NCBI GenBank assembly: GCA_964487695.1
Contig: CAZASC010000003.1
Coordinates: 19,306-83,305 of the forward strand
Source of the DNA: an uncultured Victivallales bacterium
GTDB lineage: Bacteria > Verrucomicrobiota > Kiritimatiellia > UBA8416 > CAZASC01
Length of the DNA stretch: 64,000 bases
Reading direction: 5' to 3'
The notes below the pieces were generated by a model. The model was not told the origin of the DNA. It saw only the letters and a list, made by a program, of their open reading frames with translations, and did no database searches. Below are positions 1-64,000 of this stretch, piece after piece; positions within the stretch are counted from its first letter, which is position 1, and the number at the start of each line of letters is the position of its first letter. The position numbers and the translations under genes are program-made.

Positions 1-2
1 TT

Positions 3-3000
3 GGCAACGCTCCGGTGAGTTTCTGCACCGGCATGCTGTTCACATTGGCCTGCCGGTGGGCGCGTGATTCCGATGGTTCGTCCGTGGCGAAAGTGTATAC
101 ATGGGAATGCGTGGGCGGAGTTTTTGGAGGTCTCGTGGTGACGCTCCTGCTGGCGCGAGGCGTGGCCGAGGAAACGCTTTTCCTTTACGCGGCTCTGTTA
201 GTGACTGCGATGTTTGCCATCTACAGGTTGAGCAAACGATCCCACGTCAGCGCTGTGTTGCCGGTTCTCGCTGTTGTTGCTGCGTTATATTCCGGTGTCG
301 CCGATCACTGGCGGGATTCCGACAACCGGCATACGTGGCAACGTGTTATATCAGCACAGTTGCCAAAAGGCAGCTTCACGACGCCTGAGGCGAAATACCT
401 GTATGGCGAGTATGGCGACCAGTTTAACGTCATGGTGTGGGAGACGGTGGCGGATACTATTCCAGCCACCGAACACGCATCGGAAATCGTGGCGTTACAT
501 CTCGCGCAGCGTCCAGCCGCCCGCCGATTTCTGGTGGCCGGGCGCGGAGCCTTTTCGATTTGCCGACGCCTGCTGATCTTGCCACAGACGGAGAAGATTA
601 CGTGGTTCGATCCTGATCCGGCTTATCCCGCACAACTGCTGAGCATATTGCCGCAACGCTTTCTGCCAGGGGTTGAGCGTCTGGAATTACCCAAAGCCGA
701 CATGCGGGGCTGGTTGGGGCAAACGCAGAACAAATACGACGTGATCATACTGGATTGGCCAGATGACGCCACTCTGGCGCTAAATCGTTACTTTACCCAG
801 GAGTTCTTCGAGTTGCTAAAGACGCACATGAGCGACTCCGGCATAATAGGCGTGCGGGTTTCCGCAGGCGAGAACTTCATGAGCGAAGACCGGGTGAATG
901 CCGGCGCATCAGTTTTCGCGACATTGCGCTCCGTGTTCAAATATCTCGTCATCAAACCCGGGGACGAAAGCTGGTTGCTGGTGTCGGACAATCCGGGACT
1001 GACGACAAGTCCAGCGGCGCTCAGGGACCGGTTCGCGGCCATCAATGGCGCAAATCAGATCTATCCTGCCGACGCGCTGATGGCATTGTACCTGCCGCAA
1101 CGCATTGAGTTTGAAATGCAAAGCTACGAGGCGGCCGTGCGAGACACGCCGGGCGAGATGCTGCTCAACACAGATCGCCATCCAAGAGCTTTGCTGCACG
1201 CGCTGCTATTTGCGGCCCATGAAGCTGGCGGCGTCCAGTGGCTGGGCGGCGCCATCAGAATGTTTGCTCTTCACGGTCTCCTTATTCTGCCATTGGGTCT
1301 GCTTCTCTTCGCTCTGCTTCGAGTCGTCTTTTTGCTCAAGAGCCGTGGAGTTGAAACGCCAGCGGACGGCAAGCAGTTCTCGGCCTTCGACGGCCACGCC
1401 CTCGTATTCACGACCGGCGCGGCAGGTATGGGCGGCAGTATCCTGTTGATGTTCCTGTATCAGTCCGCCTTTGGTTCCATTTTTCTGCACATGGGGCTGA
1501 TTTCGGCGGTCTTCATGCTCGGGCTCGCGCTCGGGAGCGCAGCGTCAGCCCGTATTGCGAGCGTTGGTTCTGGTAGGACATCGCCGGGGCTGCTGTGCGG
1601 CGTCATCCTGATGCATGTGCTTCTTTGCGGGGCGATCATGTCCATGGCGACGAGTCTTACCCGCGCAGAATTCGTCGCTGCTTTTCTCCTGAGCGGTCTA
1701 TTTAATGGTGCTTATGTTCCGCTGGCCGTGCGCCGTATGAACGCCGCCGGTATGCAGGACACGGCGGCTGGCGCCTGGATCGAAGCGATCGATCATCTCG
1801 GCGGTGCTGTGGGCGGATTAGTGACCGGACTGATTCTCCTTCCCGTTTTCGGAGCGTCGTACACACTTGTCGTCCTGATGTGTTTGCTTGCAACCAATCT
1901 GACGATGGTGTGGTTGCCTGCGAGGAACAGAGTTGAAATCCCGGATTATTCCAGCCGATCAATTGGAGCTTTCGGGTATGTCATCTTCGGCACTATCGCT
2001 TTCGCGTTGATGGCAGGCATATTGCTCCATCGTGGAGGCACCGATGAAAAGCGTCAGGCATTCCTGGCCTTTGCACGCTCGGCGGCGGGAAAAAGCGAAC
2101 TGCAAACGCGCCAGCTGACGCTCGGCAATGGAAAGACAATGGATTACTTTTGCGTGACCAACGAGCAGCCTGCGGAGACTGGATCGAGCGAAAGATACAT
2201 CTTTCAGACCGATACGTTATCTCCCGACATCGTCGGTTATGGCGGCCCGATCACACTCGCTGTCGTTCTGGATGCCGATGGCACGATCCAGAATGTCACG
2301 GTGTTGAATTCTGAGGAAACGCCATCTTATCTGGAGTTTCTCGGGCCTTGGATCAATCGGCTTCTCGGCGGCAAACTCTTTACGCCTGACCCTTTGAAGG
2401 ATGTGGATGCCGTGACTGGCGCAACGTTAACGTCAACTGCAATTCTTCGCATTCTCCGACAGGCCGGTCCCGCATTTGGCAGGGATGCGCTGGGCCTGTC
2501 GCTTGGCGCGGCGACGACGCCTGCGGTTTCCTTCTCTACGCTATACAAAGAGAACGTGTGGCTGGTGATTGCAATTATGACGGCGCTGGCTCTGCGAATC
2601 AGACCGTCCCGCTGGTTGCGGCGCGGATTTCTTCTTCTAGTCGTTGTGTTTTTCGGGTTTGTGTTCAACATGCAGTATTCGCTTGCTCACGTGTTTTCGC
2701 TTTTGAAACTCTCGATTCCGCCTTTTGGACTTGCTTCTATCTTTGCGCTGATTGCCGGGATTCCTTTGGTTGTGACGCTGTTCGGCAACGTTTATTGCGG
2801 TTACCTCTGTCCGTTTGGCGCGTTACAGGAGCTCGTCGGGGATCTCAGGCCGGCATTCCTGCGCACAGACCCGGACAAAACCATCTGGGCTTACGCCCGC
2901 TTCGTGAAATACCTGTTGCTCGCGCTGATGACCCTGTTCTTTGCCACGACTCTTGAATCGGCGCTCGCGTCAAACGATCCGCTTGTCACGATGTTCGCGC

Positions 3001-3530
3001 ATGAACGAAGTCACATTCTTTTATGGCTGGGGGGACTGCTTTTGGCGCTGGCATTTGTCTATCCGCGCTTTTGGTGCCGGACATTGTGCCCGACCGGCGC
3101 GTTTCTGTCTTTGCTTAACGGTATCCGTCTTTTCAAGCGGCTGATTCCGTTTGTCGCGCCGCGCGCCTGCGTGTATGGGGTAAGAGAGAGTCGCGAACTG
3201 GATTGCCTGTGCTGTGACCGCTGTCGCAGGCCGGGGCGACAGGAGGAGCGGGTATTGGCCAGATCGCCGGACTGGATTGCCGCGCGCCCTGTCAGGACAA
3301 TATTGCTTAGCACCACCATTGCGCTGGCCTTCATTCTCGCCGTCCAGACAACGGCGACATGGCGCAGTACTATCTTGACGATGGGCAATCGAGGGCAGGC
3401 GGGGATGAGCGGCAGCGGCGCCAAACCAGTTGATATGCAACGCCTCCGCTACCTGATCGAACAAGGCAAGCTATCCGACAAGGAAGCCCGTTTCTACAAG
3501 ACCGCCCCCAACGGACCGTCGCGCCCTTGA
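3..3530 (+). CDS. 5'-partial giant membrane redox fusion: polytopic membrane + spermidine-synthase-like module, second TM bundle, periplasmic FMN-binding domain, NosR/NapH-type CX3CP membrane module
   Basis: The frame is open to the window edge, so the gene is 5' partial. ORF aa ~100-345 look spermidine-synthase-like: acidic signature DVIILDWPDDATLALNRYFTQEFF, but a degenerate glycine loop (FLVAGRGAFS). Many hydrophobic helices lie before and after. nt 2400-2440 encode DVDAVTGATLTS, an FMN_bind/flavinylation-type motif as in NosR, RnfG and NqrC. nt 2796-2813 (CGYLCP) and 3075-3092 (CRTLCP) are the paired CX3CP motifs of NosR/NapH/MauN-type proteins, followed by a Cys-rich tail (CVYG..CLCCDRCRRP). 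Confidence 0.75.
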   Translation, partial: GNAPVSFCTGMLFTLACRWARDSDGSSVAKVYTWECVGGVFGGLVVTLLLARGVAEETLFLYAALLVTAMFAIYRLSKRSHVSAVLPVLAVVAALYSGVADHWRDSDNRHTWQRVISAQLPKGSFTTPEAKYLYGEYGDQFNVMVWETVADTIPATEHASEIVALHLAQRPAARRFLVAGRGAFSICRRLLILPQTEKITWFDPDPAYPAQLLSILPQRFLPGVERLELPKADMRGWLGQTQNKYDVIILDWPDDATLALNRYFTQEFFELLKTHMSDSGIIGVRVSAGENFMSEDRVNAGASVFATLRSVFKYLVIKPGDESWLLVSDNPGLTTSPAALRDRFAAINGANQIYPADALMALYLPQRIEFEMQSYEAAVRDTPGEMLLNTDRHPRALLHALLFAAHEAGGVQWLGGAIRMFALHGLLILPLGLLLFALLRVVFLLKSRGVETPADGKQFSAFDGHALVFTTGAAGMGGSILLMFLYQSAFGSIFLHMGLISAVFMLGLALGSAASARIASVGSGRTSPGLLCGVILMHVLLCGAIMSMATSLTRAEFVAAFLLSGLFNGAYVPLAVRRMNAAGMQDTAAGAWIEAIDHLGGAVGGLVTGLILLPVFGASYTLVVLMCLLATNLTMVWLPARNRVEIPDYSSRSIGAFGYVIFGTIAFALMAGILLHRGGTDEKRQAFLAFARSAAGKSELQTRQLTLGNGKTMDYFCVTNEQPAETGSSERYIFQTDTLSPDIVGYGGPITLAVVLDADGTIQNVTVLNSEETPSYLEFLGPWINRLLGGKLFTPDPLKDVDAVTGATLTSTAILRILRQAGPAFGRDALGLSLGAATTPAVSFSTLYKENVWLVIAIMTALALRIRPSRWLRRGFLLLVVVFFGFVFNMQYSLAHVFSLLKLSIPPFGLASIFALIAGIPLVVTLFGNVYCGYLCPFGALQELVGDLRPAFLRTDPDKTIWAYARFVKYLLLALMTLFFATTLESALASNDPLVTMFAHERSHILLWLGGLLLALAFVYPRFWCRTLCPTGAFLSLLNGIRLFKRLIPFVAPRACVYGVRESRELDCLCCDRCRRPGRQEERVLARSPDWIAARPVRTILLSTTIALAFILAVQTTATWRSTILTMGNRGQAGMSGSGAKPVDMQRLRYLIEQGKLSDKEARFYKTAPNGPSRP

Positions 3531-4601
3531 AGTTTGCGCGGATTTGCATCTCGGCAAGCGTTCGTGGGTATTCTGATTTATGTCGAGGATTTGTCCGTCG
3601 AAAGAAGAATCGGGTGTGAAGTATTTGCGAACGCCGGGAGAGATGTATATTCGGGTGGGGCGTTCATCGGGGATGAAGATGACATGACAGTTCGGCGTGC
3701 GTGCGAGAATCGGCAGAGATTTGTCGAGACCCAACACGAAGAATGGCTTCGTCATGGCGTCGGCCTTGACCGCGCTGTCGGCGATTATGGTGACGGATGC
3801 GACCCCTTCGACCGGATATCCTGTGAGCGGGTTCATGATATGGATGTAGCGTTTCCCATCGAGCATGAAGAATTTCTCGTAGTTGCCCGATGTGGCTACA
3901 GCCATGCCGTCGGATAAGCGGAGAGTACCGACGATCCGATCATGATCGAACGGATCGCGGATGCCGATGCTCCAGGGACGACCGGGCCCAGCCGAACCCC
4001 GGCAGCGGATGTGTCCGCCGAGGTTGACCATGAGATTCTTGATGTTGTTCGTCACCAATGCCTCGTAACAAACATCCACGGCATAGCCCTTGCCGATCCC
4101 GCCGAGATCAATACCCATGCCTTCCCGGTCGAGAAAGGCCGCGCCGTTCGACACGCTGAGGTGATGATAGCCAACCCGCTCAAGCACGGACGAGATCGCG
4201 GAGCTATCTGGAACGACCGATAACGGCGGACCCTTGTTGAAACCCCACAACCGCATCAAAGGCGCAACGGTTGGATCGAACGTCCCGTCGGTGGCCTCGG
4301 AGTAGTGCGTGGACAGCTGAAGCATGTTTTCAGTCATTGCCGATATTTGCACTGGAGATGCACCTGCGGACCGGTTAAGCCGGGAGATCTCGGAATCGGG
4401 CTTGAAGATGCTGAGGCGGTTGTCCAAGTCGCAGAGACTGGCTGCGGCTGTCGCCGAGGCTGAGTCCAATGCCGCCTCTTCGTCAGCCGACAGGGTGAGA
4501 CTTGCGTACGTGCCCATGCACGCCCATGTATTGCTCACCGGTTTTGCGGCGCGTGAACAGGCACTTGCGCCAGACAGCAGAAAGCAGAGACAGATTCGCA
4601 T
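3471..4601 (-). CDS. apbE: FAD:protein FMN transferase (ApbE family) lipoprotein
   Basis: Track ORF 3471..4889 trimmed to Met97 (ATG at 4599-4601), which gives the lipoprotein signal MRICLCFLLSGASAC. The body has ApbE-like blocks (GIGKGYAVD; AVATSGNYEKFF..GKRYIHIMNPLTGYPV). The Arg-rich 96-codon upstream extension looks non-coding. The 3' end overlaps the convergent CDS by 60 nt. Confidence 0.85.
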   Translation of the reverse strand: MRICLCFLLSGASACSRAAKPVSNTWACMGTYASLTLSADEEAALDSASATAAASLCDLDNRLSIFKPDSEISRLNRSAGASPVQISAMTENMLQLSTHYSEATDGTFDPTVAPLMRLWGFNKGPPLSVVPDSSAISSVLERVGYHHLSVSNGAAFLDREGMGIDLGGIGKGYAVDVCYEALVTNNIKNLMVNLGGHIRCRGSAGPGRPWSIGIRDPFDHDRIVGTLRLSDGMAVATSGNYEKFFMLDGKRYIHIMNPLTGYPVEGVASVTIIADSAVKADAMTKPFFVLGLDKSLPILARTPNCHVIFIPDERPTRIYISPGVRKYFTPDSSFDGQILDINQNTHERLPRCKSAQTSRARRSVGGGLVETGFLVG

Positions 4602-4892
4602 TGTCAGACCACACTTATCACGACTCCTTAAAAAGGCGTGAGTAATCCACCTGTGACGGAACGAGTTGCGCCGGAGGTGATGCCACACCGTTCTCCCTCT
4701 CTCCTCGCCAAGCGCGCGATAGGGGTGAACGGTCCTACATAGCATTTCTCTGTTGTAGAACCGCTTGCACAGCGCGAAGCGGCGAGAAGCGGTCTGAGAA
4801 ATGCGGGTCAGGAGTATGATGGAAAGTTTTTGCGAAGGCTCTACAGATATCTTCATATTGTTCGGAGCGGGGCAGCGCACGCAACGCAATTA

Positions 4893-5008
4893 AACCGTAG
4901 ATTGACGAATGATGAATATCGAATATCGAAGTACCGAATGATTTTGCAAAATCTGAATTTTGTTCCGCACTTCATTATTCCGGAATCGTCATTCGTCAAT
5001 ATGCGGTT
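4893..5008. repeat. Palindromic TIR-bearing intergenic element, copy A (MITE/REP-like)
   Basis: aaccgtagattgacgaatgatga (4893-4915) matches the reverse complement of tcgtcattcgtcaatatgcggtt (4986-5008) at 20/23 positions. The same termini recur at 44789-44911 in the opposite orientation, with a partly similar interior (acttcgatatt..cattca). The element lies in the 510-nt gap between the heptaheme gene and apbE. Confidence 0.55.
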
Positions 5009-5111
5009 CGGATGTCTCATTGTTTGTTTGAGGCGTTCGGCTCGACGGAGTCTCGCCCTCCCATAAGATATGCCGCTTTGAATGTGCTGTGTTTGTTACT
5101 ACACGATGCAC

Positions 5112-6611
5112 TTACGGAGCGCCAGTATGGCAGGTATCGCAGCGATCCGTTTTCCATGCGTCTTCGATGTCTTCCGGGTGCTTGAATTCGACGCCGTCCG
5201 ATACAAACCCTTTAAGATCGGCCTCCGTGCCCGGGCCCTGCGCGAGAATGGTGTGGCACATGTTGCAGTCTTTCCGGATGGTCGCACCGGATTTGCTCAC
5301 ATGCTGACCGTCGTGGCAGCGGAAACAGCCACCCGTGATTTTGTGGCCTGTCAGGTTCGGATATTCGTCCCATCTCACTTTCATCTCGGGGAAGAAGTTG
5401 CGCGTGTAAATCGCCTGGACTTCCTTGATCGTCTCGCCAAGTTTCGGATGTTGCGGATATTTCTCGCGCAAGCCGCCGGCGATGGCTTCGAGCGCCTGGG
5501 GCGTCGTGTCGTACTTGCCCACCAGCAGTTTCGCCGCGACCTCTTTTATACTTGGGATAGTGCGATCAATCGAGCCCTCCGACAAGGCGATGTCGAGCGC
5601 CTGATAAGGGGACAGGTAGCGGTGCGAAGGCCGGTTATGGCAATCGAGACAATCCATCTTTCGTGGCGGCAGAGTCGTAGCTTGTTCTGGCGTGAGGTGT
5701 TCGTCCTTGTTTGTCGTTTCGTAAATCGTGACGTTGCCCTTTTGATCCGTGACACGGATCCACGGGATGATGGAACGTTTGCGATCGGAAGCGATGTACT
5801 CGACCGTATTGACTCCTTCCATGTGCCAGTGGATGCCATGAATCATTCCGTGCGCCGGATCTCCGCCGCCTATGTTTATCAACATTTTGATTGTCCATGG
5901 GGAGTTCTTCTCATCTGGCAGGTATGTTGTCCAAGACTTCAACACGGCGCCGAAAAATTTCTGCGGCCAGTGGCAGGTGAGGCATGTTTCCTTCGCGGGA
6001 CGCAAATTGATCACGGGAGTCTCGATAGGCCTGTGATACTTGTTAAACATCACGGCGTATACCTGGTAGATCCCGGATAGCTTGGCCCTGACGAACCATT
6101 CCGCGCCCGGTCCGATATGGCAAGTCGTGCATGTTGTTTTGGAATGTGGTGAATTCTGGAATGTGGTGAATTCTGGTTTCATCACAGTGTGGCACACTTT
6201 GCCGCAGAATTCGACAGACTCAGTGAAGTGATACGTTCTGTAGGTGGCCACAGCCGAGACCGCAACAAAGATGACAAAGAAACACGATACTATGAGCAGG
6301 CGCGCCAGTGTTGTCTGGCTTCTCAAGTCAATCACGAGCGGATGAATGTCCCCGCCGGACCTCCTCTGCCGCCACGACATCCATAACATGCCTGCTATGA
6401 CCAGAAAGATACTGCCGGCAATAAGCAATGGAACGATTCCGTAAAGAAGTATGCCGAAGTATGGATTTGGCTGATCCTGCTGGATATCCACCACCAGCAG
6501 AACGGTGCCGGTGACAAATGCGAAACAGCCCAGGAAAATCCCCGCCAGGCTTATCCAGTTCCTTAATAAATCCGATATTGTCGCTTTGGGTCTCGTCTGG
6601 TTCATTTGCAA
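5112..6611 (-). CDS. Membrane-anchored heptaheme cytochrome c, NapC/NirT-type N-terminus (putative quinol dehydrogenase)
   Basis: Three N-terminal hydrophobic helices. FCGKVCH...SPHSKTTCTTCH resembles the NapC/NirT N-terminal di-heme signature. Also CLTCH, CLDCH, CFRCH, CNMCH and CDTCH, for 7 CXXCH in total. Confidence 0.8.
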   Translation of the reverse strand: MQMNQTRPKATISDLLRNWISLAGIFLGCFAFVTGTVLLVVDIQQDQPNPYFGILLYGIVPLLIAGSIFLVIAGMLWMSWRQRRSGGDIHPLVIDLRSQTTLARLLIVSCFFVIFVAVSAVATYRTYHFTESVEFCGKVCHTVMKPEFTTFQNSPHSKTTCTTCHIGPGAEWFVRAKLSGIYQVYAVMFNKYHRPIETPVINLRPAKETCLTCHWPQKFFGAVLKSWTTYLPDEKNSPWTIKMLINIGGGDPAHGMIHGIHWHMEGVNTVEYIASDRKRSIIPWIRVTDQKGNVTIYETTNKDEHLTPEQATTLPPRKMDCLDCHNRPSHRYLSPYQALDIALSEGSIDRTIPSIKEVAAKLLVGKYDTTPQALEAIAGGLREKYPQHPKLGETIKEVQAIYTRNFFPEMKVRWDEYPNLTGHKITGGCFRCHDGQHVSKSGATIRKDCNMCHTILAQGPGTEADLKGFVSDGVEFKHPEDIEDAWKTDRCDTCHTGAP

Positions 6612-6657
6612 GTTCTGCCTTTACGAGCCAGTTTCGCGTGTATTTACGCCTGGCGGA

Positions 6658-7452
6658 TTATGCGTAACTGTGTAAACCGCTTAACAGAAAGTTAACGCCA
6701 ATGTAAGTGAAAAGCACCGACAAAAAACCGACAATCGAAAGCCATGCCGCGCGCCTGCCGCTCCAGCCTCGCATATAGCGGCAATGCAAAAACGCCGCAT
6801 AGATAAACCATGTGATGAGCGACCATGTTTCCTTTGGATCCCACGACCAGTAAGTTCCCCAGGCCGAGTTTGCCCAGACGGCGCCGGTAATGATGCCGAT
6901 GGTCAGGAAAATAAAACCGAAAGCCACAGTCTGAGTCATTACAGATTCCATGGCGTTTCTCGCCGGCTGCTCCGATAAAGTGGAAGAGCGCTTTGCAGCG
7001 ATGAGATAGGCGATTGCTGCGATAAAGGAAATTGCGAATCCTGAGTAACCGAGGAAGCAGGTGAAGACATGGAACGTGAGCCAGTTGCTGCGGAGGGCCG
7101 GAACCAGGGGTTCGATATCGGATTTGAAAGAACTGGCGTAAGCCAGCGTAACCGTGGCGAGTAGCGCGGCGGCAACTCCGAGAACGGGAACGTGTTGCTT
7201 GACGCGGACAACCAGATAAACAACAACAGTTGCCCACGCGAACAAAACGAGGGATTCGAACATATTGCTGAAGGGCGGCCTGCCGGCTTCATGCCAGCGC
7301 CAGATAATGTAAACTAATTGAAGCATGCTGGCTGCGGTCAGCAGGGAGTTGATCGCCCAGTCGAGAAAACGGCGTTTAACGAACAGGTTGATCACGGCAA
7401 AGAAGAAAGCGATGACGTAACCGGACATAACAAGGTTGAATAACTGCGTCAT
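6658..7452 (-). CDS. ccsA: Cytochrome c biogenesis protein CcsA/ResC (System II heme handling)
   Basis: Polytopic protein with a Trp-rich heme-handling signature (WANSAWGTYWSWDPKETWSLITW). Its start overlaps the ResB-like gene by 4 nt. Confidence 0.85.
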   Translation of the reverse strand: MTQLFNLVMSGYVIAFFFAVINLFVKRRFLDWAINSLLTAASMLQLVYIIWRWHEAGRPPFSNMFESLVLFAWATVVVYLVVRVKQHVPVLGVAAALLATVTLAYASSFKSDIEPLVPALRSNWLTFHVFTCFLGYSGFAISFIAAIAYLIAAKRSSTLSEQPARNAMESVMTQTVAFGFIFLTIGIITGAVWANSAWGTYWSWDPKETWSLITWFIYAAFLHCRYMRGWSGRRAAWLSIVGFLSVLFTYIGVNFLLSGLHSYA

Positions 7453-8729
7453 GGCAATTGTCCCTCACTCACAGACGGTTGGTTTGCGGCTGGCTTCTTC
7501 CGGCCTGCCGGTTTGAAGCAGAGAAGCAGGATCAACCCGCTAACCATGCTGAGAAAACCCGCATATACAACGGGCACGCCAGGATCATGCACCACCTCCA
7601 GTGTGCTTTGCGTCAGATCGCCGGGATTGTAACCGGACTGGTAGAGTGTGTAGCCGCGAAAACTGAGAGGCGAATTCACTTCGATCGTTTTCTCTACGAG
7701 AACGTTGCTGTCTTCCAGAAGCTGGAGCTTGCTCTTGAAGCTGCGGATTGGTCTTGAACGGTTCTGAAAGCTGTCCTCATTTTCTGCGCCGTTTGAAAGA
7801 TATAGCAGCTTCAGGTTTCCGGCGGCCCCCTTGTCGGACGGAGAGTGGAGCATGTCGAAATCGGGATGCCTGGCGAATATCCACTTGCTGACATGAACAT
7901 CGCCGGAATTGACCTCAACGAGAATCGCGGGATTATTTGGAGACCCGGAGCGGCTGCCTGCTTCGTGGGTATTCATATCTATGACAAAATCCGGCTCATA
8001 TCTGGACACTGTCACGTTGACGGCATTCGATTCTGTCTGAGTTTCCTTGTCAGGATGAAGAGAAATAATGGAGGTGCCAACTTCGACAACTACCTGCGTC
8101 TCGATATGACGCTCCGGCCAGGCAATGCTGAGCATGTCCGGCTTGTCGGCATCAGGATTCGCATCCGTCTTCTCATCATAGTATTCCAGATTGAACTTAA
8201 CGAGGCGCACATCGAATGGCAGTCTTGTCGGGCCGGTGGGTGTCATGAAATGTGCTTGTGTCTCGCCTTCCCGGATTTCCATTTCGCCTTTTTGTCCCAC
8301 GGCTCCACGGATCACAGCGCCGCCAAGGATCAGCAGGAGGCTCATGTGCGTGAGAAGAAACCCCCAGCCGGATGTTCCCATGCGCCCGGACTTAATAAGA
8401 TTCGACATGCGGCGGATCAGGCATGCGACGACATTCAAGGAGAAAAAGACGAGCAGGCCGATAAACCACCACGACTCGAACACATTCGCAAGCCCGACAG
8501 AAGCGAGAAACTTCATCTGGCTTGCGTGCTGAGGATTGGCGCGGAGGTATTTCTGCACATCTCCGCCTTGGGGCAGAAGAGTGCCCAGAATGCAGGCCAC
8601 CACTATGAGGGAGCCGACTGCCGTCGCCAACTTGGCTGACGAAAGCTCCCCCAGAATAATTCGGAAGACCCCGGTACCTTCGGTACGTGTTGTCGTATCA
8701 GGTCGAGAATTCTCGTTGTTGTTGATCAC
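7449..8729 (-). CDS. ccsB: Cytochrome c biogenesis protein ResB/CcsB
   Basis: N-terminal TM ending ..ACILGTLLPQG, a large soluble loop and C-terminal TMs. This architecture and the pairing with ccsA are typical of System II. The gene abuts the tetraheme gene (8729/8730). Confidence 0.75.
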   Translation of the reverse strand: MINNNENSRPDTTTRTEGTGVFRIILGELSSAKLATAVGSLIVVACILGTLLPQGGDVQKYLRANPQHASQMKFLASVGLANVFESWWFIGLLVFFSLNVVACLIRRMSNLIKSGRMGTSGWGFLLTHMSLLLILGGAVIRGAVGQKGEMEIREGETQAHFMTPTGPTRLPFDVRLVKFNLEYYDEKTDANPDADKPDMLSIAWPERHIETQVVVEVGTSIISLHPDKETQTESNAVNVTVSRYEPDFVIDMNTHEAGSRSGSPNNPAILVEVNSGDVHVSKWIFARHPDFDMLHSPSDKGAAGNLKLLYLSNGAENEDSFQNRSRPIRSFKSKLQLLEDSNVLVEKTIEVNSPLSFRGYTLYQSGYNPGDLTQSTLEVVHDPGVPVVYAGFLSMVSGLILLLCFKPAGRKKPAANQPSVSEGQLP

Positions 8730-9314
8730 TTACTTCTTTACGTCAGGATCAGGATGTTCGATCTTCTTGAATGCCTGTTCGACATCGAAGCCGACTTTCT
8801 TTCCATCCTTGGTCGTGTAGAGCTCAGGATTCCAGGACGGCGATTTGTCGTTGTGGCATTTCTCGCAGCTTTTCGTGGCTGGATATACCATGCCGTTCTT
8901 GACGGCGTCATCGCGGACCTTCATGGTCTCCTTGCTCTTGTAATTCTTTCCGGCTCCGTGGCACGATTCGCAGCTGACACCTTCTTCGACCGGTATCACG
9001 TCTGTCTGCTTTGTCTCGGTCCAGTTGTAAGCGGTGGAGTGGCATTGCAGGCATTTCCCGCTCGTCTGAGGATTGTCTATCTTGAGCTTTGCGCCTGCGG
9101 CCTTTGCGGCATCCCCGGCCAGTGCGGCATACGCCTTGGCATGAGGACCTGCTTCCCACTTGCCGAACTGATCGCCCTTCTTCTCGCCTTTATGGCACAT
9201 CTTGCAGGACTTGACTCCAACATAAAGCGAAGCGTCAGGACCATCGCCAGCCTGAACGTTCGCCGCCGCAAAAATTCCCATCGCAATGCACGCAGTAACA
9301 ATATATGCCTTCAT
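8730..9314 (-). CDS. Periplasmic tetraheme cytochrome c (c554-like small multiheme)
   Basis: Signal peptide MKAYIVTACIAMGIFAAANVQA. Four CXXCH motifs: CKMCH, CLQCH, CESCH, CEKCH. Confidence 0.8.
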   Translation of the reverse strand: MKAYIVTACIAMGIFAAANVQAGDGPDASLYVGVKSCKMCHKGEKKGDQFGKWEAGPHAKAYAALAGDAAKAAGAKLKIDNPQTSGKCLQCHSTAYNWTETKQTDVIPVEEGVSCESCHGAGKNYKSKETMKVRDDAVKNGMVYPATKSCEKCHNDKSPSWNPELYTTKDGKKVGFDVEQAFKKIEHPDPDVKK

Positions 9315-9606
9315 CAGTTATCTCCTTGTTCTATTTAAGCCCCAAAGACTCTCTTTTTCACTGTCAAAAGTAAAGCTGAAATAACTGAAATGTGACAAGA
9401 TAAAATGAAGTTATGCCCATCTCGTCATCGTCTTCTTAAATACTGTGATAGCGTCTCATTTCTGCCAATCTGCTGTAAATAGGACAAATCTATAAAGTCA
9501 GGGATGGATCGCTTGGATCTGCGCCTGTGGAACGAATTGGCAGGGCCGGTTTTATACTGGCCACGTCCGAAGCCGACATAAAGTTGGCTCTACCAGGAAA
9601 AACACA

Positions 9607-9737
9607 GAGCCTCTTGCAAAAGTCCATCGTAAGGCGGTCGCAAAGGATTGCGACCCTCCAGAACTTCGGAAAATCAAACGTTTTCCCCTGGCTGGAGGGC
9701 TGCAATCCTTTGCTGCCGCGACTTTTGAAAGAGGCTC
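9607..9737. repeat. 131-nt extended imperfect palindrome (long stem-loop) in a 476-nt intergenic region
   Basis: Outer arms: 9607-9624 gagcctcttgcaaaagtc against 9720-9737 (17/18 complementary). Inner arms: 9634-9661 against 9692-9719 (24/28). Apical stem: ggaaaa (9668-9673) with ttttcc (9681-9686). Each inner arm also carries its own local hairpin (ggtcgcaa-agga-ttgcgacc; ggctgcaa-tcct-ttgctgcc). Confidence 0.5.
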
Positions 9738-9790
9738 CATAGATACAGATTGTTGCAAAATACTACACTGGCAAATCCGCGTTGTGTGCT

Positions 9791-11044
9791 TCATTTAAGC
9801 TTCTTGAGTGCCTTGACGATATCTTCCGGCTCCATCCGCTTCGTATAGTCAAAATCCACCAGTCCGTCGCTTATGATGGCCTTCTGATCAATGATGTACG
9901 TGGAAGTCACCGGCAGTTGCAAATGTCCCTTGCCGTTGTAACTCTCAAGATCAACTCCGAATTTCTCGCGGTACACTTTCTGCATGGCTTCAGGAACGTT
10001 ATACAGGAGATGGTATGCTTTCATCGTATCGCCGGTCCCATCGGTCAGCAAAGGGAAAGTGAGATTGTTTTGGCCGCTCTGCGCGGTCGCTTTCTCCTCC
10101 ATCTGCGGAGACACGGCGATCAGCGATGCCCCGAGCTTAAGAATGTCCGGATAGACTTTTTCGAGCGCCCTGAGCTGGAGGTTGCAAAATGGGCACCATT
10201 CTCCACGATAGAACACGAGAACAACCGGCCCCTTTTTCAGCGCTTCGTAAAGCGAAACCGATTTTCCAGTTGCGTCCGGCAATGTGAAATCGGGAGCCTT
10301 GTCGCCGATTTTAAGCCCATCATGACCGCTGGAGGCCATGATCTCCTTTTCGGCTTTGTTGAGCGCCTCCTCGGAGTCTTTGTCCAGAGCTTTCTTCTCC
10401 TGCTCCTTGTAAGTCGCGGCGCTTTCCGCCAGCGTCTTGGATTTGGCCGCCTCAGGCTTCGCTTCGATGGCCTCGATGTCAAGAATCAGTTCCACATCGT
10501 TCCCGAGCATCGTCACCCCGTTGGTAAGGGTTGCATTGTAGGCAACGCCGAAATCCATTCTGTTGATCGTCGCTGTTGCATGAAATCCAGCGCGATGCGC
10601 TCCTCGGGGATCCACCCCATGCCCGAGAAACTGTCCCTTGAAAGTCACTTCCTTCGTGATTCCGCGGATGGTCAGGTTGCCGGTAACGGCGCCTGCGTCC
10701 TTTGTATCGCCCAGGGATGTGCTGGTGCTAACAAATGTGGCTGTCGGATGATTTGCGGCGTCGAAGAAATCGGGCGTGCGCAGATGTTTCTCCCGATCCG
10801 CATTAGCGGTGTCAATGCTGGCAATGTCCACCGAAGCGGAAACTTTCATCGTCGTCGGGTTGTCAGGGTCGCCAGAGATGGTGCCCTCGAATTTGTCAAA
10901 GCGTCCTGAGAACATTGAATAGAGATGCCTGACTCTGAATTGAACGCTCGAATGGACAGGATCAATCTGAAACTGCTTTTCTTCGGCCTGTCCGGCGGTC
11001 GCCAGCATCAGCCCGGCAAATAGCGAAATCGCAACCTTCTTCAT
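9791..11044 (-). CDS. Secreted YceI-like domain fused to AhpC/TSA-type peroxiredoxin/redoxin domain
   Basis: Trimmed to ATG 11044, with a GGGAGG-like RBS upstream and signal peptide MKKVAISLFAGLMLATAGQA. YceI-like blocks: FQIDPVHSSVQFRVRH, GNLTIRGITKEVTF, INRMDFGV. A Lys/Glu-rich linker follows, then a redoxin domain (IGDKAPDFTLPD..VVLVFYRGEWCPFCNLQL). Confidence 0.7.
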   Translation of the reverse strand: MKKVAISLFAGLMLATAGQAEEKQFQIDPVHSSVQFRVRHLYSMFSGRFDKFEGTISGDPDNPTTMKVSASVDIASIDTANADREKHLRTPDFFDAANHPTATFVSTSTSLGDTKDAGAVTGNLTIRGITKEVTFKGQFLGHGVDPRGAHRAGFHATATINRMDFGVAYNATLTNGVTMLGNDVELILDIEAIEAKPEAAKSKTLAESAATYKEQEKKALDKDSEEALNKAEKEIMASSGHDGLKIGDKAPDFTLPDATGKSVSLYEALKKGPVVLVFYRGEWCPFCNLQLRALEKVYPDILKLGASLIAVSPQMEEKATAQSGQNNLTFPLLTDGTGDTMKAYHLLYNVPEAMQKVYREKFGVDLESYNGKGHLQLPVTSTYIIDQKAIISDGLVDFDYTKRMEPEDIVKALKKLK

Positions 11045-11194
11045 GATTACCTCCCGAATTTTTTGTTTGTTACAGCGAGAACCGTGCCACAAAAGGGAAG
11101 CATTGTCCAGAATACATGATGCTTTATCCATGGTCTTTCGGGTTAAACTTTGCTGAAGCTGTGACGAAGCGTGGGCTACAACTTGCAACATCTG

Positions 11195-11797
11195 TCATTT
11201 TGTCATCAGAAGCACGGACAACATTGCTGTTGACCAGAGAATGTCCGGCGGAACGTGCCGCTCGCAAGTGGCATCGAACAGCAGTTCGGCCCTGGCCGCA
11301 AACTCGTCGTCTTCGCGCCATAACACGACTGTAAGCGGCAGGCGTGGAAACGGGAAAAGCGTCACGGCTGCATCGCCATAAGTTTGCCGCCCGCCGCCGA
11401 ATCGCAATCCCTGCGTAAGAAATCCATCCGTATCCATGGCATATTTGACGGCCAGAGCATCGAGCGGCAACACATGAGATCCAGTGAAATAGATGGCTCC
11501 AACCTTCAGGTCCGACGGTTTGACAAGCTTGCCGGACAGCGGCAATGCCTGCGCTGCGATCAAGTAATGCAGGATTGAAAGATGGGAGAAATAAGCCATC
11601 TTCTTCAGGATCAAATCGCAGTCCTGAAAAGCGCCGTTGATCGTCAGTTCTTTGGGTGACACGGTTACAGGGTGGCCGAACATGTTTACGATATAACTCC
11701 CGTCCGAAGGATTGTGAGTCGAGAGTGATCGCTCGCAAACGTCAATCGGATTCAGCAACTCCAAGTCCGACCAGGCTTTCTCCTCTCCTGCTTTCAT
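11195..11797 (-). CDS. DUF3786-like protein
   Basis: Trimmed to ATG 11797, 2 nt after the stop of the upstream gene. The sequence (AWSDLELLNPIDVCERS..; LSILHYLIAA; VVLWREDDEFAARAELLFD) resembles DUF3786 proteins as I remember them. This is recognition only, with no search. Confidence 0.45.
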   Translation of the reverse strand: MKAGEEKAWSDLELLNPIDVCERSLSTHNPSDGSYIVNMFGHPVTVSPKELTINGAFQDCDLILKKMAYFSHLSILHYLIAAQALPLSGKLVKPSDLKVGAIYFTGSHVLPLDALAVKYAMDTDGFLTQGLRFGGGRQTYGDAAVTLFPFPRLPLTVVLWREDDEFAARAELLFDATCERHVPPDILWSTAMLSVLLMTK

Positions 11798-11799
11798 CG

Positions 11800-12900
11800 C
11801 TATTTTGTCCACCCATGCCGGTCCCGCAGGAAAGAACTCAAAGACGACGTCAGAGAGAAGACTTGTTCGGCATCGCCGGCTTCCATAAAACCAACGCCGC
11901 AAGAGGGTGTGATCATGGCCTGTCGCGCCAGCCCTTCCGGGTCAAATCCCTTTTTGGCGACAAGCGCCATCATTCGATCGAGCCTGCCGGCAAGACTTTC
12001 AACAGTCTCGGTGCGGATGGCTTCCGTCGTTGGCACGATGCCCCATGCCACGACACCGCCTCGATCGAAGTGCGTGCGAAGCGATGCGCCGTATCGGGCT
12101 ATTGTCTCGCCGTACGCGAATGCGTCGAAATTGAGGATATCAACCCCGGCATCAATCGGAATGCTCCAGTCGGTATTGCCGCAACAGTGCATCCCCGCAA
12201 AAGCGCCCTCGGCCTGGATCGAACTCACGACTTCCCGCAACATTTCCACCACATCCTCCCGCTTCACTCCAATGTACGAGGCGCTGCCGAAAGCGGACAG
12301 AGCGGGTTCATCCACAAAGCAGATCACGTCCTCCGCGTAGCGGCGGAAACGACGGATCTGCCAGCGACTCTTCAAAGCCAGCGTCTTGGTTACGACGTCA
12401 CGCAGTTCTTCCCGGTAATAAACCGGCAGGCCTTCGGCGTCCTGGCATGACAGTGCAAATGTGCAGGGCCCGGTCGTCTGGACTTTTACGAACGGCAGCT
12501 TTGGCCGATTAGCAAGAGCTCTTTCAAAGGCATCAATGCCCTTGGAGAACTCTGATGACAACGCAAAGCGATCCCAGGCTGCAGTCTTCGATGCTTGCCC
12601 CATAACATCCATGTAGTCCTGGTAAAATGCCTCCAGCTCTTCAGTAAGATCGCGGGATGTATCAATCATGGTTTTGCGTTTATCTTCGTTGATTATTGCG
12701 CCGGGCATGCCTTCGCTGTACTGGGCGATCATGTCCTCGCGGACGCCGAGGCGGGGCAGTTGCGGCCAAAACGGCGCTTCAGGGAAATGGCGGAAAACCA
12801 AATTAAGCGCATATTCAGGATCGGCAAACGGCATGCTGCCAATGCCTGTTGCGGTAAACATCGGTGCTCTCATAAGTCTACGATCTCCTGACGTGAACAC
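11800..12900 (-). CDS. TIM-barrel Zn-methyltransferase-like protein (MetE C-terminal / UroD-MtaA superfamily)
   Basis: N-terminus ..ATGIGSMPFADPEYALNLVF..FWPQLP.. and a candidate Zn motif GMHCCGN resemble cobalamin-independent methionine-synthase-like or MtaA-like enzymes. The true start may be Met10 or Met14 of the track ORF. Confidence 0.45.
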   Translation of the reverse strand: MFTSGDRRLMRAPMFTATGIGSMPFADPEYALNLVFRHFPEAPFWPQLPRLGVREDMIAQYSEGMPGAIINEDKRKTMIDTSRDLTEELEAFYQDYMDVMGQASKTAAWDRFALSSEFSKGIDAFERALANRPKLPFVKVQTTGPCTFALSCQDAEGLPVYYREELRDVVTKTLALKSRWQIRRFRRYAEDVICFVDEPALSAFGSASYIGVKREDVVEMLREVVSSIQAEGAFAGMHCCGNTDWSIPIDAGVDILNFDAFAYGETIARYGASLRTHFDRGGVVAWGIVPTTEAIRTETVESLAGRLDRMMALVAKKGFDPEGLARQAMITPSCGVGFMEAGDAEQVFSLTSSLSSFLRDRHGWTK

Positions 12901-12959
12901 ATGCCGAACCCTTTTGCCGGGTTTCTTAGTGTCTTTGTATTTGTTCCAATCGGATTACT

Positions 12960-13478
12960 TCAGCCTTGGTTCTTATTCTTTGGCAAAGACGATGTCGGTC
13001 CGTGATCATGGTCATGATCGTGAGGATGATAATGCGATTGGGTGGGGGTGCCGCCCGCTCCGCCTGCGTCAGCCAGCGCCTTCTTTAGAAGTTCGTCGGT
13101 GGCGGCCATATTTGCCACGGCCTTATCTAGAAGCGCTGCCAGAGTTTCTCCCCCTTCAGCACGCGCTGCTGCTGCCCACTGTTTGAACTCGACCCCATGT
13201 TTCTGGCTATGTTCAATCCAGTGCGGGAGAAGAAACCGCAGTTTCTCAAGCGTCGTTTTCGGATTCATTTCAGGCATCTTTTCCTGTTTTGTCTCGCTCA
13301 CGCTTACTTTGCCCTGCAGGAAATCAATGCCTGTGATCGCCACTCCCTGTATGAGCTTAGGTTGTTCAAACAACGCGTTAGCCCGAATTCCATCATCCAC
13401 CACTTCAAGGAGGGCCGCGTTTTCCAACACAACCTGTTCTTTACCGTTTTGTTTCAGGACAATGCTCATTTGACACAT
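12960..13478 (-). CDS. CooT-like N-terminal domain fused to a helical domain with His-rich tail (putative metallochaperone)
   Basis: The first ~65 aa (MCQMSIVLKQNGKEQVVLENAALLEVVDDGIRANALFEQPKLIQGVAITGIDFLQGKVSVSE) have the Met-Cys start and strand pattern of CooT-family proteins. The C-terminus is helical and ends QSHYHPHDHDHDHGP. The start overlaps the fdhD 3' end by 38 nt. Confidence 0.6.
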   Translation of the reverse strand: MCQMSIVLKQNGKEQVVLENAALLEVVDDGIRANALFEQPKLIQGVAITGIDFLQGKVSVSETKQEKMPEMNPKTTLEKLRFLLPHWIEHSQKHGVEFKQWAAAARAEGGETLAALLDKAVANMAATDELLKKALADAGGAGGTPTQSHYHPHDHDHDHGPTSSLPKNKNQG

Positions 13479-14283
13479 GCGAAACCTCCATTCTCTTTAT
13501 CTGTTTACCATCTGACGTGACGATCCGCCATCCATGAGTGTACACGGAAAGACCGTCATCCCGCACAAAACCGCACAACGTTATGCCGAACCTGTCGGCA
13601 GCTTCGACGGCGGCGTTTGTCGGGGCGCCGACAGCCAGCAAAATCGGGATGCGCGCCCGCCCGGCCTTGATGATCATCTCGATGCTGGTTCGCCCTGAGA
13701 GAAACACCGACGTGGCATCCATGGAAATTTGGTTAAGCATGGCATATCCGATCAGTTTGTCCATCGCATTGTGGCGGCCAACGTCCTCCTTCACGCACGC
13801 AATAGCTCCGTCCGGTTTGATCAATGCGGCGGCATGCGCGCTCCCGGTGGCGCGGAACAGCGGTTGCGAATCCCGGATTGCCGCCTGTACCCGGTGGATT
13901 TGTTCCAGCGAAATCCGGCAATCGGACTCGATTCGCGCAAGCGATCTGATCAATGCTTCAATATCCTCCCTGCCGCAAAGCCCGCACGATGAAGTCATCA
14001 CCAGTGTGCGTTGGGGGTTATCGCTTGGTGCTGAAGTCTTGACCATGATGGCGTCCGGCGTATCGGGACATTCGCTGAGAAGCATGATATCTACGATGTT
14101 TCCGATCAGCCCCTCAGTGAACAGGAAGCCGACGACGAGTTCCCGATCGTTTCCCGGTGTGCGGAGCAGCGTGTAGTTGACGCCGTCAACCTGGATGCTC
14201 AGGGGACTTTCGGAAATAACGACATCGCGACGAAGGTGTCCTTCCGGATGGACTGAATCGAACTTTACCGCTTCGATCTCCAT
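13441..14283 (-). CDS. fdhD: Formate dehydrogenase accessory sulfurtransferase FdhD
   Basis: Trimmed to ATG 14283. Carries the conserved SSCGLCG loop and GRHNAMDK block of FdhD and lies immediately downstream of fdhA. Confidence 0.85.
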   Translation of the reverse strand: MEIEAVKFDSVHPEGHLRRDVVISESPLSIQVDGVNYTLLRTPGNDRELVVGFLFTEGLIGNIVDIMLLSECPDTPDAIMVKTSAPSDNPQRTLVMTSSCGLCGREDIEALIRSLARIESDCRISLEQIHRVQAAIRDSQPLFRATGSAHAAALIKPDGAIACVKEDVGRHNAMDKLIGYAMLNQISMDATSVFLSGRTSIEMIIKAGRARIPILLAVGAPTNAAVEAADRFGITLCGFVRDDGLSVYTHGWRIVTSDGKQIKRMEVSHVSNEHCPETKR

Positions 14284-14318
14284 CTTTTCGGCGGAAGGAG
14301 ACAGATGCGACCGATCAC

Positions 14319-17060
14319 TCACGGAGATGCCCTCTCCACTGCGGCGGCGCAAACCTTGTATTCGGCCGTGCGCGTGATGTTGTCGAAAGCGTTGTTGGTG
14401 AGCAGATTGGTGGACGATTCTACATGGTGGAATGGCATCCAAATGGCACCCGGGCGCACTTTGGACGAAACCCTGGCAAGTACCACAAGCGAACCGCGGC
14501 GGGTCGAGACACGGACGTATTCACCATCGCTTACTCCGATCCTTGCGGCATCGTCTCTGTGTATTTCAACAAAGTTCTCCGGTTCCTTCTGGTCTATTAT
14601 CCCGCTCTTCCTCGTCATGTTGCCGATGTTGTAGTTGAAGAGTGTACGACCTGTCGAAAGAATCATCGGGTATTTCTCGTCCGGCACTTCGGCAGGCGGC
14701 CGATATTTGATGACATGGAAAAGCCCGAGTCCGCGTGTGAATCGTTTCGCATGCAGGTACGGCGTTCCAGGATGATCCTTGTCGGGGCACGGCCATTGGA
14801 GGCCGCGCTTCTCGATGCGTGGGTATGAGATGCCAGCAAAATTAGGGGTCAATGATGCCAATTCGTCCCATATTTCAGAAGGATGCGAGTACGTCATGGG
14901 GTATCCCATGGCAGTTGAGACATCGCAGACGATCTGCCAGTCGGCCCAGGCCTCGCCCGGCGGCTCGACTGCCTTGCGCACACGTTGGACGCGACGCTCG
15001 GTGTTCGTGAATGTACCGTCCTTTTCCGCGAAACACGCGGCAGGAAAGACCACGTGTGCCAGTTTGGCGGTTTCCGACATGAAGATATCCTGACAAACAA
15101 GGAATTCCAGCTTGGAGAGTTCTTCTATGATCTTTGTGCTGTTAGGTTCGCTTCTGACGAAATCCTCGCCCATTGCGTAGATGGCTTTTATCTTGCCTTC
15201 GCCGGCGAGCTCGAAGAAATCGGTGAGCTTTCCCCCCGCGTCGGTGGGAAGCGGCACACCCCATGCGGTCGCGAACTTCTCGCGTACTGCCGGGTCGGCA
15301 ACCTTCTGGTAACCGGGCATGTTCGTGTTCATGGCACCCATATCGCATGCGCCCTGGACATTGTTCTGGCCGCGCAATGGATTGATACCGGACGATTCCT
15401 TGCCGATCTGCCCGCAAAGCATCGCCAGGTTGGCCAGATTCTGCACGTTCTCGGTTCCGCAGGTGTGCTCAGTGATGCCAAGAGTATAGAAAATGGAGGA
15501 CGGCGTTCCGAGAGCATACCACTCTGCGGCTTTCCGTATCAGATCTGCTTCCACCCCGCAGACTTTGGCGGCCTCTTCCAGCGAATAACTGCCCAGATTG
15601 CCGACGAAAGCTTCGAAATTCTCGCAGCGTGTCTTTACGAATTCCGTATTGTGAAGATGCTTCTCCACAATATGCTTCATCATCGCATTGACGAGGAAAT
15701 TGTCGGTTCCCGGCTTGTGCTTGATGTGAATATGCGCATGTTTTGCCATCCACGTGTCCCTTGGATCGCACACGATCAGGCGGGCACCGCGGCGCAGGGC
15801 CTTCTTCATTTCGAGGCCGACGATCGGGTGAGCTTCAGTGGGGTTGGCGCCGATCAGGAAAAGTGTCTGCACATTCTTGATCTCACGAATGGCGTTGGTC
15901 ATTGCTCCGGAGCCGAACGACGACGCCAGGCCGGCGACTGTCGCCGCATGGCACGTTGTAGCACACTGGTCAATATTGTTTGTGCGGCCCGCGACGCGGG
16001 CAAGCTTCTGCATGAGATAATTCTCTTCATTGGTGCAGCGGGATGAACTCGTGAACGCGACACTCTGCGGCCCGTGCTTGTCGCGGATTGCAGTCAGCCC
16101 GCGTCCGACCCGCTCGATGGCCTCAGCCCATGACGCTTCGCGAAACACGCCGTTCTCCCTGATCAAGGGCTTTGTCAGCCGCTCCGGAGAATGGATAAAG
16201 TCGAAAGCGAAGTGCCCCTTGACGCAGAGGTTGCCGTCGTTGCTTCCCTCGCCAGGCTGTGTGGTGACTCGAATGACACGGTTCGTGCGGGGATTAATGT
16301 TGAGATTAAGCGTGCATCCGACTCCGCAATATGTGCACGTTGTCTGCACCTTCACCAGATCCTTGGAACGGCCCTGTCCTCGGGCGCCTTTCTCCCGCAT
16401 GGCTCCGGTGGGACATACCCGTATGCAGCCACCGCACAGTTCGCAATCCGATTCATGCAGGGGCCGTCCATGCGCAGTGTTGATCTTCATCGTTATGCCG
16501 CGGCCGTCAAAAGTCAGCGCGCAGGCCCCCTCCACTTCGTCGCAGAAGCGAACACATCGGCCACAGCGGATGCATTTTTCCACATCGTATTCGATACCGC
16601 GATTGTCCGAAGTGTAGTTCAGTACCTGCGGTTCGACGTGCTGGAAGGTTCCGTAAACAGATTCGCCTGCACCATAACGATATGAAAGGTCTTGCAGCGT
16701 GCAGTCGCCGTCAGCGTCGCAGCTCGTGCAGGCGACCCTGTGTTCGCTCAGCAAAAGTTCGAGAATGGCCTTGCGTCGCGCAGCAAGTTGAGGGGATTCC
16801 GTGGTGACGATCAGTCCATCTTTAACAGGCGTGCAACAGGCGAGAACCGGTTCACTCTCCATCTTGCCGACATGCACCTGACATAGGCGGCATGCGCCGC
16901 TTGGTTCCAATCGCGGTTCGTGACAAAGTCTGGGAATATCCATGCCCCTGACCAGTGCGGCTTCTAGAATTGTCTGGCCTGCCAGCGCTTCGATTTGCCG
17001 ACCGTCAATTGTCAGTCGAACAATTCCATTTTCCGATTTCTTCTCAGAATTTACTTGCAT
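14319..17060 (-). CDS. fdhA: Formate dehydrogenase alpha subunit (Mo/W-bisPGD) with NuoG-like N-terminal FeS domains
   Basis: N-terminal 2Fe-2S region (..SGACRLCQV..), ferredoxin motifs CIRCGRCVRFC and CELCGGCIRVCP, and MopB cluster CTYCGVGC, followed by long molybdopterin domains. The ORF is uninterrupted, so this is a Cys-type enzyme with no in-frame TGA. Start taken at ATG 17060, a 10-nt overlap with the upstream gene. Confidence 0.85.
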   Translation of the reverse strand: MQVNSEKKSENGIVRLTIDGRQIEALAGQTILEAALVRGMDIPRLCHEPRLEPSGACRLCQVHVGKMESEPVLACCTPVKDGLIVTTESPQLAARRKAILELLLSEHRVACTSCDADGDCTLQDLSYRYGAGESVYGTFQHVEPQVLNYTSDNRGIEYDVEKCIRCGRCVRFCDEVEGACALTFDGRGITMKINTAHGRPLHESDCELCGGCIRVCPTGAMREKGARGQGRSKDLVKVQTTCTYCGVGCTLNLNINPRTNRVIRVTTQPGEGSNDGNLCVKGHFAFDFIHSPERLTKPLIRENGVFREASWAEAIERVGRGLTAIRDKHGPQSVAFTSSSRCTNEENYLMQKLARVAGRTNNIDQCATTCHAATVAGLASSFGSGAMTNAIREIKNVQTLFLIGANPTEAHPIVGLEMKKALRRGARLIVCDPRDTWMAKHAHIHIKHKPGTDNFLVNAMMKHIVEKHLHNTEFVKTRCENFEAFVGNLGSYSLEEAAKVCGVEADLIRKAAEWYALGTPSSIFYTLGITEHTCGTENVQNLANLAMLCGQIGKESSGINPLRGQNNVQGACDMGAMNTNMPGYQKVADPAVREKFATAWGVPLPTDAGGKLTDFFELAGEGKIKAIYAMGEDFVRSEPNSTKIIEELSKLEFLVCQDIFMSETAKLAHVVFPAACFAEKDGTFTNTERRVQRVRKAVEPPGEAWADWQIVCDVSTAMGYPMTYSHPSEIWDELASLTPNFAGISYPRIEKRGLQWPCPDKDHPGTPYLHAKRFTRGLGLFHVIKYRPPAEVPDEKYPMILSTGRTLFNYNIGNMTRKSGIIDQKEPENFVEIHRDDAARIGVSDGEYVRVSTRRGSLVVLARVSSKVRPGAIWMPFHHVESSTNLLTNNAFDNITRTAEYKVCAAAVERASP

Positions 17061-20000
17061 GCATGCTCCAGATCGCAGCGCAGACACCGCCGGGCTTCAC
17101 TTCTGGCTTCAACGTCACCGAGCGTGGCCACCACCTCGTCGAACGATGCTGTCCGCGACACGAGCCCTGCCAGGCGCGCATGCGGACGTGGAGGGGCCGA
17201 CTCGCCTTCAGCGGCGTAGCGTTTTTGCGTAAGCTTGAGATTGTCTGGCAGTTCTCCCTTGCCGCCGAAAATACGGTCAATGGAGCAGGCGGCACGCTGG
17301 CCGTCTCCAATGGCCTGTACCACGGACGCCGGCCCACGCGCACAATCGCCACCGGCGAAAACGCGTTCGCGGCTGGTGGCCAGCGTGACAGTGTCCACCT
17401 CGTATGTACCGTCTGTGTTCAGGCGTAGTCCCCACGCATCATTTGCGGCCACCTTCTGGCCTACCGCACTGATGATTGTATCGCATGGAATCTGGAACTC
17501 TGAGCCTGCGATCGGCTTCGATTGCCGGCGCCCACTCTCATCGGCTGTTCCAAGTTCCATCCGGACGCACTTGAGAGCTGTCACATGGCCCTTGTCGATC
17601 ACAGCCGCGACAGGCTGCGTCAGAAATTCGAGCTTTATGCCTTCCGCACTTGCTTCCTCAATTTCCTCGGTATAGGCCGGCATCTCGGCGCGGGTGCGGC
17701 GGTACACGACGGTCACCTCTCCGCCGTTTCGTCGTGCGCTGCGCGCCGCGTCAATGGCCACGTTGCCGCCACCAATGACCACGGTGCGCCCCAGTTTCTG
17801 CGGAGCCCGTCCGAATGCGGCGTCCCTCAGGAATCGGACGCCGTCAAGAACGCCCGGTGTGGTTGTGTCGAATCCCTTCAGAGGCGTGCTTTCATGTGCG
17901 CCGACGCCCAGGAACACAGCCCCGTATCCGGCGTCGAACAAATCCTCCAACCGATTGACGGGCGAGTCGAGTTGCAGTTTTACGCCCGTGGAAAGAATGA
18001 AATCTATGTCCAATTTGAGGCGATCGTCTGGCAGGCGGTATCTGGGAATTCCGACAAGAAGCATGCCTCCGGCTTTGGGCAGGGACTCAAAAATTGTCAC
18101 GCTATGGCCGAAAGAACGCAGGAAATACGCGCAAGTCAATCCTGCCGGCCCGGCTCCTACGACGGCCACCTTCTGCTTGGTCTCGCTCACCGTCCACTGT
18201 TCGGGGGCCCGCCACGGAGCGGCAACTGTGTCCGTAATATGGCGCTTGATGTCACGAATGGAAAGAGGCTCGTCTATATCAGTGCGGCGACAGCGGTGTT
18301 CGCAGGGATGGTCGCATACGCGACCACAGACAGAGACCAGCGGATTGCGCATCTGAATGACGGCCAGCGCTTCGGTATAGCGGTCCTCGGCGGCAAGGGT
18401 CAGGTAATCCGGTACGTCAACCCCTGCCGGGCAGGCATGGCTGCATGGCGACTCGACGAGTCCCGGACAAGCCGAAGCTCTGCACTGCTTCAGCGCGATG
18501 TGCTCCATGTATTCTTCGCGGAAGTGGCGTAGCGTACTCAGCACCGGATTGGCCGCAGTCTGGCCAAGCCCGCAAAGTGAGTTCTTCTTGACCTGATAGG
18601 CAAGAGCCTCGAGTTTATCCAAATCGGACAGCTCTCCCTTGCCGGCGCAAATGCGCTGGAGAATTTCCAGCATCCGCGTAGTTCCAATCCGGCAAGGCGG
18701 ACATTTGCCGCACGATTCCTTGGCGCAGAAATCCATGAAGTAGCGGGCGATGTCCACCATGCAGGTGTTCTCGTCGAGTATGATCAGACCGCCTGAGCCC
18801 ATGATGGCGCCGACTTCTTTTACCGACTCGTAGTCTATTGGCAGATCCAGATAGCGGGCCGGCACACACCCACCGGATGGGCCGCCCATTTGCGCGGCCT
18901 TGAAGGCACGTCCTTTCGGAATGCCGCCGCCGATTTCATAAACGAGCTGGCGGAGCGTAATGCCCATTGGGACTTCCACGAGGCCGGTGTGATTCACTTT
19001 ACCCGCAAGCGCGAAAATTTTTGTCCCTCTGCTTTTTTCCGTGCCAAGCTTTGCATATTCCTCAGCGCCCATTCCAAGAATTGCCGGGATATTGGCGTAC
19101 GTTTCCACGTTGTTGATGTTCGTGGGTTTGCCCCACAAACCGGCTTGGGCGGGGAACGGCGGGCGTGGTCTGGGCTGGCCGCGTTTTCCTTCAATGGAAG
19201 CCATAAGCGCTGTCTCTTCGCCGCACACGAACGCTCCGGCGCCAATCTTGATCTCCAGATCGAAATCGAAAGTGGTGCCGAGTATATGTTCTCCCAGAAG
19301 ACCCGATTTCATGGCTTGCTTGATGGCTATCCCGAGATGTTCGATGGCGATTGGATACTCGGCCCGAACGTAGACGTATCCACGTCTTGCGCCGATGGCG
19401 TAAGCTGCGATCAACATCCCCTCCAGCAATGCGTGAGGATCGCCCTCAATGACGGCCCGATCCATGAACGCTCCGGGATCTCCTTCGTCGGCATTACAGA
19501 CAAGGTACTTGATGTCGCCGGCTGCGGCGCGGGCGAGACTCCATTTTAAACCGGTTGGAAACCCGGCCCCGCCTCGTCCACGAAGGCCGGATGTGGTAAT
19601 CTTTTCTATCACAGATTGAGGAGCCATTTCGGTCAAGACCCGGTCGAATACATCGTAAGCGCCCTCCGCGAGAGCCGATTCGATGTCTGTGGGATCTATT
19701 CGTCCGCATCGATCAAGAACGATTTGTTTTTGGGCAGAGAAGAAAGGTATATCGGCGCGTCGTGGGATGGGGGCGTTTTGACCACTGAAGCAAAGGCGAT
19801 CCACCACACCTCCGCCGATCAGGGTGGTGCGGACGATTTCGGCCACATCTTCGGGTTTGGCGCCCACGTAGACGATTCCGTCAGGATCAATGCTGATCAC
19901 CGGTGCGCCGGCGCAAACGCCCTGGCAACCGGTCTTGATCAGGGCGACGGCATTTGTCAGGCCTGACGATGCCAATTCTTTCTCGAATGCCGAGTGGACA

Positions 20001-20122
20001 TTGAGAGCGCCCAATGCCCTGCATCCCGTCGCGCAGATTCGCACCGCCCTTTTAGGTTTGTGTGTCTGTGCTTCACTACGGCGCAGACGCAGTTCTTTGA
20101 TCTGTGCTGTTATCTCAGACAT
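17051..20122 (-). CDS. Fusion of NuoF-like FMN/NAD(H) module and GltD/NfnB-like FAD/NADPH oxidoreductase module
   Basis: N-terminal thioredoxin-like 2Fe-2S segment. NuoF blocks: GLRGRGGAGFPTGLKW, KYLVCNADEGDPGAF, ESCGKCPPCRIGT. GltD-like part: Cys clusters (CPGLVESPCSHACP; CGRVCDHPCEHRC), VAVVGAGPAGL (FAD) and VVIGGGNVAIDAA (NADPH). Start is ATG 20122; a TTG at 20137 overlapping the upstream stop is an alternative. Confidence 0.8.
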   Translation of the reverse strand: MSEITAQIKELRLRRSEAQTHKPKRAVRICATGCRALGALNVHSAFEKELASSGLTNAVALIKTGCQGVCAGAPVISIDPDGIVYVGAKPEDVAEIVRTTLIGGGVVDRLCFSGQNAPIPRRADIPFFSAQKQIVLDRCGRIDPTDIESALAEGAYDVFDRVLTEMAPQSVIEKITTSGLRGRGGAGFPTGLKWSLARAAAGDIKYLVCNADEGDPGAFMDRAVIEGDPHALLEGMLIAAYAIGARRGYVYVRAEYPIAIEHLGIAIKQAMKSGLLGEHILGTTFDFDLEIKIGAGAFVCGEETALMASIEGKRGQPRPRPPFPAQAGLWGKPTNINNVETYANIPAILGMGAEEYAKLGTEKSRGTKIFALAGKVNHTGLVEVPMGITLRQLVYEIGGGIPKGRAFKAAQMGGPSGGCVPARYLDLPIDYESVKEVGAIMGSGGLIILDENTCMVDIARYFMDFCAKESCGKCPPCRIGTTRMLEILQRICAGKGELSDLDKLEALAYQVKKNSLCGLGQTAANPVLSTLRHFREEYMEHIALKQCRASACPGLVESPCSHACPAGVDVPDYLTLAAEDRYTEALAVIQMRNPLVSVCGRVCDHPCEHRCRRTDIDEPLSIRDIKRHITDTVAAPWRAPEQWTVSETKQKVAVVGAGPAGLTCAYFLRSFGHSVTIFESLPKAGGMLLVGIPRYRLPDDRLKLDIDFILSTGVKLQLDSPVNRLEDLFDAGYGAVFLGVGAHESTPLKGFDTTTPGVLDGVRFLRDAAFGRAPQKLGRTVVIGGGNVAIDAARSARRNGGEVTVVYRRTRAEMPAYTEEIEEASAEGIKLEFLTQPVAAVIDKGHVTALKCVRMELGTADESGRRQSKPIAGSEFQIPCDTIISAVGQKVAANDAWGLRLNTDGTYEVDTVTLATSRERVFAGGDCARGPASVVQAIGDGQRAACSIDRIFGGKGELPDNLKLTQKRYAAEGESAPPRPHARLAGLVSRTASFDEVVATLGDVEARSEARRCLRCDLEHACK

Positions 20123-20133
20123 GAACAAACCTT

Positions 20134-20649
20134 TCAATCAGCCGTGTTTCCGGCTGCATCCTTCCCATCTATTGCGTCCAGAATCTTTACAGCCCTGTCG
20201 GGTGTCAACCTGCCGAAGTATTGACTGTCCACGAGCATGACAGGCGACAGAAAGCAAGTGCCAAGGCAGGCCACGGTCTCAAGCGAGAAACGCATGTCTG
20301 GTGTGGTTTCGCCATCCTCAATTCCCAGATGCTGCGAAACCTTGGCAAGAACCTGCGGCGCATTCCTGACGTGGCAGGCAGTGCCGCGGCAGACTCGGAC
20401 TGTATGTTTTCCGTGCGGCTCAAGATGAAATTGTGCATAGAAAGTGGCCACCCCGTAAAATTTGGCAACTGGCATGCCGCTTAACCGGGCCAATTCGTCC
20501 ATGGCCGGTCTCGGCAGGTAGCCGTAGCGGTCCTGGATATCCTGAAGAGAACTGATGATGCTGCCTTCCGTAAACGGCGCATAAGAAGCTACGATTGTGG
20601 CCACCGGCGCCAGATCAACATCATGCTTTTCAACGGCTTTCGTTTTCAC
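20134..20649 (-). CDS. NuoE/HydC-like thioredoxin-fold [2Fe-2S] ferredoxin subunit
   Basis: Cys pattern CRGTACHV ... CLGTCFLSP, typical of the 24-kDa NuoE family. First gene of the fdh cluster. Confidence 0.8.
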   Translation of the reverse strand: MKTKAVEKHDVDLAPVATIVASYAPFTEGSIISSLQDIQDRYGYLPRPAMDELARLSGMPVAKFYGVATFYAQFHLEPHGKHTVRVCRGTACHVRNAPQVLAKVSQHLGIEDGETTPDMRFSLETVACLGTCFLSPVMLVDSQYFGRLTPDRAVKILDAIDGKDAAGNTAD

Positions 20650-20747
20650 AAAACTCCTGTCAGGTGCAAACCACTACCACAATGTAGTATGGTACGTTTA
20701 ACTGACGATACGACTCAAGGAAAAAACATATTGCTTTGCCGCCGGCT

Positions 20748-21347
20748 TTACAATCGTCTCCGCATCAGACAGGACCATGCCTGTGGCGGATCGGCCTGGT
20801 CGGAGTCAAAATGAGTTGCCGCCAGCTCGATAATCTCAAAACGGCTCTCGACTGCGGCTGTGATTTCAGACGCCGACCAGCGCGGTGGGCCCACTTCGCT
20901 CTTCGGTCCATCGCTGCTTCCGATAAGGCTTACCCATAGACCACGATCCGCCAGAGAGCCGTATACGGCTTCGACCCAGATTCTTCTGTCATTCGTAGCT
21001 TCGAAGCAATGGAGACAACCACGGTCGAACACGAGTCCAAATTGGCCGCCGGGGAGTTTGTCCGACAACACGTTGACTACGCTGAAATCCACGCGGGCTT
21101 TCCGCTCCTGGGCTTTTCGACGTGCCTTGTCCACCGCCGCCGCAGAAACATCCACCGCCTTTACCTGGAATCCACGGGCCGCGAGCCAGATGGCATTGTT
21201 TCCAGTTCCGCACCCGATTTCCAGGGCGGCACACGGCTTGATGGAATGCGCCTCAATCAACCGTTCGAGATTCCTGTCGTGGCGTTCAGTTTCCCACGGA
21301 GTTCCGTTTTTCAGGTATCGTTCGTTCCATTGCGCTTGTGTATCCAT
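20748..21347 (-). CDS. Class I SAM-dependent methyltransferase (TPMT/TehB-like)
   Basis: Trimmed to ATG 21347. Contains WNERY..GTPWE and the SAM motif ALEIGCGTGNNAIWLA. Confidence 0.65.
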   Translation of the reverse strand: MDTQAQWNERYLKNGTPWETERHDRNLERLIEAHSIKPCAALEIGCGTGNNAIWLAARGFQVKAVDVSAAAVDKARRKAQERKARVDFSVVNVLSDKLPGGQFGLVFDRGCLHCFEATNDRRIWVEAVYGSLADRGLWVSLIGSSDGPKSEVGPPRWSASEITAAVESRFEIIELAATHFDSDQADPPQAWSCLMRRRL

Positions 21348-21384
21348 GTGGACGGATTTCCTTCTAATATCGCATTCAGCGTGC

Positions 21385-22626
21385 TCATTTCGTTCCCTCC
21401 TGCTGTGCCGGGGCACCGGACGGGAGAGGCGAGTGATGGGAGTATAGAAACTCAACGAGATCGGCCATCTCACCGGGCTCGAATTTCGGCCATGGAATCC
21501 CTTTTGCCGCCATCAGTGGCACCATTTCTTCGGCATTGTTCCACATGGCATTGATCATATCTAAAGGAGACATGATGGCCTTCGACTTGTCAGGGTGCGG
21601 GCCCGCAGAACTCCCGAATTCGGCAGGTGTGTGACACTCGCTGCAGCGACGCTTAACAAACAATTCTTTGCCACTGGACGCATTGCCGGGTTTGTCGAAA
21701 TAATTGATGAAATACAGATAGGCAATGATGTCGGCCATTTCATTGTCCTGGAACTTCACTATGGCTATCTTGCGCTCCCGCATCTTTTCCCACATGGCAG
21801 TTCCATGGTTCCACATGAGGCCGGCGACCTGGGTCACGCTGCGCACGAGCTCTTCCCGTCGTTTACCGAGATCTGGCACCTCTGGCAGGCCTCCCGCACC
21901 GCGCACCGGGTGGCACTCGGCGCATCCCTTGCTGGCGAACAGGTCGCGACCGCGGCGCGGGTTACCTGGCTGCATATACACTGGATCGGCATTGGCCGGC
22001 GCCGCCGTGTGCTGAAGGTAGGCTATCAGATCAGCCATCTGATCCTCCTCGAACTTAGGACGGGAAACGCCCTGCTTGAGGAACTCTTCGCTCATGGGCA
22101 CGCCGTGGTTCCACATGGCCTGGGCGATCACGATCGGCGAAAGCTTGGCGTACCCGCGCAGGCTCGGGCCCACTTTCTCAAAATCAGCTTCCCGCTGCAG
22201 CGAATGACATTTCGAGCAATTCTTCTGATCGAAAATCTCCCGGCCCTTTTCGGGGTCGCCGGGCTTGCCGAGTTGCGCCAAATAGAACTGGTAAGCTGTG
22301 AGGAAGGCGACCAGGTTGGCCATTTCCTGGGGAGTCGTCTTTGGCACGTCTATATGCAAGGCCACCATGTTCTCGTACATCGCTGGTGCGTGATTCCACA
22401 TGGTACCGGCCACGTCCAGCAGGCTGCCTTTCAGGTGGATCCGGCCTAGATTTGGACCGATCCGGCCTCCCGCTTCGCCAATGGCGTGGCACCTGACACA
22501 GCCTTTTTCCTGAAAAAGCCGCGCACCATACGAAGGATCCTCAGGCAACGGAATGGGGTCTTGCGCCATGGCCACGGATGTACCCAGGATTAGTAGGCTT
22601 AACCAAGTGGAATGAATGACGTTCAT
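21385..22626 (-). CDS. Secreted cytochrome c with four tandem class-I-like monoheme domains
   Basis: Signal peptide, then CVRCH, CSKCH, CAECH and CSECH. Each is followed ~35-45 aa later by an MWNH/MWNN..M block and an E..DL.A(Y/F)L helix. The start overlaps the NrfD gene by 4 nt. Confidence 0.75.
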   Translation of the reverse strand: MNVIHSTWLSLLILGTSVAMAQDPIPLPEDPSYGARLFQEKGCVRCHAIGEAGGRIGPNLGRIHLKGSLLDVAGTMWNHAPAMYENMVALHIDVPKTTPQEMANLVAFLTAYQFYLAQLGKPGDPEKGREIFDQKNCSKCHSLQREADFEKVGPSLRGYAKLSPIVIAQAMWNHGVPMSEEFLKQGVSRPKFEEDQMADLIAYLQHTAAPANADPVYMQPGNPRRGRDLFASKGCAECHPVRGAGGLPEVPDLGKRREELVRSVTQVAGLMWNHGTAMWEKMRERKIAIVKFQDNEMADIIAYLYFINYFDKPGNASSGKELFVKRRCSECHTPAEFGSSAGPHPDKSKAIMSPLDMINAMWNNAEEMVPLMAAKGIPWPKFEPGEMADLVEFLYSHHSPLPSGAPAQQEGTK

Positions 22627-23978
22627 GCTTCCTCCACCGTTGTTGCGGGGGGCAAATAGGTCTGGATACGCGCGACGGTTTCAGGCACAGCCACCTCGCG
22701 GCCTTCCCGTATTTCCCAGATGGAAATAATTGGAAACAGTTTGGTGAACAACATGTAGACCAGAATGAACCCGGCAAAACATCCAGCCATCAGCGACCAC
22801 TCGACCCATGACGGATGATAGAAATGAAACTCCACGGGCAATCGCGGGTTGGACAAAGACGGTACGACAATGGTGAAACGCTCAAGCCACATGCCGATAT
22901 TGATGGAGATGGAGGCGATCAAGGTCCCATTGATCGTGCGCGTGCGAGAGTTGCACAGGATGGCGAACGGGATGATAAAACAGGTCAGGAACATCGTCCA
23001 GAAGAGCGGCGCATAAGATCCGGTGAACTTGGCCCAGAAGACGCTCATCTCAACGGGCTCATGGCCGTACCAGGCCGTCAGGTATTCGGCCAGAGTAAAG
23101 TAGAACCACAACAACGTCATCACGAACAGCAGAATGCCCAGATTATTGAAATGCACCGGTCGCAGGTAGGCCTCGAGGTGATACACCTTGCGGATAATGA
23201 CCATTGCCGTAATGAGTGCAGCAATCCCCGAGAAAATGGCGCCGACAACGAAGAACGGTCCAAAAATTGTCGAATGCCACATGGGCATGATCGTCATGGC
23301 AAAGACCCACGATACGATCGTATGCACACTGATCGCAATGGGAATAATGATCACCGCCAGAACGCTGATCACCTTTTCGATCCTATGCCATTGCTTGTCG
23401 GTACCAGTGAATCCCATCGCCAGCACACGATAAACCGGTTTGCGCCATCCGGTGGCCACATCCCGCAGGATGGCCAGGTCGGGAATCAAGGGCATATACA
23501 GGTAAATCGAGCTGCCTGTCAAATAGACGCAGATGCTGCTGATGTCCCATAGCAGTGGGGACGTGAAATGGGCATGGGTGATCACATACAGGGCGCGATC
23601 CGGACGGCCCAGATCGAGGAGCACGTTACCCACGCCGAAGAACAAGACGAGCACGGTAATCATTTCCGCCATGCGCGTGATGGAGCGACGCCATTCCGCC
23701 CGGCAGAGCCGCAGGATCGCCGAGATCAGCGTCCCGGCATGGCTTACGCCGATGAAGAAAACGAAGTTGGTGATATAAATGCCCCAATACACGGGGCGAT
23801 TTAATCCCGTCATGCCCAAGCCGTTACGCAATTGCCAGCAGTAGGCCCAAATGGCCCAGCCGACCACGCTTGCCAGTATGGCGACGGCCGTATAGAAGCC
23901 CCGGCCTGACGTGAAAATGGGCTTGAATATCTGTCGATCCTGATCGTAGGCGGTCTTGCTGTCGAGGAGATGCGGCAT
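22623..23978 (-). CDS. NrfD/PsrC-family integral membrane quinone-interacting subunit (large, ActC/QrcD size class)
   Basis: 451 aa and highly hydrophobic. The N-terminal region (..FYTAVAILASVVGWAIWAY..GMTGLNRPVYWGIYITNFVFFIGVSHAGTLISA..) is typical of the NrfD family. Lies directly after the FeS subunit. Confidence 0.8.
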   Translation of the reverse strand: MPHLLDSKTAYDQDRQIFKPIFTSGRGFYTAVAILASVVGWAIWAYCWQLRNGLGMTGLNRPVYWGIYITNFVFFIGVSHAGTLISAILRLCRAEWRRSITRMAEMITVLVLFFGVGNVLLDLGRPDRALYVITHAHFTSPLLWDISSICVYLTGSSIYLYMPLIPDLAILRDVATGWRKPVYRVLAMGFTGTDKQWHRIEKVISVLAVIIIPIAISVHTIVSWVFAMTIMPMWHSTIFGPFFVVGAIFSGIAALITAMVIIRKVYHLEAYLRPVHFNNLGILLFVMTLLWFYFTLAEYLTAWYGHEPVEMSVFWAKFTGSYAPLFWTMFLTCFIIPFAILCNSRTRTINGTLIASISINIGMWLERFTIVVPSLSNPRLPVEFHFYHPSWVEWSLMAGCFAGFILVYMLFTKLFPIISIWEIREGREVAVPETVARIQTYLPPATTVEEA

Positions 23979-23981
23979 GGT

Positions 23982-24665
23982 TTAGATTCCCTCTTTCAGG
24001 TAGATGACTTTTGGTTTGGTGCCGAGGTCTTCCATCAGGCGCTCAGCCCGCGGGCTGCGCGCCCATTCGGCGACCTGACTGTCCGGATTGTCAAGATCGC
24101 CGAAGACCATCGCGCCGGCGGGACAGGCCTGCACGCAGGCCGGCTGGTAATCTTCGTCGCGCATGGCGCGGCCCTCGGCTTCAGCGGTCTCCTTCGCCTT
24201 GGTCCGGCGATGACTGCAGAAGGTGCATTTCTCGATTACGCCCTTTGGGCGCACTGAAACGTCACTATTCAACGAGGCCTGCAGTTGCTTGGGCCATTCT
24301 GGTGCGGTCCAATTGAAATACTTGACCGTATATGGGCAGGCATTGGCGCAGTAGCGGCAGCCTATGCAGCGGGGATAAGTCTGGGCCACAATCCCTTCCG
24401 GCGTTATGTAGGTTGCGCGTGTGGGGCACACGAAGATACAAGGGGGCCGGTCGCAATGTTGGCAGAGCATGGGACGAAAACGCACCTTCACATCAGGAGA
24501 TTCGCCTTCGACCTCTGTCTGGATGTACATCCAGGAAATCTGTCGACCTTTCTCGGCCGTCGCCGGCGTAGAGAAAGGAACATTATTTTCCTGCTTGCAG
24601 GCGATCACACACGCCTGACAGCCGGTGCAACGGTCCAAATCAATTACCATTCCCCAACGGGGCAT
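23982..24665 (-). CDS. Four-cluster 4Fe-4S ferredoxin-type subunit (NrfC/PsrB/QrcC/ActB2-like)
   Basis: Motifs CTGCQACVIACK, CQHCDRPPCIFVCP, CIGCRYCANACP and CTFC...CVQACP. It has no signal peptide of its own, so hitch-hiker export with the TAT-MopB is plausible. Confidence 0.85.
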   Translation of the reverse strand: MPRWGMVIDLDRCTGCQACVIACKQENNVPFSTPATAEKGRQISWMYIQTEVEGESPDVKVRFRPMLCQHCDRPPCIFVCPTRATYITPEGIVAQTYPRCIGCRYCANACPYTVKYFNWTAPEWPKQLQASLNSDVSVRPKGVIEKCTFCSHRRTKAKETAEAEGRAMRDEDYQPACVQACPAGAMVFGDLDNPDSQVAEWARSPRAERLMEDLGTKPKVIYLKEGI

Positions 24666-27100
24666 CAGCCACCTCCTGTCGCTTTTGAAATCCGCACGCG
24701 TGTAGTCGCCGCCAAGGCCATAGATCCAAACCCTGTCGCATCCGTGCGATACGCGATCAGATCGCTCACCCCGGTCGACGCTTTCTTTACGTATTCGCCT
24801 CCGCCCTGATGCTCCTGCCCCAGCAACACGCTGAGAACATTCTTCATGCCTCTCGGAGACACACGCGCTCGAATCATGATCTTACCGAGCGGCGATTCGA
24901 GCCACACCCAGTCCTCCTTCGCGATCCCAAAGCGGCGTGCTGTTTCGGAATCCATTTCCACCCAGCTATCCCATCGGGCATAGACGAGGGGCGAAAGCGC
25001 TTCCTGCAAAAACGACTGGTTCGGGTTTTCCAGACCGCCCGTGGTGAGGACGGTAAACACTTTCAGCAGCAACGGGAATTCACGGGGGTCGCCGGCGAGG
25101 GGAACCGGCACGAAACGGGGCATCCACGCGTTCTCGGACGGCTGCGTGGGGTGAGCTACCGCCAGCGCCTGCGACACAAACTCGAATTTTCCGGAGGCGG
25201 TTCGCAAAACCCGCCGCCATTGTTCATATGAATAAATCGGATCCCACCAGCCGCCTGTTTTCACCAGCTGATCCCAGAATTCATCGAAGGTCTTGGCGGA
25301 TGGAATCCACCAGCCCCCGGTTTCGAGTTGCTGTGTCCATGCGTCCTCATAAGGTGTGGTGTAAGGTGAGCCTCTGCGCGACTCGAACAAGCCTTCCGCC
25401 ACAAACCGCAACACATCATGCGCGGTTTGCCATGGAAATGCGGCCGCAACAGTCCCGCCTTGATCGCGCCCTAACGAGATTATCACTTCGCTCATGAGCC
25501 GCGTGTCCAGCAACGGTGCAAGCGCCGGCGGGCTTAGTGCCCACACCGGCGTGCCGTTGACGGGCAGCGGTGCGGCGTCCTGCCATTTCTCCAATGGAGA
25601 ATGATCTGGCAAAATCAGATCGGCCAGCGCGGCGCTGTCGTCGAGCGTGCTGGAGAAACTCACGATGAATGGAATGTTTTCTGCCGCTTCGAAGAATTTC
25701 TTCTCCTGCGGCGCGATTGAAAAGAAACGACTGCTCGAAATGAACAGAGCCTCGACCGGGTATGGTTTAAGCGAAGCAATGACCTCCGCCAACGCAGGTA
25801 GCACCGCCCCATCTGCCGGGAATCCAAAAGGAACAGGTTTCAGCGGTTGCGACAGTCCGCGCTGAGCTACTGCGTCTAGTATAGGTTCGTCAAATGCTTT
25901 CAGCGGCAGCGGACGCTGGGTCAATACGCCGCCAGGTCTGTCTATCATGCCGTTGAGTGCGTTGAGTGCGAGGACAGACCAGGCTAACGGTATCCCGCCC
26001 GACAAAGGGATCTGCTCGCCAACGACCAGTGCCGGCCTGTTGGCCGAGATCTCGCGGGCCAACCGCAGGATGGTAGTCGCGGGGACTCCGGTCACTGCGG
26101 CCGTATCGAGCGGCGCATAATCGCGCAGCAAGACCGTCCGAAAGCCGACATGCTCCCGGCCAGAGGCATCTGTCCAGTCCTCAAACCCGGCGGTATGGTC
26201 CGATACGAAGGCCCGATCATACAGGTCTTCGCGGATCAGCACATGGGCGATCGACAGGGCAAGGGCCGACTCCGTCCCTGGGTTAATGGGGATCCATTCA
26301 TCGGCCTTAACCGCCGTGGGCGATAGCCGCGATTCCACCTGGATGAAACGTCCGCGCCGTTCCGGCTGCCCCCTCCGCAGATGACCGAACTGTCTGGCCA
26401 TCCACGTGGGCGACAACCAGGCTTCGAGCACGGGCGTGCCGAACGACAGGACATACGTGGTTTTTTCGAAATCGTAAGCCGGCAGTTCCTTTACACCCTG
26501 GCAGAAGTAAGCTGCGGCGCGCGCAGCCTCATCCCGGATATCGGTAAACTCGAATAGATTGGGGCTGCCATAAGAGCGCATGAAACGGCGGATCAGTTGG
26601 CCTGTCGTGGCATCGTCACGCTCGGCGATCCATGCCAGAGCCTGTGGTTTGTTTTGCGTTCGCATACCGCCGAGATGTGACCGGATATCAGCGAGCGCGT
26701 CCTCCCACGAGATGCGAGCCCACTTATTGGCACCGCGCGGCCCAACTCGTCGCACAGGGCAGAGCAGACGATCCGGATCGTAAAGTGCCTGAATGGCCGC
26801 CTGGCCTTTCGGGCACAACGTCCCACGCGCTATCGGGCAGAGGGGATTACCATCCAGCTTCTTCACATTCCCATCCACCAATCGCACCCGCAGGCCGCAG
26901 GCCGCGGGACACTGACGGCAGATGGACGACATCCATGTTTCGATACCGGGTCCTTCTACCGGATAATCGGGGGTTATCTTCCGTATAAGGGTATCGCCCA
27001 GATAGGCGCCAAGAGTAATGCCTGCAGCGGACCCCCCGACAAGCTTCAGAAAATCGCGGCGGTTTATTTGCCATGGATTATTATTTGAGGGAGTCGTCAT
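24665..27100 (-). CDS. TAT-exported molybdopterin-oxidoreductase (MopB) family catalytic-type subunit, substrate unknown
   Basis: Twin-arginine signal NRRDFLKLVGGSAAGITLG. FS0-type cysteines CRQCPAACGL...CPKG. 811 aa. Overlaps both neighbours by 1-4 nt. Confidence 0.8.
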   Translation of the reverse strand: MTTPSNNNPWQINRRDFLKLVGGSAAGITLGAYLGDTLIRKITPDYPVEGPGIETWMSSICRQCPAACGLRVRLVDGNVKKLDGNPLCPIARGTLCPKGQAAIQALYDPDRLLCPVRRVGPRGANKWARISWEDALADIRSHLGGMRTQNKPQALAWIAERDDATTGQLIRRFMRSYGSPNLFEFTDIRDEAARAAAYFCQGVKELPAYDFEKTTYVLSFGTPVLEAWLSPTWMARQFGHLRRGQPERRGRFIQVESRLSPTAVKADEWIPINPGTESALALSIAHVLIREDLYDRAFVSDHTAGFEDWTDASGREHVGFRTVLLRDYAPLDTAAVTGVPATTILRLAREISANRPALVVGEQIPLSGGIPLAWSVLALNALNGMIDRPGGVLTQRPLPLKAFDEPILDAVAQRGLSQPLKPVPFGFPADGAVLPALAEVIASLKPYPVEALFISSSRFFSIAPQEKKFFEAAENIPFIVSFSSTLDDSAALADLILPDHSPLEKWQDAAPLPVNGTPVWALSPPALAPLLDTRLMSEVIISLGRDQGGTVAAAFPWQTAHDVLRFVAEGLFESRRGSPYTTPYEDAWTQQLETGGWWIPSAKTFDEFWDQLVKTGGWWDPIYSYEQWRRVLRTASGKFEFVSQALAVAHPTQPSENAWMPRFVPVPLAGDPREFPLLLKVFTVLTTGGLENPNQSFLQEALSPLVYARWDSWVEMDSETARRFGIAKEDWVWLESPLGKIMIRARVSPRGMKNVLSVLLGQEHQGGGEYVKKASTGVSDLIAYRTDATGFGSMALAATTRVRISKATGGG

Positions 27101-27630
27101 TTATGACACCTGGCGCAATCGGTTGAAACGTTGTTTTCAGTGTGACAATCCAAACAATCTTTCATATGGATGACCCTTACCTTTTCAGGTGGTTTGACTG
27201 AGGTGGGCATGCCGTCATGGCACATGACGCAATCAATTCCTCCCAGCGTGGCGTGCTCACGATGGGAAAAATAGATGCTCCGAGGTTCCCGCGTCAGTTT
27301 TTTCCATTGAATGTGCCGGACCTTAACCGCTTGCTCCCAGACAGCCGTATTCCACACGACGTTTGGCGGCGGCGTGGCGTGACAATTGAGACAGATATCC
27401 ATGTCCGGCAAGCCCGCATGCGCCCGCTTATCCACGCCGTTATGACACATAACGCAGGCCATAGCCCGGTGCTTGGAATGGTTGAAGGGGATCGGTTGGA
27501 TGACCGCCTGGGGATGCAACCACGGTTTTAATGGCAACTGGAAAGCGATACGCGCCACGAAGGCTACCGCCATCATGACCAGCATCAACACTATCCAACT
27601 TCGTGAACCTCTGGAAAGTCGATCCGCCAC
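27097..27630 (-). CDS. Membrane-anchored pentaheme cytochrome c (ActA/QrcA-like position)
   Basis: N-terminal TM (WIVLMLVMMAVAFVARIAF). Five CXXCH: CVMCH, CLNCH, CVMCH, CLDCH, CARCH. Confidence 0.75.
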   Translation of the reverse strand: MADRLSRGSRSWIVLMLVMMAVAFVARIAFQLPLKPWLHPQAVIQPIPFNHSKHRAMACVMCHNGVDKRAHAGLPDMDICLNCHATPPPNVVWNTAVWEQAVKVRHIQWKKLTREPRSIYFSHREHATLGGIDCVMCHDGMPTSVKPPEKVRVIHMKDCLDCHTENNVSTDCARCHK

Positions 27631-27631
27631 G

Positions 27632-28078
27632 CTAAAAAGTCTCCTTCTCTCCTGCCGGCATCAAACTGAAAAGGTATTTCTGCACCGCGTCCAGATCGTC
27701 ATCTGGAATCCACTTCGCAAACGCCGGCATGCGAAATGGAGGAGTCGGCCCGTCCGCCCTCTTTTTGTCAATCGTCGGTTGCCCGCGGCGGATAAATTTT
27801 TTCAGTTCGTCCGCTGTGTATCCATCAGCGACGTAAGTCAGCGGAGGCACCTTATCGAGTGTCTTTGCATTGGGGTTGGCAATGCCGGACTTGGCGTCCT
27901 TACCATGGCACATCACACAGCCGTATTTCTCGAACACCTGGCGGCCCAATTGTACAGGATCGGCGGGCGGCACCGGACGTTTCGCCGGCGCTTGTTTGGC
28001 AGACACATGCGAATCGCCGCTTGGTCCGCAACCAACGACCGAAAGGAGAATAACGCTTATAATCAATGGCCAACGCAT
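27632..28078 (-). CDS. Monoheme class I cytochrome c lipoprotein
   Basis: Lipobox LLSVVGC, a single CVMCH, and distal Met context FRMPAF. Confidence 0.7.
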   Translation of the reverse strand: MRWPLIISVILLSVVGCGPSGDSHVSAKQAPAKRPVPPADPVQLGRQVFEKYGCVMCHGKDAKSGIANPNAKTLDKVPPLTYVADGYTADELKKFIRRGQPTIDKKRADGPTPPFRMPAFAKWIPDDDLDAVQKYLFSLMPAGEKETF

Positions 28079-28083
28079 GGACG

Positions 28084-28563
28084 CTATTTTTTCTCGTACT
28101 TGTCGTGGACTTCCTTGATCTTGTCTTCGGCGGCCGTCTTTTCTTCTGGTGTTGCCTTGGCAAGCTTCTCATCCACCATAGCCTTCTTGCGAATGCTGGA
28201 GTCATACGTCAGAAAGTCAAAGATCTTCTTGGCGTCGGCGCTGCTGATGCCTGAGCCGGGCTTATGCATCATGCGTTTGATGTAACGCTCCCATTCTGCG
28301 GGCAACGCGTAGTCCGAGTTGATTGGACGGCTTAGTTTATGACACTGCGAGCATTTTTGACTGAAAACTTCGTAGTTCTCCTGTATGCCTTCCGGGTACT
28401 TGGAAACGTCTATTGTCGCAGAACCCTTTTCGAATCGTTCAACACGCTCCTTGGTTTCAGGATCCAGCGAAACGTCCGGCGGGCGATCCCCGCCTCGACC
28501 GAGCATGGCAAGCGCGGAGACGCCGATGAAGATACTGGCATATTTGAGCTTCACTGAGAACAT
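28084..28563 (-). CDS. Secreted monoheme cytochrome c (uncharacterised type)
   Basis: Signal peptide and a single CSQCH, followed by ..PAEWERYIKRMMHK..AKKIFDFL... It appears paralogous to the 29915-30223 product. Confidence 0.6.
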   Translation of the reverse strand: MFSVKLKYASIFIGVSALAMLGRGGDRPPDVSLDPETKERVERFEKGSATIDVSKYPEGIQENYEVFSQKCSQCHKLSRPINSDYALPAEWERYIKRMMHKPGSGISSADAKKIFDFLTYDSSIRKKAMVDEKLAKATPEEKTAAEDKIKEVHDKYEKK

Positions 28564-28587
28564 ATCGTGTATTCCTTTTTTTGAGTG

Positions 28588-29901
28588 TTAGAACCCATAT
28601 GAGAACTGTAGCACAAAATCGTTATGCGCCTGCGAAGGATCGTCGCTGCCTATGGATTCATAGTCGCCCTCGAAAAGCAGCGTATTTGAAAGATAGTAAA
28701 CATATCCCATGGTGCACCGATGCGTTCGAGTCCCCATATCATCATCTGTCCTGTCGTACCGGCTTACCAGTTCGACGTCGTTAACGATCGGAAGATCCAT
28801 GTCCAGAGCGGCTAATTTATAGGACGCTTGGATCCAAAAGCCCCGTGGTCGGATTGTCCCAATGTCATCGGTTTCCTGCCAGGTATTGATGCACTCGCCC
28901 TTCGCCTCAAAATATGGACTGAGGTGTAAAGCGGCATCTAGCACACCGGCTGACCACAGGCGTTTCCCTGCGTCGTCCCAGGCGCCGGACTGGCCCGAAA
29001 CTCCGAGTTCGAGGTCATAATGCGCTTTCCAAGGTAGGAACCAACCCAGACGTCCGCCGCCACTGGGTGAACTATGCAGATTGGCGGTCGTACTGTCAGA
29101 CTTGATGCCCACGTTTCCGCCGAGATCAAGGTTAGGGATTGAATTGCTGCCGGCATCGAGCGTTGTGGAATTGCCGGAACCATCAACCGAACTTGGGCCG
29201 TTCACGCCATAGACGGCGTACGTGAACACTTGGCCAGAGTCATCCAAAGGAATGGATCCCCGTATCTGAACACCGATACCGCTGTCCTGCAGGAGGGCTC
29301 GTGGCAAAGGATCGTCAGGTATTTTGTTGAGCCATCCAGCGCCCCTCTCGGTGTACGTGCCCAGCGGCAGCAGCATGTAGCCAGCCACGATGGTCGCGTA
29401 GTCATTCAGCAGATAATCCAGTTGCGCAAAACTCAGGTCAATCGTTGTCTGTGATGAGCTGTCGTGCGTTTGTCCGTTCAGGAGCGTGGTCGAGCCATTC
29501 TGCAACCCAATATCGAAGCCAGCTTCAAACAACACGCTATCCGACGCCCGATAGAGGAAGATCGGCGCGAAATCTGCGAAAGTGAAGCCGCTGCTCTGAC
29601 CCTCTACTTTGCCGAACTGTACTTCCGCGTCGCCCACCATCATGAAGTTATGGCTTGCGCTTGATCCCAAGGCAGACGCTGGGTAGACAGGTTGCACCAC
29701 GGACACCTCGGACTTTGCCGCCGTATTGGTTGCAACCGCTTGCGTCTTCTCCACTTGATCTATACGCCCTCCTTGCTTGCTGACTTGATCCTTCAAAGTA
29801 TTGAAGTCTTCATCACTCACCGCCAGCGCATGAGAAGTCAAGACAAGCCCCATCATGCATCCGATAGTCCATACGCTTGAAACCTGGAAATAATTTCTCA
29901 C
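28588..29901 (-). CDS. Outer-membrane porin-like beta-barrel protein
   Basis: Signal peptide, a coiled-coil-like N-terminal segment (SDEDFNTLKDQVSKQGGRIDQVEKTQ), and Gly/Ser/Asp/Tyr-rich alternating sequence. It ends in the aromatic C-terminus ..VLQFSYGF typical of OM barrels. Confidence 0.6.
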   Translation of the reverse strand: MRNYFQVSSVWTIGCMMGLVLTSHALAVSDEDFNTLKDQVSKQGGRIDQVEKTQAVATNTAAKSEVSVVQPVYPASALGSSASHNFMMVGDAEVQFGKVEGQSSGFTFADFAPIFLYRASDSVLFEAGFDIGLQNGSTTLLNGQTHDSSSQTTIDLSFAQLDYLLNDYATIVAGYMLLPLGTYTERGAGWLNKIPDDPLPRALLQDSGIGVQIRGSIPLDDSGQVFTYAVYGVNGPSSVDGSGNSTTLDAGSNSIPNLDLGGNVGIKSDSTTANLHSSPSGGGRLGWFLPWKAHYDLELGVSGQSGAWDDAGKRLWSAGVLDAALHLSPYFEAKGECINTWQETDDIGTIRPRGFWIQASYKLAALDMDLPIVNDVELVSRYDRTDDDMGTRTHRCTMGYVYYLSNTLLFEGDYESIGSDDPSQAHNDFVLQFSYGF

Positions 29902-29914
29902 TGGTGCGATCCTC

Positions 29915-30223
29915 CTAGTTACCGCTTTCTTCCTGGAGATACTTTAGAATCTTTTTGGCCTGCGTCGCGGGAATGTTAGCCCGCACGCGCATATGAATCA
30001 TTAGAGTCTTCCACTGCGCCGCTGTCCATTCAGTCGGATATCGCTCCGGATGGCAGCGGTTGCAGTTGATCGCGTATAGTTCGGCTCCGGTGGGCGCTTT
30101 GGGTTTGGCCGTTTTTTCGCCATCGGCCATGGCAATGACGATCGTTGACGCTATGATGGCCCCAGCTGCGACCCAGGCAGCGCCCCCCCATCGTCGCAAT
30201 TTCACGGAACGTGATTGGTTCAT
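29915..30223 (-). CDS. Small membrane-anchored monoheme cytochrome c
   Basis: Trimmed to ATG 30223. TM segment AAWVAAGAIIASTIVIAMA and a single CNRCH, followed by ..PTEWTAAQWKTLMIHM..AKKILKYL.. Confidence 0.6.
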   Translation of the reverse strand: MNQSRSVKLRRWGGAAWVAAGAIIASTIVIAMADGEKTAKPKAPTGAELYAINCNRCHPERYPTEWTAAQWKTLMIHMRVRANIPATQAKKILKYLQEESGN

Positions 30224-30379
30224 GCTCCTGCCTCCATTTAGGATTGAACTGTCGTTCTTAACTCTTTCCAACGTACCCGGTACCCGCAAGATGCTTGTTT
30301 GTCAAACTCCAAACTCCAGACGCCACGCTTATGCGTTTGACTGCTTTGACAAACACAACCCCATCGTTGAACAATCGGA

Positions 30380-30793
30380 CTATCTTTCGGCCAGCACTTT
30401 CCTGATTTCATCGAGCAGGCGCATGGCGGAAATCGGTTTTTCCAGAAAGACTGCTGGCGCGGATCCCAAGTACTGCTCCATGCTTTCGCTTCCGAACGGC
30501 AAACCAGTCTTACTGGCAACCTCGGAAAGCATGATAACGGGTATGTCGCGGGTTATGTCGTCGCTCCGCAGATTGCAGAAGGCGGTGAAGCCATCCATGC
30601 CACCGGACATCATTACGTCCAGCACAATAAGAGCAGGCTTTTCAATTCGCGCCTTAAGAATCGCCTCCTCGCCATCGGCAGCTGAAATAACTGCATACTC
30701 CGCTCCGATCGCCTTTTGCGCGAAATTTACGCATTCGTCGTCATCGTCCGCGATCAAAACCGATTTCCTTTTGCTTTTATTTCCAACTATCAT
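30380..30793 (-). CDS. Stand-alone response-regulator receiver (CheY-like)
   Basis: VLIADDDDE acidic pocket, phospho-acceptor context LIVLDVMMSGGMDG, and conserved Lys in FLEKPI. No output domain. Confidence 0.8.
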   Translation of the reverse strand: MIVGNKSKRKSVLIADDDDECVNFAQKAIGAEYAVISAADGEEAILKARIEKPALIVLDVMMSGGMDGFTAFCNLRSDDITRDIPVIMLSEVASKTGLPFGSESMEQYLGSAPAVFLEKPISAMRLLDEIRKVLAER

Positions 30794-30997
30794 TGCGCTT
30801 TATTTTATCCATAATATTCATCGTCAACAATGGGATAATTCTACAGGACATCCGTTCGCGAGGGCTTTCCCCTTGAGTCCGCCGTGCAGTCTACTGTATA
30901 TTTGCAACTTGTTGGCGCTTGGGATGGTGGGCGGCTCGTGAGAAATCAGGAACGCCATCCCTGGTCAACGCTGGTGTCGGACAGGGGATGTATATCC

Positions 30998-31852
30998 ATG
31001 TTGTTGGAAGCTTCATTGGCTGCTTCGGGAATCGGGCTGTTCTGCGTCGCTTCGGTGTTTTCCGTGGCCTGCCTGTTGTGTCGGAATCCGCCCGGAAGAG
31101 GTGAATTGGGAGTCTCCTTGCTTCTGGCATTGGGATGTGTCCCCCTCGTAGCGGTTCTGCTCCTGCGAAGCGCCAACACTGGCCGCGTGCCGCTCTTCAG
31201 CACTTTTGACGCCTTGACGGTCTATGGTGTGTTCCTCACCATAGCCGCACTCTGTTTCCTCACAAGACATCGGACGCAAGGAGTATTCGCGATCCTGTCC
31301 CCATATGTAACTATTATATTGATCGCAGGCTTTCCCGCCGTCGGCGTGGAAACTGGGCCTGTGCCGCATACGGTATCGAACGTGGTTTTGTTATCGCACA
31401 TGATTATCGCCTTCGCGGGATATGCGCTTTTCAGTCTGGCCAGCATTCTTGCTTTTGCCTACCTTATTCAGAATCGCAACTTCAAACATCGTAATTTCGG
31501 CGTGGTTTTCGAGCGATTGCCGGCATTGGAAACGTTGGACGACCTGATGTTCCGCCTGGTTGGTTTCGCGTTTCTCCTTCTGACGATCTCCCTCATGTTG
31601 GGCGTGTACCTGGTTCACCAGAGCGGCAGTGGCGCTGAATGGGCGGCAGACCCCAAGGTCGTGGCGACTTTTGTGACGTGGGCGCTCTACGCGGGACTAG
31701 TGCACATGCGCGCCAACGCCGGAAGGCACGGCACTCGACTGGCGCTGGTCACTTTCATCGGGCTCGCCTTTGTATTGTTTTCCATGATTGGCGTTCACAT
31801 GGTCGCGCATAGCGTCCACGGATTTGTCCAGATCGGTGTCGCAGCAAAATGA
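30998..31852 (+). CDS. CcsA-like cytochrome c assembly family / HemX-like membrane protein
   Basis: Trimmed to ATG 30998. Polytopic protein with the block ..ADPKVVATFVTWALYAGLVHMR.. seen in CcsA-like proteins encoded next to hemA. Its stop overlaps the hemA start. Confidence 0.65.
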   Translation: MLLEASLAASGIGLFCVASVFSVACLLCRNPPGRGELGVSLLLALGCVPLVAVLLLRSANTGRVPLFSTFDALTVYGVFLTIAALCFLTRHRTQGVFAILSPYVTIILIAGFPAVGVETGPVPHTVSNVVLLSHMIIAFAGYALFSLASILAFAYLIQNRNFKHRNFGVVFERLPALETLDDLMFRLVGFAFLLLTISLMLGVYLVHQSGSGAEWAADPKVVATFVTWALYAGLVHMRANAGRHGTRLALVTFIGLAFVLFSMIGVHMVAHSVHGFVQIGVAAK

Positions 31853-33192
31853 ACATGAATCTGTCGGTTCTCGGCATCAATTTTCGCACAGCTCCAATCG
31901 AGCTGCGTGAGCAGGCGTCGTTCGTCGCTGCCGATGTCGGCGTTGCGCTTGGCCGTCTGTGCGCGGAGTTTCCGGGAAGCGAAGCCGTGTTACTCTCGAC
32001 ATGCAACCGGACGGAATTATATACAGCCGGCATCGATGTGGAAGCAAAGCAAACGGCGCTTATCCGCATGCTGTTGAAGGGAAATGGATCCACTGATCTC
32101 TCTGAAGCGACACGACATTTCTACACAAAGAAGGATCTGACCGTGGCGGAACATCTACTGGCCGTCGTTTCGGGGCTGGACTCCATGGTGGTAGGCGAAA
32201 CGGAAATCCTTGGCCAGGTCAAACAGGCATACATGCTTGCTGAACAGGCTCAAGCCCTTGGCAAAGCCCTGGATCCCTTGTTCCAGAATGCGTTCAGGAT
32301 CGCCAAGCGGATACACACCGAAACGGATCTGTGCCGGGGCCGCGTATCCGTCAGCTCCATCGCGGTTGAATTCGCAGAGAAAGTATTTGAGGATCTGGGA
32401 TCCAAGACGGTGATGATCGTGGGAGCCGGCGAAACCGCAGAGCTATCGCTGAAAAGTCTTATCGAAAGGGGCGCAAAGGAGGTGCTCGTGCTCAACCGTT
32501 CCCTGGAGAGGGCGTTGTCGCTGGCTGAACGATACGGAGGGCGCGCCATTCCTTATGACCTTCTCGATGACTACCTGCCCCGCGCCGACATCGTAATCAG
32601 CTCGACCAGTGCGCCGCACTGTGTAATCCGCGAGGCCACCGTACGCAAGGCCGTTGCAGTGCGCCGCGGTTTACCCCTGTTGTTGATCGATATCGCCGTT
32701 CCACGCGACATTGAACCAGCCGCCGGAGAACTGGCGAACGTATATCTCTACGACATTGACGATCTGCAGCGTGTGGCAGCAGAAAATCTGGCGAAGCGGC
32801 AGGAATCCGTGGAAGAAGCCCGAAAGATTATTCGGGAGGGTGCGGCTGAGGTCGCGTGCATGTTCGAAAGCGCAGACCTGAGGGAGATGATGCGCAGGCT
32901 GGACGAATTCGGGCAGGAGGTATCTGATACTGTGCTGCAGCGGATGCTTGCCAAGGAAAAAATGGCGGCACTGTCCGATGAAGCGCGCGAGGAAGTTCGC
33001 GCCATTGCACAAAAAGTGGTGGCAAAATTACTGGCTGGTCCAAGAGAGTCGCTCAAGCGGGCAGCCCGGAACGGCCAATGGGCGGAATATGCCAACGTGG
33101 TGAGCGATCTCTTTCGATTTAACGACCGTCCCGGCGCAGATCGAGATAATAGTGAAGCAAAAAATGATAAAGACAGCAGGAAAAGACAGTAA
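31849..33192 (+). CDS. hemA: Glutamyl-tRNA reductase
   Basis: N-terminus LSVLGINFRTAPIELRE, the catalytic-Cys block LLSTCNRTELY, and the NADPH fold VMIVGAGETAE. Confidence 0.9.
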   Translation: MNMNLSVLGINFRTAPIELREQASFVAADVGVALGRLCAEFPGSEAVLLSTCNRTELYTAGIDVEAKQTALIRMLLKGNGSTDLSEATRHFYTKKDLTVAEHLLAVVSGLDSMVVGETEILGQVKQAYMLAEQAQALGKALDPLFQNAFRIAKRIHTETDLCRGRVSVSSIAVEFAEKVFEDLGSKTVMIVGAGETAELSLKSLIERGAKEVLVLNRSLERALSLAERYGGRAIPYDLLDDYLPRADIVISSTSAPHCVIREATVRKAVAVRRGLPLLLIDIAVPRDIEPAAGELANVYLYDIDDLQRVAAENLAKRQESVEEARKIIREGAAEVACMFESADLREMMRRLDEFGQEVSDTVLQRMLAKEKMAALSDEAREEVRAIAQKVVAKLLAGPRESLKRAARNGQWAEYANVVSDLFRFNDRPGADRDNSEAKNDKDSRKRQ

Positions 33193-33378
33193 ATAAGCGG
33201 CGTCTGATCCGATGTTTACCCGATTGTGTCATCTCTTTCTCTTCTGGAATAAGTCATGATTTCATGATGCGCAGGTTCATAGTAAAATCCCATCTTTCTG
33301 ATATTATTCACATTGCAGGTATCGCTTCGCAAGTGCTATATTCATTCGTTTGAGTCACCTTGGTGAGCGGGAGATTTC

Positions 33379-34815
33379 ATGAGGAAAATACTGGTTGCCG
33401 AGTTTGCGATGCCTCGTTACGTAACCGCCTGTCGCCGCCAACTTGTCCTGATGTTCGGGCTTTTTATTCTTGCCCTTCAGGTGGTATCGTCATCCTGCCT
33501 GGCTGAGGATGGATATCCGATGTCGGCAACGCCATGGTATGAAGGGCATATCTCGGGGCAATCGCGAAGCGAATACGAATATCGCTCGTCCGATGGCGAA
33601 CACGACTCTGATCTTTACGAATACTTGTATTTCAGCGATCGGGATCTGGCGAACCGCCATTTGGATTTCTATTTCTCGGGAAGATTTCAGAAGGACCTCA
33701 ACAACCTGTCCACTTCGCTCGCGGATAATGAATTCGCCAGCATAGACGACCTTACAAGCGATTATTATTTGTTCCAACTCTACCTGGAAGCGCACGACAT
33801 CGCGAGGGATGTCCTGTTTCGTGGTGGCCGCCAGTATATTGATGTCGCTGACAGCCTGCACATAGACGGCGGCCAGTTGATGGCATTCGAGAATTCAAGG
33901 TTTGGCGGCCAGGTTTTCTACGGCCGGCCTGTCAGCTACTACTCATCTGTCTCCAATGACTGGGCAGGTGGGTTCTCGCTCATCGGGCGCCCTTGGGCGC
34001 AAAATCAGACGCGCCTAACCTATGTCCGCTATCATGACGACAGCGCCGACGTGGACGATCAGCATTATGCGCTGGACGTCAGGCAAAGGTTTGATGAGGA
34101 ATTGAGAAGTCAGTTGCAAGTCTCGGAGCTGAACAAGTCTTTCGAAATGGCAAGTCTGGACTTATACTACGATTCTACAGCCGGCGATTTCGGAGGTTAT
34201 GTCGGGGTTCGCCGGTGGGGCGATGCGACGGGCGATACCATTGCCTATTCCCCGCTTCTACAGGTATTGGGAAGTTTCGATCCTTATACCTACGTTTGCG
34301 CCAGAACCTACATGAATGTCCTGCCCTGGCTTTACATCGCGCCTGAGTTCACGGCGCGCATGGTTGCCACCGGCGACGAGAACGCTCAAAACACGGACTA
34401 CACCCACTACGATCTTACGATCTCCATCGAACCGGACCACACGTGGAGCGCGTCGGTGGCCGGCGAATACTGGGATGTCCGCGGCGGCGACAGTTTTTTT
34501 GGCGTTAGCGGAGAACTGCGCTATAGACACGGAAGACTCTGGGAGATCTCGGCAGGCACAGGCTATACTCACTATGACTACACGCAGTATGTGGATTATA
34601 CCGGCACAATCGACGCGGGCGATGTGCATTTTTCCGGCGACGGTAGTGTTATGCAGGATTCACCTGATTCATACAGTTATTTTCTGGCTGGAAAGTGGAA
34701 TCTGAATAAAACCTTTGCAATACAGGCGCGGGGCGAAATGGAGACTGACACCGGTACGAACGAAACCAATGGGCACAGCTTGATGGCCCAGATTACCGTC
34801 GTGTTGCGAATCTGA
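33379..34815 (+). CDS. Putative outer-membrane beta-barrel protein (candidate porin of a porin-cytochrome conduit)
   Basis: Hydrophobic signal (..LVLMFGLFILALQVVSSSCLA). Tyr/Asp/Gly-rich sequence with alternating hydrophobicity throughout (YEYRSSDGEHDSDLYEYLYFSD; LRYRHGRLWEISAGTGYTHYDY). The stop is 12 nt before the multiheme gene. No enzyme motifs. Confidence 0.5.
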   Translation: MRKILVAEFAMPRYVTACRRQLVLMFGLFILALQVVSSSCLAEDGYPMSATPWYEGHISGQSRSEYEYRSSDGEHDSDLYEYLYFSDRDLANRHLDFYFSGRFQKDLNNLSTSLADNEFASIDDLTSDYYLFQLYLEAHDIARDVLFRGGRQYIDVADSLHIDGGQLMAFENSRFGGQVFYGRPVSYYSSVSNDWAGGFSLIGRPWAQNQTRLTYVRYHDDSADVDDQHYALDVRQRFDEELRSQLQVSELNKSFEMASLDLYYDSTAGDFGGYVGVRRWGDATGDTIAYSPLLQVLGSFDPYTYVCARTYMNVLPWLYIAPEFTARMVATGDENAQNTDYTHYDLTISIEPDHTWSASVAGEYWDVRGGDSFFGVSGELRYRHGRLWEISAGTGYTHYDYTQYVDYTGTIDAGDVHFSGDGSVMQDSPDSYSYFLAGKWNLNKTFAIQARGEMETDTGTNETNGHSLMAQITVVLRI

Positions 34816-34826
34816 AGAGAGATAAT

Positions 34827-36371
34827 ATGACCAACAAACTCTTTAACTGCGCCATCATCTTTCTGATGCTGTTTCTCGCCGGATGCGACGAAAAGGACAA
34901 GTATACCCTTAAGTTCAGTCACACCCTCCATGTCAAGGAAAACGGCATGTCATGCAGCGACTGCCATGGCGATGTCAAAGATGGCCGGCTGGCCTGGCCG
35001 GGGCACAAAGTTTGTGCCGATTGTCACGGCGATATGATTGAGACCAACGAGATCAGCGCCAAGACATGCGGCGTTTGCCACAAAGAAAAGAACCTTAACG
35101 ATATTGCCAAGCGCCCGGAATATGCCGCTGCAGCCCCCGGCGTTTTCACGCATACTGCGGCGTTGAAGACGGAATGCGCAAGCTGCCACGCTTACATGCT
35201 GGCGCCCGATCAGGACTACGTGCCAAAAACCTCCCGCAGCGACATCATAATGATCAGGCAGAAATCGCACGAGAGCGGCAGGTCCTGCGACACCTGTCAC
35301 AGCAACATGAGCCCGCTCGTTCCTCCGGCCAGTCACAAGAAGGACTGGACGCGCCGTCACGGTAGTGAAGCGAATGCGCCGGACGCGGTGTGCAGCGTGT
35401 GCCACCATGAAGAAACATGCAGGGAATGTCATGAGACCAATAAACCATTGTCGCACAATAATAATCTCTGGAGATTGAAAACCCACGGAATCGAAGCTTC
35501 ATGGGAGCGGGCAAAATGCCGGGTGTGTCACGAGGTGGATTTCTGCGTCGAATGCCACTCCCAGACGCGTCCACTCTCGCACAATGCGGCGTGGCGCGGG
35601 ACGCATTGTCAGAATTGCCACACATCACAGGAAATGGGCACCGGTTGTGTGACTTGTCATTTTGAGGGGATTGCCGAGCACCCCGATCCGCATGCCGCAG
35701 GCTGGAAGAATCAGCACTGCAATCAGTGCCATCCCGGCAGTCCAGAGTGGAATCAGTGTATTCTCTGCCATACGGAAGGAATTGGCGGTCATCCTGATCC
35801 TCACAGTGCCGGCTGGCTCAACCAGCACTGTAACCAATGCCATGCAGACACACTGCAAGACGATAACTGTCTGATCTGCCATGCGCAGGGATTGGGCGGC
35901 CATCCCGATCCTCATGCAGCCGGCTGGCTCAGCCAGCACTGTAACCAGTGTCACGTGGACACGTTGCAAAATCTGTGCGTGATCTGTCACGCGCAGGGAT
36001 TGAACGGTCATCCCGATCCGCATCCCGCGGGCTGGCAGCTCCAGCACTGCAGTCAATGTCATGCCGGACAATCCGGTAACCCATGTGCGACATGTCATGC
36101 GGCGGATGTTGCGTCTCACCCTGATCCCCATCCTTTGAGTTGGCTGAATGGCCATTGTGCGTCCTGCCATCAGAGCGGCGATTCATCCTGCAATCAGTGC
36201 CATGTTGCCGGGACGCTCCTCACGTATCACGTTGCCGTATGGGATCCATCTTTACATGCTGGGTTCACTGCGCAAACTGATTGTTTCCAGGCCGGTTGCC
36301 ATGACACAGGTAATGCACGAAGTAAAAAGAAGATTATTCATGCGGCGACTCCAGCCAAGGGTCATAAGTAG
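34827..36371 (+). CDS. Multiheme cytochrome c lipoprotein, 21 CXXCH plus one CX4CH
   Basis: Lipobox LFLAGC, with Asp at +2. I counted 21 canonical CXXCH in 514 aa, plus CFQAGCH. The central part has doubled-CXXCH blocks (CSVCHHEETCRECH, CRVCHEVDFCVECH). The C-terminal part has five tandem di-heme repeats. Confidence 0.85.
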   Translation: MTNKLFNCAIIFLMLFLAGCDEKDKYTLKFSHTLHVKENGMSCSDCHGDVKDGRLAWPGHKVCADCHGDMIETNEISAKTCGVCHKEKNLNDIAKRPEYAAAAPGVFTHTAALKTECASCHAYMLAPDQDYVPKTSRSDIIMIRQKSHESGRSCDTCHSNMSPLVPPASHKKDWTRRHGSEANAPDAVCSVCHHEETCRECHETNKPLSHNNNLWRLKTHGIEASWERAKCRVCHEVDFCVECHSQTRPLSHNAAWRGTHCQNCHTSQEMGTGCVTCHFEGIAEHPDPHAAGWKNQHCNQCHPGSPEWNQCILCHTEGIGGHPDPHSAGWLNQHCNQCHADTLQDDNCLICHAQGLGGHPDPHAAGWLSQHCNQCHVDTLQNLCVICHAQGLNGHPDPHPAGWQLQHCSQCHAGQSGNPCATCHAADVASHPDPHPLSWLNGHCASCHQSGDSSCNQCHVAGTLLTYHVAVWDPSLHAGFTAQTDCFQAGCHDTGNARSKKKIIHAATPAKGHK

Positions 36372-36564
36372 AGGAGAGGCCGCTTGTCTGGCTGGATGAC
36401 ATGGGTTTTATGTGGTGCATAATTCGATTAATCGTAGAATGATCCTATTGTTGCACCCAGGCGTTTTGCGCTAATATATGGATGGTTTCGTGGTAAAAGG
36501 TTTAGTATCAAGCATGTACCGATATTGGGCGCTCGAAGTGACGAAAAGTCAGGAGAAAGATGTG

Positions 36565-39237
36565 ATGTACAAAAAAATGCTAAGCAAAGTGATGTTGAAG
36601 TTTGTTGCCGCGATCGGCGTTTGCGCTGTCACGCTGGCGACGGTTCAGGCAGCCGGTGTTCCGTTTGCCCAGATTGTTTCTCATCCGCTTACGCCGTCAG
36701 GCATTAAGGCTGCCGGTCTATCCGCAAGCACACAAAAATCTTCCGGGCTGCTTTCGACTGGCTTGGGCACGCCGGTTTACCTTGAAGTCCAGGTGACAAA
36801 CATAGTAGTCACACAAGTGGTGTGGAGGCTGCAAATTCCCACCAACGATAGTCGCCCCTCGCTGGCCGTATTGCAGGACAGTCCTCTTAACAACTTGCTA
36901 CGAGCTCCAATCTACGATGTCGGAGAAAGAAATACCTATTTTGTGCCCACAAACCAGTACGCCGGCGCCTCGATTGTTTATTCTTACACATATACCAACA
37001 GCCCTGGCGGCAATAAGACGAATAGCGTAACGGTAGCCCTTACCAATGTGACCACAGGTGGATCGGTCACCTATTCCAATATTTTGGGTGGAGCCACCAC
37101 GAATACGACGACGGTAACCGTCACTAATAACGTGTACTTGTTGCAGGGCAGGACGGCCCTGTCGCCTGACGTCGTTGGCGAGTATATTGTCGCAGCCAAT
37201 GTGTACGGAAAGACCGGTGCGGTGTCGGTATTGGTTTCGGTCACCAATAAGATCACAGCCGCAGAGTACATCGGTGTGGAAGATAGCGGTTGCGCGTTCT
37301 GCCACAGCGGAAAGCCATTCACTACCAACGACAATTATGGCGCTTGGTTTGTGACATATCACGCAGATGCTTTCGAACGGAAAATAGATGGCGGCCCCGC
37401 ATTTGACGGGACGTTACTGGGCGCCGGCTTCAAGTCGTCTTGCTACAGTTGCCACACGACGGGTTATGATGCAAATTCCAATGCGCTCAACAATGGCGGC
37501 TTCTACGACGAAATGACCAATGCCGCGCTCCTGCCGCCAAACTCCGTCAATTACTGGATTCCGCCCACTTCCGGCCCTGGCCAATGGGAAAACATGCCGG
37601 TTGCTCTGCAGGACAAGGCCAACATCCAATGTGAAGACTGTCACGGTCCCGCAGGCGAGCACTTCGGAGATACCAACAAGATTTCCATCAGTCTTAGCGC
37701 TGGAGTTTGCGCTTCGTGCCACGATTCGACTAACGGTCATGTAACCGCTTTTGAGTGGAGCCAATCTATGCATGGCTCCGGTTCGGCCTCATACAAAACC
37801 AACAACGTATCCGCCAATCCTCTGACATTTACCTGGTGCAGCCGCTGCCATAGCACGGCAGGTTTCATAGATGCTTTCAAGACCAATGGGATAACGCGAA
37901 CGACCGGACTCGAGGGCATTACCTGCGCCGCGTGCCATGATCCGCATCCCACGGGAACAGAAACGAACGAGCATCTGCTGCGAACCCTTGCTGATATCAA
38001 AATTGGCCCCGAGAATGGGCCAGTAGTGGCGACTATTTCCGATGGCGGCGATGGCAAACTCTGCATGCAGTGCCACCGGTCACGGTTCGTTTCCGCCGCA
38101 GTAAACACATCGAATTATCCGGCTTCGTTTGGGCCACATGACAGTCCAATTGCCGATATGCTGGCTGGGGTCAACGGCATCGAGTACGGCGGTTTCACGA
38201 ATCTCTCTTTGCGAAGTCCGCATCTGACTATTCTCAAGGATACATGCATTAACTGTCACATGGAGCAGAGCATAAAGACCAGTACCAATCCGTCCATCAG
38301 CAACTCCTTCATGTATGCTCAGGGGCATACCATGAAGATGGTCACAACCGACGGCGTAGATATTGCCGTGGCTTGCCAGAGTTGCCATGTTGAAACGGGC
38401 GGCACGAACTTCGATTTCGTTGACACAACATTCAACCCACTGACCGATAATCCGAATAATGACTATGATGGCGACGCGGTTCACGGGGTCGTTGTGGAAG
38501 GTGTACAGACTCAGGTCTCCAATCTTCTGTCCAGGCTGGCCGCATTGCTTCCGCCGTTCAGCCACGGCAGCATAGGGGTGAATGCGAATTCCAGTGTTGA
38601 GCAATTGAAGGCCGCTTACAACTATGATTTCGTAAGCGCCGACGGCAGTCATGGTGTTCACAATGCCGGGTATGCTGTGGATCTTCTCAAGGCCTCCATA
38701 GCTGACATGCAGGATTGGGGACAGTACTCGCCCAGAACCAACACCACGCTGAAATTGCCAGTTTTCACATGGCCGGCGGCGGATGGCACTCTTAAATCAG
38801 GGGTCACAAACTACACGTTGCAGATCCTGCTGAACGGAAAGGCGTTCAAGACGCTGGCTCTGAAAGGTGCGCCAACCTGGACTCCTGCCGCGCCTTTGGC
38901 TGCTGGCAACTATCAGTGGCGCGTCGGAACATCGCGGTGGATTTCGTTCAGTCGTCTTGCCGTGGCTCCAGGCCCGATCACCCTGATTTCGCCCAGCGGC
39001 ATATCGACGGGCGGGACGACGCGTGTCTTTACATGGGTGGCCGATCTAAATTCCACCAAATATAACATGGAGATACACACTCCTAATGGGAAAACCAGTA
39101 CTTTCGCGGGAATAACTGGCACAAGCGTTGCAAAGACTATTGCCAAGGGCACAAACACATGGCAGATGCAAGGCATCAACACGGACGGCCTTGGAACTGG
39201 GCCATGGTCAACTAATGTGACTTACATCATTCGCTAG
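36565..39237 (+). CDS. Secreted nonaheme cytochrome c with Thr/Asn-rich beta-sandwich-like N-terminal region and C-terminal Ig-like repeats
   Basis: Trimmed to ATG 36565 (AGGAGA RBS; signal MYKKMLSKVMLKFVAAIGVCAVTLATVQA). Nine CXXCH: CAFCH, CYSCH, CEDCH(GPAGEH), CASCH, CSRCH, CAACH, CMQCH, CINCH, CQSCH. Two C-terminal FTW-containing repeats (PVFTWPAADG..; RVFTWVADLN..). Confidence 0.8.
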   Translation: MYKKMLSKVMLKFVAAIGVCAVTLATVQAAGVPFAQIVSHPLTPSGIKAAGLSASTQKSSGLLSTGLGTPVYLEVQVTNIVVTQVVWRLQIPTNDSRPSLAVLQDSPLNNLLRAPIYDVGERNTYFVPTNQYAGASIVYSYTYTNSPGGNKTNSVTVALTNVTTGGSVTYSNILGGATTNTTTVTVTNNVYLLQGRTALSPDVVGEYIVAANVYGKTGAVSVLVSVTNKITAAEYIGVEDSGCAFCHSGKPFTTNDNYGAWFVTYHADAFERKIDGGPAFDGTLLGAGFKSSCYSCHTTGYDANSNALNNGGFYDEMTNAALLPPNSVNYWIPPTSGPGQWENMPVALQDKANIQCEDCHGPAGEHFGDTNKISISLSAGVCASCHDSTNGHVTAFEWSQSMHGSGSASYKTNNVSANPLTFTWCSRCHSTAGFIDAFKTNGITRTTGLEGITCAACHDPHPTGTETNEHLLRTLADIKIGPENGPVVATISDGGDGKLCMQCHRSRFVSAAVNTSNYPASFGPHDSPIADMLAGVNGIEYGGFTNLSLRSPHLTILKDTCINCHMEQSIKTSTNPSISNSFMYAQGHTMKMVTTDGVDIAVACQSCHVETGGTNFDFVDTTFNPLTDNPNNDYDGDAVHGVVVEGVQTQVSNLLSRLAALLPPFSHGSIGVNANSSVEQLKAAYNYDFVSADGSHGVHNAGYAVDLLKASIADMQDWGQYSPRTNTTLKLPVFTWPAADGTLKSGVTNYTLQILLNGKAFKTLALKGAPTWTPAAPLAAGNYQWRVGTSRWISFSRLAVAPGPITLISPSGISTGGTTRVFTWVADLNSTKYNMEIHTPNGKTSTFAGITGTSVAKTIAKGTNTWQMQGINTDGLGTGPWSTNVTYIIR

Positions 39238-39310
39238 AACAGGATTGATAAATCTATGGCTGCTACCGCCCGCCGGTTTGCCGGCGGGCGGCTGGCTTTT
39301 GGAGAAGGAG

Positions 39311-40057
39311 ATGAAAGGTATGAAATCGTGGATTGTCGCCGGATCAACGTTGGCGCTGGCAGTTTTCTTTATTACAGGTTGTCATCAGTCGGAGTCGGTC
39401 AAGCAATCGTCTTCAAGTTCAAGCGCCGTTTGTCCCGTTGCATCGACGATGAAGGAAGGCCCGTCATCCGGAGCTGTTTGTCCAGCAGCCGCTTCGAGCG
39501 CAGAGAAAGAGTCGGCTTCATGCAGCATGTGTCCGGCTTCAGCTAAAGGAAGCAGCGCCACATCCTCCAACACATGTTCTATGTGTCCTTCTTCAGGCCA
39601 GGGGAATAGCTCCAAGCCGACCAATGCTATCGCCGTTTGTCCAGCTTCCATGCAAGCAAACGGCGTCATGTCCACCAATTACCCAGCCGGGTACGGCATG
39701 CACGGATCGAAACCGGCGGCTATGGGTGCGCAGAGCCAGCCGTCTTTTGACGTCAAGGTTCCTCCTGTCGAAGGAGGCGTGACCATTGCGGCTCTTGTGG
39801 AACAGCGGGAGAAACTGGTCGGCACGGAGGTGAAACTTCGCGGCAAAGTAACCAAATACACCGCCAACATCATGAACGCCAATTGGCTTCACATCATGGA
39901 TGGTTCTGACAAGCGAGACCTTGTGGTTACCACAAAAGAGAGTCTCAAGGTGGGTGATACCGTCGTGGTCAAGGGACGCCTTGAACGTGATGTCGATATC
40001 GGCGCCGGGTATTCATACGACCTCATCATCCGCGGAGCGGATGTAACGGTAGAATAG
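39311..40057 (+). CDS. Lipoprotein with periodic Cys-Pro / CSMCP motifs and OB-fold-like C-terminal domain
   Basis: Trimmed to ATG 39311 (GGAG RBS; lipobox FFITGC). A Ser/Ala-rich region carries AVCP, AVCP, CSMCP, CSMCP and AVCP at ~17-aa spacing. The C-terminal ~110 aa (..NWLHIMDGSDKRDLVVTT..VGDTVVVKGRLERDVDIGAGYSYDLII..) resemble an uncharacterised OB-like family. Confidence 0.55.
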   Translation: MKGMKSWIVAGSTLALAVFFITGCHQSESVKQSSSSSSAVCPVASTMKEGPSSGAVCPAAASSAEKESASCSMCPASAKGSSATSSNTCSMCPSSGQGNSSKPTNAIAVCPASMQANGVMSTNYPAGYGMHGSKPAAMGAQSQPSFDVKVPPVEGGVTIAALVEQREKLVGTEVKLRGKVTKYTANIMNANWLHIMDGSDKRDLVVTTKESLKVGDTVVVKGRLERDVDIGAGYSYDLIIRGADVTVE

Positions 40058-40064
40058 CAGTCTC

Positions 40065-40086
40065 GGTTTCTGACATGCCAGAAACC
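40065..40086 (+). terminator. Weak candidate terminator hairpin after the lipoprotein gene
   Basis: GGTTTCTG-acatgc-CAGAAACC forms an 8-bp stem 8 nt after the stop. The trailing sequence is only moderately T-rich. Confidence 0.3.
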
Positions 40087-40181
40087 ATGTCCTGCGGCTT
40101 TCGTTTCTTCAATTCTGTTGCCAATCATCCGGCGCTGCGGCACAATATCAGTAAGTACCAAGGCATATCGGAGGGAATGGC

Positions 40182-41372
40182 ATGATCGGAATTTCGAAAC
40201 TTTATTGCGGCACGGTTGAACCGTCCGACCCGTTGCGTTATGGGCGGCAATCCAAAGACCTGCCTTCGCATCTCCTGCAATTTTCCGTCGACAAGAAACC
40301 TGTGGTTGTCTGGAATGTTGGCCGCCGCTGTAACCTGCGTTGTGTGCACTGCTACTCGCAATCCCGAAACGAGGATTATTCCGGAGAACTTTCCCACAAG
40401 GAAGGCATAAGGTTGATAGACGATCTTGCCGGCTTCGGTTGCCCGGTGCTCCTCTTTTCCGGCGGTGAACCTTTGATGCGTCCTGACATCTTCGAGCTCA
40501 TCGAGCACGCTTCAACAAGAAAGATGCGCGCGGTAATCTCTACCAACGGAACGCTGATCACAAAGGAAGTTGCTAAGCAAGTCAAGGCTGCCGGACTTTC
40601 GTATGTAGGCATAAGTATGGACGGTCTGAAAGAAACGAACGACTTATTCCGCGGCGTTGAAGGCGCATTCGAAGATGCTTTGGCCGGAGTGCGAAACTGT
40701 CTGGAGATGGGCGTCAAGGTGGGGCTTCGTTTTACCATGACACGCGGCAATTTTCACGACGTGGGCGGAATTCTGGATCTGATCGAACGCGAAGGCATTC
40801 CCCGTGTTTGTTTCTATCACCTCGTCTATGCAGGCCGGGGCAGCAAGCTCGTGACTTCCAGCCGGATGTCCCATGAAGAGACGCGCGCAACAGTGGATCT
40901 GATAATGAATCGCACAAAGGAACTCCACGATCGCGGGAAGCACGTCGAAGTCCTCACCGTAGACAATCATACGGACGGTCCTTATCTCTATCAGCGCCTG
41001 TTGCGCGAGAATCCGGACAAGGCCGAGGCTGTGCTGACGCTCCTTCGTATGAACGGCGGAAACAGCAGCGGGCTCGGCATCGGCTGCGTAAGCTGGGATG
41101 GTTCAGTCCATCCCGATCAGTTCTGGCGACACTACACTGCGGGCAACGTCAGGCAGAAGCCGTTTAGTGAAATCTGGGGCAATCCTACGGATGAGCTCCT
41201 GCCGAAATTGCGGACACGCAAGCAGTACATCGAGGGGCGTTGCGCCAAATGCAAATGGCTGGACATTTGCAACGGCAATTTCCGCGTTCGTGCCGAAGCG
41301 ATCACAGGGAACGTCTGGGCGGAGGAACCCGATTGTTATTTGTCCGACCGCGAAATTGGACTGGAGAGCTGA
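40182..41372 (+). CDS. ahbC: Radical SAM/SPASM enzyme, NirJ1/AhbC-like (Fe-coproporphyrin III synthase candidate)
   Basis: Radical SAM motif CNLRCVHCY. The N-terminus ..KLYCGTVEPSDPLRYG.. is typical of NirJ-type proteins, and there is a C-terminal SPASM-like Cys cluster (CAKCKWLDICNG). Which of the paired genes is ahbC and which ahbD is inferred from order only. Confidence 0.65.
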   Translation: MIGISKLYCGTVEPSDPLRYGRQSKDLPSHLLQFSVDKKPVVVWNVGRRCNLRCVHCYSQSRNEDYSGELSHKEGIRLIDDLAGFGCPVLLFSGGEPLMRPDIFELIEHASTRKMRAVISTNGTLITKEVAKQVKAAGLSYVGISMDGLKETNDLFRGVEGAFEDALAGVRNCLEMGVKVGLRFTMTRGNFHDVGGILDLIEREGIPRVCFYHLVYAGRGSKLVTSSRMSHEETRATVDLIMNRTKELHDRGKHVEVLTVDNHTDGPYLYQRLLRENPDKAEAVLTLLRMNGGNSSGLGIGCVSWDGSVHPDQFWRHYTAGNVRQKPFSEIWGNPTDELLPKLRTRKQYIEGRCAKCKWLDICNGNFRVRAEAITGNVWAEEPDCYLSDREIGLES

Positions 41373-41373
41373 T

Positions 41374-42471
41374 ATGCACCCCCACGCACCGCACGGCTCC
41401 GCTGCGACTGGCAACGAGCTGCGTCTCGTTTTCTGGGAACTCACTGCGCGCTGTAATCTAACATGCAAGCACTGCCGGGCGGAGGCGCAGGATCATTTCG
41501 TCCAAGGCGAACTGAGCACCGAAGAAGTCATGCAGGTTGCCACGGATATTCGCGAGTGTGGCGACCCTATAATGATCCTGACAGGCGGCGAACCGCTGGT
41601 AAGAACCGATATCTACGACATCGCCAAATATTGTTCCGGCATCTTCACGCGGGTCGCCATGGCCACAAACGGCACGCTGATTGACGACAAGGTTGCTAAG
41701 AAGATTGCGGACTGTGGCATCCAGCGGGTGAGCGTTAGTCTGGACGGTGCTACAGCCGCTACGCACGATGCCTTTCGAGGTCTGCCCGGAAGTTTCGATG
41801 CGACTTTGCGCGGGTTCGATGCGCTTCGGCGTGCAGGCGTATCGGTCCAGGTGAATGTAACGGCTTCACGCTACAACCTGGCTGAGATTGAAGACATCCT
41901 CAATCTCGCGCTCGCACGAGGGGCAGATGCGTTTCATGTGTTTGTCCTTGTGCCGGTCGGTTGCGGCGCCGAACTGGATGAAGCCGCGCGATTGACCCCT
42001 GCAGAAATGGAGAAAGTGCTTCGATGGCTCTTTGAGAAGTCGCTCGAACTGCGCGGGCAGGTGCATATCAAGGCGACATGCGCGCCCCAGTATTACAGGA
42101 TCATGCGCGAAATATCCCGAGACAAGGGACTTCAGGTTGAAAGCTCAGGTCACGGCATGCAGGCCATGACTCGCGGCTGTCTCGCAGGTTCGGCGGTATG
42201 CTTCATTTCGCGCATCGGCGATGTTCAACCATGCGGCTATCTTCCAGTACGAGTTGGTAACGTGCTGGAAAAGAAGTTTGGAAACATCTGGAAAGAATCG
42301 GAAGTTTTTCAGGCATTGCGCGACCCCGGCGAGTTGAAAGGCAAATGCCACGCTTGCGGCTATCGGAAACTCTGTGCCGGATGTCGCGCCCGCGCATACG
42401 CCGACACCACTGATTTTCTAGGCGAAGACCCGGATTGTGCCTATGTCCCGGTCACGGAGACAAGCGGATGA
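41374..42471 (+). CDS. ahbD: Radical SAM/SPASM enzyme, NirJ2/AhbD-like (heme b synthase candidate)
   Basis: Trimmed to ATG 41374, 1 nt after the ahbC stop. Radical SAM motif CNLTCKHCR and a C-terminal Cys cluster (CHACGYRKLCAGCRARA). Confidence 0.65.
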   Translation: MHPHAPHGSAATGNELRLVFWELTARCNLTCKHCRAEAQDHFVQGELSTEEVMQVATDIRECGDPIMILTGGEPLVRTDIYDIAKYCSGIFTRVAMATNGTLIDDKVAKKIADCGIQRVSVSLDGATAATHDAFRGLPGSFDATLRGFDALRRAGVSVQVNVTASRYNLAEIEDILNLALARGADAFHVFVLVPVGCGAELDEAARLTPAEMEKVLRWLFEKSLELRGQVHIKATCAPQYYRIMREISRDKGLQVESSGHGMQAMTRGCLAGSAVCFISRIGDVQPCGYLPVRVGNVLEKKFGNIWKESEVFQALRDPGELKGKCHACGYRKLCAGCRARAYADTTDFLGEDPDCAYVPVTETSG

Positions 42472-42638
42472 AAGAACTGGCAGGCAATGACGTAGCGCAG
42501 GCGTCCCCGCCTGCGAGCGCAAGCGCCGTCCCGGCGCGCAAATCCGAAGAACATGGAATGACGCCAAAGGTGCCTGACGGCGGGACGCCATCGAAACTCG
42601 CAGCCGGGACGGCTGCGGTCCGGAAGGTCGGCGTTTGA
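42468..42638 (+). CDS. Possible small (56 aa) low-complexity ORF translationally coupled on both sides
   Basis: Its ATG overlaps the ahbD stop (ATGA), and its stop overlaps the TTG start of the next ORF. The product is Ala/Pro/Ser-rich with no recognisable domain. Confidence 0.25.
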   Translation: MKELAGNDVAQASPPASASAVPARKSEEHGMTPKVPDGGTPSKLAAGTAAVRKVGV

Positions 42639-42970
42639 AGCAGGAATCTAAAGACACAAGGACCCTTCAGGTCATGCTCGGTATTTATTGCCGCGACAAA
42701 CATGAGAGCTCAGAGACGTTGTGTCCGGAATGTCGGGAAGTACTGGATTACGCCGCTGCAAGACTGGCAGAGTGCCCCTTTGGTGAGAAGAAACCAACCT
42801 GTGCACAGTGCACGATCCATTGCTACAAACCTGACATGAGAGAACGCGCAAGGGAGATTATGAAATATTCCGGACCGAGGATGCTGAGAGCCCATCCCGT
42901 GATGGCAGTCAGACATCTGGTTCAGGGCGTCATGCGCAAACCATCCAGAAAAGCAGCTACATCCAAATGA
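42635..42970 (+). CDS. YgbA/nitrous-oxide-stimulated-promoter family Cys-rich protein
   Basis: ..YCRDKHES..LCPECREVLDYAAARLAECPFGEKKPTCAQCTIHCYKPDMRE..MKYSGPRM.. matches my memory of the YgbA_NO family. Start is uncertain: TTG 42635 or ATG 42674. Confidence 0.6.
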   Translation: MKQESKDTRTLQVMLGIYCRDKHESSETLCPECREVLDYAAARLAECPFGEKKPTCAQCTIHCYKPDMRERAREIMKYSGPRMLRAHPVMAVRHLVQGVMRKPSRKAATSK

Positions 42971-43974
42971 AAGAAGCTTCCTCAAATGCCAATCAAGCTT
43001 TGCTTATAGCCTTGCAGCAGGGAATACCGCTTGCTCGTCGCCCGTGGGCGGAGATGGCTGGAACGCTGGGCATGACAGAAGTGGAAGTGCTCCATGCGGC
43101 TCAAAATCTGTTCACCCAAGGCGTGGCGCGACGGTTCGGCGGTGTCTTCGATTCCCGCCATCTCGGCTATGCAAGCACGCTCTGTGCTGTTGATGTGCCC
43201 GCGCACGACATTGAGCGAATTGCAGAGCTGCTACAACCGCATCCTGGTGTAACGCATTGCTATGAAAGGGAAGGGATCCCAAGTTTGTGGTTTACACTTA
43301 CAGCGCAGGCCAACAAACTGGAAGACGAACTCCAAAGGGTCGAGAACACGCTCAAGCCGTACCTGCTGCTCAACCTGCCGGCCATCCGGCGTTTCAAAGT
43401 CGAAGTTGTACTGGACGCGGCCGAAGGCGACGTAGAACCGGTGAGTGACAAAGACGCGCCGGGAACGACGGATGTGGCAACGCCGCCGATATTCTCAGCG
43501 TGTGAGAAATCGCTGGTCCGTAAACTCCAAGGCAACCTGTCCGTGGTTGATGAGCCATTCGCCGTTGTTGCGCAGGACCTGAAATTGGACATTGAAGAAT
43601 TGCTCGAACTTCTGACATCGTGGAAGAAATCCGGGATTCTGCGCAGAATCGGGTTTATCCTTCGACACCGGAAGGCCGGTTTTGTCGCAAACGGCATGTG
43701 CGTATGGCCGGTGGCGGAAGCCGATGTTGTCAGGGCAGGCAAAATTCTGGCGGCAGCTCCAGAAGTTACACATTGTTACGAGCGTCATGCCTCGCCATCG
43801 GTTCCATTCAATCTTTACGCCATGATTCATGCCCGCGAAAAGGAAACTGCCGGAAACATATTCCGCCGCTTGGGTGAGCAGGCCGCACTGAGCAACGGAC
43901 GCATGCTGGTCTCAACACGCGAATTCAAGAAGACGAGCCCGGTTTTCTTTCTCGAAAACGAGCAATCGCAATAG
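42967..43974 (+). CDS. ahbAB: Fused siroheme decarboxylase AhbA-AhbB (NirDL/GH-like, duplicated Lrp/AsnC-type fold)
   Basis: Two homologous halves (..LQQGIPLARRPWAEMA..GVARRFGGVFDSRHLGYASTLCAV.. and ..LQGNLSVVDEPFAVVA..GILRRIGFILRHRKAGFVANGMCVW..). Confidence 0.75.
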   Translation: MKEASSNANQALLIALQQGIPLARRPWAEMAGTLGMTEVEVLHAAQNLFTQGVARRFGGVFDSRHLGYASTLCAVDVPAHDIERIAELLQPHPGVTHCYEREGIPSLWFTLTAQANKLEDELQRVENTLKPYLLLNLPAIRRFKVEVVLDAAEGDVEPVSDKDAPGTTDVATPPIFSACEKSLVRKLQGNLSVVDEPFAVVAQDLKLDIEELLELLTSWKKSGILRRIGFILRHRKAGFVANGMCVWPVAEADVVRAGKILAAAPEVTHCYERHASPSVPFNLYAMIHAREKETAGNIFRRLGEQAALSNGRMLVSTREFKKTSPVFFLENEQSQ

Positions 43975-43985
43975 AAAGTATTGTC

Positions 43986-44813
43986 ATGAAACAAGCAGTC
44001 TTGTTCGCTTTGCCAGGGACAAGTTCGGAGGATGCCGGCAAAACACTCGACCACATTGACGACTTGTTTTGCCGCCGTTTCAGCAGAGTTTCCAAGGGTT
44101 GGGCCTACACGTCGTCGGGTGTCAGGAAGAAACTGGAGCAGAACGGAAGAATCTCGAAAGTTCCTTATGAATCGCTCTCCGAATTGCGAAAGCAAGGGAT
44201 CACACATCTGGCCGTCAAATCTCTTCACTTGGTGTCCGGCGTTGAATATACTGAACTCAAGAAGCTGCTGCAGGAATTCACCGGTACGCCGAATGGATTC
44301 GTGCAGACTATTCTTTCCAAACCACTTCTGGATGCTCCAGGAGACTTCGAGCGCACTGTGCGCTGGCTGCTTGACGAGCTGCCAAAATGTGATGCGCTAC
44401 TGCTCGTGGCCCACGGCAGCAAGCGTCATGAAGCACAATCGGCTTACGAAGCGGCGGCGACTCTCTGTCGCAAGCTTGACCGGCGGGTGATTCTGAGTAC
44501 GCTGATGTCAAATCACGGTCTTGAAGATGTGATCAGGGAATGCAAGACTTCAGGCCTGACGCAACTTGTAATAGCGCCGTTGATGATCGTCGCCGGGCTT
44601 TCCACGCGAAACGAACTGGCAGGCAACGATCCTGCATCATGGGCTTCTGCGTTTGAACGCGAGGGCATACGTTGTGTACCCGTGATCAAGGGATTGGGGG
44701 ATAACGATGATATTGTCCGGATCTGGTTGGATGATGTCGAACGTATGATGCTTGAGTTGTCCCGAGAGACTTTTTCTGGAATAGTTGAGAATGAACCGCA
44801 GATTGACGAATGA
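43986..44813 (+). CDS. cbiK: CbiK-family sirohydrochlorin chelatase-like protein
   Basis: Alignable by eye to CbiK: ALPGTS, YTSSGVRKKL, KSLHLVSGVEY, VAHGS, APLMIVAG, SW, GLGDNDDI. The last 8 codons and the stop lie inside repeat copy B. Confidence 0.7.
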   Translation: MKQAVLFALPGTSSEDAGKTLDHIDDLFCRRFSRVSKGWAYTSSGVRKKLEQNGRISKVPYESLSELRKQGITHLAVKSLHLVSGVEYTELKKLLQEFTGTPNGFVQTILSKPLLDAPGDFERTVRWLLDELPKCDALLLVAHGSKRHEAQSAYEAAATLCRKLDRRVILSTLMSNHGLEDVIRECKTSGLTQLVIAPLMIVAGLSTRNELAGNDPASWASAFEREGIRCVPVIKGLGDNDDIVRIWLDDVERMMLELSRETFSGIVENEPQIDE

Positions 44814-44911
44814 TGAGGTCAAAATGATGAAGCGTAAAGAAGGCAGCAGTCGCTGGGTTGTCTGTAACTTCGATATTTGACATTCATGATTCGGCAATCT
44901 GCGGTTCATTC
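44789..44911. repeat. Palindromic TIR-bearing element, copy B (MITE/REP-like)
   Basis: gaatgaaccgcagattg (44789-44805) is the exact reverse complement of caatctgcggttcattc (44895-44911). The arms extend imperfectly to ~29 nt. The termini match copy A at 4893-5008. Confidence 0.55.
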
Positions 44912-44958
44912 GGGTTGCAGGCAATGCCTGTGTTAATACTTGGAGATTGGACAGTATA

Positions 44959-45474
44959 ATGCGAAAGAAGACTGCTTCTCGTCCGATTTTACCCGCCTGC
45001 CTGCTGGTCGCGGGTCGCCCGTGCCTTGTTGTCGGCGGGGGCCAGATCGCAACGCGCAAAGCCGGCCACTTGCTTGATGCCGAGGCCGATATAACCGTTG
45101 TCGCTTCCACTGTCACGGAAGCGCTTCGGGAACTCGCCGCTTCCGGGAGGCTTCGGATAATAGCGCGTAATTTTTCGGCGTCAGACATTACAGGGCAGTA
45201 TTTGGTCTTCGCGGCAACGGACGATGAAGATGTGAACAGACAAGTCATTGCGGCCTGTCGCAAGAGCGGCATACTTTGCAGCGCCGTGGACAGTTGCTGG
45301 ACCGAAGGCGATTTCGTTACACCCGCAATATGCAGGAAGAACGGTCTTGTTGTGACAGTTTCGACAGGCGGTCGCTCATGCCGGCAGTCGAGGATGGTTA
45401 AAGAGAGGATCGCGCAAATGCTCGACGCAATGACCGAAGAAGCATCCATGGAAGAAAAGAATGACGCCAAATAG
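44959..45474 (+). CDS. sirC: Precorrin-2 dehydrogenase / sirohydrochlorin ferrochelatase (SirC / CysG N-terminal / Met8-like)
   Basis: Trimmed to ATG 44959. Rossmann block LLVAGRPCLVVGGGQIATRKAGHLLDA, and a size typical of SirC. Confidence 0.75.
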   Translation: MRKKTASRPILPACLLVAGRPCLVVGGGQIATRKAGHLLDAEADITVVASTVTEALRELAASGRLRIIARNFSASDITGQYLVFAATDDEDVNRQVIAACRKSGILCSAVDSCWTEGDFVTPAICRKNGLVVTVSTGGRSCRQSRMVKERIAQMLDAMTEEASMEEKNDAK

Positions 45475-47602
45475 AATTCCACTTAAAGCCGGAACCCGGG
45501 CCAGCAAACTTGCGCGCGTCCAGACTCGCGATGCCTTGGACAAACTTGAGGCATGTTTCCCGGTGTGCACGTTCGAGGATGTGCCCATTTCTTCGCCGGG
45601 CGACCGCGATCTCACGACGGACCTGCGCGTGACGCCGCCAGATTTCTTCACCCGCGACCTTGACGAGAAAGTGCGGAGCGGCGAGTTGGACTGCGCAGTA
45701 CACAGCGCAAAAGATATACCCGATCCCGTGAAGGCGGGATTGGATTGGTTTTGGCTGCCATGGTCCGAGGATGCGCGCGATGCAATTATCATGCCGACCG
45801 GACGCAGCGTGAAAGACATCCCCGCCAATGCAAGAATCGGTGTGAGCAGCGATCGGCGCGAAGCATACTGCCGTCGCAGATTTCCCAATGCGAGTCTGAA
45901 CAACATCAGGGGCAATATCGAGCAGCGTCTGGAACAACTCGACCGGGGTGATTACGACATGCTGATCATGGCCGCCGCCGCGCTAGTGCGACTGGGGCTT
46001 GAGAAACGAATTACCGAATGGATTTCTCTATCGGAACTGCCGCCGCCGGACGGACAAGGATATCTGGGCATGACCTTTAGAGGCGGCGACGAACGCTTCA
46101 CGCGCCTCCGATCGTTCTTTGTCAAAGCAGTCACATTTGCCGCCGCCGGTGTTGGTTCCGGCGGAACCTGCACGCTCGACGCGCTTAAGGCACTTCGTCG
46201 GTGCGACACATGTCTGCACGACGATCTTATGGGCCCTGATCTTCTCGATCAGATTCCGTCGAACGTGGAATGCGTGCATGTCGGCAAGCGATCGGGCCGG
46301 CATAGCATGCCACAGGAGGAAATTACTCAACTCGTCGCCAAGTACGCACGCCGTGGTCTGCGGGTCGTTCGCCTGAAAGGTGGAGATCCGGGAATCTTTG
46401 GCCGTCTCGCTGAGGAAGTTGAGGTTCTCGATTCGCTGGCGTTGCCATACTGCGTATTGCCCGGCGTGAGCAGTCTCATGGCGGCGACAACTGGCACCGG
46501 AATGCTTCTCACACGGCGTGGCGTGTCGCGCGGCTTCACCGTCATGACACCTCGCATGCAAGGCGGTGACATCGGTTCCATCGGCGCTTCCGTTCGCGCG
46601 GGTCTGTCCACTGTGTTTTACATGTCCGTCTCGATCACAAGACAGATCGCAAAGGAATTAATGGATGAAGGACGGTCGCCAGACACGCCGGCCGCCATGG
46701 TTTACGGAGCTGGCGGCGATCAGGCTTTTGTGGTTTCGGGAATTCTCGCCGACATAGCCGACAAGGTGGAGCAAGTTACCACGCAATTGCCCGGCACGCT
46801 TATTATTGGCGAAGCCGCAGGATATCGTTATCGCACCGAATGGGGCGCCCTTCAGGGACGGCGCATTTTGCTGACATCAAGCCAGTCACTTCAGGACAAG
46901 GCCGGCGGCCTGGTGACCGACTTCGGCGGTATCCCGATATTTCGCCCGCTAATCAAGCTGGTGACCACGGACGACGCTTTGCAGTGCATTAGCAGGATCA
47001 AGGAATATGATTGGGTCGTGCTGACATCGCCATCCGCTGTTCGGTGTTTCGCGGACCTGCTGAGAAGCGCGGGAACTGATTTACGTTCTCTTCCTAAACT
47101 CGTAACTTGCGGCGGCGGTACGTCTGATGAACTCCGCGTTATGGGGCTTCGCGCAGACATCGAGCCTCCTTCGAATTTCGGCGCAGATGGTCTGTTGAAA
47201 ACTGTCGAGCCTCTAGTGAGATCGGGCATGCGAATCCTGCGTCTGCGTTCCGACAAGGCCGGCGCGGGCCTATCCGAAGCCTTGCGTGGCCGGGGAGCAA
47301 ATGTGGAAGATTGCATCTTGTACAAGAATGAGCCCATCGAATACGACACCAAGCCGGAATTTGACGCCGTCTTCTTCGCCAGCGCTTCCGCCGTCGAAGT
47401 CTTCGACAAACAGTGGGGAGTTGAAGGGTTGGAAAAGAAGACCGTTGTGGCGATCGGAAAACCTACTCTAGCGGCTTTGGAAAAACGGGGCGCCAAGGTT
47501 AATCTGGTTGGTCCTGAAGCAACGGTGGAATCGTGCCTGACGGAGTTGGCCCGTAAGTACACAAATGAATCACTGAATTCAATAATGGAGAAAACATCAT
47601 GA
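45461..47602 (+). CDS. Triple fusion: HemC-like (domains 1-2 only) + uroporphyrinogen-III C-methyltransferase (CobA) + uroporphyrinogen-III synthase (HemD)
   Basis: aa 1-~215 are HemC-like (GTRASKLARVQ, HSAKDIP, SSDRREAY, IRGNIEQRL, PPDGQGYLGMTFR). aa ~216-470 are SUMT-like (VGKRSGRHSMPQEEI, VVRLKGGDPGIFGR, VLPGVSS). aa ~470-713 are HemD-like (RILLTS.., WVVLTSPSAVRCF, AVFFASASAV). Confidence 0.8.
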   Translation: MTPNRIPLKAGTRASKLARVQTRDALDKLEACFPVCTFEDVPISSPGDRDLTTDLRVTPPDFFTRDLDEKVRSGELDCAVHSAKDIPDPVKAGLDWFWLPWSEDARDAIIMPTGRSVKDIPANARIGVSSDRREAYCRRRFPNASLNNIRGNIEQRLEQLDRGDYDMLIMAAAALVRLGLEKRITEWISLSELPPPDGQGYLGMTFRGGDERFTRLRSFFVKAVTFAAAGVGSGGTCTLDALKALRRCDTCLHDDLMGPDLLDQIPSNVECVHVGKRSGRHSMPQEEITQLVAKYARRGLRVVRLKGGDPGIFGRLAEEVEVLDSLALPYCVLPGVSSLMAATTGTGMLLTRRGVSRGFTVMTPRMQGGDIGSIGASVRAGLSTVFYMSVSITRQIAKELMDEGRSPDTPAAMVYGAGGDQAFVVSGILADIADKVEQVTTQLPGTLIIGEAAGYRYRTEWGALQGRRILLTSSQSLQDKAGGLVTDFGGIPIFRPLIKLVTTDDALQCISRIKEYDWVVLTSPSAVRCFADLLRSAGTDLRSLPKLVTCGGGTSDELRVMGLRADIEPPSNFGADGLLKTVEPLVRSGMRILRLRSDKAGAGLSEALRGRGANVEDCILYKNEPIEYDTKPEFDAVFFASASAVEVFDKQWGVEGLEKKTVVAIGKPTLAALEKRGAKVNLVGPEATVESCLTELARKYTNESLNSIMEKTS

Positions 47603-48579
47603 ATACATTTCCCGATGTCAGGCTTCGCCGGTTGCGTCGTACATCATCGCTGCGGAATATGTTCGACATGCCGATGCCGGGGCCGGAGAAGTTTATATGG
47701 CCGGCATTTGTTGTGGCCGGAAAGAAGCAGCGTCAGAAGATTGATGCCATGCCCGGTCAGTATCGTTGCAGCGTGGACACGCTTTTGAAGGAACTGAAAC
47801 CGGTTGTGGAGTCTGGAGTGGGCGGAGTTCTGCTTTTCGGCCTTGTGGACGACGACAAGAAAGACCACAAGGGCACCGCTGCGTGTGAAGAGAGCGGCGC
47901 GGTCCAGCAGGCGGTGAGGGCAATCCGCGCCGAATATCCCGATCTGGTGATCTTCACCGATGTGTGTCTTTGCGCTTACACGACGCATGGCCACTGCGGG
48001 CCCGTGCGTGATGACGACGTGGATAACGACGCAGCCAATGAGATGCTGGCCAAAGTGGCCGTTTCCCATGCCGCAGCCGGCGCGCACGGCGTGGCGCCGA
48101 GCGCCATGATGGATGGCCAGGTACAAGCTATACGTTCTGCCCTGAGTTCATCAGGATTCGAGCAGACCATACTGATGAGTTATTCAAGCAAGTTTGCCTC
48201 ATCCATGTACGGGCCATTCCGGGAAGCTGAAAAGTCGTCGCCGCAAAAAGGTGACCGGCGCGGTTACCAGGCCAGCTATGGTGACATCAGGCAGGCATTG
48301 CGCGAGTCCAAGCTGGACGAGCAGGAAGGAGCGGACATCCTCATGGTCAAGCCATCGCTATTTTATCTGGACATCATTGCCCGTCTTCGCGAAATGACCG
48401 ATCTGCCTATTGCCGTGTATAATGTGAGCGGAGAATATTCGATGCTGATTGCCACCGCCGATCGCGGTTGGGGCAATCTGCGTGATATGGTGCGCGAATC
48501 AACCGTTGCACTGGCCAGATCGGGGGCCGATCTGTTGATTTCGTACTGGGCCAATAGGTATAGGGAGTTTCTAAAATAG
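47599..48579 (+). CDS. hemB: Porphobilinogen synthase (ALA dehydratase), Zn-type
   Basis: RLRRLR N-terminus, Cys-rich Zn site DVCLCAYTTHGHCG, and Schiff-base Lys context ILMVKPS. Confidence 0.9.
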   Translation: MNTFPDVRLRRLRRTSSLRNMFDMPMPGPEKFIWPAFVVAGKKQRQKIDAMPGQYRCSVDTLLKELKPVVESGVGGVLLFGLVDDDKKDHKGTAACEESGAVQQAVRAIRAEYPDLVIFTDVCLCAYTTHGHCGPVRDDDVDNDAANEMLAKVAVSHAAAGAHGVAPSAMMDGQVQAIRSALSSSGFEQTILMSYSSKFASSMYGPFREAEKSSPQKGDRRGYQASYGDIRQALRESKLDEQEGADILMVKPSLFYLDIIARLREMTDLPIAVYNVSGEYSMLIATADRGWGNLRDMVRESTVALARSGADLLISYWANRYREFLK

Positions 48580-48667
48580 TGTGCAGTGTTCAGTGGTCGG
48601 TGTTTAGGAAAAGAACCAAGTGCTGAACACTGACCACCGAACGCTGACCACTGAGAGAGGGACCAAC

Positions 48668-49942
48668 ATGACATCGAAAGAGTTGTTTGAAAGGGCCAAG
48701 CTCGTCATCCCCGGCGGAGTGAACAGTCCGGTTCGCGCATTCAACGCCGTCGGTGGCGACCCCATTTACGTGGAAAAAGGCAAAGGTTCCAGAATATGGA
48801 CGGCTGAAGGTCGGGAGCTGACTGACTTCTGTGGCTCATGGGGACCGCTGATACTTGGACATGCGCGTGCCGAAATAGTTGACGCCATCCAGCGCGCTGC
48901 GGCGGAAGGCACCACGTTTGGAATCAATACCAGACGCGAAGTGGAGTTCGCCGAATATTTATGCGAATTGGTTCCCTATATGGATATGGTGCGATTGGTC
49001 AATTCCGGCACCGAAGCCGTTATGACAGCGCTTCGCCTTGCGCGAGGATTCACCGGTCGGATCAAGCTCATCAAATTCGACGGCTGTTATCACGGCCACG
49101 CCGACTACCTGCTCGTCTCCGCCGGTAGCGGATTACTGACCGGCGGCATCACATCGTCGGCAGGTGTTTCGCCCGCAGCAGTGGCGGAAGTGCTGGTGCT
49201 TCCGTATAACGATCTTGATGCCGTGCGCAGCGTGCTGGACAAAGACGGCAAAGAAATAGCCGCAGTCATAATCGAACCAGTGGCAGGCAACATGGGGTTG
49301 GTTCCTCCGGCTACGGGATTTTTGAAAGGGCTTCGGGAATTAACGCAGGCGTGCGGTTCGTTGCTTATTTTTGACGAGGTCATCACTGGCTTTCGTCTTG
49401 GCCCGACAACATACGGATCGCTTTGCGGAGTGACGCCAGATCTGACATGTCTCGGCAAGATCATCGGAGGCGGGATGCCGATCGGTGCGGTTGGCGGCAG
49501 GGCTGAGATCATGCGCTCGCTGGCCCCGCTCGGTCCCGTGTATCAGGCTGGAACGCTCAGCGGCAACCCAGTTGCCGTGGCGGCTGGAATGATGACGCTG
49601 CAGTTGCTCAAGAAAGAGAATCCGTATCCAGCTATGGAATCGCTCTGCAAGAGTCTTGCGGATGGCGTTAATGCTGAGGCGCGGAAGCACGGCGTTGTCC
49701 TGCATTGTGCGCAACTCGGCGGATTGTTTACACCGTTCTTCACCAGCACTCAGGTGACAGATCTTGCCACCGCGAAGCATTCAAACGTGAAAGCTCATGC
49801 CGCGTTCTTCCACGGGATGCTGGATCGCGGCTTCTATTTGCCGCCATCGCAGTTTGAAGTGGGTTTTGTTTCCTCCGCTCACAACGCCGGGGACATCGAA
49901 CGCTTTGTGAAGGCCGCCGGCGCAGCTCTATCGGCATACTGA
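48668..49942 (+). CDS. hemL: Glutamate-1-semialdehyde 2,1-aminomutase
   Basis: Trimmed to ATG 48668 (GAGAGAGGG RBS). Contains IPGGVNSPVRAF, FDEVITGFR and the PLP-Lys block LGKIIGGGMPIGA. Confidence 0.9.
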   Translation: MTSKELFERAKLVIPGGVNSPVRAFNAVGGDPIYVEKGKGSRIWTAEGRELTDFCGSWGPLILGHARAEIVDAIQRAAAEGTTFGINTRREVEFAEYLCELVPYMDMVRLVNSGTEAVMTALRLARGFTGRIKLIKFDGCYHGHADYLLVSAGSGLLTGGITSSAGVSPAAVAEVLVLPYNDLDAVRSVLDKDGKEIAAVIIEPVAGNMGLVPPATGFLKGLRELTQACGSLLIFDEVITGFRLGPTTYGSLCGVTPDLTCLGKIIGGGMPIGAVGGRAEIMRSLAPLGPVYQAGTLSGNPVAVAAGMMTLQLLKKENPYPAMESLCKSLADGVNAEARKHGVVLHCAQLGGLFTPFFTSTQVTDLATAKHSNVKAHAAFFHGMLDRGFYLPPSQFEVGFVSSAHNAGDIERFVKAAGAALSAY

Positions 49943-49963
49943 TGCATAGTCGGAGATGATTCC

Positions 49964-50227
49964 ATGCACGCACCGTACAGCCCCTGGGCAATCGCTCCCG
50001 TCGTTTTGCTGCTGAATTTGCCTTTCGGCTATTGGCGGGCGCTCTGCCGTAAGTTCTCATTCTCGTGGTTTGTGTCCATCCACGCCCCAATCATTCTCGG
50101 CATCGCGCTTCGGCTCCTGCTCGGCATCCCATTTCGCCTTGCAACTTTTCCGTTCTACGTCCTGGCCTTTCTCATTGGTCAGTCTCTGGGCGGTCGAATC
50201 CATCGGCTCACTCGGTCCCAGTCGTAA
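49964..50227 (+). CDS. Small hypothetical membrane protein (about 3 TM)
   Basis: The 87-aa product is hydrophobic and follows hemL by 21 nt. No recognisable family. Confidence 0.4.
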   Translation: MHAPYSPWAIAPVVLLLNLPFGYWRALCRKFSFSWFVSIHAPIILGIALRLLLGIPFRLATFPFYVLAFLIGQSLGGRIHRLTRSQS

Positions 50228-50348
50228 AAAAACCTTTTCAGGTGGAACGGGCTCTCCGAGCACGTTCGTATTGTCCAAAATGGGACCATACAAGTGCCAG
50301 AGATGCCGCTCGGAGATCGGCGTCCAGTGCGCACGCATAAATAGATGG

Positions 50349-52478
50349 TCATGTCGCAGCAAAAGGCTTGAGCAAGAAGATCGTCTCGGCGCCAAACTTG
50401 CTGGCTTTGGCGGGGCCGATGCCGCGAACTTCCATGAGTTCTGCTTCTGTCTGGGGCAGACGACTCGCGAGGTCTTCCAGCGTGGCGTCCGGATAGATGA
50501 TATAGGCCGGTACGTTTCCCATGGCTGCGGCCTTCTGACGCCGCCACGTCCGTAGCGCTTCAAAGGCTTCCTGGTTGAACGATGGATCGTTGTCGCCAGC
50601 CACATGTCGCGATTTGGCTCTTGCTGCACGAGTCGCCTTCGGTTTCGCATCGGTCTGTGTCGGCATGGCCAGCGGAACTGTTTTCTTCCGATGCACTACT
50701 TCCAAGCCCAGGGCGGTCAGCGAAAGAGTGGGGTACTCGCCGTTGCTGACCTCTATGCAGCAGGCTTTGATCAACGCTTCGATCAGACTCCACACATAGT
50801 CTGCGCCTTCAGTTGAAAGGAGTCCATAGGTCGGAAGGCGATCCAGCCCGAGATCGAGCAATTCCTTGGCATGCGACCCCACGAGTGTCTGCGTCACCCG
50901 CCCGCGTCCGAAACGTCCGTTCAATCGTCCCACACAACTGAGTGCCTTTTGGATAGTGACCGTTTCCGACTCCGTGGGCAGACGAGTCGTGACATTCAAG
51001 TGTGAGAGGCAATTGTCGCAAACGGCACAACTGCGCGCGGCTTCTGTGTCGCCAAAATATTCCAGGATGAATTGGTGACGACAGCCCCGGTGCCCAGTGA
51101 AATCTATCATTCGGCGCAGTTTGCTGCCGTCGCGTTCGAGTTTCGTTTTTAGCGCATCGAAATCAATCGTCACTTCGGCAAGCGGTTTCACTGGAAGATT
51201 CAGTTGCGTGGTGTACGTGCGTCCGCCCTGCGCATACTCTCGACGGATGCAGCCTGACCGTTCCAGTAAATAGAGTCCTGTGCCGACGGCCATCTCGTTC
51301 TTTGCGCCAACCACATGCTCCGCGATTTCTGAGATCGGCATTTCGATGGGGCCATTCTTGCATAGAACTTGCAGCGTTGAGTACAGCTCTGCAATGATCT
51401 CGCGTGTGGGATTGGCGCCTTGGATAAAGAATTCCTGGGTCCGGACGTCGGCGTAATTGAACAACAACTCGCATCGTGCTGGTTCGCCGTTGCGGCCGGC
51501 ACGTCCCGCTTCCTGATAGTAGGCTTCGACGCTGCCGGGAACATCGTAATGTATTACGAAACGCAGATCGGATCGGTCAACGCCCATCCCAAAGGCGTTG
51601 GTGGCAACGGCAACTGGACAGCCGCCTGTCATGAAGCGATCCTGCTGCTTGGTGCGTTCTTTCTCTGGCATACCGCCATGGTAGGCGACGCACGCAATCC
51701 CGGAGCTCTTCAGATCTGCGGTGACACGTTCCACGTTCTTACGGGTGGCGCAGTAGACGATACCCGTTTTCATAGCCCGGATGGTTCGCACGATGCAATC
51801 CAGTTTCGCCGCCTTATTCGCTGTGTGAGTTACAGCCAGCGTCAGATTGTGCCGGGCAAATCCGGAAACGAAGACCTTTGGCGGTTTGCGACGCCCTTTA
51901 CCAAGACTCAACTGCGCGATGATGTCGTCGCGCACTTCCGGCGTCGCCGTAGCGGTAAGTGCAGCTACCGGCGGTTGCCCCAGATTCTCCAGTACCCATT
52001 TCAACCTGAGATAATCGGGTCGGAAATCGTGTCCCCACTGTGAGATGCAATGTGCCTCGTCTATCGCAAACAGGGCGATTGAAAGTGGCGAAATGGCTTC
52101 CACAAAGCGTTTGCTCTTGAATCGCTCGGGCGCAACGTAAACCAGCCGGTAATCCCCATGCGCCAGACCGTCAATGCGCTTGCCGATCTCCGATTCGGAC
52201 AACGACGAGTTGATGCATGTGGCGGGAATCTTCTTCGCGGCCAGGCCATCCACTTGGTCTTTCATCAATGCGATCAGCGGAGATACCACCACGGTGATTC
52301 CCTGTAGCAACATGGCAGGGAGTTGATAACACAGCGACTTGCCGCCGCCTGTTGGCATGACGATGAGGGTGTCTTCACCGTTGATGATCGCCTCCATGGC
52401 GGATTGCTGGCCTTCGAGAAATTCTCGGAAGCCAAAATGCGTCTCCAGAAGCTGATGCATTTGAGTTTGTTTTTCCAC
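50349..52478 (-). CDS. recQ: ATP-dependent DNA helicase RecQ
   Basis: Walker A (MPTGGGKSLCYQLPA), DEAH box (FAIDEAHCISQWGHDFRPDY), Zn-binding Cys cluster (CRHQ..CAVCDNC), and a C-terminal HRDC-like region (..LRTWRRQKAAAMGNVPAYIIYPDATL..). Confidence 0.9.
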   Translation of the reverse strand: MEKQTQMHQLLETHFGFREFLEGQQSAMEAIINGEDTLIVMPTGGGKSLCYQLPAMLLQGITVVVSPLIALMKDQVDGLAAKKIPATCINSSLSESEIGKRIDGLAHGDYRLVYVAPERFKSKRFVEAISPLSIALFAIDEAHCISQWGHDFRPDYLRLKWVLENLGQPPVAALTATATPEVRDDIIAQLSLGKGRRKPPKVFVSGFARHNLTLAVTHTANKAAKLDCIVRTIRAMKTGIVYCATRKNVERVTADLKSSGIACVAYHGGMPEKERTKQQDRFMTGGCPVAVATNAFGMGVDRSDLRFVIHYDVPGSVEAYYQEAGRAGRNGEPARCELLFNYADVRTQEFFIQGANPTREIIAELYSTLQVLCKNGPIEMPISEIAEHVVGAKNEMAVGTGLYLLERSGCIRREYAQGGRTYTTQLNLPVKPLAEVTIDFDALKTKLERDGSKLRRMIDFTGHRGCRHQFILEYFGDTEAARSCAVCDNCLSHLNVTTRLPTESETVTIQKALSCVGRLNGRFGRGRVTQTLVGSHAKELLDLGLDRLPTYGLLSTEGADYVWSLIEALIKACCIEVSNGEYPTLSLTALGLEVVHRKKTVPLAMPTQTDAKPKATRAARAKSRHVAGDNDPSFNQEAFEALRTWRRQKAAAMGNVPAYIIYPDATLEDLASRLPQTEAELMEVRGIGPAKASKFGAETIFLLKPFAAT

Positions 52479-52640
52479 GCAGAGAATGTAGAACCGGCTC
52501 TGCTGAATGGCAAATGAGAAGTGATTGTATCCAGTCAGTTACCTGATGGCCTCAATGTAGCTGCGTCTGATAAGACGCGGCTACGAAAACGAGACCGTCC
52601 AGTAACTTAAGGAATACAAGTACGCGTCGGGATAAATAGT

Positions 52641-53870
52641 ATGACTGATGATTGCAAAAAGATCATTCGAGATGGCGTTCTTTTAGCAGGCGCTTCCTTC
52701 TCTCGTGCCGTTTTCAGCGGGCCTCGCAACGAGACAATGTTCGTCAAAGTCGTTGTGCGCTCTGTTGAAATCAAGGGCGTCAGGCAAGTCCAGTTCTCGT
52801 ACTTGGACAAAGAGAAAGACATAACAAAGAACTACTCGAATGATGAAGTTGCCGCCAGTTTGGACGAGCTGCTCGATCTTCCCTTCAGAAACATTCGCGT
52901 GGAAACTTCCAACGGCGATCTCGATGTTCACATCAGCAAGAAAGGTCGGCACTCGGTCACGAGAAGCCGCTCTGCCGGAAACGCGGCGGTCGTGGATTTG
53001 TCGCATGATCGCAAGAAGCAAAGAATTCTCGATAGCTCGGCGCCGTTCCTGCAAGCCGTTGGAATTACGACGAGCGACTCGAAGATCAAGGCCAGCATGA
53101 ACGACAAGTTCAGGCAGATCAACGAGTTCGTTCGTTTGATGGCTGAAACGAATGTATTGAAGGAGTTTGCCGGCAAGCCTGTACGTGTGGTGGATTTTGG
53201 CTGTGGCAATGCCCACCTCACTTTCGCAACCTGTCATTATCTCAATAACATCCTTGGACTTGAGGCGCACATATGCGGCATTGATGTCAAAGCCAACCTT
53301 CTAGCGAAACATCGCGAACATGCGAAAGCACTCGGCTGGGATCGGCTGACGTTTCAGCAAGCCGAAATAGCGGAGTTTCAACCTGATTACGTTCCGGATA
53401 TAGTCATGGCTTTGCACGCCTGCGATACCGCGACAGACGACGCGCTGGCGTTTGCCATACGGCGTGGCGCGAAAATCGTACTGTGCGCGCCGTGTTGCCA
53501 ACATGAACTTCAGTCGCAGCTGGCTCAAACCGGGATGCCTGCGCAACTCGAAGCGATTTCACGTTTCGGCATACTGCGCGAACGCATGGGAGACATCCTG
53601 ACTGACACATTTAGAGCAACAATCCTGCGAATCGACGGATATCGGACGGATGTGGTCCAGTTCGTGTCTTCCGAGCATACCGCAAAGAATCTGATGATTC
53701 GCGCCGTCAAAACGGCATCGCAGAACGATATGCGCACATCGGAAGAGTATCGCGCTCTCAAGGCGTTTTGGAATACCACTCCCTACCTGGAACATTTGCT
53801 GAGAGATGCAGGATTTTCCCTTGAGTCTGGGGGTTCTTCTGGGGACGTGTTTTTACAACGTACGATCTAA
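52641..53870 (+). CDS. SAM-dependent methyltransferase with uncharacterised N-terminal domain
   Basis: SAM motif VRVVDFGCGNAHLT and the downstream block VMALHACDTATD. The N-terminal ~170 aa are unassigned. Confidence 0.65.
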   Translation: MTDDCKKIIRDGVLLAGASFSRAVFSGPRNETMFVKVVVRSVEIKGVRQVQFSYLDKEKDITKNYSNDEVAASLDELLDLPFRNIRVETSNGDLDVHISKKGRHSVTRSRSAGNAAVVDLSHDRKKQRILDSSAPFLQAVGITTSDSKIKASMNDKFRQINEFVRLMAETNVLKEFAGKPVRVVDFGCGNAHLTFATCHYLNNILGLEAHICGIDVKANLLAKHREHAKALGWDRLTFQQAEIAEFQPDYVPDIVMALHACDTATDDALAFAIRRGAKIVLCAPCCQHELQSQLAQTGMPAQLEAISRFGILRERMGDILTDTFRATILRIDGYRTDVVQFVSSEHTAKNLMIRAVKTASQNDMRTSEEYRALKAFWNTTPYLEHLLRDAGFSLESGGSSGDVFLQRTI

Positions 53871-54276
53871 TTTACTTGGTTGAGCATTCTTTGGCAGAGG
53901 AGAAGAGGATGGTAAGACATGCAATGAATTTGAATTGCGAAGATACGTTCCCAAAAATAGGTAAGTGCGGCGCAGGCGCGCTGCACTTCCTCTTGAATTG
54001 CTGGTGGTTGTTGGGCAATCTGATTTTTCGGAGTTTTTCAAGCCAACTATCATTGACTGCAACCAGGTGTTCGAGTTATCGAAAGAGGAATTGATCCAGA
54101 AGTTCAATGCGGGAGGATTGCGTCATCATCTGGATTTGCCTAAAGAAATCTTGAAGAAGGTTTGGCTGGGAGTAAGGCGAAGCCCACGAGTAGACGAAAT
54201 CCACAAACGCTTGCTTCCGTCTGAACTCGAAAATGGATAAAGATATAAGAAGACCGCACCACCACAACTTGTTTAA

Positions 54277-54455
54277 AAGCTCTGGAATTACTGCAATATT
54301 CTCCGGGATGATGGTTTGTCATATGGAGACTATGTCGAGCAACTGACGTATTTGCTATTCCTCGACATCTTCCGGCCCCGGAACTTATAGCCGAAGAAAT
54401 AACGGCGGACCTGGAATCAGTCGTCGAGCAATTCGCCACCATCACTGAAGACTAG
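54277..54455 (+). pseudogene. hsdM: Remnant of a type I restriction-modification methylase gene (hsdM) with large internal deletion
   Basis: One frame reads KLWNYCNILRDDGLSYGDYVEQLTYLLFL, closely resembling the HsdM N-terminus (EcoKI: KLWKLCDNLRDGGVSYQNYVNELASLLFLK). It is preceded by TAA and stops after ~37 codons. A second frame reads PELIAEEITADLESVVEQFATITED-stop, like an HsdM C-terminus. No start codon. The surrounding region is AT-rich. Confidence 0.55.
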
Positions 54456-54514
54456 CGAGTGTAGATATCTTACAGTTTCCGAAGTATTATCACAGAATTG
54501 TATCGAAACCTTCG

Positions 54515-54543
54515 TTGACAACCACAATGTGGGACTGTACATT
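54515..54543 (+). promoter_or_regulatory. Candidate sigma70-type promoter for the nuo operon
   Basis: TTGACA (54515-54520), a 17-nt spacer, then TACATT (54538-54543), ~80 nt upstream of nuoA. This is a consensus match only, and the promoter rules of this lineage are unknown. Confidence 0.25.
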
Positions 54544-54623
54544 TCCACGATCTAATTTTTCATTTTCAATGAGAAGCGGTGTCATTATTCCGCTCCCTCT
54601 GGTGGGAAACACGATAGATTATC

Positions 54624-54974
54624 ATGAATTACTTTCTTGTGCTTCTATTTATCGGGTTAACCGGAGCCTTCGTCTTTGGTGGACTCATTGCTTCCTTTCT
54701 TATTGCTCCGCATAAGCCCGGCAAGGTGAAGAACTCGCCCTACGAATGCGGTGAGAAACCCATGGGCTCGGCGTGGGTCCAATTCAACGTCGGCTATTAC
54801 CTCTTTGCGCTTTTATTCCTGGTTTTCGATGTTGAGGCCGCGTTCCTTTATCCATGGGCCGTTGTGCTGCGCGAAGTTGGCGTGGCAGGGCTGATGGAAG
54901 CCGGCGTTTTCATCCTGATCCTGCTCTCGGCGCTGGTTTACGCCTGGCGTAAAGGAGTGTTGGAATGGGTGTAA
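54624..54974 (+). CDS. nuoA: NADH-quinone oxidoreductase subunit A
   Basis: 116 aa, 3 TM, YECGE motif. Confidence 0.9.
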   Translation: MNYFLVLLFIGLTGAFVFGGLIASFLIAPHKPGKVKNSPYECGEKPMGSAWVQFNVGYYLFALLFLVFDVEAAFLYPWAVVLREVGVAGLMEAGVFILILLSALVYAWRKGVLEWV

Positions 54975-55624
54975 TCACCGAAAAGCTTCCCATCTACATA
55001 GAGCCTATGCCGGGCGGCTCGATGGTTTTGACGAGCATGGATTTCATGATCAACTGGGCGCATGCCAACAGTCTCTGGCCCCTGACTTTCGGTACAAGTT
55101 GCTGCGCCATCGAGGTGATGATGGCTGCCGGCGCTTCAAATCACGATCTCGCACGATTCGGCGCAGAAGTGGCAAGGGCAACGCCCCGGCAGGCCGATTT
55201 GCTGGTTGTTGCCGGCACGATCGTCAAACGCATGGCGCCGATACTGAAGACTCTGTACGCGCAAATGGGGGAACCGCGCTATGTCATCGCCACCGGCTCC
55301 TGCGCGATTTCGGGCGGACCGTTCGTTTTCAATTCGTATACGACGATCCGGGGCGTTGACCAGCTTATACCCGTGGACGTTTACGTCCCGGGTTGTCCTC
55401 CTCGGCCCGAGGCGTTTTTCTACGGGCTGCTGACGCTTCAGCGAATGATCAAGGAAGGCGAAACTGTCCGCAAACCCGGCATTCGCCGTAAACCGGTCAT
55501 GGCTGCATTGCCGGAAGGAATTACCATCGCGGATATACAAGCCGAATTGGCCGCACTTCTCGATCGAAACGCCACTGTCAATGTGCCGCAGCAATGCAAG
55601 GAAAGGGATCTCGATGAGCCCTGA
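54965..55624 (+). CDS. nuoB: NADH-quinone oxidoreductase subunit B (N2 cluster), with C-terminal extension
   Basis: GTSCCAIE, GSCAISGG and VPGCPPRPEA cysteines, plus ~50 extra C-terminal residues. Confidence 0.9.
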   Translation: MGVITEKLPIYIEPMPGGSMVLTSMDFMINWAHANSLWPLTFGTSCCAIEVMMAAGASNHDLARFGAEVARATPRQADLLVVAGTIVKRMAPILKTLYAQMGEPRYVIATGSCAISGGPFVFNSYTTIRGVDQLIPVDVYVPGCPPRPEAFFYGLLTLQRMIKEGETVRKPGIRRKPVMAALPEGITIADIQAELAALLDRNATVNVPQQCKERDLDEP

Positions 55625-56078
55625 CGATCTTGTTGCGGCGGTCATAGCCATCGAGTCAGGAGTTGCAAAGAAGGATCTTTGTGACCGGCTCGCGGTCAAC
55701 GTTTTGCCTGAAACGCTGCTCAAATTCATGCAGAGGCTTCACGACGACCCGCAACTGGCTTTCGATATGCTGTACACTCACACCGCAGTTGATTATCCAG
55801 TGGAAAACAGGATCGAACTTATATATCAACTCTATTCGGTGAAGCAGCGGCATTATCTTATGGTGGCGACGTCGGTGAAGCGCGACAAACCGGAAATCTC
55901 CAGCGTGAGTTCCATCTGGCGCATCGCAGAGTGGCATGAGCGCGAGGTCTACGATTTGTTTGGCGTCCTCTATGACGGGCATCCAGATCTCCGGCGACTG
56001 TTTCTCGATGACGATTGGAAAGGCTTTCCGCTAAGAAAAGACTACAAAGATGATTTCATGTTGGAGCGCCCGGAATGA
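55614..56078 (+). CDS. nuoC: NADH-quinone oxidoreductase subunit C
   Basis: 30-kDa family block WHEREVYDLFGVLYDGHPDLRRLF. Start taken at ATG 55614. Confidence 0.85.
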   Translation: MSPDDLVAAVIAIESGVAKKDLCDRLAVNVLPETLLKFMQRLHDDPQLAFDMLYTHTAVDYPVENRIELIYQLYSVKQRHYLMVATSVKRDKPEISSVSSIWRIAEWHEREVYDLFGVLYDGHPDLRRLFLDDDWKGFPLRKDYKDDFMLERPE

Positions 56079-57235
56079 GCATCAGAGTCACGACTCTCGA
56101 CGAAAAGATTCATGAAATCCCAACGAACGAAAGTCCGATGGCGAGTCAGGAATATTTTGTCAACATGGGCCCCCAGCATCCTTCAACCCACGGCGTACTC
56201 CGGCTTGTCCTGAAAATGGACGGTGAAACCGTGCGCGAGATTTTACCGGTTCTCGGCTATATCCATAGGGGCATCGAGAAAAAAGGCGAACATATCGGCT
56301 ATCGCCAGTTCGTCCACTTGACAGACCGGCTGGATTATCTTTCGGCGCTCGCCAATAACTGGGCAGTATCGATGGTCGTGGAAAAGGCCATGAACATCGA
56401 ACTCAACGATCGCATACAGACGATCCGCACCATCATGGCAGAGCTTCAGAGAATACAGAGCCATCAACTCTGGTGGGGCGTTTTCGGGATGGACCTTGGG
56501 GCTTTCACGCCGTTTCTTTACGGGTTCCGCGACCGCGAGAAGATCACGACAATACTGGAAGAAACAATCGGCGCGCGGTTGACAATGAATTACATCCAGC
56601 CCGGCGGGTTGATGTTCGACATTCAGCCGGATTTCGCGAAAAAGGTGAAGGAATTCATTTCTTACTTCAAGCCTAAGCTTGAGGAATATGAAACGCTTGT
56701 ATCAAACAACGTCATCTTCGAGCAGAGGATGAAAAACGTGGGCATTCTTGATGCCGCGACGGCGGTTTCGATTGGGACAACAGGCCCGGTCTTGCGCGCC
56801 AGCGGCGTTGCGCACGACCTGCGCAAGGACGAACCTTATGGAGTGTATGGCAAAGTCCAATTCAAGGTTGCGGTGGGCAGCGTTGGCGACTCATGGGATC
56901 GCTACCGGGTTCGCATCGAAGAGATGCGCCAGTCCATACAGATCGTCGAGCAGTTGATTGACAACATTCCTGAAGGCAAAACTTTGGTGATGAAACCGGC
57001 CATAAAAATCAAATTACCGGCGGGCAATTATTACAGCCATATCGAGACGGCACGCGGCATATTCGGCGTGTTTGTTGTCGCCGACGGAACGGACAGGCCT
57101 TACAGGATCCATCTGCGGACGCCTAATTTCAACAACCTTTGGGCTGTCACCGTGACAGCGCCTGGCTGGCGGCTGGCTGACTTGGTGACTATTCTTTCGT
57201 CACTTGATATTGTCGTTCCAGACATTGATCGATGA
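56075..57235 (+). CDS. nuoD: NADH-quinone oxidoreductase subunit D
   Basis: 49-kDa family blocks NMGPQHPSTHGVLRL and RIHLRTPNFNN. Confidence 0.9.
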   Translation: MSIRVTTLDEKIHEIPTNESPMASQEYFVNMGPQHPSTHGVLRLVLKMDGETVREILPVLGYIHRGIEKKGEHIGYRQFVHLTDRLDYLSALANNWAVSMVVEKAMNIELNDRIQTIRTIMAELQRIQSHQLWWGVFGMDLGAFTPFLYGFRDREKITTILEETIGARLTMNYIQPGGLMFDIQPDFAKKVKEFISYFKPKLEEYETLVSNNVIFEQRMKNVGILDAATAVSIGTTGPVLRASGVAHDLRKDEPYGVYGKVQFKVAVGSVGDSWDRYRVRIEEMRQSIQIVEQLIDNIPEGKTLVMKPAIKIKLPAGNYYSHIETARGIFGVFVVADGTDRPYRIHLRTPNFNNLWAVTVTAPGWRLADLVTILSSLDIVVPDIDR

Positions 57236-57245
57236 GATTTTGAAA

Positions 57246-58334
57246 ATGAACACAACCTGGAAAGTTACAACTGTTGCGCAGCGAGCAGCCGAAGCCCTGC
57301 CGGCACATCCATGGATCGCGAGCGGCTATTTGCTTCTTGGTGTGGCAGGCATCGGGGCTTTCGTCGCCGGTCTTGGGCTGGCCATGATCTACGCTGAACG
57401 CAAAATCGCCGCGCATTTCCAGTGCCGCCTCGGCCCCATGAGGGTGGGGTGGCATGGTCTGCTGCAAACTGTGGCCGACATGCTCAAGCTCCTCATGAAG
57501 GAGGACATTGTGCCCGCCCAGGGCGATCAGCTCCTGCATCTGTTCGCGCCGCTGCTGACGTTTCTCGGAACCATGCTGGCGATCATGATGGTTCCCATGA
57601 GTCCCATCCTTCAGGTCGCTGATGTGAACATCGGCGTTCTTTATGTCACCGCGGTCAGCGGGTTCGGTGTGCTTGGCATTTTGCTTGGCGGCTGGAGCTC
57701 TAATAATAAATGGTCGCTCCTGGGCGCGATGCGCGCCGGTGCGCAAATCATTTCCTATGAAATCTCCGCCACGCTGGCGTTGCTTGTCGTTGTGATGTTC
57801 TCTGGAACACTCCAATTGTCGCATATCGTACAGAGTCAGGCCGATGGCTGGTGGATCTGGCGCGCGCCCGGCGTGGGCCTTGTTTCGTTCATCGTCTATC
57901 TCATCGCCTCGACAGCGGAAATCAACCGCACTCCGTTTGACATACCGGAAGGCGAAAGCGAGCTGACGGCCGGGTTCCACACCGAATATTCTGGAATCAG
58001 GTTCGCTTTCTTCTTTCTAGCCGAATTCATCAACATGTTCATCGTCTCGGCCATGGCGGCTACTTTGTTCCTTGGCGGCTGGATGCCTTTCCATATTGGC
58101 GGTTTTGGCACGCTGAACCATGCCATGGATTTGATACCGCCGGGATTGTGGTTCGCCGGTAAAACCGGTTTCCTGATATTCCTCATCATGTGGTTCCGCT
58201 GGACCTTTCCGCGTCTGCGCGTTGACCAGCTGATGCGGCTTGAATGGAAAATTCTGCTTCCAGTGGGTTTTGCCAATCTCCTTGTCGGCGCTAGTTTCGT
58301 GATTTTCAATCTGTACTTTTTCCCGTGGCATTAA
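57246..58334 (+). CDS. nuoH: NADH-quinone oxidoreductase subunit H
   Basis: AERKIAAHFQCRLGP and NRTPFDIPEGESELTAGFHTEYSG. Follows nuoD directly, with no nuoEFG in between. Confidence 0.9.
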   Translation: MNTTWKVTTVAQRAAEALPAHPWIASGYLLLGVAGIGAFVAGLGLAMIYAERKIAAHFQCRLGPMRVGWHGLLQTVADMLKLLMKEDIVPAQGDQLLHLFAPLLTFLGTMLAIMMVPMSPILQVADVNIGVLYVTAVSGFGVLGILLGGWSSNNKWSLLGAMRAGAQIISYEISATLALLVVVMFSGTLQLSHIVQSQADGWWIWRAPGVGLVSFIVYLIASTAEINRTPFDIPEGESELTAGFHTEYSGIRFAFFFLAEFINMFIVSAMAATLFLGGWMPFHIGGFGTLNHAMDLIPPGLWFAGKTGFLIFLIMWFRWTFPRLRVDQLMRLEWKILLPVGFANLLVGASFVIFNLYFFPWH

Positions 58335-58343
58335 GAAGTGGTT

Positions 58344-59024
58344 ATGAGTTTTGATGATAAAATAGAAGCAGGTGCGCAAAGCGCATCGGTTGTTGTTGTG
58401 GCTCGACCGGCAGAAAGGGGCATAGTGCGCTCCTTTGTGGACGGAATGATGTCCCTTTTCAAGGGCATGAAAGTGACCTTCCATTATCTCTCGCACCCAT
58501 CCACCGTGGTGACCCAGCAATATCCGGAGAATCGCAAAACCTTGCGCATGGCCGATCGTTTCAGGGGGCAACTGGCGTTTGTGCGCGACGAGAATGGCTA
58601 TCACAAATGCATCTCCTGCCACACGTGCGAAACTGCCTGTCCAAACGGTTCTATCGTTATTGATGATAGAAAAGGTGCGACCACCGGGAAGAACGAGATT
58701 AATCATTTTGTCTGGCGCTTCGACAGTTGCACTTTTTGCAATATGTGCGTCATGGTATGTCCGACGGCGGCGCTCAAGATGCTGCCCAACTTTGAATCCG
58801 CGGTTTACGATCAGAGGTTGCTGGTTTACAACTTGAACCCTTATGCGGGACCGGCTGCGCCGGTGCTTTTGAAAGTAACAGATCAGGAGGAACGCAAAAA
58901 GCTGATGGAAGCGCGAAAATTCTACGAGGGGCCAGTGCCGCTTTGCGGCGAAGCGATGCCGGGCTGTCCGGCTGAGAACCGGATTTCTCCGACACCAGAT
59001 TCTTCGGGGGAAAAGAAATGCTGA
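58344..59024 (+). CDS. nuoI: NADH-quinone oxidoreductase subunit I (2x 4Fe-4S), with C-terminal extension
   Basis: CISCHTCETACP and CTFCNMCVMVCP, plus a ~70-aa C-terminal tail. Confidence 0.85.
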   Translation: MSFDDKIEAGAQSASVVVVARPAERGIVRSFVDGMMSLFKGMKVTFHYLSHPSTVVTQQYPENRKTLRMADRFRGQLAFVRDENGYHKCISCHTCETACPNGSIVIDDRKGATTGKNEINHFVWRFDSCTFCNMCVMVCPTAALKMLPNFESAVYDQRLLVYNLNPYAGPAAPVLLKVTDQEERKKLMEARKFYEGPVPLCGEAMPGCPAENRISPTPDSSGEKKC

Positions 59025-59551
59025 GCAATTTTGTAGCCAACTTGATGTTTTACGTTCTAGCCGTAGTCGCGATCTTTTTCGCCATCGCCGTCGTCTGCAG
59101 CAGCCGGATACTTCGCGCGGCAGTTTATCTCATGTGCCTGCTGGCCACGAGCGCCGGCTTTTACCTGCTGTTGGGCGCGGAGTTCCTGGCCGGTGTTCAG
59201 ATTCTCGTTTATGTGGGCGGTATCGTTGTGTTGCTGGTGTTCGCAATAATGTTGACGCGATCCGCCGAGATGCCGGAAGACAAACCTTCGCTTTTGCGAC
59301 AGAGCCTTGGTTCGCTGGCGGCCGGCGGTTTCTTTGCGGTTACGGTGACGATGTTCCGCTTTTCTGATTTTCCAGCCCTCCAGAAAGGTGTTCTTGCAGG
59401 CGGCGACACAGCTGAAATTGGACGACGGCTTCTCAATCGCGGTGCACACGGTTATCTGTTGCCATTCGAGGTCATTTCACTCCTGCTGTTGAGCGTGGCA
59501 ATAGGCGGAATCGTTCTGGCGCGTAAACTCCATCCGAAAGGAGGGGAGTAA
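59018..59551 (+). CDS. nuoJ: NADH-quinone oxidoreductase subunit J
   Basis: Hydrophobic 177 aa. The GAEFLAGVQILVYVGGIVVL block is typical of NuoJ, and the position in the operon fits. Confidence 0.8.
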   Translation: MLSNFVANLMFYVLAVVAIFFAIAVVCSSRILRAAVYLMCLLATSAGFYLLLGAEFLAGVQILVYVGGIVVLLVFAIMLTRSAEMPEDKPSLLRQSLGSLAAGGFFAVTVTMFRFSDFPALQKGVLAGGDTAEIGRRLLNRGAHGYLLPFEVISLLLLSVAIGGIVLARKLHPKGGE

Positions 59552-59613
59552 TCGTGCAGCAATGTTTCGCCACACATTTCCCAGGAGTTGTTCTGTGGTT
59601 GAAATGCTTTGCC

Positions 59614-59928
59614 ATGCATTCTCCAGGAGTTTTTCACTGGCTGGTACTTTCGACGCTGCTGTTTTCGATCGGCATTTATGGCGTGCTAACCCGCCGGAAT
59701 GCGGTTGGTATTCTCATGGCCGTCGAGCTTCTGCTGAACTCTGGTGCGCTGAATTTTGTGGTTTTCGACCGGTACGTAGCGCCCGGCGTCGTGGATGGCG
59801 AAATCATGGCTATCTTCATCATTGCTGTGGCGGCGGCGGAAGTGGTTGCGGGCATGGCTATCTTCGTTACTTTGTTCAGGAACCGTAAAACGGTTGACGT
59901 GACCAGTATGGACATGATGAAACATTGA
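59614..59928 (+). CDS. nuoK: NADH-quinone oxidoreductase subunit K
   Basis: ~100-aa 3-TM protein with LSTLLFSIGIYGVLTRRN..MAVELLLNSGALNFV. Start is uncertain: ATG 59614, or GTG 59554 as in the track. Confidence 0.8.
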   Translation: MHSPGVFHWLVLSTLLFSIGIYGVLTRRNAVGILMAVELLLNSGALNFVVFDRYVAPGVVDGEIMAIFIIAVAAAEVVAGMAIFVTLFRNRKTVDVTSMDMMKH

Positions 59929-59954
59929 CGGATAGATTGACGGAGTTCGTTTTT

Positions 59955-61955
59955 ATGCAAGATGCTTTGATTCTAGGGTTCGCGCTGAAACATGCCTGGC
60001 TTATTCCAGGTATTCCTTTCTTCTCGTTCCTGATTGTGGGCTTGTTTATCCGCCCCCTGTCGCAAAAGGTGGCAAGCATAGTTGCGACGGCGTCCATATT
60101 CGTGACTGCGATCCTCGCCTGGCTCCTGGCTTGGGAATATTTTCATCTATTCCCTGTCGGCACAGAACGGCTTACCCTGATCCCGTGGAGCTTCGAGTGG
60201 CTCACTTATCAGAACAATATGTCCGTCAACGTCGGCGTCCTGATTGATCCAATCTCGGTGTTGTTGCTGGTCGTGGTCACCACGGTCAGCGCACTGGTGC
60301 ATCTCTATTCCATCGGCTACATGCATGGTGATACGGGTATCGGCCGCTACTTCACATTCCTTAATCTGTTCACCTTCAGCATGCTTGGGCTTGTCGTATC
60401 GCCGAACATTCTGCAGATGTATGTTTTCTGGGAGCTGGTTGGCGTGAGTTCGTTCCTGTTGATTGGCTTCTATTACGCCAAGCCATCAGCTGTCGCGGCG
60501 TCGAAAAAGGCGTTCATTGTCACTCGCTTTGCCGATCTTGGTTTCTTCATAGGTGTGTTGATCCTTGGTTACTATGGCTATCAGTTTTATGGAAAGCTTG
60601 GAGCAGCGGTCGCACCGGCAGTCGGTGGGGCAGCAGTCCAGCCTTTTGACTTTGTGTACCTGTGTAATCCTCATGTCCTCGCGGCGTTCGCGCGAGCGGG
60701 ATGGGCGTTTTCGGGATTAAGCATCCTGACCCTCGCCATGGTGCTGGTTTTCATGGGCGCGGCTGGCAAGAGCGCGATGTTCCCGCTCCACATCTGGCTG
60801 CCGGACGCAATGGAAGGCCCTACGCCGGTGTCCGCTTTGATTCATGCGGCAACGATGGTCGTGGCCGGCGTGTATCTGGTTGCGCGGATGTTCCCGGTTT
60901 TTGCCGCATCCGGGCACGCGTTGATGGTGGTCGCTTACGTTGGCGCGTTCACTTCCCTGTTCGCAGCCGTGATCGGCTGCACGCAGGACGACATCAAGCG
61001 CGTGCTGGCTTTCTCGACCTTGAGCCAGTTGGGCTACATGATGTTTGCACTCGGCGTGGCAACCATGGATCAACCGCTCGGTTACACCGCTTCTATGTTC
61101 CATCTGTTCACGCATGCCTTTTTCAAGGCGTTGCTTTTCCTGTGCGCCGGATCTGTGATCCACGCTGTCCATAGCAACGAAATATGGGACATGGGCGGGT
61201 TGTGGCGTAAGATGCCATTCACGCACATCACGTTTCTGATTGCCACGCTCGCCATTTCCGGTATCTACCCGTTTGCCGGGTTCTTCTCCAAAGACGAGAT
61301 CCTGGCTTCCGCCCTCGCAACGGGGCACCGTGGAATTCTTGCGCTGGCGATGCTGGTCGCTGGCATGACGGCTTTCTACATGTTCCGGATTTACTTTGTG
61401 ACGTTCTGGGGCAAGCCGCGCGGGCATAACGCCGAACACGCGCACGAAGCTCCGCTCGTCATGCTGCTCCCGCTGGCAGTTCTCGCAGGGCTGTCGCTTG
61501 TGGCTGGCTTCGTTCCCATGAATCAGTTCATCTCGATCGGTCACGCTCAAGAAGGACACGGTGGAATAGATTTCGTTATTGCGATCCCTGCCACTGTGCT
61601 GGCATTGCTTGGAATTTTCATGGCATGGCTATTGTATGGACGGGCGACCAGGCTGGCTGAAGGGCTGACAAATATGATGGGCTTTGTTTATACCGCCATA
61701 AAGAAGAAGTTCTACTTCGACGAAATCTATCTATTTGTGACCAAGAAAGTTATCTTCCGCCTGGTGGCTGCGCCCATCGCGTGGTTCGACCGTCACGTCG
61801 TTGATGGCAGCATCAACCTGAGCGGCTGGTGCACACGAACGTTGGGCTACGAACTTAGTTTCCTGCAAACAGGCCAGGTGCAAACCTATGGCTTCTGGTT
61901 CGTGAGCGGCGCAATATCTGTGTTGTTATTCATTCTGTTGTTCCTGGAGATTTAA
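59955..61955 (+). CDS. nuoL: NADH-quinone oxidoreductase subunit L (antiporter-like)
   Basis: WELVGVSSFLLIGF, GKSAMFPLHIWLPDAMEGPTPVSALIHAATMV and the long C-terminal amphipathic region typical of NuoL. Confidence 0.9.
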   Translation: MQDALILGFALKHAWLIPGIPFFSFLIVGLFIRPLSQKVASIVATASIFVTAILAWLLAWEYFHLFPVGTERLTLIPWSFEWLTYQNNMSVNVGVLIDPISVLLLVVVTTVSALVHLYSIGYMHGDTGIGRYFTFLNLFTFSMLGLVVSPNILQMYVFWELVGVSSFLLIGFYYAKPSAVAASKKAFIVTRFADLGFFIGVLILGYYGYQFYGKLGAAVAPAVGGAAVQPFDFVYLCNPHVLAAFARAGWAFSGLSILTLAMVLVFMGAAGKSAMFPLHIWLPDAMEGPTPVSALIHAATMVVAGVYLVARMFPVFAASGHALMVVAYVGAFTSLFAAVIGCTQDDIKRVLAFSTLSQLGYMMFALGVATMDQPLGYTASMFHLFTHAFFKALLFLCAGSVIHAVHSNEIWDMGGLWRKMPFTHITFLIATLAISGIYPFAGFFSKDEILASALATGHRGILALAMLVAGMTAFYMFRIYFVTFWGKPRGHNAEHAHEAPLVMLLPLAVLAGLSLVAGFVPMNQFISIGHAQEGHGGIDFVIAIPATVLALLGIFMAWLLYGRATRLAEGLTNMMGFVYTAIKKKFYFDEIYLFVTKKVIFRLVAAPIAWFDRHVVDGSINLSGWCTRTLGYELSFLQTGQVQTYGFWFVSGAISVLLFILLFLEI

Positions 61956-61957
61956 AA

Positions 61958-63475
61958 ATGGGTCTGTTGAGCTGGCTGATTGCAATACCATTCTTGACCG
62001 CACTGGCTGTCATTGCCACGCCTTCTAGCCGCGCCGGCTGGATCCGGTGGATTTCCGCCTTCGGAACGGGATTGCAACTTGTTCTGACCGCGGTGGTCAC
62101 CTTCTTGTATTGGCAGGCTGCGGTTCCAGATATCGAAGCGATGAAAACCGCGCAGTTCACGAAATTGTATTTCGTCGAACAAGTCCCGTGGTTCCAAAGC
62201 CTTGGAATTCAATACAAGGTCGGGATGGACGGCATTTCCATGGCGATGGTCATACTGACCTCGATCATCATCTTCACCGGCGTCATGGCCAGCTGGAACG
62301 TCAAGGAACGTGGCAAAGAATTTTTTGCGCTGCTACTCACACTCGTGACGGGAGTGTTCGGCGTTTTTCTGAGTTTCGATTTGTTTCTCTTTTTCGTTTT
62401 TTACGAAGTCGCAGTCCTGCCGATGTATCTATTGATCGGCATCTGGGGCACCGGTCCAAAAGAATATTCCGCGATGAAGCTCACGTTGATGCTCCTTGTC
62501 GGGTCGGCCTTTATACTTGTTGGAATGCTGGCCATGTACCACGCGTCGGGCTTCCACACCTTTGACCTGACGCAACTTGCCCACGCTGATTTTCCGTCCC
62601 ATTTCCAGAAATGGGTGTTCCCGATGGTCTTCGTGGGATTTGGCGTGCTGGGAGCGCTCTATCCATTCCACACATGGTCGCCTGACGGACATGCGTCGGC
62701 ACCCACTGCAGTCTCGATGCTGCATGCCGGCGTCTTGATGAAGCTCGGTGGTTACGGCGCACTCAGAATCGCCGTCTACCTGCTTCCGGAGGGAGCAAAA
62801 TACTGGGGTCTCTTTTTCATGGGGCTCACCACTATCAATATCCTCTACGGTTCGCTTGGAGCGATCATGCAGAAGGACTTGAAATATTTCACCGCCTATT
62901 CTTCGGTTAGTCATTGCGGCTTCGTTCTGTTCGGTGTCGCGACCCTGAACTTCATGGGGGCGAAGGGCGCCGTGATTCAGATGTTCAGCCATGGAATCAT
63001 GACCGGCCTTTTCTTCGGTCTGATTGGGATGGTCTATGGCCGAAGCCACACCCGCATGATTCCTGAGATGGGCGGACTGGCAAAAGTAATGCCGTGGCTG
63101 GCAACTTCGTTTTATATCGCGGGCCTGGCTTCGCTTGGGTTGCCCGGTTTCTCGGGCTTTGTAGCCGAATCTCATGTGTTTCTTGGCGGTTTCTTCGGGA
63201 ATCCCTGGCACAGCCTTACGCTGATGAGGGTTTTAACCATACTCTCGACTATGTCCATCGTCGTGACAGCGGTTTATGTTTTGCGGGGTCTCGCCGCAGT
63301 TTTCCAGGGCCCCATCCTGAATCACCATTTCGATGAATTGACTGATGCCACATTGCCGGAAAAGATCTGCACAGGCGTACTGGTCGCAACTCTTACGATC
63401 ACAGGGGTAGCGCCATTCCTTTTGATCAACCTGATTTCGAGTTCTATTATGCCGATCATTAATCGGCTGCATTGA
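61958..63475 (+). CDS. nuoM: NADH-quinone oxidoreductase subunit M (antiporter-like)
   Basis: FFVFYEVAVLPMYLLIGIWG, HTWSPDGHASAPTAVSMLHAGVLMKLGGYG. Confidence 0.9.
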   Translation: MGLLSWLIAIPFLTALAVIATPSSRAGWIRWISAFGTGLQLVLTAVVTFLYWQAAVPDIEAMKTAQFTKLYFVEQVPWFQSLGIQYKVGMDGISMAMVILTSIIIFTGVMASWNVKERGKEFFALLLTLVTGVFGVFLSFDLFLFFVFYEVAVLPMYLLIGIWGTGPKEYSAMKLTLMLLVGSAFILVGMLAMYHASGFHTFDLTQLAHADFPSHFQKWVFPMVFVGFGVLGALYPFHTWSPDGHASAPTAVSMLHAGVLMKLGGYGALRIAVYLLPEGAKYWGLFFMGLTTINILYGSLGAIMQKDLKYFTAYSSVSHCGFVLFGVATLNFMGAKGAVIQMFSHGIMTGLFFGLIGMVYGRSHTRMIPEMGGLAKVMPWLATSFYIAGLASLGLPGFSGFVAESHVFLGGFFGNPWHSLTLMRVLTILSTMSIVVTAVYVLRGLAAVFQGPILNHHFDELTDATLPEKICTGVLVATLTITGVAPFLLINLISSSIMPIINRLH

Positions 63476-63623
63476 ACGGAAGTGGAATTTTGATGAGAAT
63501 TTCGTTGAAGAATACGCCCGGTGTGGTCACCGGGTCTACAAGACGGGCTGTTTCTGTAGGCCGTGTGAGCTCACGCGGCGCTGGTCCGGATATTCAGCGG
63601 GTTCCAACCAGAGGTGTTGAGCG

Positions 63624-64000
63624 ATGTTGATAATGCCTGAATTTATCGTCGTTGCCACGGCATTCGTCGTGTTGTTCGCGGATCTTGTTGTTGGCAAGGA
63701 GCGCAAAACCGTACTGGCCCCAATTGCGCTGGCTGGTCTTGGCGTGGCCGCTGTTACCGTTATTTCCATGATGCCTCATGCAGGCGTCACGATAGGCGGT
63801 CGCTTCTCTGTGGATGCCGTGGCCTGGTGGTTCAAGCTGCTGTTTATAGGCGCAGCAGCGATGACCGTGACGATGTCCATGGACACGCTCGATGGCCGCG
63901 CAGCCGTGCCGGCCGGGCTTGGGTCGCGCGGCGAGTACTACACCATCATGTTGCTCACGGTGTCGGGAATGATGTTCCTTGCATCCGCCACGGATTTGAT
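63624..64000 (+). CDS. nuoN: NADH-quinone oxidoreductase subunit N, 3'-truncated by the window end
   Basis: Not in the ORF track because there is no stop in the window. ATG 63624 has GAGGTG 8 nt upstream and an in-frame TGA at 63618. My translation, MLIMPEFIVVATAFVVLFADLVVGK...GEYYTIMLLTVSGMMFLASATDL, is NuoN-like. Confidence 0.75.
   Translation, partial: MLIMPEFIVVATAFVVLFADLVVGKERKTVLAPIALAGLGVAAVTVISMMPHAGVTIGGRFSVDAVAWWFKLLFIGAAAMTVTMSMDTLDGRAAVPAGLGSRGEYYTIMLLTVSGMMFLASATDL

Follow-up and report, generated by a model that had tools for sequence, protein, structure and literature searches.

The window analysed here, a stretch of DNA of 64 kb, opens within the gene for a large membrane protein in which two six-helix MFS-like bundles flank an inserted spermidine-synthase fold and are followed by an RnfG/NosR-type module. 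The explanation that best accounts for the whole, and that we consider probable though well short of assured, is that this fusion is the flavin and Fe-S membrane hub of an envelope-located AmmeMemoRadiSam variant and that the neighbouring cytochromes are separate from it. The reading frame is open from nt 3 to a stop at nt 3528-3530 (Table 1). A preliminary description of this DNA had given it as a 5' incomplete frame of more than 1170 aa that joins a polytopic, SpeE-like module to a NosR/NapH-type unit, and both points hold. Recovery of the upstream sequence showed that the window carries the C-terminal 1175 of the 1295 aa of the full-length protein (P0001), with the 5' 360 nt lying upstream, and a domain parse of the fragment with HMMs found Spermine_synth (PF01564, residues 162-283), FMN_bind (PF04205, residues 745-821) and two stretches of Fer4_5 (49.3 bits).

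Table 1. Features of the fusion gene and its minus-strand neighbours, in window coordinates
Feature	Position (nt)	Strand	Basis or remark
Megafusion gene	3..3530	+	full-length gene identical in L001, L089, L090
Remainder of first TM bundle, N-terminal MFS-like half (P0001 121-235)	3..347	+	AF2 helices, hydropathy
SpeE-like soluble domain (P0001 236-514)	348..1184	+	PF01564 28.8 bits, phmmer, Foldseek
Connecting helix (P0001 532-566) and second six-helix MFS-like bundle (P0001 581-757)	1236..1913	+	AF2 helices
TM anchor and extracytoplasmic FMN_bind domain	1947..2546	+	PF04205 54.9 bits; resembles RnfG chains (Foldseek)
NapH/NosR-like membrane Fe-S module, six helices	2547..3350	+	Pfam Fer4_5, two matches
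C-terminal tail past last TM helix	3351..3527	+	consensus motif G..R.VD......LI..G.LSD.EA..Y
ApbE (FAD:protein FMN transferase), predicted lipoprotein	3471..4601	-	PF02424 283 bits
ImcH-type inner-membrane cytochrome	5112..6605	-	Pfam; three N-terminal TM helices
CcsA, System II cytochrome c synthase subunit	6658..7452	-	PF01578 187 bits
ResB/CcsB, System II	7449..8729	-	PF05140 142 bits
Periplasmic c554-like tetrahaem cytochrome, signal peptide	8730..9314	-	PF13435 60 bits, four CXXCH

The flavin and Fe-S module and ApbE

The flavinylation motif DAVTGATLTS, with TGAT at nt 2415-2426 as first described, is in effect invariant in the family (G and A in 66/66 sequences, T in 65/66) and its predicted FMN-bearing residue is Thr928 (nt 2424-2426). 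The two CX3CP motifs are likewise present (YCGYLCP at nt 2796-2813 and WCRTLCP at nt 3075-3092), together with a four-Cys cluster, C-x11-C-x2-C-x2-C, at nt 3168-3224. All of these Cys are conserved in 65-66 of the 66 sequences, and the sites lie on a Lys/Arg-rich loop (mean 11.5 K+R). The fusion has one four-Cys site whereas NosR and NapH have two ferredoxin-type motifs, and the NCBIfam models for NosR (64 bits) and NapH/MauN (37 bits) both score far under their cut-offs. The C-terminal tail is missing in a subtype of approximately 1190 aa, the matches of which stop at query residue 1076.

The ApbE reading frame as opened (3471-4889, minus strand, 472 aa) reaches too far in the 5' direction. 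Translation probably begins at M97 of this long frame (nt 4599-4601), which gives a protein of 376 aa with a conserved lipoprotein start and a conserved lipobox Cys. The convergent overlap of 60 nt with the fusion (3471-3530) exists at the level of the reading frames but arises from the final 35 residues of ApbE, and these are unconserved in an orthologue of 67% identity. The proposal that this enzyme installs the flavin is credible given the invariant motif, and ApbE is plausibly the maturase of the fusion, although it adjoins the fusion gene in just 7/82 loci, in three independent arrangements, one of which (L010) runs ApbE-rSAM-peptide-Memo/AMMECR1-fusion.

Conserved operon partners

The conserved partners of the fusion are an AmmeMemoRadiSam radical SAM enzyme (rSAM) and a twin-arginine peptide of approximately 60 aa, to which most lineages add a Memo-AMMECR1 fusion protein with a signal peptide or lipobox. 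These were missed in the preliminary description because they lie just upstream of the window. In the 61 loci whose upstream flank exceeds 3 kb, rSAM was found 54 times and Memo-AMMECR1 51 times, and about six of these loci had neither. Against TIGR04337 (cut-off 220) the rSAM reaches 373 bits; the start of the peptide overlaps its stop as ATGA, and the two are translationally coupled. The peptide itself begins with RRxF and ends with W-x-G, residues R3, R4, F6, W60 and G62 being invariant. Memo-AMMECR1 passes both TIGR04336 and TIGR04335; an N-terminal hydrophobic segment is present in 53/55 of these proteins and a lipobox Cys in approximately 24, and in most loci the stop codon lies 0-4 nt from the start of the fusion or overlaps it. 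Memo-AMMECR1 is missing at the locus in the window's own lineage (L001, L002, L088 and L089), and none was found in the 64-kb window.

The cytochromes and the System II genes

The minus-strand order first described (tetrahaem, ResB, CcsA, seven-haem cytochrome, ApbE) agrees with the coordinates and the Pfam matches, all five proteins scoring above the curated cut-offs. The seven haem motifs of the ImcH-type cytochrome (reading frame 5112-6611) are confirmed in number, but only six are CXXCH and one is CX3CH (CGKVCH); the family is as defined in PMC6295460 and has more than 4658 homologues. The cytochrome and System II genes belong to a haem/cytochrome island of approximately 45 kb with the ImcH-type quinol oxidase and five c-type cytochromes. 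In the window as a whole the c-type cytochrome genes number five and together carry 45 haem motifs. Three of the five are additional to the two described here, and the window also has another CcsA-like gene and genes for haem biosynthesis. The System II pair is thus a general one, and not private to the module as had been suggested.

The preliminary description linked the adjacent minus-strand genes to the fusion. On that account one self-contained transmembrane redox module would comprise the fusion and ApbE, both neighbouring cytochromes (seven-haem NapC-type and tetrahaem) and a ResB/CcsA pair dedicated to it, with quinol electrons passing via the cytochromes either into the flavinylated domain or out of it. 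The genes are indeed contiguous in the window, and the locus in this lineage is without Memo-AMMECR1. In three related genomes (window/L089, L002 and L088, at 66-70% identity) the ImcH-type gene and the fusion run convergently, with just 4 nt and no ApbE between them in L088. Genes for PocR-AraC and response-regulator proteins precede the rSAM-fusion operon both in L088 and on the contig of P0009, and in L087 they precede the ImcH-type gene; their presence ahead of both sets is also in keeping with a single module. Against this, cytochromes, ResB and CcsA were seen near the fusion in only 3/83 loci, all of them close relatives of the window (66-70% identity), and none of these genes was found near the fusion in relatives at 55-58% identity. 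A count of haem motifs near the fusion gave the same outcome, picking out L001 and L002, plus two unrelated loci, and in L002 a 5.6-kb insertion separates the two gene sets. In L086 and L087, moreover, the ImcH-type/c554-like/ResB/CcsA set is present without the fusion, the latter locus having the same c554-ResB-CcsA trio as the window, and the general nature of the System II pair tells against a dedicated one. A single module is on balance unlikely. From the comparison of loci, the cytochromes and ResB/CcsA are no conserved part of the fusion's module and belong to a separate island of a kind resembling those for extracellular electron transfer. Since the ImcH-type gene stays convergent in three genomes, an exchange of electrons between fusion and cytochromes that is specific to the window lineage is possible.

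The MFS-like bundles

The AlphaFold2 model of the fusion (mean pLDDT 88.4, pTM 0.86) places helices at 2-22, 27-51, 56-77, 81-96 and 99-115 in the remainder of the first bundle. The second bundle corresponds to one MFS half, and within it D717, G720, G724, P734 and G737 are invariant. Such an architecture raises the possibility that the protein is mainly a transporter, with a 12-helix MFS-like core and a flavin/Fe-S module that gates or senses transport of a small molecule or modified peptide, candidates being flavin for ApbE, a polyamine or the product of the radical SAM enzyme. Several homologues (P0053, P0065, P0070) match MFS_1 above the cut-off over the second bundle, polar residues within helices are invariant (Q26, R31, N122, D717), and a cytoplasmic rSAM paired with an exported Memo-AMMECR1 implies that something crosses the membrane. 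However, a Pfam search of the window protein gave no match to MFS_1 at E<=0.01, the data point to no substrate, the twin-arginine motif of the peptide suggests Tat export rather than passage through the fusion, and the fact that the flavinylation and Cys motifs are invariant speaks for electron transfer as a core function. We regard a primary role in transport as quite improbable.

The SpeE-like domain

The SpeE-like domain has the full aminopropyltransferase fold (Foldseek TM-score, target, of ~0.70 over ~290 columns) and matches 3anx/1uir in a phmmer search of the PDB (E=3e-9). As noted at the outset its glycine loop, FLVAGRGAFS at nt 528-557, is degenerate, with just one family-invariant Gly as against GGG[DE]G. 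Where SpeE has DxxDP the window protein has DWPD, so that both Asp of the DxxD position are kept. The consensus of the family there is NLPD: most members carry Asn instead of the first catalytic Asp, and several lack the second. Curated SpeE models score 31-69 bits against cut-offs of 250-472. The domain combines a complete fold with a degenerate glycine loop and catalytic Asp. Since the second bundle equals one MFS half and the FMN domain lies outside, the SpeE-like domain should also lie outside; it is probably periplasmic, a placement drawn from helix counts and MFS homology and not from coordinates. The domain could still be catalytically active and use SAM or dcSAM to transfer an aminopropyl or methyl group to a target in the membrane or envelope, for example a lipid, a quinone, a polyamine or the RR peptide, with the redox module as an accessory. 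Retention of the entire fold, the two Asp of the window protein and a pocket under strong constraint (G300, D325, N381 and R382 invariant, D366 and P373 near-invariant) speak for activity. The eroded loop, the replaced or missing Asp, the low curated scores and the probable periplasmic location, where neither SAM nor dcSAM is available, make it very doubtful.

Integrity and spread of the fusion

The fusion is a genuine protein. That two unrelated genes might have been joined through an assembly error or a frameshift, weakly hinted at by a few split or truncated database entries (P0081, at the end of its contig, and P0110, after which comes a separate Fer4_5 gene), has practically no chance of being correct and is refuted by the agreement of five contigs from different samples that carry this one locus in identical gene order and by the homologue collections with hundreds of collinear full-length members, to which may be added the confident whole-chain model and a composition scan of nt 1900-2200, the suspected junction, that revealed no break.

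More than 120 clusters (90% identity) have the same Pfam set, and 874 representatives of 50% identity clusters match at E<=1e-30, the best 150 of these being nearly all full length. The full architecture occurs in at least 80 species-level genomes from approximately eight phyla. Among 80 genome loci the taxa represented are Planctomycetota, Lentisphaerota, Kiritimatiellota, Verrucomicrobiota, Hydrogenedentota, Nitrospirota, Thermodesulfobacteriota and Bacteriovoracaceae. The combination of the two parent families is uncharacterised, and our search of the literature found no description of it, but the architecture is common.

Proposed role

In the reading that we favour, the fusion as membrane hub, lipoprotein ApbE would place FMN covalently on Thr928 outside the membrane, the Cys sites would hold Fe-S at the cytoplasmic face, and the C-terminal module would pass electrons through the membrane in the way suggested for NosR, NapH and PceC. 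The flavin may then feed or withdraw electrons for a periplasmic step carried out by Memo-AMMECR1, with the MFS/SpeE-like half, which probably faces the periplasm, serving for binding, translocation or docking and not as an aminopropyltransferase. The fusion is an uncharacterised variant of the NosR/NapH-type flavinylated conduits, and its family is a large and widespread one of uncharacterised inner-membrane proteins of approximately 1190-1300 aa.

The fusion protein and its distribution

The reading frame of the fusion gene is unbroken within the window and equals the C-terminal 1175 residues of P0001, a complete fusion protein of 1295 aa recovered from the protein collection; the preliminary description had correctly taken the ORF to be incomplete at its 5' end. 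Residues are numbered here as in P0001, and a residue of the window fragment is the P0001 number minus 120. The proposed domain composition is borne out by Pfam, which detects Spermine_synth (PF01564, passed narrowly at 28.8 bits against a cut-off of 22.9), FMN_bind (PF04205, 54.9 bits against 22) and two Fer4_5 stretches (49.3 bits), and the glycine-loop and flavinylation motifs lie where they had been placed (see table). An AlphaFold2 (AF2) model built from a 66-sequence alignment has a mean pLDDT of 88.4 and a pTM of 0.86 over the entire 1175-aa chain. An origin of the ORF as an assembly or frameshift chimera is rejected, as full-length collinear homologues are numerous, the gene recurs on multiple contigs and the sequence composition does not shift where the domains meet. 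The small peptide gene upstream of the fusion is present in five contigs from different samples (three from JGI and two from ENA). Two of these span the whole locus in the same order (radical SAM enzyme, 62-aa ORF, ~1296-aa fusion, ApbE, cytochrome, CcsA, ResB, tetrahaem cytochrome) and two short ones stop inside the fusion gene. A search for split genes returned P0081, which stops at a contig end, and P0110, which is followed by an overlapping Fer4_5 gene on a long-read contig and is probably a frameshift.

The preliminary description knew of no such fusion; the architecture turned out to be common across phyla. It is shared by >120 clusters at 90% identity with lengths of 1190-1330 aa, and in an exhaustive HMMER scan 874 of the representatives clustered at 50% identity matched with E<=1e-30; of the top-scoring 150, nearly all are full length. 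The 80 species-level genomes that carry the fusion, all of them MAGs, come from Planctomycetota, Lentisphaerota/Victivallales, Kiritimatiellota, Verrucomicrobiota, Hydrogenedentota, Nitrospiraceae, Thermodesulfobacteriota, Desulfomonilaceae and Bacteriovoracaceae. Database entries name the homologues either '4Fe-4S binding protein' or 'spermidine synthase', and both names are misleading. No paper describing the architecture was found in the literature searched.

Coordinates of the features discussed, in the window unless a genomic locus (L number; L001 and L089 are the window's own locus) is named
Feature	Coordinates	Strand	Remarks
Fusion gene, window part	3-3530	+	
Degenerate glycine loop	528-557	+	FLVAGRGAFS
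Flavinylation motif	2415-2426	+	TGAT
CX3CP motifs	2796-2813 and 3075-3092	+	fusion gene
Conserved C-terminal tail	3351-3527	+	P0001 1237-1295
Radical SAM enzyme (rSAM)	L001 4262-5233		just upstream of window
RR peptide ORF	L001 5230-5418 = L089 10001-10189		62 aa, MTRRQFIQ...KEGKWQG; between rSAM and fusion
Exported-looking Memo-AMMECR1	L046 8376-9983; L008 6480-8030; L010 1643-3184; ~50 other loci		directly upstream of fusion
Isoprenoid genes near rSAM-fusion operon	L084 5014-6668; L085 2450-3313; L088 5875-6765		
Regulator pair upstream of rSAM-fusion operon	L088 6773-8439; also P0009 contig		
Regulator pair upstream of ImcH-type gene	L087 8274-9828		
ImcH-type seven-haem cytochrome	5112-6605	-	499 aa
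Long antisense ORFs	5082-6080; 8754-9338	+	
YceI-like/AhpC-TSA fusion	9791-11191		
DUF3786 gene	11195-11902		
CooT-like, FdhD and Mo-enzyme set	12960-20137		
Mo-enzyme with NuoG-type N-terminus	14319-17087		
NuoF-like/GltD-like fusion	17051-20137		1028 aa
Four-haem class-I cytochrome c, NrfD-type membrane subunit, 4Fe-4S protein, molybdopterin oxidoreductase	21385-27100	-	
Second CcsA-like/HemX-like gene	30884-33192		next to hemA
478-aa signal-peptide protein, 514-aa lipoprotein, 919-aa MtrC-like protein	33379-39237		no Pfam match; 21 CXXCH; 9 CXXCH
Haem block	40182-49942		two radical SAM/SPASM (AhbC/D-like), NirD/L-like siroheme decarboxylase, CbiK, HemC-CobA-HemD fusion, HemB, HemL

The predicted flavin/Fe-S module

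The FMN_bind domain is preceded by a TM helix (769-798) and carries the motif DAVTGATLTS in the window protein. The family form is D-[AG]-V-[TS]-G-A-T-x-[TS]-S, in which G and A are conserved in 66/66 sequences and the T in 65/66. From the preceding helix and a match to RnfG we infer that the domain is extracytoplasmic. Six helices follow, bearing the two CX3CP motifs, of which all four Cys and both Pro are conserved in 65-66 of the 66 sequences, and a single conserved four-Cys site (C1176-x11-C1188-x2-C1191-x2-C1194). NosR and NapH have two C-terminal ferredoxin-type CxxCxxCxxxCP motifs, where the fusion has only this one four-Cys site. If the FMN domain lies outside and the helices alternate from there, the Cys site and the two CX3CP motifs fall on Lys/Arg-rich loops, the last Cys-bearing loop averaging 11.5 K+R, and this agrees with the accepted topology of NosR and NapH. 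After the last TM helix there is a conserved tail (G..R.VD......LI..G.LSD.EA..Y) with a predicted location in the periplasm. Both this helix and the tail are missing from a subtype of ~1190 aa found mostly in Planctomycetota.

A Foldseek search with the C-terminal module returned RnfG chains only, and weakly (E~2e-3, TM-score ~0.5), so that no solved NapH or NosR membrane domain was found for comparison. RnfG and NqrC likewise have an N-terminal TM helix and an extracytoplasmic domain with covalent FMN; unlike theirs, the FMN domain here is fused to a NapH-like Fe-S membrane domain, and no other Rnf or Nqr subunits lie near the fusion. The cut-offs for NosR (NF046105, 64.1 vs 1000) and NapH (TIGR02163, 37.2 vs 213; NF007013, 25.8 vs 234) are missed. 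The fusion would act like a NosR/NapH-type conduit, yet falls outside those equivalogs. NosR, NapH and PceC (RdhC) have been grouped as 'NapH-like' ApbE-flavinylated iron-sulfur membrane proteins comprising 2465 clusters (Meheust et al., 2021, PMC8238504); the MFS/SpeE-like fusion is absent from the main text of that study. The family resembles this group in its extracytoplasmic FMN_bind domain, its [S/T]GA[T/S] motif, its polytopic part with two CX3CP motifs and an ApbE gene nearby in some loci, and in both a role as transmembrane electron conduit is a proposal. It differs in having ~770 extra N-terminal residues (the MFS/SpeE-like half), one four-Cys site and AmmeMemoRadiSam partners.

The predicted flavinylation of the module draws also on gene context. 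The window's ApbE (Pfam, 283 bits) is encoded on the minus strand at nt 3471-4601, convergent to the fusion. The 60-nt overlap reported between the two genes is present at ORF level but is due to an unconserved 35-aa tail of ApbE: a 67%-identical orthologue ends ~4 residues past a conserved ...GQILDI that falls at residue 341 in the window protein of 376 aa. At its other end the ORF reaches too far 5', and M97 is the conserved lipoprotein start. An ApbE gene lies near the fusion in 8 of 83 loci by tblastn and in 7/82 by the ApbE HMM, in three arrangements. The two genes converge in the window's lineage; in four Phycisphaerales/Sedimentisphaerales genomes they run in the same direction and ApbE overlaps the fusion end; and in L010 ApbE opens an ApbE-rSAM-peptide-Memo/AMMECR1-fusion string. 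This recurrent adjacency, together with the invariant motif and the lipobox of ApbE, supports flavinylation of the fusion by ApbE as a prediction.

A degenerate SpeE fold within a proposed MFS-like core

The SpeE-like domain has the complete SpeE fold, an N-terminal beta domain followed by a Rossmann-like domain, with Foldseek matches to 1uir and 3anx at a TM-score (target) of 0.68-0.70; the match to Thermus SpeE spans ~290-305 columns at 22-23% identity. The whole AF2 model likewise returned SpeE structures only. Catalytic SpeE proteins are marked by a GGG[DE]G loop for dcSAM and a D-x-x-D-P catalytic and diamine-binding motif. The glycine loop had been described as degenerate, as indeed it is: the window protein has AGRGAF, and only G300 is invariant across the family. 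At the D-x-x-D-P position the family consensus is N-L-P-D and the window protein has D-W-P-D. The degenerate loop and altered catalytic motif make aminopropyltransferase activity unlikely. Curated aminopropyltransferase cut-offs are also missed (TIGR00417, 30.7 vs 250; PRK00811, 35.9 vs 260; PRK03612, 69 vs 472), as is that for the fused MFS/spermidine synthase family NF037959 (35.5 vs 40 bits). The pocket has invariants of its own, such as N381 and R382, and is under selection, with polyamine synthesis an unlikely function.

Eight helices lie between the SpeE-like domain and FMN_bind in the AF2 helix list. The window protein has no match to MFS_1 at E<=0.01, but the cut-off of 33.4 bits is passed by three homologues (P0053, 37.5; P0065, 36.0; P0070, 38.3) while others score below it, and these matches cover the second helix bundle, six helices at ~581-757 that match one six-helix half of MFS_1. 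An MFS half starts and ends in the cytoplasm. Taken with an FMN_bind domain on the outside, this implies that helix 532-566 runs from outside to inside, which would place the SpeE-like domain in the periplasm. On the model, the layout would then be a 12-helix MFS-like core in which the central loop is replaced by a TM helix, the SpeE-like domain and a further TM helix. Topology on this side was read from the AF2 helix lists, our own hydropathy scan having missed or merged helices, and positive-inside counts across the alignment were not decisive for the side of the SpeE-like domain. NF037959 and PRK03612, the latter the best NCBIfam match, share the order of polytopic N-terminal helices and then a SpeE fold. 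The fusion differs from them in its second helix bundle and redox module after the SpeE-like domain and in its degenerate glycine loop and Asp motif.

Linkage to rSAM and Memo-AMMECR1

When the window's neighbour genes were searched for by tblastn in 83 fusion loci, the gene just upstream of the window was found in 61. Its product, here rSAM, is the radical SAM enzyme of the AmmeMemoRadiSam system (TIGR04337, 373 bits against a cut-off of 220), and in L001 it lies 268 nt upstream of the fusion start. De novo clustering of ORFs from the loci gave three recurrent neighbours: rSAM, a small ORF and a ~535-aa fusion of Memo and AMMECR1 (Pfam, 190 and 163 bits; TIGR04336 and TIGR04335 both passed), the stop of which overlaps or abuts the fusion start in most loci. 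Among the 61 genome loci with >3 kb of upstream flank, rSAM is present in 54, Memo-AMMECR1 in 51 and at least one of them in 55. The genes are divergent in L080 and L083. Linkage that is kept through such rearrangement, and down to 28% identity of the fusion, argues for function and not inheritance alone. No Memo-AMMECR1, TIGR04335 or TIGR04336 match was found in the 64-kb window (tblastn) or at L001, L002, L088 and L089.

A hydrophobic N-terminal segment precedes the Memo domain in 53/55 full-length Memo-AMMECR1 proteins and ends in a lipobox-like Cys in ~24. This signal peptide, lipobox or anchor predicts export, and rSAM is without such a signal; Memo-AMMECR1 is thus predicted to be extracytoplasmic here. 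In its canonical form the AmmeMemoRadiSam system is described as three soluble proteins, and it is commonly taken to be cytoplasmic. The present loci match it in that rSAM and the Memo-AMMECR1 of related loci pass the equivalog cut-offs (TIGR04335/04336/04337), and depart from it in the signal peptide or lipobox of Memo-AMMECR1 and in the addition of a small peptide and a ~1290-aa membrane redox protein. That AMMECR1 shares its gene neighbourhood with a ring-opening-dioxygenase-like protein and a radical SAM enzyme has been on record since 2007 (PMC2034487); beyond that paper and one mention in PMC7159879, the literature searched gave nothing on bacterial Memo-AMMECR1 systems. As far as searched, the fusion and the small peptide are new, as is the close operon linkage of the fusion with an exported Memo-AMMECR1.

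Other recurrent neighbours, including histidine kinases, DUF2905, PolX, ABC ATPases, AMP-binding enzymes, DUF72, arginase and arginine decarboxylase, were rejected as partners, each occurring in <14/82 loci. Neither nosZ nor napAB clusters are among the recurrent neighbours in the 82 loci, and there is no dehalogenase partner. An isoprenoid link has been proposed for Memo systems. Genes for a UbiA prenyltransferase with an Rce1-like protease, or for a polyprenyl synthase, lie near the rSAM-fusion operon in three loci, too few for an association.

The RR peptide

The small ORF between rSAM and the fusion encodes what we call the RR peptide, and its ATG overlaps the rSAM stop as ATGA. Across phyla the peptides are ~60 aa long with invariant R3, R4 and F6 (a twin-arginine RRxF start) and an equally invariant W-x-G end, usually with YPG between the two. 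In some, the core is rich in Ala and Gly and weakly hydrophobic, as is usual for Tat signals and unlike TM anchors. There is no match to a Pfam or NCBIfam family, and the 37 database relatives are all annotated 'hypothetical'. The RR peptide may be a substrate that Tat exports, or else a small subunit.

PQQ, mycofactocin and the CTQ subunit of quinohaemoprotein amine dehydrogenase are made by pathways in which a radical SAM enzyme and a peptide give rise to a cofactor. By analogy, the RR peptide would resemble these in being small, in its invariant C-terminal aromatic motif and translational coupling to rSAM, and in later steps that would take place in the envelope. It differs in carrying a twin-arginine motif, the likeness being one of arrangement and not of shown homology, and neither a RiPP recognition element nor a SPASM domain was detected.

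The adjoining cytochrome and haem island

The minus-strand run beside the fusion is as first described: ApbE, a NapC/NirT-like multihaem cytochrome, CcsA (187 bits), ResB (142 bits) and a c554-like tetrahaem cytochrome. The multihaem protein, called a heptahaem, does have seven motifs, but these are six CXXCH and one CX3CH (CGKVCH), and three hydrophobic segments lie at its N-terminus. Homologues of ImcH are defined as proteins of 495-519 aa with six CX2CH and an atypical CX3CH adjoining a TM domain of three N-terminal helices (PMC6295460), and the window protein fits this family by its published description. On the same basis it is likened to the inner-membrane quinol oxidases of Geobacter-type extracellular electron transfer, ImcH with CbcL, the host here being a PVC-group bacterium. 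Two long ORFs on the strand opposite the ImcH-type and tetrahaem genes are most probably spurious, shadowing these genes.

The cytochromes and System II pair had been proposed to form one redox module with the fusion. This link is not a conserved one: by tblastn in the 83 loci, the cytochrome and CcsA lie near the fusion only in L001-L003 and the tetrahaem gene in none, with ResB confined to L002 and L003 since L001 ends inside CcsA. A count of haem motifs in 82 loci gave the same picture. The ImcH-type family is also far larger than that of the fusion (>4658 matches), and its gene occurs without the fusion in L086, from a Pontiellaceae isolate genome, and L087, beside a CbcL-like multihaem/cytochrome-b fusion, a c554-like-ResB-CcsA trio, MtrC-like cytochromes and haem biosynthesis genes. 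A redox link specific to the window's lineage could still be envisaged, as convergence of the ImcH-type gene with the fusion is kept in three close genomes (66-70% identity to the window protein) that have no Memo-AMMECR1 at the locus; in L088 the gene lies 4 nt from the fusion with no ApbE between, and in L002 a 5.6-kb insertion separates the two. Relatives of the fusion at 55-58% identity, however, have rSAM and not the cytochromes, and we regard such a link as distinctly unlikely. A PocR-AraC regulator and a single-domain response regulator lie upstream of the rSAM-fusion operon in L088 and on the P0009 contig, and the same pair lies upstream of the ImcH-type gene in L087, a genome with no fusion nearby; this hints at shared regulation of the operon and the ImcH-type gene in the window's lineage.

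Nor is the System II pair private to the neighbouring cytochromes. Besides the two cytochromes of the run, the window encodes three c-type cytochromes and another CcsA-like protein, yet ResB only once; with five cytochrome genes and 45 haem motifs to one ResB, the pair is, within the window, a general one. The region is a haem and cytochrome island separate from the fusion operon. Its porin-cytochrome-like trio, together with the ImcH-type gene, suggests from sequence a Geobacter-style extracellular electron transfer in a PVC-group bacterium, and the haem block, which has classical haem biosynthesis genes besides those of the siroheme route, indicates a siroheme-dependent alternative haem route encoded beside the cytochrome genes. 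The NrfD-containing cluster has a likeness to complexes of Psr, Qrc or ACIII type. The tetrahaem-ResB-CcsA genes are directly followed by one for a secreted YceI-like protein fused to a thioredoxin-fold AhpC/TSA domain with a WCPFC motif, a candidate ResA/CcsX-like thiol reductant for System II, and a DUF3786 gene comes next. The set from CooT-like and FdhD genes to a NuoF-like/GltD-like fusion appears to encode a soluble formate dehydrogenase linked to NAD(P) or ferredoxin, and the Mo-enzymes of the window belong to this Fdh-like set and to the NrfD-linked one.

A possible role in the envelope, and its implications

Domain content, the invariant flavinylation and Cys motifs, the operon partners and the signal sequences are established from sequence. 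The mechanism proposed on this footing is one in which Thr928 would receive FMN from ApbE on the outer side of the membrane, the Cys sites of the fusion would bind Fe-S on the inner side and electrons would cross via this module. Memo-AMMECR1 would be the periplasmic partner, the cytoplasmic rSAM and the RR peptide would act upstream, and the MFS/SpeE-like half would bind, dock or translocate something, polyamine synthesis not being its job. Memo itself is a metal-dependent, dioxygenase-like redox protein. The fusion could even be the central membrane component of a pathway that matures a peptide in the envelope. Here rSAM would modify the W-x-G of the RR peptide in the cytoplasm, after which Tat would export the peptide, and the lipoprotein Memo-AMMECR1 would complete an oxidative step in the periplasm, with the flavinylated NosR-like module supplying electrons and the periplasmic SpeE-like domain holding the substrate. 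We consider this reading rather improbable.

Were the peptide-maturation reading true, Memo and AMMECR1 would for the first time have a defined substrate and a setting for their reaction; both are conserved up to humans, linked to disease and still unassigned in function. What is firm is the genomic link of the fusion to the AmmeMemoRadiSam triad, the chemistry of which has been unsolved since 2007, and the operon offers handles on it: a candidate peptide with invariant termini, an exported Memo-AMMECR1, a flavinylation site and Fe-S sites. For annotation, the rSAM-fusion operon is distinct from the adjoining ImcH-type cytochrome and haem island. ApbE-flavinylated NapH/NosR-like proteins are recognised, mostly uncharacterised electron conduits, to which this family adds an MFS-like core with a degenerate SpeE fold inserted in it. 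The fusion is abundant in Planctomycetota, other PVC bacteria and several anaerobic phyla, and so probably serves a common envelope function there.

Follow-up and report, generated by a model that had tools for sequence, protein, structure and literature searches.

A nine-gene run in an uncultured Victivallales bacterium that may join a reduced relative of alternative complex III to a cytochrome-porin cassette

Reduced modules of alternative complex III (ACIII), in which ActB is split into ActB1 and ActB2 and ActF is lacking, have been described in iron oxidisers, Nitrospirales and MBNT15 (PMC4643136, PMC12342949, PMC9386147). Both ActF and ActG are missing from such reduced modules (PMC12342949), the ActB1 of split-ActB modules carries a CX2CX3CX27C motif that is also found in the locus described below (PMC4643136), and the MBNT15 module includes an ActE-like protein with four haems (PMC9386147). 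The ActB of R. marinus is exported by the TAT pathway (PMC5928083). In the Qrc complex, the QrcB subunit is a relic without cofactor (PMC6303296, PMC13059093). Finally, cyc2, which encodes a fused cytochrome-porin, has been reported in Aminicenantes, Handelsmanbacteria and Rokubacteria (10.1101/777656, PMC7914226).

A sequence-only reading of the window (the whole 64,000-nucleotide stretch of DNA that was analysed) had pointed to an operon-like run of nine minus-strand genes at positions 21385-30223. All nine ORFs were found at the positions given by that reading, and the gaps between successive genes are 13, 24, 5, 1, -4, -1, 3 and -4 nt. In the order of the run, the genes encode 1, 0, 1, 1, 5, 0, 0, 0 and 4 CxxCH motifs:

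29915..30223, minus strand: c1, a small monohaem cytochrome c (CNRCH, one CxxCH) with a signal peptide or anchor at the N-terminus
28588..29901, minus strand: outer-membrane porin, N-terminal coiled coil plus barrel of ~16-18 strands (AF2 model, Foldseek)
28084..28563, minus strand: c2, a secreted monohaem cytochrome c (CSQCH, one CxxCH), third gene of the cassette
27632..28078, minus strand: c3, a class I monohaem cytochrome c lipoprotein with lipobox VVGC (Pfam Cytochrom_C, 2.7e-10)
27097..27630, minus strand: ActA-like membrane-anchored pentahaem cytochrome c (five CxxCH, one N-terminal helix, PDB matches)
24665..27100, minus strand: TAT-exported MopB subunit, ActB1-like, with FS0 intact and Arg189 at the position of the Mo-ligand Cys (sequence and fold)
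23982..24665, minus strand: four-cluster FeS subunit, ActB2/QrcC/PsrB-like, with 16 Cys (QrcC model, 282 bits)
22623..23978, minus strand: ActC-like NrfD quinone-site subunit with 10 transmembrane helices (ActC matches, 10 hydrophobic segments)
21385..22626, minus strand: c4x, a secreted cytochrome with four class I monohaem domains, in the ActE position (four CxxCH, Pfam)

The run is not a chance arrangement, as the five-gene core (pentahaem, MopB, FeS, NrfD and c4x) shows conserved synteny across many phyla, in about 50 of 79 loci, and the full set of nine genes, with the porin beside the complex, recurs in five loci (L001, L003, L166, L167 and L168). Three of these (L166, L167 and L168) are more distant lineages that carry the nine genes in permuted order, and their MopB proteins are 43-47% identical. 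Our best explanation, which taken as a whole has about an even chance of being right, is that the run consists of two joined modules. The first (21385-27630, perhaps with c3) would be a reduced relative of ACIII. The second (c1-porin-c2, 28084-30223) would be a cassette that is normally attached to Rieske/cytochrome b complexes and is joined to an ACIII-like module here and in a few other lineages.

The claim that the core is a Qrc/ACIII-like complex held on closer inspection. The best PDB matches of the pentahaem cytochrome are the ActA subunits of each of the four ACIII structures (6lod, 8k9e, 6btm and 6f0k; E 6e-16 to 5e-11). Residues 34-425 of the NrfD protein align to the 10-helix ActC (6f0k_C at 7.7e-76, 6btm_C at 1e-74), and its hydrophobic segments number 10. 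When the protein was compared with ActC using the proton-channel residue list of PMC5928083, identical residues were found at 14/14 positions of the cytoplasmic half-channel, 4/6 of the periplasmic one and 6/9 of the quinol pocket; two of the three charged residues of the pocket differ (H139 to D, D253 to V). The c4x protein shows four Pfam Cytochrom_C stretches, and its gene follows that of NrfD in about 50 loci. The FeS protein keeps all 16 Cys in four ferredoxin-type groups, and the tenth of these Cys is Thr in a bona fide ActB. The FeS subunit has no signal peptide of its own, and is therefore probably co-exported with MopB. ActD and ActF are absent from the module. Together with the absence of the 3Fe-4S signature of ACIII from the FeS subunit and the changes in the quinol pocket, the lack of ActD and ActF would speak against plain ACIII behaviour.

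In the reduced ACIII relative that we propose, quinol or quinone would react at the periplasmic face of the ActC-like subunit, and electrons would travel between it and the ActA-like pentahaem through the proximal cluster of the FeS protein, and from the pentahaem to the class I cytochromes c3 and c4x. The conserved cytoplasmic proton half-channel would couple electron transfer to proton movement. For the core we favour flow from quinol to cytochrome c; the data agree equally well with electron uptake from an external donor through a core that runs in reverse.

The same subunits admit another explanation, which we consider rather unlikely: the core might be Qrc-like and pass electrons from periplasmic cytochromes to menaquinone, an electrogenic reduction without quinol oxidation. 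The best NCBIfam models are indeed QrcC for the FeS subunit (282 bits, under the cut-off of 400) and QrcA for the pentahaem. The replacement of His139 and Asp253 of the ActC quinol pocket is in line with this possibility, four all-Cys clusters suggest potentials below that of the 3Fe-4S cluster of ACIII (+140 mV; PMC5928083), and an ACIII-like complex is run in reverse in models of iron oxidisers (PMC4643136). However, all four Qrc models score under their cut-offs (QrcD reaches 44 of 570 bits), the membrane subunit is ActC-like, the partner cytochromes have class I domains and not low-potential c3-type ones, and the usual neighbours of the cassette are Rieske/cytochrome b complexes.

The nature of MopB deserves separate consideration, as its intact FS0 motif and TAT signal had been read as signs of a real catalytic molybdoenzyme. 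Both features are present (twin-arginine motif RRDFLK; FS0 motif C61-x2-C64-x3-C68-x27-C96), and the protein matches Pfam Molybdop_Fe4S4, Molybdopterin and Molydop_binding. The accompanying view that MopB is unlike the characterised relics proved correct: its best match is ArrA both by sequence (E 2.5e-61) and by fold (TM 0.78), ActB does not appear in the Foldseek top 50 for the MopB model, and the FS0 cysteines that it retains are missing from solved ActBs. The NCBIfam scores (PhsA 251, QrcB 232 and ArrA 215 bits) are all far under the curated cut-offs. Inspection of the Mo-ligand and pterin residues gave a mixed result. On one side, the ligand Cys has been lost, and Arg189 stands in the alignment where ArrA and the Arr-, Phs- and Ttr-like references have this Cys. 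On the other, MopB keeps 17/22 positions that are conserved in canonical enzymes yet lost in ActB. Compared with the formate dehydrogenase encoded in the same window, MopB scores 84 vs 260 bits with Pfam Molybdopterin and 37 vs 96 with Molydop_binding.

Across the MopB family, the Mo-ligand loop is hypervariable (W, G, L, A, R or gaps) although the operon stays constant, and FS0 is invariant despite this variation. Because the ligand Cys is replaced by Arg189 and the loop varies so freely, a catalytic role is not supported by the residues observed. TAT export and FS0 do not restore it, as both have precedents in ActB: the FS0 cysteines are also kept by one bona fide fused ActB. Cluster N7 of NuoG is a further precedent for FS0 retained without molybdenum cofactor. 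Most likely, MopB would serve as TAT export partner and scaffold, and it probably holds the FS0 cluster and lacks a cysteine-ligated Mo/W centre.

The opposite possibility, that MopB is a working Mo/W-bisPGD enzyme, either ligand-free like arsenite oxidase or ligated by Asp190, and that its periplasmic substrate enters via the porin with the cytochromes and the quinone site as electron source or sink, seems improbable to us when taken in full. It draws on the complete ArrA-like fold with its four domains, on the 17 canonical positions and the invariant FS0, and on the retention of Lys98 in the CPKG motif, which we take to be the relay lysine between FS0 and the pterin. The FeS subunit has four all-Cys clusters, as in true Arr/Psr enzymes, and the organism makes the cofactor (an FdsA-type formate dehydrogenase and FdhD are encoded within the window). 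Nitrospinota and Methylomirabilota members of the family, with the same operon, keep a Cys in the loop, and in most members the residue after the ligand column is acidic. In arsenite oxidase, moreover, a protein ligand to the metal is not obligatory (PMC10100899). The fold, Lys98, the canonical positions and this last precedent also weigh against a cofactor-free MopB. Against a working enzyme, the ligand position is filled by a bulky Arg (Trp in the largest clade), and active sites do not vary freely under a constant operon as this loop does. The ArrA substrate residues are lost (RGRY aligns to AERD, HS to FT), a dedicated chaperone was not found among about half of the larger ORFs of the window, and the porin cassette is not confined to MopB complexes.

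The last point follows from the distribution of the cassette. The porin, which has no Pfam or NCBIfam match, gave an AlphaFold model (pLDDT 61) with a coiled coil followed by ~16-18 strands, and Foldseek matched it to 16-strand porins, among them OmpU, Omp32, OmpC and OprO/P (E ~1e-11). It has at least 1682 homologues. Identity is 52-73% for the best 120, every one of which ends in Phe, and the few named ones among them come from Verrucomicrobiota. The c1-porin-c2 cassette is abundant in metagenomes, its few named members being likewise Verrucomicrobiota. Among 84 porin loci, c1 is present in 73/84 and c2, directly after the porin, in 67/84. In the 35 loci with enough downstream sequence, the cassette is followed by Rieske/cytochrome b genes (24/35) or by cytochrome c only (11/35), and by MopB in none (0/35). 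In L001, the ACIII-like genes have the cassette on one side and a GltD-like-Rieske-cytochrome b set on the other. Since the cassette mostly precedes Rieske/cytochrome b complexes without MopB, the earlier suggestion that the porin supplies the substrate of MopB is disfavoured.

The haem domains of c1 and c2 are paralogous, and c1 has weak matches to TorC-C-terminal, SorB and DHC. The N-terminal hydrophobic stretch of c1 ends AMA/DG. It may be a cleavable signal peptide instead of a membrane anchor; hence, of the "small TM monoheme" proposed for the first gene, the single haem stands and the anchor may not. For c3, the PDB search yielded generic CcoP-like matches and no ActE match, and c3-homologous domains come after cytochrome b in Rieske-type cassettes.

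In our proposal, an outer-membrane cytochrome-porin is probably built from two pieces, c1 and the porin, and resembles the Fe(II) oxidase Cyc2 in architecture; c2 would be a periplasmic shuttle. Covalent fusion of c1 and barrel occurs in 253 proteins. In the Aminicenantes loci L071 and L049 the two are fused in one 409-aa protein, and in L071 the fused gene begins 260 nt past c4x. Joined in this manner, the two modules may carry electrons between the cell surface and the quinone pool. We count in favour of the cell-surface reading that the window has a multihaem/outer-membrane cluster at a distance of 3 kb; no terminal acceptor was seen among the window ORFs scanned. Several observations argue against an electron-conducting porin. 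The predicted barrel resembles ordinary diffusion porins, fusion was found in 0/120 close porin homologues and 0/150 c1 cluster representatives, and the fused Aminicenantes gene is found by itself in three other genomes. In addition, c1 and the porin are missing from L004, where c2 and c3 accompany the core, and all four accessory genes are missing from L002.

A simpler alternative is that the porin is an ordinary solute porin, a major one of these bacteria and related to OprO/P anion porins, that merely shares an operon, and that c1, c2 and c3 are ordinary periplasmic carriers from complex III to terminal oxidases or reductases encoded elsewhere. As a combined proposal we find it doubtful. 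The resemblance to general and phosphate porins would fit, as would the Porin_O_P and Porin_4 matches of the fused relatives, the cassettes followed by cytochrome c alone, the haem A synthesis genes near the L080 locus, and class I haem domains typical of aerobic chains. Nevertheless, two cytochrome genes flank the porin gene in nearly all of the 84 loci, with very short spacers; the four accessory genes accompany the ACIII-like core in distant lineages with their order changed; and the c1-barrel fusions are not easily accounted for if the haem domain does not act at the barrel.

Comparison with known systems places the two-module arrangement as follows. With ACIII (ActABCDEF; structures from Rhodothermus, Flavobacterium, Roseiflexus and Chloroflexus) it shares the ActA-like pentahaem, a TAT-exported MopB-like protein, the four-cluster FeS module and a 10-helix ActC-like subunit with a fully conserved cytoplasmic half-channel. 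In contrast to ACIII, MopB and the FeS module are encoded as two distinct proteins, the FS0 cysteines, which solved ActBs lack, are present and the 3Fe-4S signature is not, there is no ActD or ActF, the place of the monohaem ActE is taken by a four-domain cytochrome, and two charged quinol-pocket residues are changed. The reduced modules of iron oxidisers, Nitrospirales and MBNT15, compared here by description only, are said to retain ActD, and a porin cassette is mentioned for none of them.

QrcABCD of sulfate reducers has the same order (multihaem, MopB-like, FeS, 10-helix NrfD), and QrcC is the top-scoring named model for the FeS subunit. However, the four subunits fall under the NCBIfam cut-offs, the NrfD protein is ActC-like and not QrcD-like, FS0 is intact whereas QrcB is described without redox cofactor, and the partner cytochromes are class I, not c3-type. 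ArrAB/PsrABC provide the closest relatives of MopB by sequence and fold and share the 16 Cys of the FeS subunit, and a Cys-bearing sister subclade of MopB ("GHSSICADG") has the plain MopB-FeS-NrfD layout. Here, unlike in ArrAB/PsrABC, MopB has neither the Mo-ligand Cys nor the substrate residues of ArrA, cytochromes have been added and the membrane subunit is of the 10-helix ActC type. Lastly, c1 plus porin can be likened, by architecture alone, to Cyc2, the fused monohaem cytochrome-porin of iron oxidisers; the Aminicenantes single protein of ~409 aa, which has a CxxCH domain at its N-terminus and a barrel, shares this layout, whereas the present locus has two separate genes and a coiled coil is added at the N-terminus of the Verrucomicrobial porin.

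The nine-gene minus-strand run proposed in the sequence-only reading (21385-30223) was borne out, and every open reading frame was found where it had been placed. In the order of transcription, the run is made of the following genes:

29915..30223, minus strand, small monohaem cytochrome (c1)
28588..29901, minus strand, porin
28084..28563, minus strand, small monohaem cytochrome (c2)
27632..28078, minus strand, small monohaem cytochrome (c3)
27097..27630, minus strand, pentahaem cytochrome resembling ActA
24665..27100, minus strand, MopB
23982..24665, minus strand, FeS protein
22623..23978, minus strand, NrfD protein resembling ActC
21385..22626, minus strand, secreted cytochrome with four class I monohaem domains (c4x)

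The trio c1-porin-c2 will be called the cassette, and the last five genes the core. Spacing between successive genes is 13, 24, 5, 1, −4, −1, 3 and −4 nt, and the numbers of CxxCH motifs per gene are 1, 0, 1, 1, 5, 0, 0, 0 and 4. Domain assignments were backed by Pfam and NCBIfam (c7-type pentahaem, MopB, four-cluster ferredoxin-type protein, NrfD, and cytochrome with four class I domains); MopB contains the domains Molybdop_Fe4S4, Molybdopterin and Molydop_binding and the twin-arginine motif RRDFLK. Scans for promoters and terminators that might bound the operon gave counts no higher than shuffle expectation, with no clear terminator after c4x. The run is immediately preceded by a stand-alone gene for a response-regulator receiver (30380-30793, minus strand), and a distant relative has a receiver gene directly upstream of its pentahaem gene (L164:8924-9328).

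The membrane and haem parts of the core were compared with alternative complex III (ACIII, ActABCDEF) and with Qrc. The pentahaem protein harbours five CxxCH motifs and an N-terminal helix, and in the PDB it matches best the ActA chains of the four solved ACIIIs (E 6e-16 to 5e-11). The NrfD protein matches ActC of Rhodothermus (E 7.7e-76) and Flavobacterium (1e-74), and a count of its transmembrane segments, one of the checks suggested beforehand, yielded 10 hydrophobic segments. When the ActC residue list of Sousa et al. (PMC5928083) was mapped onto the NrfD alignment, 14/14 positions of the cytoplasmic proton half-channel were found to be identical, together with 4/6 residues of the periplasmic half-channel and 6/9 residues of the quinol pocket, where His139 is replaced by Asp and Asp253 by Val. 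Membership in QrcABCD was rejected, as the four subunits score under the cut-offs of the NCBIfam equivalog models (QrcA 71/180, QrcB 232/440, QrcC 282/400 and QrcD 44/570 bits). Because the ActA and ActC matches are strong and the Qrc models remain far below their cut-offs, the membrane and haem parts are of the ACIII type and not of the Qrc type. The cytochrome c3 is a monohaem lipoprotein like ActE; it lacks specific similarity to any ActE chain, and its assignment as ActE was rejected for this reason. The position of ActE, itself a monohaem lipoprotein, is occupied by c4x, which has, however, four domains.

Relatives of MopB were sought in one genome per species, which gave 259 records, and 79 loci were kept. 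Conservation of the operon in relatives, another of the checks suggested, was confirmed: the order pentahaem cytochrome, MopB, FeS protein, NrfD, four-domain cytochrome is found in about 50 of the 79 loci, and many of the others are cut by contig ends. The hosts include Thermodesulfobacteriota/Syntrophales, Acidobacteriota, Nitrospinota, Methylomirabilota, Aminicenantes, Planctomycetia, Binatia and Calditrichota, among others, and the closest MopB relatives (62-65% identity) belong to metagenome-assembled genomes (MAGs) labelled Verrucomicrobiia, Lentisphaerae, Verrucomicrobia and Ignavibacteriales. Reduced ACIII modules have been described in iron oxidisers, where ActB1, the separate MopB part of a split ActB, carries the same CX2CX3CX27C motif (PMC4643136); in Nitrospirales, as actAB1B2CDE without ActF/G (PMC12342949); and in MBNT15, with a four-haem ActE-like protein (PMC9386147). 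This kind of complex is therefore known. In some genomes, a canonical fused ActB of ACIII and a member of the split family are found on one contig (L042:1266-4211; L164 from 22447 onward). A thermodesulfobacterial locus (L165:6515-22151) has an extra cytochrome-FeS-NrfD trio ahead of the ACIII-like core, and the core is followed by two four-domain cytochromes, a cNMP-binding protein, a GltD-like flavoprotein, a split cytochrome b, a Rieske protein and multihaem cytochromes; its upstream FeS-NrfD pair was found again in about 20 related loci.

The nature of the MopB subunit admits two explanations. One is that it is an active enzyme. By sequence it is closest to ArrA, to which it aligns over the full length (2.5e-61), and then to PsrA, with the solved ActBs at about 1e-10 only; in the AF2 model (pLDDT 82) ArrA is also the closest structure (TM 0.78), PsrA is found as well, and the top 50 include no ActB. 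The cysteines of FS0, the 4Fe-4S motif of MopB (C61, C64, C68 and C96), do not vary within the family and are missing from the solved ActBs 8k9e_B, 6lod_B and 6f0k_B. Lys98 of the CPKG motif, beside the fourth FS0 cysteine, is kept as well; we take it to be the relay residue from FS0 to the pterin. As a proxy for pterin contacts, we took the 22 columns that canonical enzymes and the Cys-bearing subclade of the family conserve and that a bona fide ActB has lost; the window MopB keeps 17 of them.

Against an active enzyme stands the aligned position of the molybdenum ligand. Arg189, within EFTDIRDEAAR, takes the place of the ligand Cys seen in ArrA (SSVCAEA) and in the Arr-like, Phs-like and Ttr-like references; a catalytic MopB of the Arr/Psr/Phs/Ttr type would carry Cys, Sec, Ser or Asp there. 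Asp190 comes right after Arg189, and residues 186-190 form, in the AF2 model, the loop that precedes helix 191-201. Among 80 family members, this column contains W in 24, a gap in 14, G in 10, L in 8, A in 7, C in 7 and R in 5, besides others, while the operon is unchanged. Drift of this kind is not normal in active-site loops. In addition, the substrate residues of ArrA are not kept in the window MopB, two motifs are changed (VDPR to VESR and PGTD to PGTE), and the Pfam scores for Molybdopterin and Molydop_binding are low (84 and 37 bits, versus 260 and 96 for a formate dehydrogenase alpha subunit 5 kb away).

The sequence-only reading had taken the intact FS0 and TAT signal as signs of a catalytic molybdoenzyme. 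In NuoG, cluster N7 is an FS0 retained in a domain without molybdenum cofactor. The FS0 cysteines are also kept in the bona fide fused ActB of L042 (6lod_B, 7e-157), and R. marinus ActB is exported by the TAT pathway (PMC5928083). Neither feature is therefore diagnostic and, with Arg189 at the ligand position, the argument for catalysis built on them fails. Altogether, MopB has probably lost its cofactor, and an active enzyme seems unlikely. The share of canonical positions conserved, 0.69 in the window clade compared with 0.54 in ActB and 0.83 in the Cys subclade, is intermediate and thus not decisive on cofactor binding.

Other members of the family have kept a cysteine. Seven members with the motif GHSSICADG show a plain MopB-FeS-NrfD layout without cytochromes. 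In Nitrospinota and Methylomirabilota (L007, L063, L065 and L069), the ligand loop retains Cys (STASGCEG), and the loci carry the pentahaem cytochrome, the ActC-like NrfD and the four-domain cytochrome. Judged from their sequences, the MopBs of these four loci would be the best candidates for a truly catalytic version.

The FeS subunit was also examined. All 16 cysteines are kept in the window protein and in the other FeS subunits of the family that were aligned, and the bona fide ActB of L042 has Thr at the tenth. The latter fits the single 3Fe-4S cluster of ACIII, which lies next to the quinol site (PMC5928083). The all-Cys character of the window subunit is part of the reason why the direction of electron flow is left open.

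Profiles did not identify MopB as QrcB or ActB, an assignment that was rejected: the PhsA, QrcB and ArrA models match 29/29 aligned relatives, are nearly equal on MopB, and none reaches its cut-off. A neighbour-joining tree with FdhA as outgroup took in ArrA, a bona fide ActB, and paralogues of the Arr-, Phs- and Ttr-like kinds. The window MopB clade, which includes a locus labelled Gemmatimonas, has 100% support, and ActB falls inside the MopB family with support below 50%, too low to fix its placement. The position of ActB nearest ArrAB reported by Wells et al. (PMC10100899) fits this picture. What the sequence-only reading had named as evidence against its view, a MopB inside the QrcB/ActB clades that lacks the ligand and the pterin contacts, was found in half: the ligand is absent, the grouping with ActB is poorly supported, and the signs on pterin contacts are mixed.

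The family holds intermediate states between true molybdoenzymes of the Arr/Psr type and cofactor-less ACIII: a separate MopB bearing FS0, an all-Cys FeS subunit, a membrane subunit of the ActC type, and a molybdenum ligand whose presence depends on the clade. Because the Cys-bearing members of Nitrospinota and Methylomirabilota already have the cytochromes and the ActC-like subunit, the MopB family may record steps from an Arr/Psr-type enzyme to ACIII. The core family is thus relevant to the way in which a catalytic subunit became a scaffold, and it points to relatives in which one may ask whether the cluster wire into MopB still functions.

The porin (437 aa) gave no family match. In its model (pLDDT 61), a coiled coil at the N-terminus is followed by a barrel of roughly 16-18 strands; the fold matches OmpU, Omp32, OmpC and OprO/OprP (E about 1e-11). 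At least 1682 homologues exist; the best 120 are 52-73% identical, lack Pfam domains and end in Phe without exception (120/120), and the few with a source name are from Verrucomicrobiota. On three long contigs, the porin gene lies between c1- and c2-type monohaem genes, and the module that follows differs: Rieske and cytochrome b in one; a GltD-like flavoprotein, Rieske, cytochrome b and a six-haem cytochrome in another; and only a dihaem cytochrome in the third. A metagenome scan detected 527 porin relatives, and 84 loci were examined, 35 of which had at least 3.5 kb of downstream sequence. In these loci c1 is present in 73/84 and c2 in 67/84; downstream of the cassette, Rieske/cytochrome b genes are found in 24/35 (16 of them with a GltD-like gene) and cytochrome c only in 11/35. 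No MopB gene follows the cassette in any of the 35. The cassette is a module joined to complex-III-type enzymes, not to a molybdoenzyme, and the proposal that the porin supplies the substrate of a molybdoenzyme is disfavoured.

In the Rieske-type cases among the metagenome contigs L081-L163, c1-porin-c2 leads in tight operon-like runs into genes for a GltD-like flavoprotein, Rieske, cytochrome b and a cytochrome c of several domains (for example, L082:7449-15070); a PocR-AraC regulator is often upstream, and the few named relatives are Verrucomicrobiota.

Conservation of the porin beside the complex, which had also been put forward as a check, was found in five relatives' loci (L001, L003 and L166-L168). 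In a Verrucomicrobiia MAG (L001:641-17106), the order is a Rieske/cytochrome b pair, a regulator, c1-porin-c2-c3, the ACIII-like core with c4x, and GltD-like-Rieske-cytochrome b-six-haem genes; hence, the ACIII-like genes look inserted into an operon made of the cassette and bc genes. In L166, L168 and L167 (the last from Latescibacterota), with MopB 43-47% identical, the nine genes are arranged as c3, porin, c1, c2, pentahaem, MopB, FeS, NrfD and c4x. Two further relatives of the core depart from this pattern: L004 has c2 and c3 and lacks c1 and the porin, and L002 has none of the four. Full-text literature searches, directed either at the cassette or at cytochrome-porin fusions of these phyla, brought up no account of a cassette of porin and monohaem genes preceding those of a complex III. 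We regard the cassette as the most interesting element of the run, as it is systematically tied to complex-III-type modules and a fused form exists.

No Rieske or cytochrome b gene is present in the window, and neither a terminal oxidase nor a TorD/NarJ-type chaperone was found among the larger open reading frames scanned, about half of the total. Downstream of the run (13441-21350, minus strand) lie genes for a TPMT-like methyltransferase, a NuoE-like protein, a 1028-aa NuoF fused to a GltD-like FeS flavoprotein, a 922-aa formate dehydrogenase alpha subunit of the FdsA type, and FdhD. The GltD-like part of the NuoF fusion matches the cassette-associated GltD-like gene with 247 bits; in most verrucomicrobial cassettes, the latter gene is located between c2 and Rieske. 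Upstream, on the plus strand (33379-40057), are a 478-aa protein without Pfam match, possibly an outer-membrane barrel, a 514-aa lipoprotein with 21 CxxCH motifs, a 919-aa protein with 9 CxxCH and MtrC/MtrF domain matches, and a 270-aa protein; from its gene content, this segment looks like an extracellular electron transfer cluster of the porin-cytochrome type. Other redox genes encode a 1175-aa FMN_bind and Fer4_5 protein, an ApbE flavin transferase and CcsA/ResB cytochrome c biogenesis proteins (3-8729), a six-haem NapC/NirT-like cytochrome (5112-6611), and a second CcsA-like protein whose gene adjoins hemA (30884-33192).

A cytochrome-porin fusion was not found among the close porin homologues (CxxCH in 0/120) nor among representatives of c1 clusters (porin-sized in 0/150). 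It was seen only in Aminicenantes loci that had been taken in as MopB relatives (L071:15983-17212 and L049:21328-22452). The fused protein begins with a signal peptide; a c1-type domain, with CGRCH at residue 35 or 36, and a barrel of the window porin's family come after it. The L071 protein is complete (409 aa, ending in RF), and its gene starts 260 nt after c4x; the L049 copy is truncated where the locus ends. The protein has 253 homologues, about 409 aa long, which match DHC, Porin_4 and Porin_O_P and are named “porin” by NCBI. That the fused gene always stands beside an ACIII-like module was rejected, as three other genomes carry it on its own.

The fusion argues that c1 works at the barrel, and it does not show the function of the c1-porin pair. 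A tentative interpretation, which we consider somewhat doubtful, is that c1 and the porin might be a split Cyc2-like cytochrome-porin and that, with c2 and c3, they might make up a redox conduit to extracellular iron or humic substances, hard-wired to Rieske/cytochrome b or to ACIII-like modules. Such a conduit would be abundant in soil and peat metagenomes, apparently mainly in Verrucomicrobiota, and would so far have gone unrecognised. If the interpretation is true, abundant soil and peat bacteria would gain a predicted redox route to iron and humic matter to which current marker-gene screens are blind. Searches for iron oxidases that need a haem motif and a barrel on one protein would miss it, and the genes c1, porin and c2 would constitute a directly testable set.

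With ACIII, the run shares a membrane-anchored pentahaem subunit of the ActA type and a 10-helix quinol subunit of the ActC type with proton half-channels. ActB of ACIII is, however, a fusion of a cofactor-free MopB-like part and an FeS part, whereas the window has two separate genes and intact FS0 cysteines; split ActB is a variant already described (PMC4643136, PMC12342949). ActD and ActF are both missing from the run: c4x follows the NrfD gene with a 4-nt overlap, no gene lying between them, and the run contains only one NrfD gene. The signature that defines the 3Fe-4S cluster of ACIII, one missing Cys, is likewise absent from the window FeS subunit, whose full set of cysteines resembles that of Arr/Psr enzymes. 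The core is thus a reduced ACIII-like module with a split ActB, distinguished by a ligand-less MopB that bears FS0 and by an all-Cys FeS subunit. As for Cyc2, reported in Aminicenantes, Handelsmanbacteria and Rokubacteria (10.1101/777656, PMC7914226), these phyla also harbour the present MopB family. If Cyc2-type is taken to mean an outer-membrane barrel of 375 aa or more that carries a monohaem domain at its N-terminus, the Aminicenantes fused protein has the same architecture in covalent form, the comparison being one of architecture and not of sequence homology, whereas the window reaches it only if two genes, c1 and porin, are added together.

What the first reader, a model, noticed from the sequence alone, without database searches (positions are those of the whole stretch)
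33379..40057. Candidate undescribed porin-cytochrome electron conduit inserted inside the heme-biosynthesis locus
Four co-directional genes sit close together: only 12 nt separate the barrel from the first cytochrome. (a) A ~480-aa signal-peptide protein has Tyr/Asp/Gly-rich alternating sequence typical of an outer-membrane barrel. (b) A lipoprotein carries 21 CXXCH plus one CX4CH in 514 aa. (c) An 890-aa secreted protein has a Thr/Asn-rich beta-sandwich-like N-terminus, 9 CXXCH and two FTW-containing Ig-like C-terminal repeats. (d) A Cys-Pro-motif lipoprotein follows. The logic parallels known porin-cytochrome systems (MtrCAB, Geobacter OmbB-OmaB-OmcB, PCC3). However, the heme counts and domain composition do not match any of these as I know them. 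The cassette separates hemA from ahbCD and the rest of the pathway. That placement suggests heme supply is co-regulated with a complex needing more than 30 hemes per unit.
Basis: partly seen in the sequence, partly recalled or inferred. Interest (0 to 1): 0.8.

Follow-up and report, generated by a model that had tools for sequence, protein, structure and literature searches.

The report
Porin–cytochrome conduit beside heme genes
An outer-membrane barrel, a 22-heme lipoprotein "wire" and a 9-heme surface-type cytochrome form a conserved gene set that probably carries respiratory electrons across the outer membrane of a Kiritimatiellota-type bacterium; it is an uncharacterised variant of a known kind of machine, and in this lineage it stays next to heme-synthesis genes.

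Summary
The genes, heme counts, lipoboxes and flanking hemA/ahbCD are all as described; the barrel–cytochrome gap is 11 nt, not 12.

The barrel has no Pfam or NCBIfam match. It models as a barrel of about 22 strands with short loops. In 34 of 34 related loci with downstream sequence it is followed directly by a multiheme lipoprotein with 5–26 CXXCH. In Kiritimatiellota-type loci a 9-heme cytochrome is always adjacent as well.

The 9-heme protein belongs to the OcwA/OmhA family of cell-surface reductases (profile E=7.6e-36). Its relatives in other phyla carry type IX secretion tails.

The 22-heme protein has about 23 residues per heme and grows by tandem di-heme repeats.

A hemA gene, or the hemX-hemA-ahbCD block, lies within a few kb in 18 of 21 loci. 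The heme link is therefore conserved, not a one-off insertion.

Best reading: a three-part trans-outer-membrane electron conduit built on Geobacter Pcc logic but with different parts. I found only a passing literature mention and no experiments. The fourth gene, a Cys-Pro lipoprotein, sits behind a terminator-like hairpin and its role is unclear. Direction, partner and localisation remain inferred.

The parts
33379..34815 (+). Gene A: outer-membrane beta-barrel (478 aa). Predicted sheath of the conduit.
   Evidence: No Pfam or NCBIfam hit. The AF2 model has pLDDT 81 and pTM 0.73, with about 22 long strands and short loops. The family consensus ends ...EVRF. 39 close homologues, and 614 clusters at 50% identity with E<=1e-3. 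Always followed by a multiheme cytochrome gene.
34827..36371 (+). Gene B: 514-aa lipoprotein with 21 CXXCH + 1 CX4CH. Predicted heme wire threaded into the barrel from the periplasmic side.
   Evidence: Motif count. Nearly all of 55 homologues have a lipobox or a Gly-Cys at the signal-peptide end (44 by strict pattern). Median 23.8 residues per heme; heme number ranges 11-24 in this set and up to 26 in the related loci. Five tandem 36-37-aa di-heme repeats at aa 285-466. Only the N-terminal c7-like triheme module has solved relatives (ActA, 6BTM). Starts 11 nt after the barrel gene.
36396..36423 (+). Promoter-like site in the 193-nt B-C spacer.
   Evidence: Consensus scan only, 10 of 12 matches. 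Weak evidence.
36565..39237 (+). Gene C: 890-aa secreted nonaheme cytochrome of the OcwA/OmhA family, with an N-terminal beta-sandwich and C-terminal Ig-like repeats. Predicted surface-exposed terminal component.
   Evidence: All 9 CXXCH are invariant in 64 homologues. The profile hits OcwA 6I5B at E=7.6e-36 and OmhA 6QVM at 1.6e-21. Distal His sites are conserved. Homologues in other phyla carry T9SS or CHU_C sorting tails. A C homologue is adjacent to the barrel in all Kiritimatiellota-type loci.
39266..39291 (+). Terminator-like hairpin after gene C.
   Evidence: 11 G-C pairs followed by a T-rich tail.
39311..40057 (+). Gene D: lipoprotein with a Cys/Ser-rich linker (5 Cys-Pro) and a C-terminal OB-fold-like domain. 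Conserved neighbour of unknown role.
   Evidence: Lipobox ITGC. Only weak OB-fold or TOBE hints. The C-terminal domain recurs within a few kb of the cluster in 11 loci, usually after ResB-CcsA. The Cys-Pro linker is conserved only in L044.
30884..33192 (+). HemX-like cytochrome c assembly protein and glutamyl-tRNA reductase HemA. Upstream heme-synthesis flank.
   Evidence: Pfam and NCBIfam. A hemA-type gene is linked to the cluster in 18 of 21 loci with enough flank.
40182..42471 (+). AhbC and AhbD, radical-SAM steps of siroheme-dependent heme b synthesis. Downstream flank.
   Evidence: TIGR04546, 669.8 bits, above its cut-off. TIGR04545, 453.8 bits, just under its cut-off of 500.
5112..9314 (-). 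Distant but probably cognate genes: tetraheme c554-like cytochrome (8730-9314), ResB (7449-8729), CcsA (6658-7452) and a membrane-anchored NapC/NirT-like cytochrome with 6 CXXCH (5112-6611).
   Evidence: Pfam and NCBIfam. Homologues of the tetraheme and NapC/NirT-like proteins sit right beside the barrel cluster in most relatives.

Best explanation
Genes A, B and C encode a three-component porin-cytochrome conduit that carries electrons across the outer membrane.

Shown:
- A is a barrel of about 22 strands.
- B is a lipoprotein with 22 heme motifs at about 23 residues per heme.
- C is a secreted nonaheme cytochrome of the OcwA family.
- The three genes are inherited together.

Inferred:
- B is tethered by its N-terminal lipid on the periplasmic side and threads its heme chain through A.
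- C docks on the cell surface and hands electrons to an insoluble or macromolecular acceptor such as Fe(III) or Mn(IV) minerals, humics or a partner cell.
- Electrons reach B from the quinone pool through the NapC/NirT-like membrane cytochrome (5112-6611) and the tetraheme c554-like protein (8730-9314). Both are neighbours of the cluster in relatives.
- Keeping the cluster next to hemA, ahb and ccs genes serves the large heme demand, at least 31 hemes per complex.

The direction of flow (outward reduction) is assumed by analogy with OcwA and Geobacter Pcc.
For: Barrel:
- The AF2 model shows about 22 strands, pLDDT 81 and short loops.
- Foldseek matches only 18-24-strand outer-membrane barrels.

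Linkage:
- A multiheme gene with 5-26 CXXCH follows the barrel, usually with a 4-nt overlap, in 34 of 34 loci with downstream sequence. These include distant relatives in Desulfobacteraceae, Sumerlaeota and Deferribacteraceae.
- A separately fetched Brocadiales locus shows the same barrel→cytochrome pair.
- One database protein (P0424) fuses this barrel to a 13-heme domain.

B:
- Lipobox conserved family-wide.
- Heme density exceeds that of MtrA, given as about 33 aa per heme in the paper read.
- Modular di-heme repeats.
- Distant B homologues are the periplasmic member of barrel → 11-12-heme → 10-heme-lipoprotein clusters, the order of Geobacter ombB-omaB-omcB.

C:
- OcwA profile hit at E=7.6e-36.
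- OcwA and OmhA are cell-surface iron reductases.
- T9SS tails on homologues.
- 9 CXXCH invariant.

Module inheritance: pairwise divergences of A, B and C correlate over 20 loci, with r=0.86 (A-B), 0.88 (A-C) and 0.73 (B-C).

Upstream chain and heme genes are conserved nearby.

The host is a respirer: complex I and a Qrc-like complex lie in the window.
Against: - There are no experimental data of any kind.
- No HMM or fold match ties A to MtrB/PioB or to any named Pcc or Ext porin.
- C has only a Sec signal, no lipid anchor, and no identified route across the outer membrane.
- C belongs to the NrfA/ONR/MccA superfamily and keeps the distal His typical of substrate-binding hemes. A periplasmic enzyme role is therefore possible.
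- Which membrane holds B's lipid is unknown.
- Gene order in the window (A-B-C) differs from nearly all relatives (C-A-B). C may have its own promoter.
- The correlation of divergences could reflect shared descent alone.
- Cultured Kiritimatiellota are described as fermenters (context).
Confidence: 0.6

Rival explanations
1. Same architecture, opposite direction. The conduit takes electrons in, from Fe(II), a cathode-like mineral or a syntrophic partner, and feeds them to the respiratory chain, as MtoAB, PioAB and the proposed PCC3 do.
For: Porin-cytochrome conduits are reversible in principle, and PCC3 and MtoAB are assigned to oxidation. Several c-type cytochromes and a Qrc-like complex lie nearby. 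Nothing in the sequence fixes the direction.
Against: The surface component is of the OcwA/OmhA type, whose characterised members are reductases of iron oxides. The associated NapC/NirT-like and CbcL-like membrane cytochromes in relatives resemble the quinol-oxidising entry points of metal reducers; that resemblance rests on my own knowledge of ImcH and CbcL. No Cyc2-type or oxygen-reductase gene is adjacent.
Confidence: 0.15
2. C is a periplasmic NrfA/OTR-like reductase for a soluble substrate (nitrite, hydroxylamine, sulfite, tetrathionate). B is its electron donor and A is the substrate or product porin. No heme chain crosses the membrane.
For: The C profile also hits NrfA, ONR and MccA. 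The distal His next to the two putative penta-coordinate hemes are conserved. OcwA reduces nitrite in vitro. C lacks a lipid anchor. In a Brocadiales locus the barrel-cytochrome pair is followed by NrfH-NrfA.
Against: A 12-26-heme lipoprotein is an extravagant donor for a periplasmic enzyme. The barrel-B pair persists in lineages that lack C. At about 22 strands with short loops, A is larger than typical 16-18-strand solute porins. C-family members elsewhere carry T9SS surface-sorting tails. OcwA and OmhA are surface proteins.
Confidence: 0.12
3. Only A+B form the conduit, as in two-gene Pcc and MtoAB systems, with the long B chain itself reaching the surface. C and D are co-located cytochrome or heme-handling proteins that are not part of the complex.
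For: Distant relatives have only barrel + cytochrome. Shi et al. argue that 12-14-heme periplasmic cytochromes could span the membrane alone. B-C spacer with a promoter-like site and a terminator before D.
Against: C is adjacent to the barrel in every Kiritimatiellota-type locus with flank. Its divergence tracks the barrel's as closely as B's does (r=0.88).
Confidence: 0.1

Closest known systems
Geobacter Pcc clusters (OmbB-OmaB-OmcB) and the wider 'Pcc' set of Shi et al. 2014
   Same: Logic and gene order: porin-like barrel → periplasmic multiheme → outer multiheme. The strand number is within the reported 18-22. Porin and periplasmic cytochrome are always adjacent and co-diverging. Taxa reported to carry Pcc (an anammox planctomycete, a Deferribacteres member) overlap the distant relatives of this barrel.
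   Different: The periplasmic partner has 22 hemes (family 11-26) against 5-14, and it is a lipoprotein. The outer cytochrome is OcwA-type and not a lipoprotein. Here the outer cytochrome co-diverges with the porin, unlike in Pcc. Direct sequence homology to OmbB or OmaB could not be tested.
OcwA (Thermincola potens, PDB 6I5B) and OmhA (Carboxydothermus ferrireducens, 6QVM)
   Same: Gene C shares the nonaheme core: nine CXXCH, C-terminal helices and distal His positions. Profile E=7.6e-36 and 1.6e-21.
   Different: OcwA and OmhA are from Gram-positive bacteria with no outer membrane or porin partner. C adds an N-terminal beta-sandwich and C-terminal Ig-like repeats. The window protein keeps only one His of each HH pair.
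MtrCAB / MtoAB / PioAB
   Same: Concept of a heme wire sheathed by a barrel with a surface cytochrome.
   Different: No hit to the MtrB_PioB or DmsE/MtrA family models above threshold. About 22 strands, against the 28 trans-membrane motifs reported for MtrB or 26 strands in the solved structure (my own knowledge). B is not a decaheme. Pfam 'MtrC domain II/IV' hits are short generic heme-motif matches.
PCC3 (He et al. 2017, Fe(II)-oxidiser genomes)
   Same: Very heme-rich, repetitive periplasmic cytochrome, median 21 hemes. Low residues-per-heme. Proposed periplasm-spanning wire.
   Different: PCC3 has a 5-TM inner-membrane protein with two WX3HX13H motifs and an extracellular cytochrome with a median of 34 hemes. 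Neither is present here. PCC3 is proteobacterial. No PCC3-bearing taxon appeared among B homologues.
Verrucomicrobia porin-MHC clusters (He et al. 2017 mSphere) and 'novel PCC' operons noted in Kiritimatiellaeota bins (Peterson et al. 2020 preprint)
   Same: PVC-superphylum hosts from anoxic lake water. Recognised by gene organisation only.
   Different: The Verrucomicrobia system has an 8-heme periplasmic cytochrome. The Kiritimatiellaeota operons were only drawn in a supplementary figure, and I could not check whether they are the same family.

Membership tests
Porin-cytochrome conduit (generic kind) | Outer-membrane beta-barrel wide enough to hold a heme chain | tested here: met
   AF2 model with about 22 strands and short loops, pLDDT 81. 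By standard barrel geometry (my inference) the backbone diameter is about 4 nm, the strand number of TonB-dependent transporters that enclose a plug domain. Model coordinates could not be read, so the lumen was not measured.
Porin-cytochrome conduit (generic kind) | Barrel gene conserved next to a periplasmic multiheme cytochrome gene | tested here: met
   34 of 34 loci with downstream sequence, plus the separately fetched L042 and L045.
Porin-cytochrome conduit (generic kind) | Physical complex and electron transfer across the membrane | not testable with these tools
   Needs biochemistry or multimer modelling.
Geobacter-type Pcc (Shi et al. 2014) | Sequence homology of the barrel to OmbB-type porins and of the periplasmic cytochrome to OmaB-type | not testable with these tools
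   No Geobacter sequence or HMM was available. There is only indirect overlap of taxa. Named members of the extended barrel family were Brocadiales, Planctomycetota and Sumerlaeota, all 'hypothetical protein'.
Geobacter-type Pcc (Shi et al. 2014) | Porin with 18-22 strands; periplasmic cytochrome with 5-14 hemes; outer-membrane lipoprotein cytochrome | tested here: inconclusive
   The strand number fits. Heme number (22) and lipidation pattern (B lipidated, C not) do not.
MtrB/PioB + MtrA/DmsE | Match to PF11854/TIGR03509 (barrel) and TIGR03508 (decaheme) | tested here: not met
   No barrel hit at E<=1. TIGR03508 scores only 20.9 bits on C, against a cut-off of 192. MtrA is not among the PDB hits of the B profile.
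PCC3 | Conserved 5-TM inner-membrane protein with two WX3HX13H motifs in the cluster | tested here: not met
   No ORF of at least 150 aa in the 64-kb window carries WX3HX13H.
PCC3 | Extracellular cytochrome with very many hemes (median 34) | tested here: not met
   C has 9 hemes, invariant in the family.
OcwA/OmhA nonaheme surface cytochromes (gene C) | Nine CXXCH in conserved order with significant full-domain sequence similarity | tested here: met
   Profile E=7.6e-36 to 6I5B, spanning the heme domain in four segments. 102 of 120 homologues have exactly nine motifs.
OcwA/OmhA nonaheme surface cytochromes (gene C) | Conserved non-ligating distal His pairs at the two penta-coordinate hemes (H281/H282 and H380/H381 in OcwA) | tested here: inconclusive
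   HH at both sites in 40 of 64 family members. The window protein has G-H392 and H525-D, so one His of each pair is kept. Heme coordination itself cannot be tested.
OcwA/OmhA nonaheme surface cytochromes (gene C) | Fold match | tested here: inconclusive
   Foldseek of the 890-aa model (pLDDT 72.8) gave no hit below E=0.01. The best was MccA at E=0.015.

The most novel reading that the evidence does not exclude
B is a single-polypeptide wire from inner membrane to cell surface.

Its lipid anchor usually has Asp, Asn or Lys at +2. Asp at +2 is the inner-membrane retention signal in E. coli, and whether that rule holds here is unknown. The anchor would hold the N-terminus on the inner membrane. 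The 12-26-heme chain would bridge the whole periplasm and thread the barrel, which would make soluble periplasmic shuttles unnecessary. Chain length would be tuned by adding or removing 36-aa di-heme repeats.

In the same reading, the Cys-Pro lipoprotein D is a periplasmic heme-buffering or hand-off factor for the System II cytochrome maturation machinery. That would explain why this cluster, a dedicated hemA, and resB-ccsA travel together.
Probability: 0.15. Interest if true: 0.85.

Novelty: new variant of a known kind. Interest (0 to 1): 0.6.

Why it matters
Kiritimatiellota and their relatives are abundant in anoxic lakes and marine sediments and are usually treated as fermentative polysaccharide degraders.

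A clade-wide conserved electron conduit would mean they can respire minerals, humics or partner cells. It comes with candidate quinol-oxidising cytochromes, a periplasmic shuttle, its own hemA, and cytochrome-maturation genes alongside. That would change carbon, iron and mercury-methylation budgets in those habitats.

Mechanistically, it joins a Gram-positive-type surface reductase (OcwA family) to a Gram-negative barrel. It also offers a natural series of heme wires of 12 to 26 hemes, which is a ready-made test of how wire length relates to envelope width. The barrel family has 614 clusters at 50% identity and no curated model, so it is a usable new marker for environmental surveys.

Tried and rejected
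1. Foldseek of the barrel against the PDB gave only generic outer-membrane barrels (MOMP, AlgE, OprD, FimD/PapC; TM 0.35-0.51). MtrB was not in the top 50, so no specific relative was found.

2. Foldseek of the C model was uninformative; the best hit was MccA at E=0.015. The sequence profile was far more powerful.

3. Pfam and NCBIfam scans of the barrel and of eight distant barrel relatives at E<=10 found no bridging family.

4. I tried to tie the barrel to Geobacter OmbB or Ext porins. No Geobacter sequence was obtainable. Two cluster look-ups on 20 distant representatives returned only unnamed proteins from Brocadiales, Planctomycetota and Sumerlaeota. hhalign to a Deferribacteraceae barrel was positive (95.8%). 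It was weaker to L040 (90%, partial) and negative to L038.

5. PCC3 membership was rejected: no WX3HX13H membrane protein and the wrong heme count in C.

6. I considered that D's Cys-Pro motifs are a family hallmark. They are not. Most D homologues have two OB-like domains, ordinary signal peptides and 0-1 Cys-Pro. Only L044 shares the motif.

7. The upstream OMP-like gene (28588-29901) is not a paralogue of the barrel (hhalign probability 0.1%).

8. Rfam found nothing in the window.

9. The first genome-collection scan, with the 39-sequence alignment, failed for lack of a conserved stretch. It was repeated with 10 sequences.

Full report
**1. Observation**

The four co-directional ORFs are present as described.

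- Gene A (33379-34815, 478 aa) has a signal-peptide-like N-terminus and no heme motif.
- Gene B (34827-36371, 514 aa) has the lipobox LAGC and exactly 21 CXXCH plus one CX4CH.
- Gene C has 9 CXXCH.
- Gene D (likely start 39311 or 39320) has the lipobox ITGC and five Cys-Pro dipeptides.

The A-B spacer is 11 nt. The B-C spacer is 193 nt and contains a promoter-like site. An 11-G-C-pair terminator-like hairpin (39266-39291) separates C from D.

The flanks are heme biosynthesis:

- Upstream: HemX-like protein and HemA.
- Downstream: AhbC (above the TIGR04546 cut-off) and AhbD.
- Further downstream: YgbA, AhbAB, CbiK, SirC, HemC-CobA-HemD, HemB and HemL.

**2. The barrel**

A has no Pfam or NCBIfam match even at E<=1. 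With 39 homologues as alignment, AlphaFold2 gives a confident barrel (pLDDT 81, pTM 0.73) of about 22 long strands joined by mostly very short loops. The family consensus ends in ...EVRF, a typical outer-membrane C-terminal signal.

Foldseek against the PDB returns only generic 18-24-strand outer-membrane barrels at TM 0.35-0.5. A profile search of PDB sequences finds nothing.

By standard barrel geometry (my inference, not measured on coordinates), 22 strands give a backbone diameter of about 4 nm. TonB-dependent transporters have the same strand number and enclose a 150-residue plug. The barrel is therefore not a narrow OmpA- or nutrient-type barrel.

An exhaustive profile search finds 614 clusters at 50% identity with E<=1e-3, and 434 with E<=1e-10. 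The family is large and unannotated. Named members are 'hypothetical protein' from Brocadiales, Planctomycetota and Sumerlaeota.

**3. Conserved linkage**

Close relatives of A occur in MAGs labelled Kiritimatiellales, Pontiella, Pontiellaceae, Lentisphaerae, Victivallales and Verrucomicrobiota. Relatives at 22-30% identity occur in Desulfobacteraceae, 'Deltaproteobacteria', Sumerlaeota and Deferribacteraceae.

In all 34 loci that retain downstream sequence, the barrel gene is followed by a multiheme cytochrome gene, usually with a 4-nt overlap. Heme motif counts by lineage are:

| Lineage | CXXCH in the downstream cytochrome |
|---|---|
| Pontiella-type | 12 |
| Other Kiritimatiellota-type | 18-26 |
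| Desulfobacteraceae, Sumerlaeota, 'Deltaproteobacteria' | 13-14 |
| Deferribacteraceae | 5 |

Every Kiritimatiellota-type locus with upstream sequence has a large cytochrome directly upstream of the barrel. It carries 9 hemes, occasionally 8, and is 730-1130 aa long.

Only the window and one other contig (L044) place C after B.

A Brocadiales locus shows barrel → 13-heme lipoprotein cytochrome. Two unrelated contigs found through B homologues show barrel → 11-12-heme periplasmic cytochrome → 10-heme lipoprotein cytochrome, which is the Geobacter ombB-omaB-omcB order. One database protein (P0424) fuses this barrel to a 13-heme domain.

Over 20 loci the pairwise divergences correlate: r=0.86 for A-B, 0.88 for A-C and 0.73 for B-C. 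The mean divergences are similar. This fits inheritance as one module, although shared descent alone could produce it.

**4. The 22-heme protein**

- Nearly all of 55 B homologues have a lipobox or a Gly-Cys at the end of the signal peptide (44 by a strict pattern). The +2 residue is mostly Asp, Asn or Lys, and a conserved FSHxLHV motif follows.
- Heme motif counts run from 11 to 24 in that set and up to 26 in the loci.
- The median is 23.8 residues per heme. This is denser than the roughly 33 quoted for MtrA in the paper read.
- In the window protein, residues 285-466 are five tandem 36-37-aa units: HPDPH…W…HCxxCH…CxxCH. They are 51-78% identical to one another.
- The CX4CH motif is conserved only in the three closest homologues.
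- Only the N-terminal c7-like triheme module has solved relatives: ActA of alternative complex III, and a GSU1996 domain. MtrA is not detected.

**5. The 9-heme protein**

A profile of 64 homologues has all nine CXXCH invariant. It hits OcwA of Thermincola potens (6I5B) at E=7.6e-36 across the heme domain and C-terminal helices. It hits OmhA (6QVM) at 1.6e-21, and NrfA/ONR/MccA more weakly.

OcwA and OmhA are the cell-surface iron-oxide reductases of Gram-positive thermophiles. They have two penta-coordinate hemes flanked by non-ligating His pairs. Those pairs appear as HH in 40 of 64 family members. The window protein keeps one His at each site.

Family members in other phyla carry T9SS (PF18962) or CHU_C sorting tails, or are lipoproteins. 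Kiritimatiellota members have plain Sec signals followed by a conserved RPLTPxE motif, and many have TSP3 repeats.

The AF2 model (pLDDT 72.8) shows an N-terminal beta-sandwich, a helical heme domain and low-confidence C-terminal beta domains. Foldseek on it was uninformative.

**6. Gene D**

Only the C-terminal, roughly 100-aa OB-fold-like domain is conserved. Pfam gives only weak OB-fold and TOBE hints.

In 11 relatives a homologue lies within a few kb of the cluster, usually right after resB-ccsA. Those homologues typically have two such domains, an ordinary signal peptide and 0-1 Cys-Pro. The Cys-Pro linker is shared only with L044. Its function is open.

**7. The heme connection**

By tblastn, a hemA-type gene lies within about 4 kb of the cluster in 18 of 21 loci with enough flank. 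Three arrangements occur:

- The full hemX-hemA-ahbC/D block lies divergently next to the 9-heme gene (L002, L008, L009, L026, L027).
- The block lies downstream (L032).
- A short hemA is embedded between the tetraheme and 9-heme genes in Pontiella-type loci. It is 364 aa, lacks the dimerisation domain, and still scores above the TIGR01035 cut-off.

ResB-CcsA and a c554-like tetraheme usually follow B in freshwater lineages. In the window these sit 25 kb away at 6658-9314, beside a membrane-anchored NapC/NirT-like cytochrome with 6 CXXCH. Homologues of that cytochrome in the related loci carry 6 CXXCH plus one variant motif.

In Pontiellaceae that cytochrome, and a CbcL-like fusion of 11 hemes with an FdnI-type cytochrome b, are adjacent to the cluster. 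L044 carries two CbcL-like genes plus hemA and ahbAB.

The cluster is thus one piece of a conserved, reshuffled supercluster for making and using c-type cytochromes. It is not a one-off insertion. Co-regulation was not tested.

**8. Mechanism**

Shown: the barrel, the lipoprotein heme-dense cytochrome, the OcwA-family cytochrome, and their obligate linkage.

Inferred:

- B threads A.
- C sits outside.
- Electrons come from quinol through the NapC/NirT-like and tetraheme proteins.
- Flow is outward, to minerals, humics or partners.

If heme spacing resembles MtrA (10 hemes over about 8-10 nm; the 104 Å figure is quoted), 22 hemes could span roughly 18-22 nm. That raises the possibility of a periplasm-spanning wire.

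Rivals are reverse flow, a periplasmic NrfA-like enzyme system with a porin, and a two-component A+B conduit with C and D as bystanders.

**9. Comparison and novelty**

The logic matches Geobacter Pcc, described as a porin of 18-22 strands with an adjacent periplasmic cytochrome and an outer cytochrome. Homology to it could not be tested for lack of sequences. The overlap of taxa (anammox planctomycetes, Deferribacteres) and a 95.8% hhalign match to a Deferribacteraceae barrel are only suggestive.

- It is not Mtr.
- It is not PCC3: there is no WX3HX13H membrane protein, and C has 9 hemes rather than about 34.
- The Verrucomicrobia porin-MHC of He et al. has an 8-heme partner.
- The only mention I found of such operons in Kiritimatiellaeota is one sentence and a supplementary figure. 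Searches combining Kiritimatiellota or Pontiella with porin-cytochrome or multiheme terms found nothing else.

I rate it a new variant of a known kind.

Noticed in passing
window 21385-27630 (-): Qrc-like respiratory operon: pentaheme QrcA-like protein (27097-27630), molybdopterin subunit (24665-27100; the best models are PhsA, QrcB and ArrA, all below cut-off), QrcC/DsrO-like FeS protein, NrfD/DsrP-like membrane subunit, and a 4-heme class-I cytochrome (21385-22626).
   Followed up: partly
window 27632-30289 (-): A 437-aa protein with outer-membrane-protein features (coiled-coil N-terminus, ends ...FSYGF, no family hit) is flanked by three monoheme c-type cytochromes, directly upstream of the Qrc-like operon. 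It is unrelated to barrel A (hhalign probability 0.1%). It could be a second, different porin/cytochrome pairing.
   Followed up: partly
window 5112-9314 (-): c554-like tetraheme, ResB, CcsA and a membrane-anchored NapC/NirT-like cytochrome with 6 CXXCH lie in a row. The homologues in relatives carry 6 CXXCH plus one variant motif and sit next to the barrel cluster. From my own knowledge the last one resembles Geobacter ImcH; this was not tested.
   Followed up: partly
L015 6560-7654 (also L010, L014, L017, L019, L021, L022, L024, L025): Pontiella-type loci carry a short glutamyl-tRNA reductase between the tetraheme gene and the 9-heme gene of the conduit cluster. It is 364 aa, lacks the dimerisation domain, and scores above the hemA cut-off.
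   Followed up: partly
L015 1671-3626 (-); L044 11143-15044 (+): Fusion proteins of 9-11 c-type hemes with an FdnI/Ni-hydrogenase-type cytochrome b lie next to the cluster in relatives. This is CbcL-like by my own knowledge. None was seen in the window.
   Followed up: no
P0424 (976 aa), P0387 (1123 aa): One database protein fuses this barrel family to a C-terminal 13-heme domain. Another fuses a ResB-like N-terminus to the barrel. These could be real fusions or gene-calling read-through.
   Followed up: no
L042 6001-10659: In a Brocadiales (anammox) contig the barrel and its 13-heme lipoprotein cytochrome are followed directly by NrfH- and NrfA-like genes.
   Followed up: no
window 39311-40057; L044 7182-7706 and 9380-10174: Lipoproteins with repeated Cys-Pro(-Val/Ala) motifs in a Ser/Ala-rich linker occur after the 9-heme gene in the window and in L044. 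Cys-Pro is the heme-regulatory motif in other systems (my own knowledge). No test was possible.
   Followed up: partly
P0161, P0162, P0165: Some members of the 9-heme family are tandem duplications with 18 CXXCH, 1100-1360 aa long.
   Followed up: no
window 15-3530 (+); L044 2164-3678: An 1171-aa protein combines a spermine-synthase-like domain with FMN_bind and Fer4_5 domains, and is followed by ApbE (3471-4889). L044 has a spermine-synthase-like gene between its B and C homologues.
   Followed up: no
window 42635-42970 (+): A YgbA_NO ('nitrous oxide-stimulated promoter') family gene sits inside the ahb heme-synthesis block. It is conserved at that place in L002 and L027.
   Followed up: no
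window 13441-20649 (-) and 54965-63475 (+): A soluble NAD-linked formate-dehydrogenase-like set (NuoE-like, NuoF-GltD fusion, FdhA-like, FdhD) and a complex I operon flank the region. The host is equipped for respiration.
   Followed up: no
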